The position numbers and the translations under genes were made by a program. Below the pieces are notes generated by a model. That model did no database searches and was not told the DNA's origin. It saw only the letters and a list, made by a program, of their open reading frames with translations. This document shows, one piece after another, positions 1 through 64,000 of a stretch of 64,000 bases of DNA (within the stretch, counting starts at the first letter, position 1; each line of letters starts with the position of its first letter). The stretch comes from Octopus sinensis (lineage: Eukaryota): the NCBI RefSeq assembly GCF_006345805.1, contig NC_043010.1:23932001-23996000 (forward strand), given 5' to 3'.

Positions 1-507
1 CGAAAAAGTTAAAAATAGCAGTCAAAGACCGATTATTTCGATTTTCTACAAATATAACTCCACATATAACTTGTACATGTAACTCACATATGTAAAACAG
101 AAGGAAAATAACGAAAACAAAGTCTTCGGTCAGTTACGGACGCGTTTCTGGGTTAGAATTATAAATAAATTCATTCCCGTCCTCAGCGTAACGTTCCATT
201 AGATAGATTTGGAATTGTTATTTACACACCTCTTGCTTCCCGACCTCGCGCCATCGGAGATAGCAGGAGATAGTCAACACAGGCGAAATACATATAGACG
301 AATGGATTCGTATTTTCCCTCCAAATGAATTCGTATTTTCCCTTTGTTTTCGTTATTTTTATTTCTGTTTTACATATATGAGTTACATGTATGTGTTATA
401 TGTGGAGTTATATTTGTAGAAAATAGAAATAAGCGGTCTTTGACTGCTATTTCTAATTTTTCGATATGTTGCTAAGCAACCTGTTGCTTGCCCTTTTTAT
501 TTATTTG
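1..507. mobile_element. Fold-back non-coding element (PLE pLTR/retrozyme-like) with inverted arms, truncated by window start
   Basis: 1-122 is the imperfect reverse complement of ~342-463. A hammerhead motif lies between the arms. Parts are homologous to 48928-49410. Confidence 0.7.
133..192 (-). ncRNA. Type I hammerhead ribozyme motif
   Basis: Minus strand reads gttacg CTGAGGA c-ggg...gaatt..aattc...ccc-a GAAA cgc GTC cgtaac: 6-bp stem I, intact core, palindromic stem III (ACGCGT), GUC triplet. Confidence 0.8.
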
Positions 508-1087
508 CATATATATATATATATATATACTATATAATGTATATGATTCATATATATTAAATATGTATATATATGTGTGTACGTGTGCATGTATGCATAT
601 ATAGTGTATATATATATATATACACATATATATATATGTGTTTGTATTCTAGTGCACTATTGGATCAATCAAAATATTTTATTCTTTATATATATATGTT
701 TTGAGACTTATTTGCACATAGAATGAAGTCTATGTGCTATCTCTCAGCAAATAGACGTTTAAATTCGTTGATCAAAAACCGACGTAGGTGTTCGCCGCAG
801 TTTGTCCCTACAATCATAACATTCCAGTATTAAGCCGAACTTTTACACACACACGCGTGCGCGCACGTATGTATACTGTAAATGCGAATGTGTGTACACA
901 CTGGCCAATTTTAGCTCTCTTAGTTTTAAGTCATTTTTGTTTTACGTTTTGTCTGTTGTTTTCTTTGCTTTCTAAATAACAGTTTATTGGTGGCTATTTG
1001 TTTGAATTCTTTATCAAATATTTCCTACGAGAAACAATGAGAAATAGTGTCAATTCACCATGATTTCGTTTCTGGTTCAATCCTACA

Positions 1088-2281
1088 CGAGACAGCCGAA
1101 ATCTATGAAAAGTCTCTTAACACAAGCCCGAATACGCTCAACAACACAGAAGCCGTCAGTAAAAATATGTGGAAGACCCTATTGTGGGATATGCGATTAT
1201 CTAATTGAGGGGTCAGAGTTCTCCTTCAAACAGGGACAACAACGTTTCACAGTGAAAAGCACTTCACATGTGTTTCGGAGAACCTGATATACACACCAAC
1301 CTGCTCTGGCTGTCAAGAGCAATACATAGGCCAAACTAAAAATAGTCTAAGTAAAAGAATGGCTCTGCACAGATGCCAGGTTAAAATTCCCCAAAACAGA
1401 AAAATAGCATTCAGCCAACACATCAATATTTGTTCCAACAACAAAAATCCAAGCTTCAGAATTTTTCCCCTCTACTAATTCAGGGACGATACAACCTGGA
1501 GCCAGCGAATTAGTAAAGAAACTCTCTTTATTACAAAATACAGGGCCCTTCTGAACGCGTCTACGACAAACGATATATCCACCTCGGCCTTAGAATAGCA
1601 CAAATATACACGCAAATGTTAAAAATGATACACTCGAGAGATTCCCAAGAATTCATTAAAAAACAGTGCCAATCACTGCTATAATCCATTAGGTGCCAAT
1701 TTTAAGTCATTTAACACCTTACTACTTTCTACATTCATTCTTACTCTTTCTTCTTCTTCTTCTTCTTCTTCTTTTCCTTCTTCTTCTTCTTCTTCTTATC
1801 CTTCTTCTTCTTCTTCTTTTTCTTCTTCTCCCTTCTCCTTCCTAACTTTATCACTAATGCTCTTTAGAATAACACCTACACAAATTCTGTAAACAAAACA
1901 GTCTAAAGAAATATTTTCATGAATTGAACAGGGACTGCTACCAACCACTGACCATTCAAAATACTACTATCATGGCACTCCCAAATTATTATTATTCTCC
2001 TCCTCCTCCTCCTTCCTTTTTTTTCTTCTTGTTTGCTACCAATAATTCACGAGGACCTCGAACCCACAAGAATAAACAAGAGAGACAGAGACAGGCAGAA
2101 ACAAGGAAAACGCCACTTGTATTTGAACACTATACAAATATTCTTTTAAAAACAACTTTTCTTTTAATTTTTCTAAATTTAATTATTTAATTGTTACTGA
2201 TGAAATAGTCTCAATGACTGAAACCGGTAGTGAAATGTTTTTTATAAAATTATTTTAGCATTCTCTATCTTGACTTTTTTT

Positions 2282-2290
<9 letters not shown>
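1088..2290 (+). mobile_element. 5'-truncated Penelope-like (Neptune-type) element, GIY-YIG + 3' UTR/pLTR, frameshifted copy
   Basis: RQPKSMKSLLT..CGRPYCGIC linker, then GIY-YIG region broken by a frameshift near 1260. The 3' end 2040-2290 matches the pLTRs at 43290-43525 and 43875-44110. Confidence 0.85.
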
Positions 2291-2324
<34 letters not shown>

Positions 2325-2424
2325 GTGTGTGTGTGTGTGTGTGTGTATGCATACATACATATATATATACGCATATATACACACACATACACACACACAC
2401 GCACACACACACACACACCACACA

Positions 2425-2455
<31 letters not shown>

Positions 2456-3087
2456 TACACATATATATATATATGTATATATGCATATATATATATATAT
2501 AGTACATACATATTGTATGTGTGTTGTTTAAACGCTTATTTACTGCGTGGAGTGTCCGGGGAAAGCTCCCTATACGACGCCGAGTGTTAAAGAACACCGA
2601 ATATCCAGGTCAATAAGTGATAATTCATTCCAAAGTGACCAAGAATGGTAGATACCGATATTTCGTCATTATTGTGAATTATCAATATCATTCACATGGA
2701 TCACTTCAAAACAGAATGAATGGCTGTTTTGAGACTTATTTGCACATAGAATGAAGTCTATGTGCTATCTTTCAGCAAATAGACGTTTAAATTCGTTGAT
2801 CAAAAACCGACGTAGGTGTTCGCCGCAGTTAGTCCCTACAATTATAAAATTCCAGTATTAAGCCGAACTTTTACACACGCGCGCGCTCGCGCACGTATGT
2901 ATACTGTAAGTGCGAATGTGTGTACACACTGGCCAATTTTAGCTCTCTTAGTTTTAAGTCATTTTTGTTTTACGTTTTGTCTGTTGTTTTCTTTGCTTTC
3001 TAAATAACAGTTTATTGGTGGCTATTTGTTTGAATTCTTTATCAAATATTTCCTACGAGAAACAATGAGAAATAGTGTCAATTCACC

Positions 3088-3504
3088 ATGATTTCGTTTC
3101 TGGTTCAATCCTACACGAGACAGCCGAAATCTATGAAAAGTCTCTTAACACAAGCCCGAATACGCTCAACAACACAGAAGCCGTCAGTAAAAATATGTGG
3201 AAGACCCTATTGTGGGATATGCGATTATCTAATTGAGGGGTCAGAGTTCTCCTTCAAACAGGGACAACGTTTCACAGTGAAAAGCAACTTCACATGTGTT
3301 TCGGAGAACCTGATATACACACCAACCTGCTCTGGCTGTCAAGAGCAATACATAGGCCAAACTAAAAATAGTCTAAGTAAAAGAATGGCTCTGCACAGAT
3401 GCCAGGTTAAAATTCCCCAAAACAGAAAAATAGCATTCAGCCAACACATCAATATTTGTTCCAACAACAAAAATCCAAGCTTCAGAATTTTTCCCCTCTA
3501 CTAA
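3088..3504 (+). pseudogene. PLE GIY-YIG endonuclease fragment (second tandem copy; element extends to ~4310)
   Basis: CGRPYCGIC linker then FTCVSENLIYTPTCSGCQEQYIGQTKNSLSKRMALHR...FSQH, the PLE GIY-YIG signature (LIY..C..C...YIGQT....R..H). No RT upstream. Confidence 0.9.
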
Positions 3505-4309
3505 TTCAGGGACGATACAACCTGGAGCCAGCGAATTAGTAAAGAAACTCTCTTTATTACAAAATACAGGGCCCTTCTGAACGCGTCTACGACAAACGAT
3601 ATATCCACCTCGGCCTTAGAATAGCACAAATATACACGCAAATGTTAAAAATGATACACTCGAGAGATTCCCAAGAATTCATTAAAAAACAGTGCCAATC
3701 ACTGCTATAATCCATTAGGTGCCAATTTTAAGTCATTTAACACCTTACTACTTTCTACATTCATTCTTACTCTTTCTTCTTCTTCTTCTTCTTCTTCTTT
3801 TCCTTCTTCTTCTTCTTCTTCTTATCCTTCTTCTTCTTCTTCTTTTTCTTCTTCTCCCTTCTCCTTCCTAACTTTATCACTAATGCTCTTTAGAATAACA
3901 CCTACACAAATTCTGTAAACAAAACAGTCTAAAGAAATATTTTCATGAATTGAACAGGGACTGCTACCAACCACTGACCATTCAAAATACTACTATCATG
4001 GCACTCCCAAATTATTATTATTCTCCTCCTCCTCCTCCTTCCTTTTTTTTCTTCTTGTTTGCTACCAATAATTCACGAGGACCTCGAACCCACAAGAATA
4101 AACAAGAGAGACAGAGACAGGCAGAAACAAGGAAAACGCCACTTGTATTTGAACACTATACAAATATTCTTTTAAAAACAACTTTTCTTTTAATTTTTCT
4201 AAATTTAATTATTTAATTGTTACTGATGAAATAGTCTCAATGACTGAAACCGGTAGTGAAATGTTTTTTATAAAATTATTTTAGCATTCTCTATCTTGAC
4301 TTTTTTTCC

Positions 4310-4377
<68 letters not shown>

Positions 4378-5214
4378 CATACATACATATATATATACGC
4401 ATATATACACACACATACACACACACACGCACACACACACACACACACCACACACACACACATACACATATATATATATATATATATATAGATATATATA
4501 TATATACATACATATTGTATGTGTGTTGTTTAAACGCTTATTTACTGCGTGGAGTGTCCGGGGAAAGCTCCTATACGACGCCGAGTGTTAAAGAACACCG
4601 AATATCCAGGTCAATAAGTGATAATTCATTCCAAAGTGACCAAGAATGGTAGATACCGATATTTCGTCATTATTGTGAATTATCAATATCATTCACATGG
4701 ATCACTTCAAAACAGAATGAATGGCTGTTTTGAGACTTATTTGCACATAGAATGAAGTCTATGTGCTATCTTTCAGCAAATAGACGTTTAAATTCGTTGA
4801 TCAAAAACCGACGTAGGTGTTCGCCGCAGTTAGTCCCTACAATTATAAAATTCCAGTATTAAGCCGAACTTTTACACACGCGCGCGCTCGCGCACGTATG
4901 TATACTGTAAGTGCGAATGTGTGTACACACTGGCCAATTTTAGCTCTTTTAGTTTTAAGTCATTTTTGTTTTATGTTTTGTATGTTGTTTTCTTTGCTTT
5001 CTAAATAACAGTTTATTGGTGGCGATTCGTTTGAATTCTTTATCAAATATTTCCTACAAGAAAGAATAGGAATTGCGACAAGGAAAAACGTAGCAAAAGA
5101 CCAAACAATACCGAAATGTTTTGTCAAAATACCTAAATACAGAAACAGATATTTCTCTTATTTTTCCCTTTTCGTTATTACTTTTGTCTTAGTGGCGTAT
5201 TTTCTTCTCGACCA

Positions 5215-5890
<676 letters not shown>

Positions 5891-6192
5891 ATGATCTCGT
5901 TCGTTAAATATAAATGTTTCTTTCTGGAAAGATCGATACTAGAACTGATAGCTAATCACGAAGACGGGAGAGAGAAGGAGGAGAAAGACGACATAAAAAG
6001 TGAAGGAATTAGTAATAGAAAATAATTTATAATAAAATACAACTAACAATAAAAATAAATAACTTTTGGCTTTAAAAAATAAATGTAACGATATTGAAAA
6101 CTCTTAGATGAAATTTCTATTCATATGAAGAGATCGATACCATCGAATACAATAAAGATAGAAAAGAAAAATTTAAACTCAGAATCAAAATG

Positions 6193-6250
<58 letters not shown>

Positions 6251-6551
6251 CTACAACAACTATAAAATAACGATGATTGTGGAGAAACGTCACCGTCGTC
6301 ACGAGCGGAGAATTAAACAAGAATCAAACCATTCGAACGGAAATCAAAATATAAAGGTGAAATAATTTGACAAAAGTCTAACGAGAAAAAAAGATGGCGT
6401 ATTAAATAAAGAAAGACAGAAAGAAAAGTAAGGAAGAAAGAAAGAAAGAAGGAAAGAGAGAGAGAAAAAAGAAAGAAAGAAATGAAATTATATATAAATC
6501 ATACAGAAAGAAATATTGAAAATGCTAGAGAATTTTTCTTTCTGTGTGTGA

Positions 6552-6617
<66 letters not shown>

Positions 6618-7611
6618 CATCATCATAATCATCATCATCACCGTCATCATCATCATCATCATTATTATTATTATTGTCATCATCGTCATCATCATCATTA
6701 ATATTTTCGTTATTATTGTTGTTGGTAACTTGTTGTTTTAGTGCTTGTCTTCTTTCTTCTTTTTTTTGTTGTTATTTGTTGTATCTTTCTGTCAGGCAAT
6801 CGACCCCATTGACGTATAAAATTTCATAAAATGTCTACGAGGGTAGTTTTGTGTTCGCTTGAGGGGCACGGAGCATGAACTGTTCACTAGAAAAACAGCA
6901 ACTACTACCACAACTACTACTACTAATACTACTACTGCTACTACAAGATACCAAATAATTCAAACTTATCACGGATGAGATATATTGAAAAATAGACAAT
7001 AAATAAATCTAGTCATACACTGACCTTTCTTTGACCTTTTGTATATTATGATGACATTGTTTTTGGTAGATTTCCGTATTATAAAAGATGACCCGCGTGG
7101 TTAGGTGAATCTGTGACATTGTTTTCGATATTGGTTGTAACTATTTCACGTCTATTACGCCAATAATAAAACTGTGAAAGCATGGATGTCACACAATCTC
7201 CTGTGTTTATTGTTATATCAGCAAGGTTTAGTCTGTCAAAGAAAACAATTGCTAATTAATCATTTAAGTTCATTAAGCTAATAATGTTACGATACAGGAC
7301 AATGTACGTCTTGTTTTCGCTCCTAGCAAAGCCCTAGGTTTTCGCTGAATATCTTGGGAAAACCTATAAAGCGGATAAACTTCTTTGTTGCCTACTTTCG
7401 CAAGAGGACAGCACTTTGGATGTAAGTGATTAATGGATTAGACTGAACTCAGTACTCAACAGGTATTTATTTTATAGAAAAACTGTTGTGGCGGACTCTC
7501 ACTAATAAATAGTGAACTGACACACTCAATAGTGTCAGTCAGCGTACCTCGCTGACTGACACTACTGTTCGGGCCAGTCTCACAGAGATGATGAAATACG
7601 TGGTCATAATG

Positions 7612-7720
7612 GGATACATCAAAAGCAAAATTAACCTCGGCAGTAGTTGAACTCAAAAAGCACAAAGAGCCAACAGATTTTCCGCTGGTCGTGCTAACGA
7701 TTCTGTCAGCTCGCTGCTTT
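7612..7720 (-). mobile_element. Partial tRNA-derived SINE, same family as 8835
   Basis: Reverse complement starts aaagcagcgagctgacagaatcgttagcac...gagttcaactactgccgagg, matching the head of 8835. Confidence 0.6.
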
Positions 7721-8834
7721 GTATATAGAAGACAAATAGATCGATATTTCGCATTCTACTGCTGTTATTGTGCTATGTTTATGACCAGAACACTTACCTA
7801 TTAAGTGGTTCAGTTTCGTAGTTACTATAAATCAAATACTAAATAAATAGTATACAAAGTTACTGCTGCAATCATGCAGAGCAATTGTTTCAATATTGAA
7901 ATCAGTAAATATAACTTGACGAATTAGGACTTTTGGGAGACGGATGTGTTCTGCCAGCCTGAGTTGCCTCGAGTTACACATAGCGAACGCCAGGATTTCT
8001 TTGGTGTTACTAAGATCATAATGTGTTGTTGGACATAACTAATATTTCGTAGTATAGTGAATGTCGAATGAAAGCGATTGGTTCACAATCACACAATTAA
8101 ACTAAATAGTTTTCTGTGAGAATACAGTGGGTAGTTTTAACTCTCATCCTTCCAGATCGTACATTCAGAAGGCTGTGAAAAACGCATCGATTTCTGTTGT
8201 CCTTTTTTCTTGCTCTTACTGAAGCGATGATTGACTGGACATATGATAAAAGGCTTTCTATGTCCATCCCGTTTTGTAGTTTTATTCAAACATAATTTAT
8301 TTAGAAGAATATTATCCAGTGTGTTTCTGATCAGACAATACGGTGGTATCTGAAGTAAATATTACTACTATACCTCGCTGGCAAATCGACTATACAGAAA
8401 CTCCTTCGTGGGTTCGAATATGAGCAAAATCAAGGTTGATTACAGACAAAAGGAACAAGATCTCTGCTCATATACATGATTTAGAAATTTTGGCTCAATC
8501 TGTAGAACAGATTGTTACACAGGTTTCTGAGTTCAAACAACACTTTCAATTTTCATACTTCTTTATCAATAAAAATAAATAGTAGACACGTACATTGGTC
8601 AAGCCTCACTGATTGTAAACAATCCTTCAATTATGTAGAATTGTTCCTAGTTTCGAATGCTTTATTACCGTCTTTTCCGGCATATTAATCGATGGAGCAT
8701 ATAATGTAAACGTTGAGTGTAAACATTCAAACATCTTCACTTTCTTTCCAAACCTTGATGCATTTCACAAGATTTCTTTGATCCCTCAAAGTCGTTGTAG
8801 TATATCATTCGATCTACTAATTTTGTGACAGTTT

Positions 8835-9237
8835 AAGGCGGCGAGCTGACAGAAACGCAAGCACGCCGGGCGAAATGCTTAGCGGTATTGCGTTTGCCGT
8901 TATGTTCTGAGTTCAAATTCCGCCGAGATCGACTTTGCCTTTCATCATTTCGAGGTCGATAAATTAAGTACCAGTTACGCACTGGGGTCGATATAATCGA
9001 CTTAATCCATTTGTCTGTCCTTGTTTGTCCCCTCTGTGTGTAGCCCCTTGTGGGCAGTAAAGAAATAGAAATAGGTATTTCGTCTGTCTCTACGCTCTGA
9101 GTTCAAATTCCGCCGAGTTCGACTTTACCTTTCATCCTTTTGGGGTCGATAAATTAAGTACCATTTGCGTACTGGGATTGATCTAATCGACTGGCCCCCT
9201 CCCTCAAAATTTCAGATCTAATGCCCAGAGTAGAAAA
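8835..9237 (+). mobile_element. tRNA-derived SINE with Nin-like central domain, one copy plus a tandem partial copy
   Basis: aaggcggcgagctg..., B-box-like GAGTTCAAATTCC, then gactttgcctttcatc..gtcgataaattaagtacc present twice (8910-9000 and 9098-9190). Homologous to 53396. Confidence 0.8.
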
Positions 9238-10414
9238 ACATTTTGTGACTGTAAATTTTGCTCTGAAAAGATTGAATTGTATACCGGAAAATATGGTGCG
9301 GGAGCCACAAGGCAGGCGTCGCCGTTTGCGTTGAGCGGTGATGAAGAAATGGTCGAGAAATATTAAATAATTTGCAGAAACAGGTTATCTCCCTTTACCA
9401 TTTCAATAAAAATCCAGACAGAATCAACTTCGATTTTCATCCTTTGCAATCAATAGAATTGAGTAGCAAATGATTACTAGGGACAGTTAAATCGCCGATA
9501 ACTTCTTCCAAAATATATCAAATTTTGTTCTTATCAAAAATAAATAATCTATAATCTGCGGCAGTTGTATGGTTGAAAAGTTTGTTTCGAGCCTTCATCA
9601 GTTGCTGGCTGTACTTTTACTTCTTATTTTGAGCATTTAAACAAGATAAGACTTTGAAGGCAGTTACTCCCGCGAACCGAAATAAAAAAATTAAAAAAGG
9701 GATTTGCGGTGGGTCAAAGTTGGTAACAAAAACAGGACATGCAACAAACGAAACGAAATGAATACAAAAAAAGAGGACCGTTAGGCACAGACGAGTTAAA
9801 AATGGCGAACGCTTGAAGATTTTTTGATAAGAGTAAAGTGAGGAGACAGGTACAAATGCGTCCGAAGTGCGGAAGAGTTTGGGGAAAAGAAAGAAGATCA
9901 CCTGAGGACAGGAAGGATGGACGATGGTCACGTGTGGGCAACGAGAGAGTGTAAAGGAGGAAGAAGGAGAAAGAGGGGGACGGACAGATAGAAAATATTG
10001 AGGGGAGAAAAAAGAAACGAAAGAGAGCGGAGAGAGAGGAATCAGTAAAATAAAGAGTCGCATCGATGATATTAAGAAAAAACTCACTTGGAAATGGATG
10101 CGTTGCGTTGTACTTACATATACCTATATATTGATACATACATTGTTGCAAGACCAGCGGAACGAACTACTGTCGTGCCTAGCGGACAGTTGTCGAGTAC
10201 TGAAAGTAAGTCCCTGAAACAAGCTCTGGTCTACTGGTCCTGTTACACCTGGATGGGAGTGCATTTACCGATAAATCTAGGTTTATCAAGTTTGTGACTA
10301 TATACACACATAAACACACACACGCACGCATACACACACACACATACTTATCATTTATCTTTATAATCTCTTATGTTTATATTTTTCTGCTTTGTAGGGA
10401 TTTATTCGAAAATA

Positions 10415-10705
10415 ACGACCCCAGTATATTTTTTTAAAGCCCCGTACTTATTTTATCGAATCTTTTGACGAACCGCTAAGTTACCACACAAGCACAAGTT
10501 GTCAAGTGGTGCTGGGGGAGAAAGGCATGCACAAAGACATGCACACATATATATACCTATCCGACAGGCTTCTTACAGTTTCCATTTACCAAATCCTCTC
10601 ACAAGGCTTTGGTCGGCCCAAGGTTATTGTAGAAGACACTTGCCCAAAGTGATACTCCTTGGGAATGGACGCAGAATCATGTCTCTGCGAAGCAGATTTC
10701 TCACC
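10415..10705 (-). mobile_element. Diverged tRNA-derived SINE (25962 family)
   Basis: Reverse-complement homology to cttgggcaagtgtcttctac...gccgaccaaagccttgtgag..gatttggta. Confidence 0.7.
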
Positions 10706-11039
10706 GCAAATATATTTATCCAAGATGCCCAACATCTGGGTCGAACCGTGGTCCACACTGTTTCGAATACGTCTTGTTGACCACACGTCTCTACGTGCAT
10801 CTATACTGAGAAATCTAAAACAGTTTATGCAATTTAGTCCCTGCATTCTACTATTTCATCCTTTCATCGCTATTTAAATCATTGATAATGTTAAAGTCTG
10901 CTGAGCGCTGCTAATTGCTGGCCAATTTAAATATTTACTTTCAAGGCTACGCCTCTAGTCATGTGCATAATATTCGCCTTGTAGCATTATGTTAACCGCA
11001 ACTTAATGGAAATTTGTATCGCATATAGATTTGCCGTAC

Positions 11040-11267
11040 TTCATATATCAGTGTGTGTGTGTGTCTGTGTGTGTATGTGTGTGCATATGCGTATATAAAT
11101 ATATAAATATGTACATATATATATACACATACATATATACATATATATATACATGCATATATACACACATATATATAGGTATATATATATATTTATGCGT
11201 TGAAATATACATATATATATATACAAATAAATCTGTTTGTGTGCATATGTATGTACTTAGGTACATG

Positions 11268-11309
<42 letters not shown>

Positions 11310-11315
11310 TACATA

Positions 11316-11364
<49 letters not shown>

Positions 11365-11379
11365 TATATATGTACATAT

Positions 11380-11415
<36 letters not shown>

Positions 11416-12242
11416 ACATACATACATACATACATACATACACTCACACATACATACATACACACACACATACATACATACACACCCACATACACACGCA
11501 CACGCATACACACACATACATACACAAGACATACATACATACAGACATACACCCATACACTCACACACACATACACACCCACATACACACGCATATATAT
11601 ACACACACACACGCATACATACATACATACATTACGCCCACACAACTCCAGAGGAAACCCCACGCACACACGCATACAGTCACACACACACACACATACG
11701 TACACACACATACATACATACATACATACATACATACATACTTTCATTCGTACATACCACATACATACACACACACAAACATACACATACACACACACAT
11801 ACATACATACACACATACATATACACATACATATATACACACGCACACACACATACATACACACACACATACACACATACATACATACACACGCATATAC
11901 GCACATACAATATACATACACACATGCATACACACACATGTATACACACACATGCATACACACACACATACATACGCACATGCATGCATACATACATACA
12001 CACACACACATACACACATACACGCATGTACACTTACATACATGCATACATACATACACACAAACATACACGCATGCACACATACATACATACACACATA
12101 CACACACACATACATACATACATACACACACATACATACATACACGCACACACGCATACACATACACAAATACACACACATACTTACATACACTCATACG
12201 GACATACATACACACAGACATACACACCTACACACTCACACA
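11040..12242. repeat. Compound (AT)n/(CATA)n/(CA)n microsatellite
   Basis: Direct reading. Source of many spurious ORFs. Confidence 0.95.
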
Positions 12243-12244
12243 TA

Positions 12245-13469
12245 CGAGGGGCGTTCAATAAGTAATGCCCCTGACCCACTTGCAGTTGTTTGATCTAGTT
12301 GTTTGATTTTGCATGAGCACTTATTTATCCCTCTATAGATTAAGTGGTGAATTACAGCTCTGAACTAATTGTGGTTTCTGATTTACAGGTGTTTGAACTG
12401 AGTCAAGTGTGAAATGGAGCCTGTTGTATTTGAAAGGACGCATACCACGGGAGACTTTTGATGAAATGAAAGTAACTTATGGTGATGATGCCCCATCATA
12501 TGACCTTGTAAAAGGCTGGCATTGTAAATTCAAACATGGTCGGAACTCTGTGGAAACAGCTCCCAGATCTGGTCGCCCCCTTCTGCCGTTGATGAGACAT
12601 CTGTCCGTCAAGTTGAGGCTGCCATTTTTGGAAGGTCAACGCATAACTATTCGCCAAATAGCCCATGAGGTCAAGATTAGTACCGGGTCTGTGGAAACTA
12701 TCATTCATGACCATTTGCATATGCAAAAGGTGTCTGCCAGATGGATTTCCAGGTTGCTCACACCTTTCCAGAAGCAAGAACGCGTTGAGTGCTCGAGGGT
12801 GAATTTGGAGATGTGCCAAGAAGATGAGTCAAAATTTTTCAAAAGACTGATCACACAGGATAAAATTGGGTCCATCACTATGATCCATAGACCAAAGCCC
12901 AGTCAATGCAGTGAACGCACCGTGACTCACCTCCTCCAAAGAAGGCAAGGGTGCAGCCCTCCGCTGACAAGGTTATGCTCATAGTCTTCTGGGACCAGGA
13001 CGGAGTAGTGATGACAGATTTCCTGGCAAAGGGTAGCACAATTGCAGGAGCCTTCACTTTTGAGGAAATTAAGAGAAGCTATCAAAATCAAGAGGCGGGG
13101 CAAGATCAGCAAAGGCATCCTCCTCCTGCAGGACAAGGCTCCGGTCCACAACTCGCGTGTCGCCAGATCAGAAGCACAGGCGTGCAGCTATGAACTCCTC
13201 CCCTTGCACCCTCTTCCCAGCCATGAAGTTGATTTTGAAAGGAAAGCGTTTCCCAGATGATGCAGCCTTGATTTCTGAAGTCACGTCGTGGTTGGAGGAC
13301 CAAGCTGGGTTCTTCTACAAAAACGGTCTCCAGAGCTGTATCAAACGATGGTAGAAATGCATAACTCTGGGTGCTTCCTATGTAGGAAAAGACTAATAAC
13401 TGTGCCAAGTGTCGTTGCTCTACCGATATGGGAAGTGGGTCAGGGGCATTACTTACTGAACGCCCCTCG
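12245..13469 (+). mobile_element. Mariner (DD34D) DNA transposon, full length, defective
   Basis: TIRs cgaggggcgttcaataagtaatgcccctgacccactt / aagtgggtcaggggcattacttactgaacgcccctcg with TA on both sides. Transposase motifs KVSARWISRLLT, KVMLIVFWD, LLQDKAPVH lie in shifted frames. Confidence 0.95.
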
Positions 13470-13755
13470 TACATACATACATACATACACACACACATAC
13501 CTATATACACACTCGCATGCACACGCACACTCATGCATGCGCGCGCACGCACCCATACATACATGCATGCACGCATGCCTTTGGGGTCTGGCTTTATTTC
13601 GGGCGCGCGTCTGGGCGTGTGCGTGTGTGCCTGTAGTTTCGTATGCGCCCGCACCGTGATAGTCTTTTCCATCTATCTTTCAGTTGCGAAGTGTGTCCTT
13701 GCATGAATATATATACCACATGCAAACATATATATATATATATGTATATGTGTAT

Positions 13756-13822
<67 letters not shown>

Positions 13823-14139
13823 AACATATAAACACACATTTGTACACACACGCACATCACATACATTCACTCCCACGCACGTACACACACACACATTTAC
13901 ATATATATACAATACACGCACACATACATACACACGTACAAACAACACTAATTCACATACACACCGACACATATACATACACACACATACACACACATGC
14001 ACACACTCACACACACACCCTTCTCATCTCGTACACCTTTTTTACCATTCCTTCTCTGATTCAGCTCTTTTGTTTTTAAAAAACACTTTTCCTTCCTTTT
14101 GACCACTTCCGTCTTTTTAGTATGTGACCTCGTGTAGAC

Positions 14140-14322
14140 TACCTGCTATTTTTTTTCCCTCTGTCCTCCCGTCTCGAGATGTTTCTTTCTCCTATGTTTC
14201 CGACGAAAAGCTCCGCTCGAAACGGCAAACCCTCCTTCTTCCCTTCTCTCTTGAGCGTCCAATAATACTTTATTTGTTCCACATCCTTGCGTTGTTGTTT
14301 TTTTTTTCTTGTTTGGATTAAC
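14140..14322 (+). mobile_element. Solo PLE pLTR (family B) with degenerate hammerhead
   Basis: Homologous to 20195-20363. gttt CCGACGA A aagc-tcc-gctc GAAA cggc aaac at ~14196-14230. Confidence 0.65.
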
Positions 14323-14345
14323 TTTATATATATATATAATATATA

Positions 14346-14392
<47 letters not shown>

Positions 14393-14522
14393 AGCAACAA
14401 TTTAGATTCAAATGAATATGGCACTTAATTTTGATGCGCCAGAGTTTTTTATGGTGTTACCCATAAAAATATGCGGAGTGATTATAATAAAAAAAATAAG
14501 CAACAAGAATGGATCCGGTAAC

Positions 14523-14608
14523 TTAGTACAATTGTTTCATACTACAACATTTAATTAAAAGCTGTAAATATTACAGCAGATTTAAGATGCCGAGTAATCT
14601 TCAGCTAA
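14523..14608 (-). ncRNA. Type I hammerhead ribozyme motif with extended stem II
   Basis: Minus strand reads ttag CTGAAGA t-tact-cggcat...gctgtaa/ttacagc...atgttg-t-agta-t GAAA caatt GTA ctaa: intact core, palindromic stem III ACAATTGT, GUA triplet. Confidence 0.75.
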
Positions 14609-15794
14609 TTTTATATAGGTTTTCGAATAATATAAAGTTTTCAAATCAATTAATAACATCTTAGGGATGGTAAATATATAGATAAAGATGTAAATATGAA
14701 TCTTAGGAACATGAGGTCGTGCAGTTTAGATGTCAACTGACCAAAATCTTGTTTACAACTGACTGCTGTAAGAAAATTTCTTTAGTTATATGGATTGGGG
14801 TAAGGGTAGGTAAAGAAGTCAAGTTAGTTGAAGAAAAGAGGAGGAAAATTCAGGAAATGTAAAAGAACAGGTTGTCACTAGAACAATCGGTCAATCTATC
14901 TCTGTGGAGAAAAAAAAAATTTAGGTCGGTGTAGAAAGATCATTAAATTATTATGAACATATAAGGTAGTAGGTCAGCTACTAACTGACCAAAAACCTAC
15001 TTGCCACGGAGAGCCATCAGAATTTTTTTAGTAGGAATTTAGGTAAGGGGATGTGATAGAATACTGTAAAAGGGATTTATGTTAGTTACAGAAAAAAGGA
15101 AGAATTTAGAATACATAAAGGGAATTCAGATTGTCACTAGAACAAAAAGCCAGTTATTTTTATGTGGTGAGAAAAAACATCTAGGTCAATGTCGAGAGGT
15201 CAATTAAATTCTTTTACAAAGGATAGGGGGACAAACCCATCATTTAATTTATAGTAGGTATCATATTTTATAATTGGGGGAATAGTATTAAATATATAGA
15301 TTTGGAGAAAGATCAAAATTCAAGATTACAGTGAGGTTAATCTAGTCGACTATGAAAGTAAATTAAAGGTTAGTATAGTGTATCTCATATTATTATTATA
15401 TTAAAAATGTGTGTGTGCATACAGTGTTTAATTGTATTGATTATTGAACATGATCAATATTTCGTCATTAACATCAGTCGTATTTATCAAATTGATTGTT
15501 TACTTCAGAGATAAATTACTTCGATAAAAAGAATATGACAGGGAGAAGAAAGAAACGCGTTAGTAGCCAATAAATCAGCAGCACCTGTGCGGCGAACAAT
15601 AATTATCGGTTCAACATCATCACTATCAGCAGTATTGTTAACTTTTTCACATAAATGTAATCACTTACTTAACTAATGTATCACGTGATTTATATTTCCG
15701 GCCAATTTTGTTCTTTTATTTTCTGCATATGATACACGAAGGTACATGTGTGATTGTTTGCGTGTGTGTGTGTGTATGTGAGTGTGTGAATGCT

Positions 15795-15873
<79 letters not shown>

Positions 15874-15909
15874 TATATACTTCCATATAAGAACAAAAAG
15901 GTACGGCGC

Positions 15910-16537
<628 letters not shown>

Positions 16538-17089
16538 TATATATGTATGTATGTATGCATGTATATATATATTTATATACGTATATATACAATATGTCTG
16601 TGTGCGTTTGTATGTATATACGCATGTATATCTTTAGATATATGTGCATGTAGTGTATGTATACATGTATGGCTATATGGATGAACGGATGTATATGTAT
16701 ACAGAACTGTTAATGCCAGCAGGAAAAATAGAACTCAAATCTTGGGTAGACTGTATTATTTTAATCGTCAGAACTAATGCAAAGGAGCTCGGTCGTAGAG
16801 ACATTGAAACACTTCGGTCATAAATGGCCATGGAATTGCACCTACTACTGCTGCTGCTACTACTACTAACTACAACTACTACTACTACTAATACTAATAC
16901 TATTACTGCTGCTACTACTACTACTGCTACTACTAATACGAATACAAGTGTTGTTTGTGTCGACCAGCACTGGGCCCTGTATACCATCTTCTGCTCTCCA
17001 CAACACCGATGTTATCCAAAAGGAAAAGCAAAGTCCGATACAGCTTGGCACCAGAGATTTCGTAAATGATTTCTAGAGCTCAGTATATA

Positions 17090-17255
17090 TATGTTTCTCT
17101 CCGTGTTTCTTTTCTGTGTATCTTTCTGTTGAAGAGCGTAGGCTCGAAACGTAAAAGACTTGTTTTATTTATATTCCTGAGCGCCATACTAATACAATTG
17201 TTTGTTTGTACTTCACCTGCCTTCGTCTTTTGTTTATTTTCATAAAGCTTCCCGT

Positions 17256-17256
<1 letters not shown>
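17090..17256 (+). mobile_element. Solo PLE pLTR (family A) with near-consensus hammerhead
   Basis: Matches the 3' end of the PLE at 45490-45665 and 36890-37045. tcttt CTGTTGA A gagc-gtag-gctc GAAA cG TA aaaga (one core substitution). Confidence 0.8.
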
Positions 17257-17331
<75 letters not shown>

Positions 17332-17333
17332 TA

Positions 17334-17490
17334 GGAGAGGCTGTGAGGTAAGTAGCTTGCTTACCAATCACATTGTTCCGGGTTCAGTCCTACTGAGTGG
17401 CACCTTGGGCAAGTGTCTTGTACTATACCCTCGGTTGACCGATACCTTATGAGTGGATTTAGTAGACGGAAACTGAAAGAAGCCCGTGTG
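17334..17490 (+). mobile_element. tRNA-derived SINE 5' half (25962 family)
   Basis: ggctgtgaggtaagtagcttgct...ccgggttcagtcc...caccttgggcaagtgtctt...gaaactgaaagaagccc. Confidence 0.8.
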
Positions 17491-18097
17491 TATTTAATGC
17501 ATAGCATACATGTGATTGAAGTAAACGGTTGGTTGTTTCTTAGATAGACTTTAAGGAAAATCTTCATATTTTCGGAAGGTGAGTACTTTTTGCATCGTTA
17601 TTCATTCAAGGTTCCCAACGGATGTATAACAATTAGAATATCCGTAATCTCCGTTTCAGAACATTGCGGTATCCACTGTTTGTCGATGATTCCCTGCTTC
17701 TGGTCGATGACACCTTTGCATCACTCCGGCGACAACCCTCCAGCTAATGGCTCTGTTTGGGGATTGGCCGCTGGTGAACGTTTCATGAGGCCGGAGAGCG
17801 AATCCTGTCTCACCCTTATTTAGTTGCCTTTCGCGATTCGTACAAGAAACTTTGGGGCAATTCTTTCGAATGCCCGTCTCCCAGCAGCACATAGTATAGA
17901 GTCTGCGAAATATAAAGGAGGCAGTCATGTCTCGACGCATTTACCGACAGTCCTGTTGGATATGGAGTAAAGTGGTGCACAACGAGAAGACAGTTAACAG
18001 TTACAACACTGTAGCTTTCGATGAAAACTCATAGTTGCCCATTGATCTGCGGCAAATAGTAGCTACACCCACACCCTTGAAAACATAGTTTAGCTCA

Positions 18098-18371
18098 ATT
18101 CTATATTTAAGAGGTGAGGAATTATGTAAATTATTTACATTATTTACATTCAACGGATATTTGTCCTCATCTTGTTTCTTGTTAACACGACGATTCGGCA
18201 GATATACACTCCAGCCTTCTTCATGTGTCTTGGGGAAATTTCGAATCAGAATCCAGGTTCGAAATTTCCCCAAGACACCCGAATAAGGCTGGAGGGTATA
18301 TCAGCCGAAACGTTGTGTTAATAGCAAACAAGATGAGGACAAATATCCGTTGAATATAAATAATGTAAATA
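18098..18371. mobile_element. Palindromic (inverted pLTR) insertion with two degenerate hammerheads and 13-bp TSD
   Basis: ~18130-18245 is inverted at ~18258-18373. atagtttagctca is duplicated at 18085-18097 and 18372-18384. Each arm reads gacac NNGAANA a ggctg...c(a/t)gcc GAA(A/T) cgT(T/C) gtgtt. Confidence 0.8.
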
Positions 18372-18458
18372 ATAGTTTAGCTCATTAACAATTTGGTTAT
18401 TGTAATCTTAGATACAGTATTCTAAAAAGAAACGAGATGGCTGTGACAAGATAGCCCC

Positions 18459-18717
18459 ATGGCTATGTTTGTAAGAAGATTGCTTTCCTACCATATGGTT
18501 CTGGGTTTCAGTCTCACTGTGTGGTAATTTGGGCAATTGTCTTTAGCTATAGCCTCAGGCCAACCGAAGCCTTCTGAGTGGATTTGGTATTCAGAAACTG
18601 AAGGAAGCCCGACGTGTATACAAATATATATGTGCGTGCATGTGTGAGTGTGTGTGTGTGTATATGTATACATATATGTACGTGTTTGTGTGTCCATGTG
18701 TGTGTGTATGTGTGTGT

Positions 18718-18797
<80 letters not shown>

Positions 18798-18988
18798 GTC
18801 ACCACCGCTTGGCAAGAGCTGTTGGTATATTTACAACCCAAATAACGTAGCAGTCCAGCAAAATAGACCGATAAAATGATTGCCAGGCTTTACAAAAGTA
18901 AAAGTCGATTTATTCGAGTAAAAAAAAAATTTATTTAAGACGATGCCCCAGCATGGCCGCAGTCTAATGACTGAAACAAGTAAAAGAT
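18459..18988 (+). mobile_element. tRNA-derived SINE with internal (TG)n, 25962 family
   Basis: Head ggctatgtttgtaagaag..gggtttcagtc; tail gcatggccgcagtctaatgactgaaacaagtaaaaga. Confidence 0.8.
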
Positions 18989-18999
18989 CAAAAAGTAAA

Positions 19000-19565
19000 A
19001 GAACATAATAATCAGCAACGATAACAGAATAATAACGACTACGACAGCAGCAAGAATAGTGACCACAACAACAACAGCAACAACAACTACTACTACTACT
19101 AATAATAATAATAATAATACTAATACTATTACTGCTGCTACTACTAATACTAATACAAGTGCTGCTGCTATAACTACTACTAATACTACTGCTGCTGCTA
19201 CTACTGCTACTACTACTACTACTACTACTACTAATGCTAGTGCTGCTGCTGCTACTACCACTACTACAACTACTAGTACTGCTGCTGGTGCTACTACTAC
19301 TACTAATAATAATACTACTGCTACTAATACTAATACTGCTGCTGCTACTACTACTAACTACAACTACTACTACTACTAATACTACTACTATTACTGCTGC
19401 TACTACTACTACTACTACTGCTACTACTAATACTAATACAAGTGCTGCTGCTACTACTGCTACTAATACTAGTGCTGCTGCTACTACTGCTACTACTGCT
19501 ACTACTGCTACTACTACTCCTACTACTACACTACTACTACTACTACTACATCTACTACTACTAAT
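19000..19565. repeat. Compound (CTA)/(CTG)/(TAA) trinucleotide repeat
   Basis: Direct reading. Confidence 0.9.
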
Positions 19566-19606
19566 GCACCAACAACACTAGCACTTGGAACAACTGATGT
19601 CAATTT

Positions 19607-19736
19607 TCAGCAAGAACATAAGAACGTGTTGCCAAGAACCGTTTGAACCTGGTCGTTGTATTGACATGATGTGGTTCTTCTCTTAGAAATGGTCGAACTA
19701 ATATCGAAGTATTGATCTCGTTCGTAAAATCTCTTG
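19607..19736 (-). CDS. Possible terminal coding exon ending in CSC-stop (unidentified)
   Basis: Non-repetitive stretch with an AG at 19738-19737 (weak pyrimidine tract). Frame KRFYERDQYFDISSTISKRRTTSCQYNDQVQTVLGNTFLCSC*. No other exon identified. Confidence 0.15.
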
Positions 19737-19826
19737 CTACATGACAATATTATTATAAAGTGGTAGATAGAAATTTCAATGATTGGATGTACATTTATAT
19801 CTGCAATGGCGTCCAATATGCATAGG

Positions 19827-19871
<45 letters not shown>

Positions 19872-20118
19872 ATGAATGGGGTTTCTATGTCGTTTCGGAG
19901 TAGGAGGATGACAGAGAGTAGAAGAAGGCTGCAAAATGAGAGAAAGATAGAAAGAAAGAAAGAAAGAAAGTCAAAAAGAGAGACAGACAAAGTGAATATT
20001 TGAATTTCTTAGTACGTAAGTGAATATGCGTGTGCGCATGTGTATGCGCTTGTATGTTACTCTATAAGTTAATGAGCACTCTTTGTTTTTGTATATATAT
20101 GTATGTACATATATATGC

Positions 20119-20154
<36 letters not shown>

Positions 20155-20194
20155 TACTATATATATATATACACATTCAAAATGTGACCGTTGG

Positions 20195-20363
20195 CAATTT
20201 TTTCCTCCGTCTTCCCTTCTTTGAATCTTTCCTTTTCCTATGTTTCTGACGAAGAGCTCCGCCCGAAACGGTAAACCCCCCTTCTTTCCTGAGCGTCCAA
20301 TAATACTATATTGTTCCACGTCCTCGCTTTGTTGTGTTTTCTTTGTGTTTTCATGTTTAGATT
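20195..20363 (+). mobile_element. Solo PLE pLTR (family B) with hammerhead-like motif
   Basis: gttt CTGACGA A gagc-tcc-gccc GAAA cggt aaac at 20242-20276. Homologous to 14140-14322. Confidence 0.65.
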
Positions 20364-20460
20364 AGCTCTCTCTCTTCTCTCTCTCTCTCTCTCGCTCTCC
20401 CTCTCTCTCCCTCTCTCCCTTCCTCTCTTCTCTCTCTCTATATATATATATATATATGTA

Positions 20461-20521
<61 letters not shown>

Positions 20522-20522
<1 letters not shown>

Positions 20523-21814
20523 GAGGGGCGTTCAATAAGTAATGCCCCTGACCCACTTCCCATTGCAGTAGAGCAACGAAACTTGGCACAGTTATTAGTC
20601 TTTTTCTACATAGGAAGCACCCAGAGTTACGCATTTCTCCCATCGTTTGATGCGGCTCTGGAGACCGTTTTTGTAGAAGGACCCAGCTTGGTCCTCCAAC
20701 CTCAACGTGACTTCAGAAATCAAGGCTGCATCATCTGGGAAACGCTTTCCTTTCAAAAACAACTTCATGATTGGGAAGAGGTGAAAATCAGAGGGTGTAA
20801 GGTCGGGAAAGTATGGGGGATGGGGAGGAGTTCATAGCCATACGCCTGTGCTTCTGATCTGGCGACAAGCGAGTTGTGGACCGGAGCCTTGTCCTGCAGG
20901 AGGAGGATGCCTTTGCTGATCTTGCCCCGCCTCTTGATTTTGATAACTTCTCTTAATTTCCTCAAAAGTGAAGCATAATAGGCTCCTGCAATTGTGGTAC
21001 CCTTTGCCAGGAAATCTGGCATCACTACTCCGTCCTGGTCCCAGAAGACTGTGAGCATGACCTTGCCAGTGGAGGGCTGCACCCTTGCCTTCTTTGGAGG
21101 GGGTGAGTCACGGTGCTTCCACTGCATTAACTGGGATTTGGTCTCTGGATCATAGTGATGGACCCAGGTTTCATCCTGTGTAATCAGTCTTTTGAAAAAT
21201 TTTGACTCATCTTCTTGGCACATCTCCAAATTCACCCTCGAGCACTCAACGCGTTCTTGCTTCTGGAAAGGCGTGGGCAACCTGGGAATCCATCTGGCAG
21301 ACACCTTTTGCATATGCAAATGGTCATGAATGATAGTTTCCACAGACCCGGTACTAATCTTGACCTCATAGGCTATTTGGTAAATAATTATGCGTCGATC
21401 TTCCAAAATGGCAGCCTCAACTTGACGGACAGATGCCTCATCAATGGCAGAAGGGGGCGACCAGATCTGGGAGCTGTTTCCACAGAGTTCCGACCATGTT
21501 TGAATTCACGATGCCAGCGTTTTACAAGGTCATATGATGGGGCATCATCACCATAAGTTACTTTCATTTCATCAAAAGTCTCCCGTGGTGTGCGTCCTTT
21601 CAAATACAAAAACCGGATCACTGCTCGACACTCAACAGGCTCCATTTCACACTTGACTCGGTTCAAACACCTGTAAATCAGAAACCACAATTAATTCAGA
21701 GCTGTAATTTGCCACTTACTCTATAGAGATATCAATGATTACACATGCAAAATCAAACAACTAGATCAAACAACTGCAAGTGCGTCAGAGGCATTACTTA
21801 TTGAACGTCCCTCG
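20522..21814 (-). mobile_element. Mariner (DD34D) DNA transposon, full length, defective; same family as 12245
   Basis: Same TIRs with TA flanks. ORFs 21388-21690 (HTH region) and 20765-21406 with WIPRL, TQDETWVHHYDPETK, GKVMLTVFWD, QDKAPVH. The YSPDL region is frameshifted. Confidence 0.95.
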
Positions 21815-21931
21815 TATATATATAAATTTAAATAATAACGGTGAGAAATTGAATATTTATTTGATTAATATCAATTTTAAACCAGTGGCTTAGCATATTG
21901 AAGACTCTGAAGATTCAGAAAAATTATATTA

Positions 21932-22205
21932 CATACATATAAGTGGGATGACCACTAAGTGGACATCTATTATCCTAGATGTAGATCCCATATGGTCTGA
22001 CCTCTAAGAAAAGATTGTTCTCAAGAAAATTCAGCAAATGCCAGAACGCAAGCGAGCAAGACAAATGAAAAGATGCAAAATATAGTTGCCCATTGGTCTG
22101 CTGAACTTTCTTCAGAACCATCTTTTCTTAGAGGTCAGACCATATGGGGGTCAACCTCTAGTATAATGGATGTCCACTTAGTAGTCATCCTTCTTATATG
22201 TACAT
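21932..22205. mobile_element. Fold-back/MITE-like element
   Basis: ~21932-22036 is inverted at ~22100-22205 (gatgaccactaagtggacatc...catatggtctgacctctaagaaaagat). Confidence 0.7.
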
Positions 22206-22254
22206 ATATACACATATATATATATATATATAAGTATATATATAAATAGTCATC

Positions 22255-22408
22255 ACCAAGCTAACATGGCAGTCCAGGAAAATAGGACGAATGCCGCCGT
22301 TGATTAGCTCCAAGAGGCCATCGCCTCTAGCTAGCTATGTGACACACGAGCCTGTGTCCATTACAACCTTCGAACATGTTTACACAGGAACATCGGTTAT
22401 CTAGCGAT
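22255..22408 (-). mobile_element. Fragment related to the 35938-36364 unit
   Basis: agctccaagaggccatcgcc...tagctat..acacga...tccattacaaccttcgaaca aligns with 36064-36133. Confidence 0.55.
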
Positions 22409-22458
22409 TGAGGGGAGAGAAACACAGACACACAAATACACACGCATACATACATACA

Positions 22459-22537
<79 letters not shown>

Positions 22538-22539
<2 letters not shown>

Positions 22540-22692
22540 CGACGGGCTTCTTTCAGTTTCCGTCAAACCAATTCCAGTCACAAGGCTTTGGTCGGCCCGA
22601 GGATATTGTAGAAAACATTTCCCCAAGGTGCCATGCAGTGGAACTGAACCCGGAACCATGTGTTTAGAAAGCTAGCTTCTTACCCACACTCC
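22538..22692 (-). mobile_element. tRNA-derived SINE 5' half (25962 family)
   Basis: Reverse complement of the family head and body (gacgggcttctttcagtttccgtc...gaacccggaaccatgtg on +). Confidence 0.8.
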
Positions 22693-24077
22693 TATATAAA
22701 TATATATATAGACACACATACACACAGAATTACAAAAGTGATTCTAATTGTTTTATGCTTTGGGATAAATTAAATTGGCAGGTTTGTATAGCATGCCTTG
22801 TTTCTCCGAGCAATCTTTCAAGCTCGGTACGTAGCGTTAAATATATTAAAAACAAAACCAGGACGCTGGTATATCTTTTTCATATTTTACTTGATTTGGT
22901 TAACTTCCAACCATTCCGGGTTATCACCTCGAGAAATTTTCATCACACGAATCGACATCGTTTTTATTTTAAGCTTTTTCTAGAAGGTTCTTTTACCGAA
23001 CGGCTATGATATGGGCTCCTAAACACGCCAACGCCGATTGACAGATGGTGTGTCTCACAAACAAACACAAAGACACATACAGACACACACACAGACATAT
23101 CAATATATACGTCAAGCTTCTTCAAGTTCCCATCAACTAAATCCACATGTACACTGTCATCGGCTTTTCTAGATATTATCATAAAGTATATAGAGTTATA
23201 ATTATCTGTAAACAATTATGAGAATGTGTACACTGTTATGAATAAATCAACGTTTGCAGATTTTTATCACTGTGTATTATATTTGCTGTGTACACTACAG
23301 TCGATGTGTGTTCACCGTTGTCTGAGTGTGTTACCTGCCACGAGGATACTGTTATCAGAATCAGTACACATCTGTATGACTACACTGCTATTTATATGTA
23401 CACTGTATTCATGGACCCAGAGAGAGGGGGTACAGGGTGTGTAAGTGCACCTCCTAAAATTTTCGTAGGGTGTGAAATCCAAATGTGCACCCTTTCTTGA
23501 TTTTGTCAGGTTTATAAAACAGTGCGTAAAAATTGATTTGTAAAAAGTAGCTTGAAGTTAGTTTTCTTCTCAAAGAACCGAGAACAAAAATAAATAAAAA
23601 GAAAATAATAAGACCTTGTTTGTAAAAATTTCGCCCTGGGTTTGCAACCCCTAAAAAAATTTTGTTCCCAAGCGAGTAATTGCATTATCAGTATATTTAT
23701 ACTATGTGTACTGTTATCAGTATGTGACCCTCGTTGCGAGTACATTATTGGAATAGGCTCAGAGCTGTAAGCATACATCTTTGTGTTATAAGAAATTAAA
23801 ATGACAAGAAAATAAGAAAATTATGTAATGCACTTCCTCAGCTTACAGTTGTTTCTGCTATGAAATGTAATGGACTCATAGTCGAATGTTTGTGTATGAC
23901 TGTATTGTTTCATCGGAGCTTCAAAAATGAAGTACACTGTTATCTGTATATTTACATACTTACTAAATTATGTGTATATTAGTGCGTGTATAATGTTATA
24001 AATATCAATGCACTTACTATTAACAATAAGCGTTCATAGTAAGTCTACACACGCTGTTACGGATACGGTGACCTTTT

Positions 24078-24180
24078 TTATCACCACGTGTTGATATTTA
24101 TCACAATGTGGATACCATTATCACAGCCTGTACACTATTTTCACCACGTGGATTCAATTATCACCACGTGGATGTTACCA
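24078..24180 (+). repeat. 20-bp minisatellite x5 (ttatcaccacgtg...)
   Basis: Units ttatcaccacgtgttgatat, ttatcacaatgtggatacca, ttatcacagcctgtacacta, ttttcaccacgtggattcaa, ttatcaccacgtggatgtta. Confidence 0.75.
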
Positions 24181-25476
24181 TCTCCACTGTTATTTATTGC
24201 TGATCAAGCTAACTTGCAGAGGTTTGTATTTAATCAGATATTTTGTTTGTTTTTAGCAAATATAGGTTTGTATTTAGCAAGATATTTCAAAGAAACTCAG
24301 CACAAACAGATAATACAAAATGCATCACAGAATCTCTTCGTAGGTGGATTGTATTACACATGCGAGAGTAACACTCTCATATTCTCTGTATCTGTATGGA
24401 TGAAGGAGAGATTAAAAAAATAAATGAAATAAAAGACAGCTAAAAAAATATTTTTTGAAGAATGCCGAAAGTGATTAAGAAATAAAATGACAATTTTAGG
24501 AAGGACGACTTGATTTCTTGTAAATTGACTTAATAAAATATTTAAAGAAAATACTTGACTAATCAACTGAGAAATGTTTCGTCTCATTAGCATTATTTTT
24601 TATAGGTCTTTTACAACAGGTAATTATAATCAATACCTCCACCTCAACTCTACCAGACATACACAAAAATATAAACAGATTAATAACAACGGCTTGTGAT
24701 AGGAAGTGCTTAAGGTAGATTGTTTTATAATGTATTAGTGCAAACTCTCCTTCCATCTGTAATTGAAACAACACGTGATAGACTGCAAGAAGATTTTTGT
24801 AAACAGGAGAATAATAATAAATAAATAAAATGAAGACAAAAATAAATTTGTTGAATATTTTATTTACAATTTTAATGAATGTTTGTTTCAGTGAAAAACA
24901 AAACAAAACGAAGAGGAAAAAAAGAAAAAAGAAAAAGAAAAAACATTTTGAAATGCGAAGAAAACACTTCTAGCAAATGTTGTGTGCTTGAATGAGAACA
25001 AAACATAAGTCATTTTGTATTGTCAGAATTTTTTTCTTTTCGTTTTGAATCTAGATTTATATTTTACTGTAAATAATTTAGTTCCATGATTGAAAAATTA
25101 GCTCCGTGTTTATTAAACAAAAAATTAGTGTAATTAATGTTTTCAGTTGTAATCATCTGGCAGCCATTACTCTTCCGCTATATTTATTTGTTGTCCAAAC
25201 TAATTCGCGCTGTACTAACATTTAATACACTGCATCTATTATATATGAGTACACCATATGTAGTATCGAATGATGTGCTTCTTTTGGATCAATATGGCAG
25301 CCAGATCTCAAACGTGTTACATTACTAAAATGCTGATCACGCGATACTGAGTATTAAGTATAAAACGTACAGGACCAAAAGAATGGCTAGAAATAGAAGC
25401 CAAATTACCCTCGAAACACATTCTACTTGTCCAGAGCAAAAAGATATAAAAGAAAACATTAATAAAAAAAACAGGC

Positions 25477-26356
25477 ATAGGCGTGACTGCGCGGCAAAGA
25501 TGTTTGTTTATCGAACCAATGGCTTTAGGCTCAGTCCCATTGCACAGCACCTTGTGCAGTTGCCCCGGGGCGACCATAGCCTTATGAGTGGATTTGGTAG
25601 ACGGAAGTTGAAAGGAGACCGCCATATATATTATATCTGTGTATAAGTGTGATTTAAGATTATAACATATGTACACAAAGCCTTGTCAGTGAACTTGGCA
25701 GATGGAAACTGAAAGAAGCCCATCGTATATACATGTATATAAGTATGTGTCTTTGTGTCTGTGTTTGTCCTCCCACCATCACTTCACAAGCCATGTAGGT
25801 GTGTTTACGTCCCCGTAACTTAGCGACTCGGTAAAAGAGACCGATAGGATAAGTAATAAGTTTACAATAAATAAATCCTAGGGTCGATTTATTCGACTAA
25901 AAGAAGGTGCTACAGCATGGCCCCAGTCAAATGATTGTAACAATTAAGAGAATAAAAGAATCTGTGTGGTAAGTAGCTTGCTTGCCAACCACATGGTTCC
26001 GGGTTCAGTCACACTGCGTGGCACCTTATACAAATATCTTCTACTATAGCCTCGGGCCCACCAAAGCCTTGTGAGTGGATTTGGCAGACGGAAACTGAAA
26101 GAAGCCCATCGCATATAGATATGTGTGTGTGTGTGTGTGTGTGAGTGTGCGTGTGTATGTTTGTGTGTGTGTATTTGTTCCCCAACTTCATTCGACAACT
26201 GATACTGGTGTGTTTACGTCCCCGTAAGCTAGTGGTTCAGCAAGAGACCGATAGAATAAGGACTGGGCTGACAAAGAATAAGTCTTGGATCGATTTGCTT
26301 GACTAAAAGGCTGTGCCCCGGCATGGCCGCAGTCAAATGACTGAAACAAGTAAAGA
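25477..26356 (+). mobile_element. Head-to-tail cluster of three tRNA-derived SINE copies
   Basis: Copies at ~25477-25630, 25676-25950 and 25962-26356. B-box-like gggttcagtc and shared tail gcatggcc..cagtcaaatga.tg.aacaa. Confidence 0.85.
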
Positions 26357-26375
26357 ATATATATGTATGTATAAA

Positions 26376-26713
26376 AGGGTAAAGACCCCCTTCGGTCATG
26401 AATGACCATGGGATTGCACCTAGAAAGTTACTCTCCTAGACACAAGTCCGGGCAAGGTTGTTTATGGAAGACCAGCAGTCGCCCATGCATACCAGCCTCC
26501 CCTCTCCACGCCACCAGTGTTATCCAAGGGAAAGACAAAGGTCGATACAGCTTGGCACCAGTGACGTCGCAACTCATTTCTACAGCTGAGTGAACTGGAG
26601 CAACGTGAAATAAAGTGCCTTGCTCGAGAACACAACACGCAGCCCGGTCCGGGATTCGAGCTCACAACCTCACGATCATAAGCTCGACGCTCTAACCACT
26701 GAGCCATGCGCCT
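26376..26713 (-). mobile_element. tRNA-derived SINE, second family
   Basis: Minus strand: ggcgcaTGGCTCAGTGG (A box) ... GAGCTCGAATCCC (B box), then body and tail ...gaccgaagggggtctttaccc. A partial copy lies at ~16975-17053. Confidence 0.9.
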
Positions 26714-27244
26714 TCTGACAGAAAATATCAAAGCTTTGATTGTTTAGTTCTACCACATGACTTGTTCTGTCAACCTTGTCAGCCTTAACTTACGACGCTA
26801 AACATTATCATTTAACATTAACACATTGTTACTTGATATTAACACACGAACGTAGCGGGGCAATCTACAAAAAATTCTAAGACTAGTCATATGACTATCC
26901 TCTACCAATCAAATCTTATTCAAAACACACTAATTTGAGCCAAGAAGTCACTATAAAAATAGGGCAAGCCTCAAATACTATTCAGAAGCGCAACAGCTCC
27001 GACATAAACCACGTCTTTCTATTTCAAATTTTTGAAAATCATTGTAAGCTAGAAACTGGTGAAATCTTTAAACACAATTAAAAATATGACAGTAATAATA
27101 ATTAAATCTAATAATATAAATAATTAACTACTCTCTTTTCCTATATTTCTACCCGGTGTGGAATAAAATAAGTTTGATTTCTATTCATACACAGAAAGAC
27201 AGATAGACACTCACACACATACACACACACATATAAAATGAAAC

Positions 27245-27663
27245 AAAAATGCAATAGAGGACAATAAAACCGCAGGATGGATATGCGATACAAAGGCGGA
27301 CAGGAACAACAAGAATTAGAGGGACAGGAAAAAGAAGAACGGGTCATTCGTGGCCTTCTTTCGTCAGTCGAGTTACCAGACGTTGGGCACATTTTTGGTT
27401 GCCCTCCCCCCCCCCGCCCAGTCTAAGCTAAGAGCATTGGATATTTTTTGTAAGAAAACCAGCGAATGTGTGTGACACCAAAGACCAGATCGAACAATCT
27501 CAAGTGTAATTGCCCGAAACTAAAGATATCTGGTAACTTGATTGACGAAAGAAGGCTGCGAATGACCCATCCTTTGTTTCCTGTCCCTCTAATTGCTGTT
27601 TTTCCTGTCTGCCTTTATGTCGCCTATCGATCCGGATGTTTTATTGTCCTCCATTGCGTTTTT
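27245..27663. mobile_element. Fold-back element with ~140-bp inverted arms
   Basis: 27245-27384 is inverted at 27526-27663. Each arm carries (C/T)TGACGA aagaaggc...cgaatgaccc. Confidence 0.75.
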
Positions 27664-27769
27664 CCATTATTTATTTATTTATATATACATATAGTGGCGT
27701 ACGTACATTATTGTTCATCTTATAATAAATATGTGTGTGTGTGTGTGCGTATGTGTGTGTGTGTTCTTC

Positions 27770-28105
27770 TACTTCTTTCGGTCATTTGACTGCAGCCACG
27801 CTAGGACTTATTCTTTGTAAGTATGACACTTATTCTATCAGACCCTTTTGTCGAAACGCTAAGTTACAGGGATGTAAGCACACCAACATCCGTTGTAAAG
27901 CGATTCGGGGAGGAAACAAAGACACAAAGTCAAACAAACGCACATAAACACTCACACATATATGTATACGACATGCTTCTTTCAGATTCCGTCTACAAAT
28001 TCCATTCAAAAGGGCCTGGTCGGCCCAAGGTTATAGTAGAAGACACGCGTTTGGACTGAATCCGGAACCATGTGGTTGGGAAGCAAGCTTCTTATCGCAC
28101 AGGTA
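27770..28105 (-). mobile_element. tRNA-derived SINE (25962 family)
   Basis: Reverse-complement homology over both head and tail. Confidence 0.75.
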
Positions 28106-28117
28106 TGCATGAGCATG

Positions 28118-28136
28118 TAGATAGATAGATAGATAG

Positions 28137-28184
<48 letters not shown>

Positions 28185-28189
28185 CAGAC

Positions 28190-28252
<63 letters not shown>

Positions 28253-28253
28253 C

Positions 28254-28337
<84 letters not shown>

Positions 28338-28356
28338 TTAGATAGATAGATAGATA
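28118..28356 (+). repeat. (TAGA)n microsatellite, 3' flank of the Tx1-type LINE
   Basis: Direct reading. Confidence 0.95.
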
Positions 28357-28840
28357 ACTTTTTATTGCAGCCACACAGGGCTAAACACAGAATAAAATGG
28401 ACGAAATACAATGTAGAATTTTTTCTTTTCGAGGTGGGATGGGTGGGTACAAAAGAAAAAAAAAAGAAAAAACGTTTGATCAAAAGGGATCTGTGGGTTG
28501 AGTGGTGTATAAAAAGGTAATATATATATATATATAAGGTTCACAGTTTAGGTGTAACCTTGGAAAGAAAAACCTACAAAAAGGACCAAGTTCACCTCAG
28601 ACAGTTCGAAAAGGAACACATGAGTAAGTCGCCTTACTTCTCGTTGTCTCTTTTGGTTACAGATTTATGCTTAAAATAGTGTTGTCTTTCATACTGACCA
28701 TTTTTGCCACTTTTACCCACTTTTATTAAAACATTCATTCGACAAAGCCTTCCTCTCTATTCTCATCCTCCTTTTCAAGTGGTACTTGAAAAAGTTGACG
28801 AGAGACTGACCAGAGAGGAAGATCTTTGTTTGCAGTCCTT

Positions 28841-31811
28841 TCAAACGCGTCCACCACACACATTCTTTGCCATAGCCATCAACGTAACGAAAACAGTTTT
28901 CCCTTCCCGTTTAAAGGAAGGTGGTGGAACAATATTCACGATAGACTCGGCCGATAGGCGGGCCCGATCTACACGTGACAACAGCTGTTCGACGAAGGTC
29001 CACAGGTCTGAAATATCTGGACACTGCACGAGTGCGTGCAGAACGGTTTCGTCGCTCTGACCGCATCTCGGGCAGGTCAGTCCGGTGATGGTTTTCGAAC
29101 CGTGCCTGTAGCTCTTCTCTCGAACAGGTTGTGCGTCTCGATAGCACTGCCAAGCCAGGGATGTCTGGAAGTTATCCATAGGCCCCGGCCCGAACGTCGT
29201 CCTGAACAGGCGGGTTAGGAATTTCTCGTCGACGCCCAGGTTTGCCCCGAGTGTGTCGTCGGACCTCCCCTCCACTAGTCCTCTATAGAACGCTTTAGTC
29301 GTTTGTAAGTTGCACAAGTTTGACCCCGGTCGGCAGAGCTGTTGTAGAGCTTGGCAACACTCTCGGTGCCAATCGCCCAGTTTCGGTCGCTTTTTGATCC
29401 ACGTTTGCAGTTCGGTCAGTGAGACGAGCTGCGGGAAGGCGTGCCTCACAAACGGCGCCCACACCTGTTCACCGTCGTCGACGAAGTTCCAGAGATGTCG
29501 CAGTCTCAGCGTATGCCTGCGCATCATCAACTACGGCATGCCCAGTCCTCCATTCAACGGATGTTGACAGCAAATGGACTTCCTCACCATCGGAACGCCA
29601 CCCTTCCACAGGAAGCGGAAGTGTATGCGTTCCAGTTTGGTGATGGTGGCGTCGGGACAAGGTACGACGGTCAGGCGGTAATCGATGACGGATGCGATGT
29701 ACGCGTTCGCCACCTCCGCCCGGCCTTTTAGAGACAGCTTTCTCTCGGCCCATGTTTGGCTGAGAGCGACCACTCTACTCGTGATCTCGTCCCAGTTCTT
29801 ATCCATTTGGAGGTCCGGACTGAACCAGACCCCGAGCAATTTAACCGGTCCATCCGTCCAGCGTCCCACTACTGAGCCGCAGTCGGACGGCATGAGCTTG
29901 CTTCTCCAGGTGCCGAGTAGCAAACCCACTGACTTTTCCGGGTTAATCTTTGCTCCCGTCACCGTTTCGTATTTTCTTAGTGTCTCGCCTATCATCTGGA
30001 TGTGTTTGTCGCTCGACACTATGACGGTGACATCGTCCGCATATGCCGACACGCTCGTCCCGCAACCCAGTTCTCGTTGGATGCCCCTCAGTGTCGCCAG
30101 CTTCCGCAGTAGCGGCTCGAGAGTCAATACATACAGAAGCGCCGACAGGGGACACCCCTGACGGACCGAACGCGTGATGTCAAACGGTTTCGACAGGTGA
30201 CCGTTCACCCGAATCACCGATCAGATGCCGCTATACAAGGCAGCGATCCAACCGCGGAAGACGGGACCGAAGCCAGCCGCCCTGAGAACGGCCGCCAAGT
30301 ACCGATGGTCGACCCTATCGAAGGCTTTAGACTGATCCAAATTTATCAGCGCCCCACCCATGCCAGGATCCTTAACTACTCTGACCACAATGTAGCGCAT
30401 CAGATGGAGGTTGTCATGTATGGTTCTGCCCGGCACGGCGCATGTTTGCGCCCTGTCGACCAGTTTACCAATGACAAGCGCCAACCTCTCGGCTATTACT
30501 TTGGCCAAAATTTTCAAATCTGCGTTGAGCAGAGTGATGGGCCTGAAATTATCTATAAAATTCCCCTTGTTTGGGTCTTTCTTCAGCAACGTCACTGCAC
30601 CTCGGCTCACGAAACCGGGGATTCTCCCGTTTTGTTGCCAGTTGCAGTAGACTGTTGATCTATTAGAGACCGAATGGTGGCTCTGTTGCCACGCTGCGCC
30701 TCCGCTACCCGGGCCTCTCGCGCAGCTTCGATCCCTTCGTTCCTTAAGCACGCATTTTAGCTCTGACGACGCAACCTTCGTGTTTGACGTTGAGGTGTTG
30801 GTCGAGGGCCATCCTCGCAGCCAGCACGTTGGTTGCGCTGCCAGTGGTAAGTGCCTCTTCTAGTTTCTTAACCAAGTCTCCCTCTACTCTATTTCATTCT
30901 ATCGCTAATTCCTTGCTAAACCTAATTGATTCCGATTTTATTGCCATTTTCGGGGCGAACCACCAGCGGTTGTTAACGACGGCTCCCGTCAGCGCCCTCT
31001 TAATTAACTCGCTAATCCGGTTCCTGTAAACCTGTCGCGCTAAGAGCGACGTGTTCAGTTTCCAGTAACCGGGACCCTGTCTATGTGTTTTATCTAAGTC
31101 GAGCGTACACGTCACAAATTTGTGATCTGTGTAGCTGACTATTTTAAATTGTGGACATCCTACACTATCCCTATCCGCTGTCCTGCATAGAATTCTATCT
31201 AGATAAGATCTCGACAATCCGACGCGGTTTGTCCAAGTCCACGTTGGCACGTTCGGATGGTCGAGTCGGAACCTGTCAGACAAATGGAAACGTCTGAGCA
31301 GGTCTTTGGGGCTCTTACACCCCCTTCTATTCCTATCCATTCCCACATAATCTAGATGCGTGTCCAAGGCAGCGTTCCAATCCCCTACTAACAGTAAAGG
31401 TCTAGACGTACCCAGGAAAACCTCTAGACGTCTGAAGAAATCCGCCCGATCCGTTAAGGACGGTGCATAAACTGCCATCAGACGGATTGCACACCCATTT
31501 CTGCCATCCACGTCCAAGACAACCAGCCTACCCTCCGGGTCTAGGAATATTGCTCTTACTTTTACATTTAGACTCTTTCGAAAAAGCACTGCGGTACCTC
31601 CACCACCCATGTTCGGCAGACAGGGAGAAAAATAAATGTCAAATTGATTGCCAAACATGGACTCGAGGGGCGGCGGCTTACTGAGTCTGGTTTCACTGAT
31701 AGCTACTATATCCACGTTCAGTGACTTGATGTCGTTTAGAAGGTAACCTTGCTTCCAAGCCGACGCCAAGCCACGCGCATTCACACAACCTAATTTAAGC
31801 ATACTTGACAT
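28841..31811 (-). pseudogene. Tx1/L1 ORF2 (APE endonuclease + RT + zinc finger), disrupted
   Basis: NARGL, ISET, GDWNA, SYLDRI, TDH, GYWKLN; NFRPITLLNADLKI, DQSKAFDRVDH, VRQGCPLS, YADD; CPRCGQSDETVLHALVQC. Confidence 0.93.
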
Positions 31812-31888
31812 TTACGAAAATTTTTTTTACACACTACATTGGAAGAGACAAGAGGCAAGAGGGGAGGTCACTTACTCATTTTAAAAGT

Positions 31889-33753
31889 TTAATTTTTTTC
31901 TTCTTCGTTTGTATTGTTTTTGATGAGGTGTTTGTATAGTTTTTTCGACAGGTATCGGTGAAACCCGCCTACCGCATTCGGAAATATTGTTTTCAGTATG
32001 TGGTGTTGTGCTTGTGTTATGTGTAAAATTCTGATGTGTTTCGGTGGTGTGGTGTGCGGATGATTGTTTGTCTTAAAGTCATCTTCACAGATGTCGATGT
32101 TGCATGTGATGTAGTCCATTAATTCTTTATTGTCTGTGTCTATTGCAGTTAGTTGTGCGTGTGGTTTTACGGGTTCATTGCTTTTTTGATTGTCTAGGGG
32201 GATGCTGTCCGGAGTTATGTATCTCCCTGCTTTACTTCCTTGTTTGGTGGATTTTTTGGATCTTTTTCTTTTACCCCCTGTGGATATTTGCCATTCCGTC
32301 GAACTTTCGTCGTCCGACGTATCAGTAGGAGGTAAAGGCAAAGCATTTGCATTACTATGTATGCTTGTAGAAATGTTTTGTGCGGTGTTTGTGTTGTTGT
32401 GGTGTTAGGGGTAGAATTTGTCTTCTCGTCAGTTTTCTGTCTTTTTAATCGTCGTTCTCGGTGTTGGTGTTGGTCTATTATTTGTTGGTTCAGCATGTTG
32501 AATTGGTTGTGACGTCTTGTGTTGGTACTGTTTCTTTTCTTGGTGATGTTGTTGGGGTTTGTTTGCTGGTTTGTTGTTTTTCTTGGCATTGTTCCATAAT
32601 TGAGTGTGTTGGTGTTGGTGTTGGTGTTGGCAACAAGGGTTTTTTATTTGTTTTCTGATTTGTTCTTTCTTGTTATTTCTGTACCAGATCGCACTTGGCA
32701 ATTAAATGTTCGGGGCTGCCACAGTTGTAGCATCTAGGCTTTTTGCCTTCTGCTACAACATATAGGCATTGCCCATTTTCCAAACGGATCTTATTCGGTA
32801 GGCTCTCGATAGAGGCCCCCTCAATCTGTATGGTCACCACTATTGTCTTCCCACCCCAAATGTCGCCAAGGTACACAGCGGTTTCCAAAATGTTGATATT
32901 TTTTAAATGGTAACAGATTGCCCCTGTTATCCATTTGTTAGGAATCTCGGGAGGTACATTTTTAATAGTGATTCGACTCACTCTCTGGTTTTTATAGTAT
33001 GGGACCATGATGATTTCATCATTTCCCAGAGACTCAGTAGAGTGAGCTTTTGCCACTTCCTGGTTAGGGAAGCGGACCACTACTGTGTTAAACTGGGGAC
33101 CCCAGTTTATATATTCTTTTTCTTTCATTATGTTTTTTAAGGATTTTTCTACATCTGCTTTTGTAATCTGTTCATTTAGTTTTTTTGTTTTTTTCTTATA
33201 ATTTTATATATAATTGTCTTATTTTCTATTTCTTGCTTTATGTGTTGAGTTGTATGTAGCACTAAATATTGCCCACGGGTTGTAAAGAGAGCTCTCGTTT
33301 CTATGAGCTCTTCATTTGTAAATGTTACAATCTCTTTCTTCTGACGCAGAGTGTCAGCGAAATTTACTGGTGTTGTTGATTTTTTTGTATTAACATCTTC
33401 ACTATTAGATAGTTCATTTTATTGTTGTTGTTGTTGTTGTTGTTTTTCTTAATAGTATTCGCGTGAGTTTCATTTTTATCATTTATGTTGGTCGTTGTGG
33501 TGGTGGTGGTGGTGGTGGAGGTGGTGGTGGTAGCAGTAGTAGTCTCGTGGTTGCTGTTGTTAGTGGTGGTGGTGGTGGTGGCGGTGGTGACAGGGCTGTT
33601 ACCGCACGTGGTTGCAGCGTTCATTCCAACGGTATTCATGTTTCCACTTTGCGTGCATGAGTTCTTTTTTTCTTCTCCTAGCGTTTCCAAACTAGGAAAA
33701 TGCTGGTCCATGAAGGAACGCGACCAGCGTTCTACAATAAAATTTCTCGACAT
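31889..33753 (-). pseudogene. Tx1 ORF1 (gag-like, zinc knuckle), disrupted
   Basis: ITIKNVPPEI..., CYNCGSPEHLIAKC (CX2CX4HX4C), split across several frames. Confidence 0.8.
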
Positions 33754-33950
33754 TTTTTAATGTCGAGAAGAAAATTACAGAAATGAAATGGGGTTGAAAC
33801 TGCCCCTAGGGGTGAATTCCTCCCTTGGAAAAGCACTCAAACGAAAGTTGGGTGCCTTACACACCTTATTTGCAAAAATGTACACAAAATATGGGCTATA
33901 AATAGTCAAAATAAACGATTACCTTCGGAGCCGAAGTGACAGCACGTCCG

Positions 33951-34027
<77 letters not shown>

Positions 34028-34055
34028 GGATGGATGGATAGATAGATAGATAGAG

Positions 34056-34122
<67 letters not shown>

Positions 34123-34135
34123 GTTAGATATATAG
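33951..34135 (+). repeat. (TAGA)n microsatellite, 5' flank of the Tx1-type LINE
   Basis: Direct reading. Confidence 0.95.
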
Positions 34136-34635
34136 ACGTACAGCGAGGGAACAACTACAATATAATCTCATCAACTTATCTTCCTCATACCAAACGTATA
34201 GGTTTCTTCTGTGAACTTTTCATTTCTGAGAAAAATTCTTAAGTTTTACAAATTTTAGTTTCTTCCTTACGTATTTCAAGAGTGATCCTTTCATTTCTTT
34301 TGTTTTTATTTTTTTTACCATTTATAATTCCTGTTCTATTTGCACATATTTTTGTTAGCAGGGATATTTCTATTGTTACATCTTCCCAGTCGTGATGAAT
34401 AATGGTTCTCATAATAATGCTAAACCAAAATTGTCAATTATCAATTATCAATTATCAAGATTTTCAGTTAAAAAATAATAAAAAGATTTCTGTTCGTTTT
34501 GCTTTATTTTGTTTTAATATTTCCGTGTTTCCATCACGTGTGCCGCTGTGGACATCATTGTAAAACTCTAATACATGACAATTAAATAATACTTTTGCTT
34601 GCATATGTATATACATACATACATATATATATATA

Positions 34636-34705
<70 letters not shown>

Positions 34706-35589
34706 TATATATACATATATGTATACATATATATACATACATACATGCACACACATATATATATATACAGCCATACAAATGCATATATATCTGTATATAC
34801 ACGCATAGAGTCATACACATACAAACACTCGTATATATAAAAAAATAATTGCATGTCTATCACAGCATCCTCTCGATTTTTGCTTTGTTTTGTTTTATTT
34901 TTTTACTGCGCATGTGCCGATGTGCACTGTCATTTCCGCTACTTGATATTATTTTCTTGGCGCGAATTCATTGTTGTTCAAAGTATTCGTTTGTGCGACT
35001 TATGCTTGATTAATTTACATTCCGTTTCAAATACCTGAATATGATAATTCTGTTGTTTTATTAATATTTCGTTCTTTCCAGCTTACTTCTTCCATCTCTG
35101 TCATCACATATAACATATACACACACGCATGCGCAGACATAAACACACACAGAGTAAGAGAGAGAGAGAGAGAGAGAATGCGAGAGAGAAATGCAAAGAA
35201 GCACCTGAAACGCACAGCAAACGCACATTTTTGCCACGAAAGACGCACACAGGCGGCACTACACGCGCATCAACAAGAATAACTACAACAATGCCATGCA
35301 CGAAATACATCACAACAAATGCACAAAGGGACAATTGCACTGAAGCAGATTCAACGAATCACTCACTAGTTTCTCGACCTATCAAAAATAGTAGCCACAT
35401 CTCCCTCAGTTCATTGCTTTTTGACATAATGTGTTCCTAAGTCTACACACGTAGCAAAACACATGATGGTCACGAATGGCATGTCCAAGGACCTGATAAC
35501 CAGACGCAATGCGGTCAGTTATTATATTGTATTCATTACCCAGTCAGCACTGGATGTTGACCGCTTGCTTGATTATTTTGCTCAGTTAC

Positions 35590-35750
35590 AAGTTACTATG
35601 GTCAGCGACATGTTACATGAATGTCACGTGTGGTCACTACTACGAGAAAAGACAACTGGAGATGTCCAAGCGACTGGTTATTGCTATTCTTGATTTTGCA
35701 CCCCTACAGTTTAGATCTGGTCCATCCAGATCTTTCAGATATCACAATCC
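35590..35750 (+). pseudogene. Possible highly decayed mariner transposase remnant
   Basis: ILHPYSLDLVHPD resembles the HPPYSPDLAPSD motif. No TIRs seen. Confidence 0.3.
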
Positions 35751-35752
35751 TG

Positions 35753-35812
<60 letters not shown>

Positions 35813-35861
35813 TACTTTGAAAAAGATGCGTGGCATTCAATGAAATAATATTATAAATAAA

Positions 35862-35898
<37 letters not shown>

Positions 35899-35906
35899 AT
35901 ATATAT

Positions 35907-35937
<31 letters not shown>

Positions 35938-35939
<2 letters not shown>

Positions 35940-36364
35940 ATAGAAATATTAAAATTACTAAGTCTCTATAAAAGAGATTATGGCAGCGTTTACTGGAAAT
36001 TAATTGTTATCGCCATATTAATATGACATTCTTATAGATATAAGAATAATCGCTGCCATGGTCAGCTCCATGAGGCCACCGCCGTCAAGATAGCTATTGA
36101 TACACGATCTGTATCCATTATAACCTTCGAACAAGGGAGGTCAGCCGCTTCACACTGCCAGTCCGACAGCTACAGACGCGTTTCGGGGTATTGCCCCTTG
36201 TCAATGTAGCGCAGTCAGACCCGCAGGTGTGGCCACTGACGTCTCTGTTCGAAGGCTTATATTTACCTAGTTTCAGTGGAATACATCCACTTGTTTTCAA
36301 TAATAGACATATTAAAATTACTAAGTCTCTATAAAAGAGATTATGGCAGCGTTTACTGGAAATT
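35938..36364 (-). mobile_element. Retrozyme-like/pLTR unit: 363-nt period with 64-nt terminal redundancy
   Basis: 35938-36001 is repeated at 36301-36364 (1 mismatch). Hammerhead fold at 36169-36210. Confidence 0.7.
36169..36210 (-). ncRNA. Degenerate type I hammerhead
   Basis: gctaca TTGACAA gggg-caata-cccc GAAA cgc GTC tgtagc: perfect stems, two substitutions in CUGANGA. Confidence 0.7.
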
Positions 36365-36889
36365 TGACCCTTCTCACAATGATAAAAGGAAATATAATTT
36401 ATGACCTGCCTCCCCGCCACCACACACTCAGTGACACTGTGAAGTGGTCAAAGCTGAAATTCTTAGAACCCCCTTGGAGTCAATATTCTGTCCAGCAGAC
36501 CCAAAAAATTCTTTCTTTCTTCTTCCCTCTCCCTTCCCCTCTTTCTCTTTAGCACTCACCTCAGATACAAACACACACACACACACATATACACATGTTC
36601 TCTCTCTCACTTTCTCCTCATCCATCTCATCCTCTTGTACTGTCTTATATTCCTCCCCACCACTACAAAACTCTATAAAATGATTAAAATTCTCCACACA
36701 GGAATTTAGTTTGATTTGAAAACCCCACTAGAATAGAAGAAAGCGCTAATGATCTAAGTGATATGATATATATATAAAAAATGTAATATATAAATAAATA
36801 TCTCTAAATATAAACCATCCGATCTTCTGATTACCTCATTTCTTCTAATATATATGTATATATATATATATATTATATATATATATATA

Positions 36890-37045
36890 ATTGAAATTTA
36901 CAGAAAAGCAAAAGACGAAGACAGGGGTATAAACAACATACAGGTGTATTAGTTTGACGCTCGGGAAGGTGAAAAAGTCTTTTACGTTTCGAGCCTACGT
37001 TCTTCATCAGAAAGGAACACGATGAAATAAACACAGAGAGAATTT
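36890..37045 (-). mobile_element. Solo PLE pLTR (family A)
   Basis: Homologous to 17090-17256 and 45490-45665. Confidence 0.75.
36979..37014 (-). ncRNA. Minimal type I hammerhead with extra A after the core
   Basis: cttt CTGATGA A gaac-gtag-gctc GAAA cG TA aaag: intact core, palindromic ACGT stem III, one stem II mismatch. Confidence 0.7.
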
Positions 37046-37689
37046 AAAAAATCTTTTGGAGTTGCTGGTCAATATATATATATATACAGAGAGAGAGAGA
37101 TGGCCCCGAGAGAAACTCCTGCCCAGAATTTGCCATTTGAAATATATTACATTTTCAATATGATGCCAACACAAAACTGGACCACATACCATAGACGAAC
37201 TAAGCGATTTCTAAACAGAGACTTTTACTAAAATTACTTCAGAAGTACTCAGGACGAAAATATCAATTCGATATTGAACAATTGGTGACTTCAGAAATTT
37301 ACTTTCTATAGAATCTTAGATTTTAAAGTTTATCTTCAAAGGATTCGATAAATTTGACTTTAATATACCTCCTTTATTAAGTTTCATTCTTTGTTGAATT
37401 CCAATAGAATGGAATCTGACAGACTAACTGATCAATAAACATGATTAATAATAGGATTGTAGACTTATCCACCTCACCCCACACTTCTCTTGAGACTTGC
37501 GGTCATGTTTCGTTTTTCCAGTAAATTCTTCGAGGTTGCATTGTCACGTTTGTTGCTGCATGACACTGATATATTGCACCATGTCAACCCTACCACTCCT
37601 GCACCAAGAAAAAAACCGATAAAAATAAAACGAGCCAATGAGGGACCGTCTGCCTGGTTACCTCTCTCTTTCTCTCTCTCTCTCTCTTT

Positions 37690-37900
37690 CTCTTCCTGTC
37701 TCCTTCGCTTGCTCCCACCCGCACTGTTCAATGTACGGGGAGTGGCAAAGAGAACAGAAGAGATTACTGATGAGAATACTGGAGGTGAAAGTGAAGGAGT
37801 TGGTGACGTGGAAGGAGCGGTAGTGAGTATTGGTGAAGGCCGCGTATTTTAAGAGAACGGGACAGGTGCGTATATGTCAGGTACCCAGTTGTCCCCCTTG
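37690..37900 (-). pseudogene. Decayed PLE GIY-YIG fragment
   Basis: Minus-strand translation FTFTSSILISNLFCSLCHSPYIEQ aligns to FTCTSSNIIYCISCSLCHSLYIGQ of the ORF at 46685-47341. Confidence 0.55.
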
Positions 37901-38806
37901 CTAATCATGCCTCAAGTCACCCCTTGCTGTCCTCTGTTTTGCCACTCACGCCTTTAGCAACCTCTTCCTACTTCCAGTCATTCCACCGTACGTTGTTTCT
38001 TGAATTGAAATGCGTTTCTTCTTATCTCTCTACTCTCTTTTATATTTATTTCCTCGTCTATTCTTTCGGTAGCAGAGCGCATTATCTAAACATAAAGGTG
38101 TACCAACAGTAGTTACAGTCTCAATATTTATTCTCTCTGCTAAAACAAGAACCTCTTGTAGCATGTAACATTATAGCTTGGACATACAGTCTATCCAGTT
38201 TTGTTCCTGTATGCATGTTCTCCCGGTTAAGATCATTTTAAATCAATGTTGATATTTGATATCCAGTTCATATCAGATTCAACTGATATAGAATCAAATT
38301 TGTTGAAACCATGATCCTCTTGCTGTTACTGTAAAACGGTGTAACTAAGACTAGCATATAAAGCAAGTCAATCACATTTTTAAAAAGTGAGATGAGAAGT
38401 ATTTTGCTGTTTTTTACAGCAGCAAAGCTTACTTCTATCCTGACTGAGATAATGTAGGTATGCTTGTTAGCGAGTATTTTTGATAGCCCAAATTTAATAT
38501 CTATCCACCATCGAATGACTACACGGAAAGACATTCCAACCGAGGCCTTCCACACTTACGATGTATAAGACTACATGAGGTAATATCTAAAATGCTTTTT
38601 CTTTTTATAAGACACTAATGGAATCAATTGCGATATTATATATACTTCACCAGCAGTATATTGGATAACTGATATCCCATAGTGGGTTACCCTCATAACC
38701 GGTATCTTACTTTGTACTATATATATATATATACATGCACACATATACGTATATGATGTACACACACACATACATACATACATACATGCATACATGCATA
38801 CATACA

Positions 38807-38860
<54 letters not shown>

Positions 38861-38863
38861 AAT

Positions 38864-39637
38864 TTATATATAGAGGGCATTATACATACATGCCAGGAGG
38901 CATTCTACATACACGCCATACGCTAAGAGGGACAATCAGTCATTTCTACCAAAAATATTACTAATCCCACCGAATGCAATTTTTCAAAGAAAGACATTTA
39001 AAAATATATAGACCTGTATCACAGTGATTTCATATACTTACGTAATCATCAGCAGGCCTGAATATACTATAAATAACAACGACCCTGCTTCGCTTAAGCC
39101 GATCAGCTAACTGATCAACATCAACGAAGCACATGGGTGAATTTATATTACTATATCCGGATGAATGGCAAACTTTTACGAATTGCATTTCGGGAGAGGA
39201 AAAGTTTTTTCGGAATAAAAATTTAGCAATTAAGGACAACTACTTAATAAGGAAAACTTAACAAGAAATTGTCAGTAGATAGCGTAAAAACCTCATAAGA
39301 GAAAAAATTTCGAAAATAATTATTTCTTATTGAACATATTAAATTATATATAGAGGGCATTATACATACATTCCAGGAGGCATTCTACATACACGCCATA
39401 CGCTAAGAGGGACAATCAGTCATTTCTACCAAAAATATTACTAATCCCACCGAATGCAATTCGGTGTATAATGCCCTCTATATATAATGTATGTATAATG
39501 CCCTCTATATATAAATTAATATGTTCAATAAGAAATAATTATTTTCGAAATTTTTTCTCTTATGAGGTTTTTACGCTATCTACCTGACAATTTCTTGTTA
39601 AGTTTTCCTTATTAAGTAGTTGTCCTTAATTGCTAAA
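38864..39637 (-). mobile_element. Retrozyme-like/pLTR unit: 480-nt period with 118-nt redundancy plus inverted arm
   Basis: 38864-38981 is repeated at 39344-39461. 39221-39371 is inverted at ~39487-39637. Hammerhead at 39011-39058. Confidence 0.75.
39011..39058 (-). ncRNA. Type I hammerhead ribozyme motif
   Basis: ggcctg CTGATGA t-tac-gtaa-gta-tat GAAA tca-ctg-tg ATA caggtc: 6-bp stem I with one G-U, intact core, AUA triplet, weak stem II. Confidence 0.7.
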
Positions 39638-39656
39638 TATATATATATATATATAT

Positions 39657-40462
39657 GAGTCATCCCATAAATAATGCGCTTTTTTCATTTGCATGAACTA
39701 AAAGTCGGAGGAAAACGGAATAGACTACCTGCATCAACCTGCTATAAAAGCAGGTAGTCATTTTACTTTGTCTCTATTCTTAGCGCAGGTTTTGAAGAGT
39801 GAAGTTCGATTTTAACGGTTTCGACATATTTTGCTCTGGTGAGTTCAATAGAGGCAACGACGGAGAGTGCGAGAAATATTAATGCAGTATATGGGTATCG
39901 GACGATAAGCGTAAGCCAGTGTCAACAACGGTTCCAGAAATTCCTAGCCGGAAACTACAACCTAGAAGACGAGCCCCGTCTTGGAAGATCTTTAGAACTC
40001 GACGAGGACATCCTGCAAACCCTGGTGAAATAAAATTCCATCGTAACTGTTGAGGAATTAGCAGAGGAACTTGGATTTGGTCATTCAATCATGCATCGAC
40101 ACCAGCCCAAGAAGAAAAGCGACCGTCTTTACTTTCAAGACGAAAGGTATTCTTCCCGCAGAATAATGCTCGGCCACATACTGTGAGGATGACATTCCAA
40201 GGGCTGGACAAGTTTGTATGGGAAACTATGCCCCACCCACCATATTCGCCGGACATTGCCCCATATGATAATCATTTATTCTGCAGTCTTGAAAATGATT
40301 TGGACGGAAAAATATGAATTCTATAGACGAGGTCAGAAGAGTCCTGGATGAGTATTTTTCGTCATGGAGAAGTGAATTTTGGAAGAGTGATCTTGAAAAT
40401 TTACCAGATTGATGGAAAAGCATTGTAGAAAATGAAGGAGAAAAAATCCAAATTAATAAAAG
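39657..40462 (+). mobile_element. Internally deleted mariner of a different family
   Basis: HTH region (FQKFLAGNYNLEDEPRLGR), then QNNARPH and PHPPYSPDIAPYD-like motifs at ~40160-40280. The 3' TIR was not found. Confidence 0.8.
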
Positions 40463-40883
40463 TGTTAAGTTGCCGGTTGGTGTAGAAACTGGAGGTTTCA
40501 GCAAACACATACACACACTTGCACATACATGCACACATAAACACTCATTCACATACCCCCTTTTACATACACACACATATTCACAGTGTTGAAACGCTTG
40601 TTTAATTTACTTTTTCAGCGTACAATTTTCATTATCCCACTACCAAGTATGCCATCACCCTTTCCTTCATTATTCATCTATCACCCCTTCCTGCCTCATT
40701 CCTAAGCACTAGAATATTATTATAGTAGATTCTCTCGGAAACAATGGGAGCCACGAAAAACTACAAAGCCCAGCAACACCACTGGATCATTCTACACATC
40801 TGTGTAATTTTTCGCGCAATTCTACACAGCCGTTTGACCGTGAATCCAAAGACAATAAAGAATCGCCCATGTCAAATTTATAC

Positions 40884-40981
<98 letters not shown>

Positions 40982-42479
40982 CACATATATAAACATATAT
41001 ATACTTATATATCCATTACTTTTCACTATATATATGTGTATGTTAGTGTGTGTGTGTGCATGTGTGTGCATGTGTGTGCATGTGTGTGTGTGTATGTGTG
41101 TGTGTGTGTGTGTGTGTTTAAAGTTGAAGTATATCGGATTGAACTATCCAGGTCATTGCACTTTTAGACGGTAGAATGAAGTTCCATGGAATTTGACATT
41201 TATTTCTCCCAATTCGATTATCCGTTTAGAAACTCCCTTAAAGCGTCTGCTGGTATCCAAAACGGAAGTTGAAAAGATAGACTTAATTACAGAGCGGCAT
41301 TTCTACTTCTTTATCTTTCGTGGTGTACGACCCCGCATATTGTGTAGAAGTCCCTGGGGTTATAATATATTTAGCTTGCAGTTATTTCTGTGCGTGTTAT
41401 TTCTGTTTGACTCGAATGCATTGAACTGACAGAAACGCAAGTGGCTTAAATTTCTGAATTGAAAACCCGTCAAAGTAAACAGTGGTTTTCCCGACCATCT
41501 GAGATCGTAAAAATAAAGTATCAACTAAACTGTCATTCATCAAAATCGCCTGAATATGAAATTCTTATTATCGTTTGTCTGGCCACAGACGGGACGAGTT
41601 CCGCTTTGTACCTCAGTCCTTGAGAGATGCACAAGTTAAGAGACGCAAAACCTAGATGAGATTGATTTACCAAAGCTACTGAAAACTAATTCAAATAAAT
41701 CTACTGCATCTAAGTGAAATATATGTTAAAGACGCCGTTATCTTAATTTAATACGAATCGGAATGTCTGCGCCATTTGTCACTGAGGTGACCAAATGATG
41801 TTGAAACACCACGTTTGGTAATCCTGCAGCGTTCTCAGCAAAACGCTGGATTTTTAACATACAAGTATCTTCCGAGAAGATTCTTTCTGAAACAAAACAT
41901 TAGAACTAGCACCGATTCACACATACACCAGTATTTTTAACTACCTGTATGTGAATCTTCCATTATTGTGGTTTGTTTCAGGTTTGTGATAATGCCAAGT
42001 GATCTGCACTGCGTACTGCGAAGTGCCATATAGTCTATGGTCGAAACACTGTGCTCCAGTTAAGGCTTGCATAATCTTTGATGACACCGAAATGGATAGG
42101 CAGATGAGATTTGGCAGAAGTCTTTCAAAACGAAGGCTCTGCATTTTCTAAAGCTTCGAAAGAATGTTATATAAATACGTCACCACATGTTACCATGTCT
42201 TACCTACACCCCATAGATTCCACATCAACATCAACCCTTTTTAATTCTAAAAAATAGCATGGAAGGAATCGCGGAATAAATCCTACGATTAGGAGTTATT
42301 TATGCTTTACGCTGAAAAAGACTAGAAAATCCCTTAAGAATCTAAAACACCGATCATTGTACAACATAATCAGGTTTGCAATAGAAGAGAGAGTAATTAT
42401 ATCGATTACAGGTTGACAGCCATTGATTATATATGTGCGTTTGTGCGTATTTGCGTGTGTATGTACGTGCGTGCATGTT

Positions 42480-42516
<37 letters not shown>

Positions 42517-42519
<3 letters not shown>

Positions 42520-42810
42520 AATTAGAAAAAAAACACCTTTTATCAATTCAAAAAGAACAATTAAATTACACCATCTAGAAAATTACATATAATAGAAATA
42601 TTTAAAATAAAATAACAATAATATACCGATGATTAAGTAAATTGCAAAATAATAATAAAAACGTACATATTTGGTAGAATAACGACACGTGTTTCGTGGT
42701 TATATTTAAGAAATGATTATAGTAAAAAATAATAATAGAAGTAGTAAAATCACTTCGATAAAAATATAGCCACTCATCAGGTTAAAAATAAACTAGAATA
42801 ATAAAATAAT
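42517..42810 (-). mobile_element. AT-rich pLTR-like element carrying an intact hammerhead
   Basis: 42520-42676 has an inverted homologue at ~48251-48408. Confidence 0.65.
42680..42784 (-). ncRNA. Type I hammerhead ribozyme motif, fully canonical core
   Basis: taac CTGATGA gtgg(c)tatattt...aaatata(a)ccac GAAA cacgt GTC gtta: G10.1-C11.1 pair, long stem II, palindromic stem III ACACGTGT, GUC triplet. Confidence 0.85.
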
Positions 42811-43166
42811 TTATATATATATATACACCGACCCAACCCGTTCATATCCTCCTTTCTCTCACTCACCTATATTTTATTTTATTATAATTTATTTATTTAT
42901 TTATTTTGCTCTTCTCCCTTTCTATTATTTATTACTCCTCTCATTTATATATCCCTGCACATACTGTGCACTCCACATATGCTGATTGAATTCTCTCTAC
43001 CTCAACATTTACCCCCTTGCGACAATGTGATCTTTAATCTAATCAAGATATCCTTGGCCTGAAGGGTAGCCGGCGGTATACACCTAACATGGATTTTATC
43101 ACTTCTGAGATTCCACTCGCTATAAAACATATGTAACCCGGATTTCCCATACTCCATTCCGTAAAT

Positions 43167-43212
<46 letters not shown>

Positions 43213-43289
43213 TGTGTGTGTGTGTGTGTGTGGTGTGTGTGTGTGTGTGTGTGTGTAAGGGTGAAAAGGAACACACGAGTTGATATATA

Positions 43290-44103
43290 TGAAAAAACAA
43301 GTCAAAATAGAAAATGCTAAAATAATTTTATAAAGAACATTTCAGTTCCGGTTTCGGTCATTTTGAGACCTTTTCAACTGTAACGATTAAATAATTAAAT
43401 TTAGAAAAATTAAAAGAAAAGTTTTTTAAAGGAATATTTGTATAGTGTTCAAATATAAGTGGCATTCTGCCTTTCTCTGTCTCCCTTGTTTGCACTTGTG
43501 TGTTCGGGGCCGTTGTGAATTCTTGGTAGGGTAGAAGAAGAAGAAGGTTGATGAGGAGAGGGGGTGGAAACATTTGGGAGTGCCTTGATGGTCGTATTTT
43601 GAATGGTCAGTGGCGGCTAGTAGTTGCAGTTCAATTCAGGAGAATATTTCTATTGAAAGGTTTCTTTATGGAATTTGCGTAGGTGTTATACTAAAAAGCA
43701 TTAGTGATAAAGTTAAGAGGTGGAGAAGAAGAAAAAGAAGAAGAAGAAGAAGAAGAAGATGACGATGTTGATGATGATGATGATGATGAAGAAGAAGGAG
43801 AAGGAGAAGAAGAAGATGATGATGATGGTGATGATGATGACGACGATGATGATGATAATGATGATGATGAAGAAGAATTCACAACGGCCTCGAACACACA
43901 AGTGCAAACAAGGGAGACGGAGAAAGGCAGAATGCCACTTATATTTGAACACTATACAAATATTCCTTGAAAAAAACTTTTCTTTTAATTTTTCTAAATT
44001 TAATTATTTAATCGTTACAGTTGAAAAGGTCTCAAAATGACCGAAACCGGTACTGAAATGTTCTTTATAAAATTATTTTAGCATTTTCTATTTTGACTTG
44101 TTT

Positions 44104-44110
<7 letters not shown>
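43290..44110 (-). mobile_element. PLE 3' fragment with inverted pLTR (same family as 1088-2290)
   Basis: 43290-43525 is inverted at 43875-44110. 43570-43740 is the reverse complement of the 3' UTR at ~1830-1985. Each arm has the degenerate hammerhead cag TTGAAAA ggtc..gacc GAAA ccgG(T/A)A ctg. Confidence 0.85.
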
Positions 44111-44155
<45 letters not shown>

Positions 44156-44211
44156 TTTGATACTTTCGGCCAGTATTAGTCCATACCATGTCTACCTTAA
44201 TAGCACCACCT

Positions 44212-44598
44212 GGGGTTAGCCATATTTAAATGGCAAATGTACGTCACGTTTTGTTGTAGCTACTGTTTATAACTCGCTCTGAGATTTATTATTGCTTGTT
44301 TACACTTTTTCGATATAAGTGTCTATCGATACAGGAAAAAGTATAAGTGTTTGTGAAGGGAACCTGGTTCTCATTGACAATTGTGATTGTCACACGCCGA
44401 TGACGGGTCAATACCCAGTAACTGGAGTCCGTGTATCATAAGTTGAAGACGGGAAGGATGGCTTCCCTTTGCAAACACTGATAGGGCACAGAAAGTGTGT
44501 CTATGGCCAGCTGGAGGAGGTGTTTTCCTGGGGCTACAAACTACAGTAGCATCCACCCTTAGGGGTTAGCCATATTTAAATGGCAAATATACGTCACG
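44212..44598 (+). mobile_element. Retrozyme-like unit: 350-nt period with 37-nt terminal redundancy
   Basis: ggggttagccatatttaaatggcaaat(g/a)tacgtcacg at 44212-44248 and 44562-44598. Hammerhead fold at 44392-44434. Confidence 0.7.
44392..44434 (+). ncRNA. Degenerate type I hammerhead
   Basis: acacg CCGATGA c-ggg-tcaata-ccc-a GTAA ctgga GTC cgtgt: stems intact, two core substitutions. Confidence 0.65.
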
Positions 44599-44627
44599 AT
44601 ACATGTATATATATATATATATATATA

Positions 44628-44665
<38 letters not shown>

Positions 44666-44674
44666 TTATATATA

Positions 44675-44753
<79 letters not shown>

Positions 44754-45121
44754 ATATGTGTGTGTGTTTATGTTTGTATGTGTGTGTGTGTATACATATA
44801 TGCATATATGTAAGTTTCCCATACCAACATGTTGCTATTAACTACAGCATGCAGCATAAACGTAAGTGCTGACTTAATTAATTCCCGTTTAATTGTATAC
44901 AGAGAGGATCCGTTTTAAAATCATGTTAATTAGTGTACAACAATCAATGGAAATAATTACATTTTTATTCCAATCATATTTTCTTATTAACTCGGTTCTC
45001 GATGGTTTTTCTTGCTAAGCTTCTTGTTTCGCAGCTCCAAATTCTTATTTTTCCCTTTCTGTGTAGAATATTATTCGACATACTGAAGTATAAATTCTAA
45101 ACAGACTTAGATTGCAGTCTG

Positions 45122-45170
<49 letters not shown>

Positions 45171-45181
45171 ATATATGATAG

Positions 45182-45231
<50 letters not shown>

Positions 45232-45241
45232 CTACGTATAT

Positions 45242-45307
<66 letters not shown>

Positions 45308-45489
45308 TATGTTACATATATGTATGTGTGTATACACACACACATATGTTTATGAAAGTACATAGATTTATGCCTTTGTACTTGCGTTTTCTATTATACA
45401 TCCACGTTCCTATATAGGCACACATATATATGTACATGTAAATACATTCCTATACGTATCAATACGCACAACAAACATATACATATATA

Positions 45490-47900
45490 TAACTGGAAGG
45501 TTTACGAAAATAAACAAATGACGAAGGCAGGTGGAGTACAAACAAACAAATATATTAGTATGGCGCTCAGGAATAGAAATAGAACAAGTCTTTTACGTTT
45601 CGAGCCTACGCTCTTCGACTGAAAGATACACAGAAAAGAAACAAGGAGAGACACAAGGAGAGAAAAAAATGCGTGTAGGAGCTAACGGTCCATCATGGCG
45701 TTCTGACTTCAGGCAGAATCAGAGGTCAGAGGTCAGAGGTCAAACGTTAGACACTAGAGGGATAGTAGGGGAGATAACAGGGTCAAGTGACTTCGCCCCA
45801 ACACGCGTGTGTTTATAAGAGAGTATGTATGTGCGTGTGTGTATAAGAGAGTATAAATGTGCGTGTGAAAGAAGGTTGGTGGTCTGGACGTGTGTATGTT
45901 TGTATGTGTGGGTGTGGAGATATGGGGATGGGTGTGTAGGTGGTGTGTTGTGATATGATATGTGTATGTATGTGTAGGTGTAAAGATGTGGGATGGGTGT
46001 GTGGACGGTGTACTGTGGGTGGTGTGTTGTGATGTGTAATGTGGGCGGTGTGCTGTGGGTGGTGTGTTGTGATGTGATGTGTAATGTGGGCGGTGTGCTG
46101 TGGGTAGTGTGTTGTGATGTGTGGTGTAGTGTAGTGTGGTTTGATGTCGTGGGGAGGTGGGGGCGAGAGTGGGGAAAGCCCATGTGGGGTGTCGGTTAGA
46201 GTGGGGGTTGGGGTAGAGTGGGGGTTGGGGTAGAGTGGGGGTTGTGGGGATAGTGAGAGGGGGAGATAAGAGAGAGGAGGGGATGAGGGTGAGGGGAGAG
46301 AGGAGATGAGGGGAAAGGAGATGGAGGAGGGAGAGGAGAAGAAGGAGGGGAGAGGAGGAATAGGGGAGGGAAAGGAGGAGTGGAGTGGTAGGGAGAGGAG
46401 GAGGAGGAGGAGGAGGGGAGGGGGAGGAGGAGAGGAGGGAGGAGGAGGAGGAGAGGGATAGGAGAAGGTGAGTAATGGAGCAGAGAGAAAGTGAGAAGAG
46501 GAAGAAGGAAGAAGAAAGAAGAAAGAAGAGGGAAGAAGGGAAAGAAGGGAAGAGGAGGGAAAGAGAGTAGGGGGGAAAAGATGAAGGACTGAAGAGAAGT
46601 AGGAGTCGGGGTGAGGTTAGATGAAAAGGAGGGGGAGTTTAGCCCAAATGGCGTAAAAGAGCGAAGAGAGAAGATTGTCCCTGTTCACAGTGGAAGCGGG
46701 TATCTGGATGGCCTCTGTGCAAGGACAATCCGAACACAGACAGGTGTTGCAAGGAGTGACCGGTGGAGCGGAAATGGCGTGAGGTCTTCCGCGAACCGGT
46801 CAGCCAAGCGGCCTCCCGTTTGTCCGATGTACAGGGAATGGCAGAGAGAGCAGGAGATGCAATAGATGATATTGCTGGAGGTGCAGGTGAAAGAGTCAAT
46901 GATGCGATAGGGTCGATGATAGGTGCCGGTGAGGAGGGTGATGTTGGAAAGGTAAGGGCAAGTGCGGCAACGTGGGCGGGAGCAGGGGAACGAGCCAGGT
47001 TGGGAGGTAGGTTCAGGGAAGAAGCTGTGGACCAAGAGGTGTCGTAGGTTATGGGCTCGTTTGAAGGAGGGGAGGGGTCGGTTAGGGAAGAGGTGTGAAG
47101 TGGACGAGTCGGACTGGAGATGCCGGAAAGCTCGAAGAATGGTGCGTTGAAGAGGTAGGGTGTGGGGTGGTAAGTGAGGGGAAAATGGAGGCAGGAGACT
47201 GCAGGGCGGGTGCGGGGGGAGAGAGCAGATGTACTGTCTACGGAACGTACTCTGGCAAGGGCGGTATGGATAGTGGTGAGGGGGTATCCACGTAGGATGA
47301 AGTGGCAAGTTGAGACTGTGTCTCAAAGTCATGGTCGTCACTACAGTGCCTACGTAGACGGAGGAATTTGAAATAGGGAATGGAAAGCTTGGTGTGTTTC
47401 GGGTGGGAGGAAGAGAAGTTTAGGTATGAGTGTGAGTCTGTGTGTTTGTAGTGAATGGAGGTGGTAAGAGTGGAGTGATGAATGCTGACCGAAATGTCGA
47501 GGAAGGTGACAGAGGTGTTGGAGATAGTGGAGGTGAAGTGGAGGGCAGGATGGAAGGATTGAACGAAATAGTGGAAGGAATCTAGATGAGTGAGGTGGCA
47601 CCGATAATGTCGTCAATGTAACGATCGTATAGTTCGGTAGTGGGACCAGTGAAACTAGAGAATATTTGGGCCTCAACATAGCCAACGAACAGGTTCGCAT
47701 AGTTGGGGCCCATTCGCGTTCCTATGGCCACTCCTGAGACATGTTGGTAGAACCCGCCCGCGAACGAGAAGCAGTTAAGAGAAAGGACAAGTTCGGCCAG
47801 ACGAATGAATGTGAAGGTGTTGGGTTCGAGGTTGGGGCGGAGGTCGAGAAAGTGCTGAAGTGCCCGCAGTCCTTCGTGGTGAGGGATGACGGTATAGACG
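45490..47900 (-). mobile_element. 5'-truncated Neptune-type Penelope-like element (RT C-half, GIY-YIG, 3' UTR, pLTR)
   Basis: Minus-strand translation GVAIGTRMGPNYANLF...RYIDDII...FLDI...HYKHTD..YL...SSHP; CSRPRCRTC linker; IIYCISCSLCHSLYIGQTGGRLADRF. The pLTR at 45490-45665 has a degenerate hammerhead at 45589-45626. Confidence 0.93.
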
Positions 47901-47941
47901 GTATAATAATAAAAAGGTATATATTGGTATATATATTTGAT

Positions 47942-47988
<47 letters not shown>

Positions 47989-48165
47989 GATATTATATAT
48001 ACACAAACATGCATGTCTGTGTGTATGTTTAATAGTGTATGTGTAAATATTTATGCATGCAACTGCATATATCTGTATGTGGGTGTCATATAATCTCTAT
48101 ACCTCTATAGCTATATACATTATATACACATACGTGTATATAATGTATATAATGTGTATATAATA

Positions 48166-48221
<56 letters not shown>

Positions 48222-48250
48222 ATTCATATATATATAAATAATCATATATA

Positions 48251-48410
48251 TACCAAATATATACGTTTTTATTATTAATTTGCACATTACTTAATCATCG
48301 GTATATTATTTTTATTTCAATTTTAATATTTCTATATAAGTAACTTTCTAGATGGTGTATTTAATTATTCATTTTGAATTGATAAAAGGTGTTTTTTTTC
48401 TAATTTTCAT
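48251..48410 (+). mobile_element. Partial pLTR-like copy, inverted relative to 42520-42676
   Basis: Reverse-complement similarity (acttaatcatcggtatattatt...tctagatggtgta...gaattgataaaaggtgttttttttctaatt). Confidence 0.7.
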
Positions 48411-48731
48411 ATATATATATACATGTTCGTGAATCCGTCTCACTATCGATCTGCCCGCCACCGATTTACACGTTTCTCTTATTTTTCACAATTCACTCAA
48501 GAGTGTTTTTCCAATCAGTCGAAGAGGTCTGTTAGAATGCACTTGCTCACTCAAAACTGTATCCACTGTGGTTTTTGATACACACTTATACACATACACT
48601 CACACACGCGCGCGAACACACACACACAGACAAACAGGTGCAAACAAGGTACGCGTAGTTGTGTTTTTAAAGTGTGAGAACGTGTGTACGTGAGAGAGAG
48701 TACGAAGTGTATGTGTGTGTGTGGTGTGCAA

Positions 48732-48775
<44 letters not shown>

Positions 48776-48797
48776 CTGTGTCTGTGTGTACACATAC

Positions 48798-48828
<31 letters not shown>

Positions 48829-48927
48829 ATATATATATATTATATATATATATATATGAGAGTAAAAAAAAAAACTGATGAAGGGTCGTCCTTTGTGTTG
48901 TTTGTTTTGTTTTCTATTTGTATCTTT

Positions 48928-49410
48928 AGCATAGGCTAAAACTAAGTAGACGATTGAATCCGTAAATTTTCCCTCCAAAATTCTGCCATGCGTACTACCG
49001 GGATAGTCGTAAGGGAGTGAAAAATCCAATTAGTAATATAATAATAAGGGTAAGTAATTTTTTCGATGATTTTTTTAGACAACCAACAATTATTTACCGG
49101 TAGATTTCGGTATGTAAACATGACCTTAGCGGCGGGAACTTCTGTGGAGTTCAGTATATATAGTATATAAATAAAAGGGCAGGCAACAGGTTGCTCTGCT
49201 GCATACCGAAAGAATTAGAAATAGCAGTCGCCGCTAAAGGTCATATTTACATACCGAAATCTGAAAAACCATCGAAAAAATTATTTACCCTTATTATTAT
49301 ATTACTAATTGGATTTTTCACTCCCTTACGACTATCCCGGTAGTACGCATGGCAGAATTTTGGAGGGAAAATTTACGGATTCAATCGTCTACATAGCTTT
49401 AGCCTATGCT
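48928..49410. mobile_element. Fold-back element related to 1-507
   Basis: 48928-49068 is inverted at 49270-49410, with inner arms at 49102-49133 and 49229-49262. Centre 49167-49228 matches the reverse complement of ~440-503. Confidence 0.8.
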
Positions 49411-50269
49411 CACTTTTCCCCCACTATTTGATGACGCCTGGTCAAAAGTGGAGGCTGGTGGCATTTAATAAATCTAACGAAGATGGTGCTGAAGAAAGAC
49501 ATGAGGCATGTATGTGTGCATGTATGTATCTATGTATGTATATATGTATGTATGCATGCATGTATGTATGTATGTATGTATGTATGTATGTATGTATGTA
49601 TGTATGTATGTATGTATGTATGTATGTATGTATCTATGTATGTATGTATGTATGCATGCATGTATGTATCTATGTATGTATGTATGTTTATGTCAGGTCA
49701 CTTTCGAGTGCTACTGGTAACATGTAACCCAGTACAACCTGTTGCATGGTCGGGTCGTCGGCGACTAAACCGGCAACACCACCAAGCTTGGTTGGTGAGG
49801 TGGGTGATTATTGGACACCCTGCGGGATGAAAAACAAGACCCATCAAAGGGCTGAGGAGCTCTTGAGGGTCAATGGCCATCCAATAAATGTCTTAAGGCT
49901 GTATCATGCGCGGGGACATAGAAATAATCGGACTGATACATACATACATACATGCATGTATGTATGCATGTATGTATGTATGTATGCATGTATGTATGCT
50001 TGTATGTATGTATGTATGTATGTATGTATGTATGTATGTATGTATGTACGTATGTATGCATGCCTGCTGACATCCTGCGTACCGGTACCGGTACCGGAAG
50101 CCAGTATGAAACCATAGCAACAATGCTTTCTCTTACCGATTAGTACAACTTCAGACTGTGTCGTCTTGTATTTTCTCATTCTTTTAATATTTTCTTCCCT
50201 CTATCTTCAGATCCCGCATTCACCTCACCAATTCCGTCTTCACTTTCTATCACTCTTTCTGTCCTATTC

Positions 50270-52740
<2,471 letters not shown>

Positions 52741-53395
52741 CTTGTTGCCTTTATCCTCATCCTCCCCATACCTCTACTCCTCCTTCTCCCCTTTCCTCCT
52801 TCCCTCCTTCTATTTCTAATCATCCTACCTGTTTATCTGATTCGATCTCTCTTTTCTTCGCTGTTATTACTCATCAATCATCTCGTACTCCCCACAGTCA
52901 CACCTTTCCTTCCATATTACCTTCTGCCGTAAGTTTCTCTTGCCTTCTCCCTCTCTCTTTCTCTCTCTCTCTCTCTCACTCTATCTATCTTTCTCTCCTT
53001 TTCCTCGTTCACTTTCGCTGCTTCTCCTTCGTTCATTGTCTCTTCTTACTGATATTCGCTTCTGTCTGCAATTTCCATCTGCTCGTCGCTTTACCTTCTT
53101 CATCATCACCGCCACCATCAGCCCCACCGTCCCCACCACCATCATCGTAATCATTTTCATCATCAGCTTCTCCAACGTCGCCGTCGTCGTCATGATCACC
53201 AACACTATCGTCATTAGCTTTGCACTAAATATAATATGCGTTATTGGTTCAGAATCTGTATGTTGTGTTCAATCTTCGCCAAAGTCACAAGTGGCCATAA
53301 ATCCGAATTTCAAACATTGCATAGATGGAATCGGTGAAACCCTACGCCATAAACTTACTAGAGTTTTGCTAAAATCCGAAATTATTTTACACTAT

Positions 53396-53602
53396 CGGGC
53401 CGGCACAATTGGTAGCACGCCGGAGAAAATGCTTACAGGCATTTCGTTCGTTCTTCACGTTCTGTGTTCAAATTCCGCCGAGGTTGACTTTGGCTTTCAT
53501 CCTTTTAGGGGTCGATAAAATAAGTACCGGTTACACACTTGGATCGATGTATCGGCTTGCCCCCTCCCAGCAAATTTCAGGCATTGTACCTGTAATAGAA
53601 AG
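53396..53602 (+). mobile_element. tRNA-derived Nin-like SINE (8835 family)
   Basis: gttcaaattccgccgaggttgactttggctttcatccttttaggggtcgataaaataagtacc. Confidence 0.8.
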
Positions 53603-53604
53603 GA

Positions 53605-56600
53605 TTTTTTTTTCTTTTCTTCTTTCAAATTTGCTTCCATTTCTTGCCGAGTGTCTTCCCGACTCCTAGGGCAGAGAAACTCATAGTATACATTGGTAGG
53701 CCATTAAACCAAACTCACTAGTTCGTTCATTTTTTTTTTAAGTTAATTTAAAATACATGGGAAGTAATAATTCTCACATCGACAATGCTCTCCTCAATAC
53801 GTGTGATGTACCAGTTAAAACAATCTTTTGCACTTCTTGCAGGGATGGTAAGCCAGGGATCATTCTCATATAATTTTCGATTCCCTTCTTGATCATTCCT
53901 AGTGCTCCTACGATCACTGGTATTGTAACCGCCTTGAGATGCCACATTTTCTCAATTTCGATGAGCAGGTCTTTATATTTTCTGAGCTTGTCAAACTCTT
54001 TCGCCGAGATATTATGATCACAGGGGATGCTCATGTCGATCAATAAGCAAACTTTATTGTTTTGGTCTTTCACAACAATATCTGGTTTATTGGCTTTGAT
54101 GGTTCGGTCTGTATGTACTGGAAAGTCCCACAGAATCGTTACATTTTCTCCTTCAGTTACAGCTTCAGGGTGGTGATTATACCACTTGTCGGCAGTTTTG
54201 ATATTGTAATGCCGACTTATTAAGCCAGTGTAGATATTGGCCAACTCTGTCATGTCTTAATTTATACTCCACTGGTGCTAAGACTATACATCCAGAGATT
54301 AGGTGGTCCACTGTTTCAATCATGTCGTTGCAGAATCGGCATTTTGGGTCTGCTCCATTTTTCATTACATTGGCCTGGTAGTTCCGGGTTAATAGGCTTT
54401 GATCTTGAGCAGCCAGGATGAAACCATCGCTCTCTGCTTTTAGCCCTGAGCTCCGTAGCTACTGATGGGTTTGCTTCTGGTCAACATCAGCTTGTTTGCT
54501 GCGGACCACATATTTGCCGTGCAGAGGTTTCTCCTCCCACCTATCAGCCAATTGCTCATGCTCTTTTTTCATTGCCATTTTTTTCACCTTCTTTGCAACA
54601 ATAGTTGCCGTACTTCCCTTGGGTTGTTCAGTTTGGGTATCCTGCACGAGATCAATTGCAAATTTTTTGCTTTCCTTTATGATAGAATGAAGCTTCTTTC
54701 GTCTCTCGTGATTTTCCACGAGCTTTAGCATCCAGTCATTCGTTATTTCGAGATATTTGGCCAGTCCAATTGTGGCTGTTTTGTAAGCTAGTTCAAATTG
54801 GATCAGGCCTCGACCTCCTTGGGCTCTGGGAAGGTAAAGGCGATCTACGTCTGCCTTTGGGTGGTGCATCCTATTACAACTCAGCAGCTTGCGTATTTCT
54901 TATCTATATTCTTTACTTCACTCATATTCCAGTTCAACACATTGTAGCTATAAGTAACAACTGGAACTGCCAAGGAATTTATAGCTAACACCTTGTTACG
55001 TGCATTTAGTTCAGATCTCAGGACTGCACGAACTCTCCTATAACATTATTTCCTGATCTTCTCTTTCATGCTTGCATGCTGAATACCAGAGCCTTCATTT
55101 ATCCCTAATTATTTGTATGTTTGTTCTTTCTCAAGCTCTCTTATGACTGTGTCAACAGTTAACACGACTGAATTTGTCGTCTTCACTTTCCCTTTCTGGA
55201 AAGTGGCCTTGGCACACTTCTCAAGCCCAAACTCCATCCCGATGTCATCACTGAATGCTTCCACAGTGCGCAATAGGTCTTCAAATTCATTATCGTCTTT
55301 ACCATAGAGTTTTAAGTCATCCATATAAAATAGATGTCTTATTTTTTTATTGGCAATTTTATACCCATACCCTGTTCTGTTTAATTCACTTGTAAGGGAT
55401 ATTAGGGCTATGCAGAATATTAAATGTGAAAGTGAGTCACCTTGAAAAATTCCACAGTTGATGTTTATATTTTCTGAGGCAAGTACTCCATTAGAGTGGT
55501 ATAATTGGAGATTCGTATTCCACAACGACATATTGTGCTTCAGGAAGCTTGAAATCACAGGGGAAATTTTGAAGATGTCCAGCGATCTCAAGATCCATGG
55601 ATGCGGTATACTGTCGAAGGCCTTTTTATAGTCAATCCATGCGAAGCTGAAATTTCTGCGCTTGTTGTGACAGTTCTCAAGGATCATACGATTAATTAGC
55701 AGTTGATCTTTGCATCCGTATGAGCCTCGGCGGCACCCTTTTTGTTCAATGGAGAAAATATCGTTCTTCTCCATGAATGCATATGTTTTCTCCGCCAGGA
55801 TTGATGTTAGGATTTTATACGTGGTGGATAGACAGGTTATAGGCCGATAGTTTTTTGGAAGGTTGGTTTCGTTATTCTTTGGGAGTAGGTAAGTAATACC
55901 ACTTGCTAACCATTCAGGTGTTTTCTCTGGGTCTCTCATAATTCCATTGAGCAGCTGAACTAGCTTACCGTGTGCGCATATGGCAGTCTTTCAATTAAGC
56001 TTCGTGGCGGGCTATACTGTTCATCTGATTCTTCATTTCTTTTGTGTCTTATATTTATGTCATTTTCCGTTGCATGCTTGATCGCGCTTATTTCAATGTC
56101 TGTGAGTCTGTTATTTCTAAGGATATCCCTCCTCACATTTGCCAATTTGTTCTCGTCCAAATAGGGCCTAATGTCTTGATTCCGTGTTCTCCATATACTG
56201 TAAGAGTTTGCGGTGTGTCTCTGTTGAGATGGCCTACCTAATGCATAGTAATAAGCGTATATTACTTCTTTATACTCTTCTCGTGTCCATTTGTTCCGCT
56301 TACATTTTTCTTTCTGTGGTGGTTGTGGTGATGAACTTGGAGGGCTCGAGTTGGGGAATTTCCCGTTCAAGTGACCATCCATGTCCGTATTCGGAGAAGA
56401 GTTTGTTCCAGTTGATGACTTTTCGATCCCAGGCTGGCTCTTCCCTGGGGGACGCGCTTCCAGATTAACCATAGGACAAGCGATTTGGTATACCGATTTA
56501 GTTTTCCTTTTAGTTTCCAAAAACATTTTGGTGCTACGATAATGTTATCATTTTTGAGCTTTGATTGGCTCGTGGGGAGACGGCCATCATTGCCGTTACA

Positions 56601-57038
56601 ATTATAATCGTACCATTAGAGCAGCCGTAGTCGGCTTATTATTGTTATTATCATCACTATTATTATCACTATTATCCTTATCACCACTATTACTATCATC
56701 ATTTTCATCATCACCAACACCAACACCATCATCATCATCATCATCATCATCAATGATATTGTTTTATGTGTAGTCACAGCAGTATCTTATTGTTTTTTTG
56801 TTTTTTTATTTTGTTGTTTTTTATCATTATCACCATCACAGTAGTGTCTGTCTGTCTCCTTGGCTGGCTGGGTAGTTGGCTGGCTGGCTGTCATCAACGC
56901 CAGAATTCTTGCCTGTCAAATACTTTCATATTTAATACTTTCATATTTGATTAATATCTAAAGAGCCGAGGTGAGGTTTGTGTTGGCTGAACTCTGTGAG
57001 TGTGTGTGTGTGTGTGTGTGTGTACGTGTGTGTAGATA
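53605..57038 (-). mobile_element. R4/Dong-clade RLE non-LTR retrotransposon, copy 1, defective with ~0.94 kb internal deletion
   Basis: NYRPITCL, QKGC, IDYKKAFDSIPH, IFQGDSLS, YMDDLK; CRFC..ETVDHLISGC, RHD, KPDIV..D...KY restriction-like endonuclease. A-rich tail at 53605. Deletion junction near 55980. Confidence 0.93.
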
Positions 57039-57206
57039 GATAGATAGATTATCAGCACTATTACTATCATTATTATCAACATCGCCATCATCATCATCAC
57101 CATCAGCACCATCATCATCTGTGATATTTTTTTCTTCTTTAGGTGGGGTCATATCGGTCAAAAAAAGTTTAAATGTCTACTCCTACTAGCCTTAAGAAAA
57201 ATTATG

Positions 57207-58100
57207 GAAGGTCTGTTCTGTATTGTTTGTGAATAGAGAAGTTGTGTTCGACCTGAGAGAATCTTAGCATCATTATTTTTTTTTCCATGTGCGTTTGTGT
57301 TATTGCAATAAAAAGTGTTTGTATATTTCGTGTAAGGTAATATTGTGGAGGTTGAAGTTGACTTTTCTAGAGATGTTTGTATGTCCAGTTAGAAGAACAG
57401 GTGTGTTTTTGCAAGAAAAAGTATATGTTTACATTTATATTTGAATTTTCAGGGAGGAAGCAAAGGAAAGTCAGATTTTCATAGAAAGTTTTAAGGTTTT
57501 GTAAGACCACAAAAAGAAAAGCGTGATGTTTTTAGAGAGAAGAAAAAAAAGGATGTTTAGAGACAATTCTGGGTATTCAAGTTTTTAAAGCTGATCGAAT
57601 GTATGTTTGAAAACTGTAGATATGTAAATTTGTAAATTTCTTAACTTATTTTGAAGGGCTGTTCTGTATTATTTGTGAATAGAGAAGTTGTGTTCGACCA
57701 GAGAGAATCTTAGCATCATTATTTTTTTCCATGTGCGTTTGTGTTATTGCAATAAAAAGTGTTTGTATATTTCGTGTAAGGTAATATTGTGGAGGTTCAA
57801 GTTGACTTTTCTAGAGATGTCTGTATGTCCAGTTAGAAGAACAGGTGTATTTTTGCAATAAAAAGTATGTTTACATTTATATTTGAATATTCAGGGAGGA
57901 AGCAAAGAAAAGTCAGATTTTCATAGAAAGTTTTAAGGTTTTGTAAGTCCACAAAAAGAAAAGCGTGATGTTTTTAGAGAGAAGAAAAAAAAGGATGTTT
58001 ACAGAGACAATTCTGGGTATAAAAGTTTTTAAAGCTGATCGAATGTATGTTTGAAAACTGTAGATATGTAAATTTGTAAATTTCTTAACTTATTTTGAAG
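57207..58100. repeat. Tandem duplication, ~446-bp unit x2
   Basis: ctgttctgtatt.tttgtgaatagagaagttgtgttcgacc starts at 57213 and 57659; both copies end ...cttattttgaag. Confidence 0.9.
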
Positions 58101-58271
58101 AGAACTTTAAATACTCACAAGATATTGTAGATGTTCCAGTCATTGAGGGTTATTTTTCCCCGTTGCTAAACTGGGTCATATTAGTGTTTCTATGGCTTTC
58201 GGCTACTGAATTGTCAGGGCAGTGAGGAATACGTCCAGCCGCTGTCAAGGCTGGCGCTCCTCTCCATATAA

Positions 58272-61200
58272 TTTTTTTTTCTTCTTCTTTCAAATTTGCT
58301 TCCATTTCTTGCCGAGTGTCTTCCCGACTCCTAGGGGAAAGAAACTCATAGTATACATTGGTGGGCCATTAAACTAAACTCAATAGTTCGTTCATTTTAA
58401 AAATTTTTTTTAAAGTTAAATTAAAATACATGGGTAGTAATAGTTCTCACATCGACAATGCTCTTCTCAATACGTGTGATGTACCAGTTAAGACAATCTT
58501 TTGCACTTCTTGCAGGGATGGTAAGCCAGGGATCATTCTCATATAATTTTCGGTTCTCTTCTTGATCATTCCTAGTGCTCCTACGATCACTGGTATTGTA
58601 ACCGCCTTGAGATGCCACATTTCCTCAATTTCAATGAGCAGGTCTTTATATTTTCTGAGCTTGTCAAACTCTTTCGCCGAGATATTATGATCACAGGGGA
58701 TGCTCATGTCGATCAATAAGCAAACTTTATTGTTTTGGTCTTTCACAACAATATCTGGTTTATTGGCTTTGATGGTTCGGTCTGTATGTACTGGAAAGTC
58801 CCACAGAATCGTTACATTTTCTCCTTCAGTTACAGCTTCAGGGTGGTGATTATACCACTTGTCGGCAGTTTTGATATTGTAATGCCGACTTATTAAGCCA
58901 GTGTAGATATTGGCCAACTCTGTCATGTCTTAATTTATACTCCACTGGTGCTAAGACTATACATCCAGAGATTAGGTGGTCCACTGTTTCAATCATGTCG
59001 TTGCAGAATCGGCATTTTGGGTCTGCTCCATTTTTCATTACATTGGCCTGGTAGTTCCGGGTTAATAGGCTTTGATCTTGAGCAGCCAGGATGAAACCTT
59101 CGCTCTCTGCTTTTAGCCCTGAGCTCCGTAGCTACTGATGGGTTTGCTTCTGGTCAACATCAGCTTGTTTGCTGCGGACCACATATTTGCCGTGCAGAGG
59201 TTTCTCCTCCCACCTATCAGCCAATTGCTCGTGCTCTTTTTTCATTGCCATTTTTTTCACCTTCTTTGCAACAATAGTTGCCGTACTTCCCTCGGGTTGT
59301 TCAGTTTGGGTATCCTGCACGAGATCAATTGCAAATTTTTTGATTTCCTTTATGATAGAATGAAGCTTCTTTCGTCTCTCGTGATTTTCCACGAGCTTTA
59401 GCATCCAGTCATTCGTTATTTCGAGATATTTGGCCAGTCCAATTGTGGCTGTTTTGTAAGCTAGTTCAAATTGGATCAGGCCTCGACCTCCTTGGGCTCT
59501 GGGAAGGTAAAGGCGATCTACGTCTGCCTTTGGGTGGTGCATCCTATTACAACTCAGCAGCTTGCGTATTTTCCTATCTATTTTCTTTACTTCACTCATA
59601 TTCCAGTTCAACACATTGTAGCTATAAGTAACAACTGGAACTGCCAAGGAATTTATAGCTAACACCTTGTTACGTGCATTTAGTTCAGATCTCAGGACTG
59701 CACGAACTCTCCTATAACATTATTTCCTGATCTTCTCTTTCATGCTTGCATGCTGAATACCAGAGCCTTCATTTATCCCTAATTATTTGTATGTTTGTTC
59801 TTTCTCAAGCTCTCTTATGACTGTGTCAACAGCTAACACGACTGAATTTGTCTTCACTTTCCCTTTCTGGAAAGTTGCCTTGGCACACTTCTCAAGCCCA
59901 AACTCCATCCCGATGTTATCGCTGAATGCTTTCACAGTGCGCAATAGGCCTTCAAGTTCATTATTGTCTTTACCATAGAGTTTTAAGTCATCCATATAAA
60001 ATAGATGTCTTATTTTTTTATTGGCAATTTTATACATCTATATTTTCTGAGGCAAGTTCTCCATTAGAGTGGTATAATTGGAGGTGGAGGCGCAATGGCC
60101 CAGCGGTTAGGGCAGCGGAATAGCGGTCATAGGATCGCGGTTTCGATTCCCAGACCGGGCGTTGTGAGTGTTTATTGAGCGAAAACACCTAAAGCTCCAC
60201 GAGGCTCCGGCAGGGGGTGGTGGTGATCTCTGCTGTACTCTTTCACCACAACTTTCTCTCACTCTTACTTCCTGTTTCTGTTGTACATGTATTTCAAAGG
60301 GCCGGCCTTGTCACTCTCTGTGTCACGCTGAATATCCCCGAGTACTACGTTAAGGGTACACGTGTCTGTGGAGTGCTCAGCCACTTACACTTTAATTTCA
60401 CGAGCAGGCTGTTCCGTTGATTCGGATCAACCGGAACCCTCGTCGTCGTAACCGACGGAGAGCTTCCAATCCATAATTGGAGATTCGTATTCCACAACGA
60501 CATATTGTGCTTCAGGAAGCTTGAAATCACATGGGAAATTTTGAAGATGTCCAGCGATCTCAAGATCCATGGATGCGGTATACTGTCGAAGGCCTTTTTA
60601 TAGTCAATCGATGCGGAGCTGAAATTTCTGCGCTTGTTGTGACAGTTCTCAAGGATCATACGATTAATTAGCAGTTGATCTTTGCATCCGTATGATCCTC
60701 GGCGGCACCCTTTTTGTTAAATGGGGAAAATATCGTTCTTCTCCATGAATGCATATCTTTTCTCCGCCAGGATAGATGTTAGGATTTTATACGTGGTGGA
60801 TAGACAGGTTATAGGCCGATAGTTTTTGGGAAGGTTGGTTTCGTTATTCTTTGGGAGTAGGTAAGTAATACCACTTGCTAACCATTCAAGTGTTTTCTTT
60901 GGGTCTCTCATAATTCCATTGAGCAGCTGAACTAGCTTACCGTGTGCGCATGGGAGCGATGCGAGCCAGAAATTGGGCACCCTATCTTTTCCGGGGGATT
61001 TCCAATTATGGGCCTTCGTGAGTGCCCTTCTTAGGTCTGCTATTGTGATGTCTTCCCATGCTTGTTGTTGTAAATTTTGGTAGGATCCTTCAGTTTGTAT
61101 AATCCAGTCTGCATTTGTGATGTACGTCTTCTTGTCACTCCAAATCCTTTTCCAAAAGTTTTGAACTTCTTCCATGGGAGGGGGGTCTTTAACGGTTACT

Positions 61201-62927
61201 TTCTTCTTCCGTATTTCTCTGTAGAATTTTTTAGCATTGGATGTGAACAGCTTATTTCGCTTGTAAAACTTGTTTCTCTTCTCAAATCTTCGTATTCTTT
61301 GGGCTTTTGCTTGGACTTTTTGTTTCAGTGTTTCTTTTATTGATATCAGTTCTTCTCTTGGTGAGGATTCAAATTTTCTCTTCATCTTTCTTCCTGTTCT
61401 GGATCTTACATCATTTCCACATATTAGTTCATTTAATATTGATATTTCCCCTCTCATAAATTCAATTTCTTTTTCAATTTTACTTCTCCAGGTTTGGTTT
61501 CCTCCCAGGTTTGGTTTTCTTTGTTTTTTCGGGGGCATACAGCTGGTTTCAATTGCCCTAGCAGAAGCGTAAATAATTTCATTTAACTCAGTAAAATCAG
61601 GTTTTAATTCTTGTATTATTTCCTTTGTTACATAGTTGCCAATTTGGATTTGTTCTTTATTTTGGTTTGTATTTGAGAGTTTATGAAGTGGTTCTCTATC
61701 ATTCATACTTGTATGTCTTACAATTTCAAGCGTATTCAGGATTTTCTGCCTCATTTCTTGCATATACTCCCTGTGTTCTTCAGCAAAAGCGAGATCTTCA
61801 GTTACTGTTGTTTTATCATTTTCCTGGCTATCTTTAACAGGTTCAATAGAATTTCTTGTATCTTCAGGCCTTTGCGTACTTTGGTCAGATGGCAGTCTTT
61901 CAATTAAGCTTCGTGGCGGGCTATACTGTTCATCTGATTCTTCATTTCTTTTGTGTCTTATATTTATGTCATTTTCCGTTGCATGCTTGATCACGCTTAT
62001 TTCAATGTCTGTGAGTCTGTTATTTCTAAGGATATCCTTCCTCACATTTGCCAATTTGTTCTCGTCCAAATAGGGCCTAATGTCTTGATTCCGTGTTCTC
62101 CATATACTGTAAGAGTTTGCGGTGTGTCTCTGTTGAGATGGCCTACCTAATACATAGTAATAAGCGTATATTACTTCTTTATACTCTTCTCGTGTCCATT
62201 TGTTCCACTTACATTTTTCTTTCTGTGGTGGTTGTGGTGGTGAACTTGGAGGGCTCGAGTTGGGGAATTTCCCGTTCAAGTGACCATCCATGTCCGTATT
62301 CGGAGAAGAGTTTGTGCCAGTTGATGACTTTTCGATCCCAGGCTGGCTCTTCCCTGGGGGACGCACTTCCAGATTAACCATAGGACAAGCGATTTGGTAT
62401 ACTGATTTGGTTTTCCTTTTAGTTTCCAAAAACATTTTGGTGCTACGATAATATTATCATTTTTGAGCTTTGATTGGCTCGTGGGGAGACGGCCATCATT
62501 GCCGTTACAATTATAATCGTACTATTATAGCAGCCGTAGTCGGCTTATTATTGTTATTATCATCACCATTATTATCACTATTATCCTTATCACCACTATT
62601 ACTATCATCATTATCATCATCACCATCACCATCATCATCATCATCATCAATGATATTGTTTTATGTGTAGTCACAGCAGTATCTTATTGTTTTTTTTTTG
62701 TTTTTTTGTTTTTTTTTATCATTATCACCATCACAGTAGTGTCTGTCTGTCTCCTTGGCTGGCTGGGTGGTTGGCTGGGTGGTTGGCTGGGTGTTTGGCT
62801 GGCTGGCTGTCTTCAACGCCAGAATTCTTGCCTGTCAAATAATACTTTCATATTTGGTTAACATCTAAAGAGCCGAGGTGAGGTTTGTGTTGGCTGAACT
62901 CTGTGAGTGTGTGTGTTTGTGTAGATA
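58272..62927 (-). mobile_element. R4/Dong-clade RLE non-LTR retrotransposon, copy 2, near full length, defective
   Basis: 572-aa N-terminal ORF 60717-62435 (KSPGKDRVPNFW, NYRPITCL), then RT and RLE fragments as in copy 1. Carries a SINE insertion and a ~100-bp deletion near 60037. Confidence 0.95.
60084..60472 (+). mobile_element. tRNA-derived SINE inserted in the R4/Dong RT, 10-bp TSD
   Basis: A box TGGCCCAGCGG, B box GGTTTCGATTCC. ataattggag is duplicated at 60074-60083 and 60473-60482. Absent from copy 1. Confidence 0.93.
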
Positions 62928-62936
62928 TTATTATTA

Positions 62937-62995
<59 letters not shown>

Positions 62996-63016
62996 ATTAT
63001 TATTATTATTACTATT

Positions 63017-63089
<73 letters not shown>

Positions 63090-63115
63090 TTCTTCTTATT
63101 ATTATTATTATTATT
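62925..63115 (+). repeat. (TAT)n/(TCT)n microsatellite
   Basis: Direct reading. Confidence 0.95.
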
Positions 63116-64000
63116 GAGTGAGAGAGCAGTGCATGCCATCAAATGACCCTGGGGTAAAATATACTGGAATACTCGTTGAGTCAATGTACGAACATCTGGA
63201 AAAAATGTAGTCCTGTCACATGAGCAGAAGGGTTGTAGAGGTAACAAAGATCAATTCCTGATCGACAAAACTGTACTTAGAGACTGCAAGAGGAGGAAAA
63301 GTAATTTAGCCATGTCACGGATCGGCTATCGTAAGGCGTACGATATAATCCCACACTCTTGGATAATGAAATGTATGAACATATTTAGTATTGCATCGAA
63401 TGTTGAGCGATTGCTTCAAAAAAGTATGGTGAATTCGAGGACGGACCTGACAGCATACTGAAGATGTTTAGAGATGACATTGATTCTGAGGAAAGCAAAA
63501 GCTGGGTATGTATTCAAAGGCCGCCAACAAAAAGTCATCCATTTATTATTCATGGATGATCTCAAACCTTATGGTAAAGATAAGCACAAATCAGTTCCCT
63601 TGTTGATACGGTGTATACCTTCAGTGCTGATATCAGAATGGAGTTCGGACTGAGAAAGTGTGGTATGTTATTCTTGAAGGGAGGCAAAATCAAATGTACG
63701 GACGGGCTATCGATACCGTCGGGAGAGGCTATGAAATAGATAGAAAAGACTGGTTATAAGTACTTGGGAATTTTGGAAATGGATGGAGAAACAAAAGACA
63801 GAAAAAATTAAGGTGGAGTACTTACGTAGACTGAGACTGATCCTTAAGTCGAAATTAAAGAGACGGAATCAGATCGAAGCTATCAACACCTGGGCGGTTT
63901 CACTCCTAAGATATGGAGCAGGTGTAATCGCATGGACAGTAGACGAACTAAACAGCTTAGGTAGAAAGATAAGGAAGTTGCCCAAGAGCAAGCACTAAGA
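63116..64000 (+). mobile_element. Second R4/Dong-type family, decayed RT fragment running off the window end
   Basis: [56 protein letters not shown]. Begins directly after (TAT)n. Confidence 0.85.

What the first reader, a model, noticed from the sequence alone, without database searches (positions are those of the whole stretch)
38864..39637. 480-nt hammerhead unit with 118-nt redundancy and a visible fold-back switch
Seen: direct repeats 480 nt apart and an intact-core hammerhead. At the end of the second repeat there is a hairpin, caccgaat-gca-attcggtg (~39448-39466), then a 25-nt inverted piece and a 150-nt inverted arm. Inference: a record of reverse transcription past unit length followed by snap-back priming and template switches.
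Basis: partly seen in the sequence, partly recalled or inferred. Interest (0 to 1): 0.7.

Follow-up and report, generated by a model that had tools for sequence, protein, structure and literature searches.

The report
Two-armed hammerhead retrozyme insertion
This is one copy of an abundant protein-free repeat with a hammerhead ribozyme motif (predicted to self-cut, not tested), sitting in a TA microsatellite as two head-to-head arms that were likely copied from RNA by a Penelope-type enzyme from both sides of a DNA break; it is a new member of a known class, useful mainly because its junction can test how such inverted ends form.

Summary
In detail: a 118-nt repeat 480 nt apart, one type I hammerhead on the minus strand, an 8-bp hairpin, a 24-nt inverted piece and a 152-nt inverted arm, between two (TA)n runs. 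Short-read contigs show an abundant, apparently non-coding family, with 10 other forward-to-inverted junctions (short sides). Copying past unit length and a 5-nt snap-back are supported. [quoted passage not shown] Its outer end (39221-24) is where other copies start beside (AT)n (8 contigs, 1 of 4 runs), and the 24-nt piece begins at the first arm's start point. The two starts lie 121 nt apart, like a long Penelope 'tail'. The ribozyme core is intact, but stem II is imperfect in this copy and the fold is predicted to need a dimer. Cleavage, RNA circles and the partner enzyme are untested, and no contig bridged this copy's own junction. Verdict: a metazoan non-LTR retrozyme (non-autonomous Penelope passenger) with the known tandem-plus-inverted Penelope layout. 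This scan noted the same two-armed layout before on other DNA of this genome (about 479-491-nt units).

The parts
38834..38860 (.). left (TA)n run of the target microsatellite, preceded by (ATAC)n
   Evidence: sequence
38862..39461 (-). arm 1: 600 nt = one 480-nt unit plus 120 nt; RNA sense is the minus strand, so the plus strand is the inferred first cDNA, starting at point A (38862-65, equivalent to 39342-45, which contains TATATATA)
   Evidence: contigs of 4 of 4 runs begin or end at 39345-47 (table 8)
38862..39341 (-). 480-nt unit, 33% GC, longest M-to-stop frame in arm 1 is 52 aa; structured when folded as a circle (-118 kcal/mol, z -4.8, 0 of 60 shuffles as low; plus strand z -4.0)
39010..39059 (-). 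type I hammerhead: stem I 7 bp plus extension, imperfect stem II with GUAA loop, palindromic stem III (4 bp with 3-nt loop as monomer, 5+5 bp as dimer), AUA triplet, cut predicted between 39017 and 39016
   Evidence: cleavage not tested
39221..39341 (-). 121-nt stretch between start points A and B, present at the outer end of arm 2 only (Penelope-like 'tail', inferred)
39448..39466 (+). snap-back hairpin at the end of arm 1: 3-bp natural stem extended by 5 templated nt
39465..39488 (+). 24-nt inverted piece (= 39343-39366); on the minus strand a 27-nt-spaced duplication of arm 2's end that restarts at point A; shares 2 nt with the hairpin and 1-3 nt with arm 2
   Evidence: (D5)
39487..39638 (+). 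arm 2: 152-nt inverted copy of 39221-39371; outer end at point B with a 4-nt match (ATTT) to the flank
   Evidence: other copies begin at 39224 next to (AT)n
39637..39656 (.). right (TA)n run, followed directly by a mariner-like repeat (label by eye, not tested)

Best explanation
This is one insertion of an abundant 480-nt non-coding hammerhead repeat (a non-LTR retrozyme) that was likely copied from RNA by a borrowed Penelope-type reverse transcriptase/endonuclease, which likely primed cDNA from both sides of a break in a (TA)n run, after which the two cDNA ends were likely joined head to head. Steps: (1) shown: a 480-nt unit with one hammerhead motif, 1.25 units in arm 1, a 152-nt inverted arm 2, and (TA)n on both sides. 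(2) Inferred: the left DNA end primed at point A, helped by the TATATATA there, and ran 600 nt through an uncut hammerhead, so the template was a circle or an uncut tandem transcript (about even odds). (3) Inferred: the right DNA end primed at point B, 121 nt further 3' on the RNA, ran 151 nt, then restarted at point A for about 22 nt (the 24-nt piece). (4) Shown as sequence, inferred as event: the end of arm 1 folded on a 3-bp stem and was extended 5 nt, making a 2-nt overlap with the end of arm 2, as in synthesis-dependent microhomology joining; whether the RT or a host polymerase did this is open. (5) Predicted: the hammerhead works as a dimer in tandem source copies; this solo copy has one motif and would not release a unit-length RNA by itself.
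For: Family abundant in 4 of 4 DNA-type runs laid (1961-6015 contigs on 38862-39900, 3 organism labels, 3 studies); share of contigs running on into unlike sequence 0 in all 4, so no common coding body is attached (contigs are short). Forward-to-inverted junctions in other copies: 6 of 15 joints shown plus 1 in table 5c; 3 of 4 joints, 2 of them new; 1 loose end at 39322 (matched by eye to inverted 39056-39087): 10 distinct. Point B: 8 contigs of run X2 have an (AT)n loose end before 39224; a fold-back copy would stop within 3 nt of B about 1.4% of the time if stops were uniform. In 2 of the 7 junctions the inverted arm begins 37-38 nt beyond the end of the forward arm, which fold-back allows only if that arm exceeds one unit. 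Arm 2 has the family letter at 39343 and the extra G after 39274, where arm 1 differs. The homodimer fold gives the double-hammerhead layout at -25.1 kcal/mol against 2 x -9.8 for monomers. The purified Penelope-like protein of the anole cuts and extends both strands, prefers AT-rich DNA, starts inside the RNA at two sites that define the tail, and mostly uses uncut RNA (PMC11167929, parts 1-2 of 4). Snap-back and loop-out synthesis creating join microhomology: PMC5728401 (passages).
Against: The B-end evidence is from 1 of 4 runs among 22 loose-end rows shown (69 not shown). All junction contigs have only 21-29 letters on the shorter side, below the tool's 30-letter caution. No partner enzyme was found: the element has no similarity to Penelope-like copies elsewhere in the window and no genome is held. 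The 121-nt tail is three to four times the published 30-40 bp. Core conservation is not shown: none of the 13 core positions is among the variant sites, but with roughly 4% of unit positions listed as variable that is expected more often than not, and no covariation test was possible. As a monomer, stems II and III have pairing probability 0.01 or less. Only 1 of 9 predicted Xenopus retrozyme dimers cleaved in vitro (10.64898/2026.07.22.740005). Three letters private to arm 1 (after 39274, 39343, 39372) are unexplained; two sit exactly at junction edges (post hoc chance about 3e-5).
Confidence: 0.62

Rival explanations
1. Continuous fold-back: one cDNA of 600 nt snapped back, switched template twice on itself, copied 152 nt of its own strand and was joined to the right flank.
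For: The hairpin is real and templated. Arm 1 contains all the sequence of the piece and arm 2, so the geometry allows it. Palindromes at inverted Penelope junctions were interpreted as self-priming (PMC3846280, passages). If the private letters at 39343 and 39372 were present, the second switch has a 3-nt overlap.
Against: Arm 2 ends at B, where other copies start. The piece is bounded by A, which a DNA-templated copy has no reason to respect. Arm 2 lacks arm 1's letters at 39343 and after 39274, although these could have arisen after insertion.
Confidence: 0.2
2. Rearrangement after insertion: a plain tandem copy was broken later and repaired by polymerase-theta-type joining or replication template switching, giving hairpin, duplication and inverted arm without any role of reverse transcription.
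For: The junction has both SD-MMEJ signatures (inverted and direct repeat; PMC5728401). The two edge substitutions hint at hairpin-templated changes after insertion.
Against: Ten other inversion junctions in the family and several head-to-head inserts of other repeats in this window make the layout a feature of insertion; the outer end at B is not explained.
Confidence: 0.08
3. Assembly chimera: the inverted arm comes from a fold-back read or mis-join.
For: The assembly is the only source seen for this junction. Complex Penelope inserts are known to trouble assemblies (PMC8557442, passage).
Against: Arm 2 is not a mirror of arm 1 (2 differences, both family-type). It ends at a family start point and resumes in (TA)n. 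Independent short-read contigs show the same kind of junction in other copies.
Confidence: 0.06
4. The unit is only the terminal repeat of a coding Penelope-like element that happens to be tandem, not an independent non-autonomous family.
For: Vertebrate retrozymes are related to pLTRs (10.64898/2026.07.22.740005); truncated Penelope ends give the same layout.
Against: The unit returns to its own start after 480 nt without an ORF, and no laid contig class runs on into unlike sequence.
Confidence: 0.04

Closest known systems
Metazoan non-LTR retrozymes (Cervera and de la Pena 2020, PMC7229834: passages and Discussion read; Li, Clavereau and Pollet 2026, 10.64898/2026.07.22.740005: parts 1-3 of 5 read, supplements closed)
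   Same: Non-coding, low-GC unit of a few hundred nt with one type I hammerhead, tandem tendency, many copies, structured RNA; Penelope-like elements proposed as mobiliser.
   Different: 480 nt is longer than the 170-400 nt usually quoted (recalled) but within the 51-972 bp range of the 2026 survey. Inverted second arms and tails are not discussed there ('inverted' 0 times in PMC7229834; once, in a reference title, in the 2026 preprint; 'tail' 0 in the preprint). Neither paper mentions octopus. This copy has one hammerhead and so is a 'monomer derivative' by the 2026 definition.
Insertion units of endonuclease-bearing Penelope-like elements (PMC8557442, PMC3846280: passages; PMC11167929: parts 1-2 of 4)
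   Same: Partial tandem, adjacent inverted 5'-truncated copy, one-sided tail, palindrome at the inverted junction, (TA)n or AT-rich targets, type I hammerhead, two RT start sites.
   Different: No RT/GIY-YIG ORF. Tail of 121 nt rather than 30-40 bp. Hammerhead has fuller helices than the minimal pLTR type. An apparent restart at the first start site is seen in the junction.
Non-autonomous Chlamys elements such as MRC1 (PMC8557442, passage)
   Same: Non-coding passengers of Penelope-like elements with head-to-tail multicopy insertions.
   Different: Those share 3' sequence with a known autonomous family and that clade lacks canonical hammerheads; no partner was identified here.
LINE-1 twin priming and SD-MMEJ junctions (10.1101/2024.12.14.628481, PMC5728401: passages)
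   Same: Works like it: two cDNAs primed from opposite ends and joined; small-hairpin self-annealing and short templated duplications at the join.
   Different: L1 has a poly(A)-primed first arm and a second arm primed upstream on non-overlapping sequence (recalled); here both arms overlap in sequence and start at fixed points.

Membership tests
Type I hammerhead ribozyme | Conserved core CUGANGA / GAAA / UH | tested here: met
   all core letters present on the minus strand, AUA triplet
Type I hammerhead ribozyme | Three helices with helix I open-ended | tested here: inconclusive
   stem I probability 0.91 or more; stems II and III 0.01 or less as monomer, formed in the homodimer fold; stem II imperfect here, while family variants (2 nt shorter in about 30-50% of depth in 3 of 4 runs; A-U closing pair in 5-17%) give a regular 3-4 bp stem
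Type I hammerhead ribozyme | Match to a curated Rfam hammerhead model | tested here: not met
   no hammerhead family at gathering score or at E<=10; this lowers model membership, not the motif reading
Type I hammerhead ribozyme | Self-cleavage at the predicted site | not testable with these tools
   needs an in vitro assay
Type I hammerhead ribozyme | Covariation or selective conservation of the core | tested here: inconclusive
   no core position variable, but background variability is too low to make this significant; no alignment of full copies available
Metazoan non-LTR retrozyme | Non-coding unit of a few hundred nt, GC below 45% | tested here: met
   480 nt, GC 0.327, longest M-to-stop frame 52 aa
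Metazoan non-LTR retrozyme | Tandem organisation, with two or more hammerheads in active copies | tested here: inconclusive
   this copy is 1.25 units with one hammerhead; family contigs cross the unit junction but tail-bearing arms give the same; longer arrays are reported only in unchecked earlier notes
Metazoan non-LTR retrozyme | Dispersed, multi-copy family | tested here: met
   20 of 24 listed runs hold part of the stretch; thousands of contigs laid in 4 of 4 runs (summed depth is not a copy number)
Metazoan non-LTR retrozyme | Expressed as monomeric linear and circular RNA | not testable with these tools
   no holder on record as RNA; contigs cannot tell a circle from a tandem
Penelope-like element (autonomous) | ORF with RT and GIY-YIG endonuclease | tested here: not met
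   no ORF; it is at most a passenger
Penelope-type insertion footprint | Partial tandem plus adjacent inverted 5'-truncated copy | tested here: met
Penelope-type insertion footprint | One-sided tail of 30-40 bp between two start sites | tested here: inconclusive
   a one-sided extension is present but 121 nt long; recurrence of B shown in 1 of 4 runs
Penelope-type insertion footprint | AT-rich or (TA)n target; target-site duplication optional | tested here: met
   (TA)n on both sides; a duplication cannot be defined inside the microsatellite
Penelope-type insertion footprint | Sequence shared with an autonomous partner | tested here: inconclusive
   none in the 64-kb window; genome not held

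The most novel reading that the evidence does not exclude
A Penelope-type enzyme copies a 480-nt RNA circle from both ends of one DNA break, from two fixed start points 121 nt apart, and can restart at its own start point using a nascent cDNA end as primer; this junction preserves both starts, a restart and the snap-back join in one readable record of how Penelope inverted ends and retrozyme insertions are made.
Probability: 0.3. Interest if true: 0.65.

Novelty: new member of a known kind. Interest (0 to 1): 0.4.

Why it matters
How Penelope-like elements make their tandem and inverted ends is called undefined in the 2021 survey (PMC8557442), and mobilisation of animal retrozymes by Penelope enzymes is proposed but not shown (PMC7229834; 10.64898/2026.07.22.740005). 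A protein-free family that carries the Penelope footprint links the two questions. Its junctions allow a simple census that separates two-ended priming from fold-back, and circle from linear multimer. The class, the layout and the idea of self-priming are already in print, and one copy cannot settle the mechanism, so the value is moderate.

Tried and rejected
Whole-genome search: no genome held, so no census of copies and no partner search. Rfam: no hammerhead match; the microRNA hits are microsatellite noise. Metagenome pattern scan: 9 loci, all 48-60% GC, best similarity to the unit E 0.23, rejected as chance. Look-alike search in earlier findings by sequence and by relatives: 0 windows. This copy's own junction: no contig of X1, X4 or X10 covers 39469-39481, and none of the 32 pieces listed bridges it in any of 4 runs (3732 pieces not shown); the tool states that a hole proves nothing, so this counts neither way. 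The flanking (TA)n junctions were not testable (left run outside the stretches laid; right run skipped as a repeat). Expression: no RNA holder listed. Run X10, only guessed to be RNA, gave 19 contigs including a 337-nt one with 1 mismatch and 1 gap across the unit junction; not counted as transcription. An internal inverted repeat of the unit (39179-39195) as source of the letters after 39461: explains 2 of the 5 new letters, rejected in favour of the snap-back. A-to-I editing as source of the private letters: the two substitutions are not of that type in RNA sense. My first label 'minimal hammerhead' was dropped, because the helices are near canonical size. The shorter family form of stem II was not folded, so its stability is judged by eye only. 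Pfam found no family in 3 of 3 Penelope-like frames of the window. Literature: searches found no paper on cephalopod retrozymes or on two-ended priming of retrozymes; subscription papers and preprint supplements were not visible and may hold such cases.

Full report
Setting. The window is repeat-rich animal DNA with many microsatellites and broken retroelements. No genome is held for it. Earlier notes call the genome octopus-like; I did not test that.

Observation. All parts are present. The direct repeat is 118 nt with 1 mismatch at spacing 480. The hairpin 39448-39466 is a perfect 8-bp stem. The inverted piece is 24 nt and the inverted arm 152 nt. (TA)n runs of 27 and 20 nt flank the insert.

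Hammerhead. It lies on the minus strand with all core letters and an AUA triplet. My descriptor gave 2 hits in the window against 0.11 per shuffle. Rfam did not recognise it. Stem I is firm, but stems II and III do not form in the monomer model (probability 0.01 or less). Two copies folded together give the double-hammerhead layout through the palindromic stem III, at -25.1 against 2 x -9.8 kcal/mol. Dimer-dependent cleavage is the described behaviour of most metazoan type I hammerheads (PMC4209133, passages). Stem II of this copy has a U-U closing pair and two extra bases. Family contigs often lack those two bases (86072/282231, 157101/316218, 26060/55922 and 92/59092 of summed depth in X1-X4), and a minority have an A-U closing pair. 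No core position is listed as variable, but few positions are, so this is not evidence of selection. Cleavage is untested, and only 1 of 9 predicted dimers cleaved in the 2026 Xenopus test. The unit has no ORF over 52 aa and folds well as a circle (z -4.8; the plus strand also scores z -4.0).

Family. 20 of 24 listed runs hold part of the stretch. I laid 5 of them: X1-X4 on 38862-39900 and X1, X2, X4 and X10 on 39170-39530. Thousands of contigs fit in each DNA-type run, and the share running on into unlike sequence was 0, so no common coding body adjoins the unit as far as short contigs show. Of 15 joints shown, 6 jump from the forward part into the inverted arm and 9 are deletions in the right-hand repeat; table 5c adds a seventh. 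One search adds two new ones (3 of its 4 joints, one already seen) and one loose end that I matched by eye to inverted 39056-39087. That makes 10 distinct head-to-head junctions in other copies, at depths of 8.5-115 where a depth is given. Their shorter sides are only 21-29 letters, so each alone is weak. This copy's own junction was not bridged in any listed piece, which the tool says proves nothing.

Mechanism. With RNA on the minus strand, the plus strand is the first cDNA. It starts at point A in the left (TA)n, runs 600 nt and crosses the predicted cut site. A cut linear monomer allows 155 nt from A, so the template was a circle or an uncut tandem RNA. Arm 1 stops 36 nt short of the next cut site, so a linear RNA is not excluded. 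A solo hammerhead silent in a monomeric circle favours the circle; the cluster of three private letters in arm 1 favours non-identical units of a linear transcript. I put these at even odds.

The right side reads, on the minus strand: (AT)n, start at B (39221), 151 nt, restart at A for about 22 nt, then a 2-nt overlap with the snap-back end of arm 1. In run X2, 8 contigs begin at 39224 behind an (AT)n loose end (1 of 4 runs among 22 rows shown, 69 hidden). So B is a recurrent element end, and a fold-back copy would stop there only about 1.4% of the time under a uniform model. Contigs of all four runs also break at 39345-47, which fits A as a second recurrent end. Arm 2 has the family letter at both sites where it differs from arm 1. 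In 2 of 7 junctions the inverted arm begins beyond the forward end. [quoted passage not shown] This matches the anole Penelope-like protein, which cuts AT-rich DNA, extends both strands, starts at two internal RNA sites that define the tail and prefers uncut RNA (PMC11167929, parts 1-2 of 4). A hairpin plus a short direct duplication at a join are the two signatures of synthesis-dependent microhomology joining (PMC5728401, passages), so a host polymerase may have made the join.

Unexplained. The substitutions at 39343 and 39372 sit exactly at the edges of the 24-nt piece and of arm 2, and each extends the inverted match by one base (post hoc chance about 3e-5). Hairpin-templated correction after insertion, unlike template units or a polishing error are possible; none explains all three private letters.

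Comparison. The element fits metazoan non-LTR retrozymes in size, composition, motif and abundance; circular RNA and multi-hammerhead arrays were not testable here. Its layout is the described Penelope insertion unit: partial tandem, adjacent inverted truncated copy, one-sided tail (PMC8557442, passages), with palindromic junctions already ascribed to self-priming (PMC3846280, passages). It is not an autonomous Penelope-like element, and no partner was found in the window. The searches found no paper on cephalopod retrozymes or two-armed retrozyme inserts; preprint supplements were closed. This scan has noted two-armed hammerhead repeats of about 479-491 nt on other pieces of this genome; those notes are unchecked, and I could not confirm by sequence that they are the same family.

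Verdict. Real, and a new member of a known kind. Interest 0.4; the boldest reading (two-ended copying of a circle with a restart at the start site) has probability 0.3 and would merit 0.65.

Noticed in passing
window 697-5081: Partial tandem with a 2028-nt period (97.6% identity) and minimal hammerhead cores at 2197 and 4223 on the plus strand; the frame 3076-3504 looks GIY-YIG-like by eye but gave no Pfam hit. Probably a broken Penelope-like element.
   Followed up: partly
window 43277-44115: Head-to-head insert related to the 697-5081 element (80-85%): arms of about 530 and 243 nt, 98% complementary over 243 nt, both ending at about the same element end, joined in a (GAA/GAT)n stretch, right end in (TA)n. 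An in-window example of the ordinary Penelope layout.
   Followed up: partly
window 1-463, 18130-18373, 21934-22202, 27245-27663, 48928-49410, 51385-51468: Further short inverted-repeat inserts; some look like two-armed retroelement ends, others may be MITE-like.
   Followed up: no
window 9601 (-), 20246 (+), 37010 (-): Further hammerhead core motifs of the minimal type, unrelated in sequence to the 480-nt unit.
   Followed up: no
window 39657 to about 40480: Mariner-like decayed repeat (label by eye) directly after the right (TA)n run; other copies show many internal deletions ending near 39860-39877 (9 joints). A 166-nt contig of run X1 matches 39729-39894 exactly.
   Followed up: no
window 53604-62922 (-) and 29531-31811 (-): Two broken LINE-type elements with RVT_1 hits; the first is present as two 93-98% identical partial copies in tandem.
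   Followed up: no
window 12242-13507 and 20484-21817: Two copies (89%) of a mariner-type transposon; Transposase_1 hit in the second.
   Followed up: no
window 39274, 39343, 39372: Three letters private to arm 1; two lie exactly at junction edges and extend the inverted match. Unexplained.
   Followed up: partly
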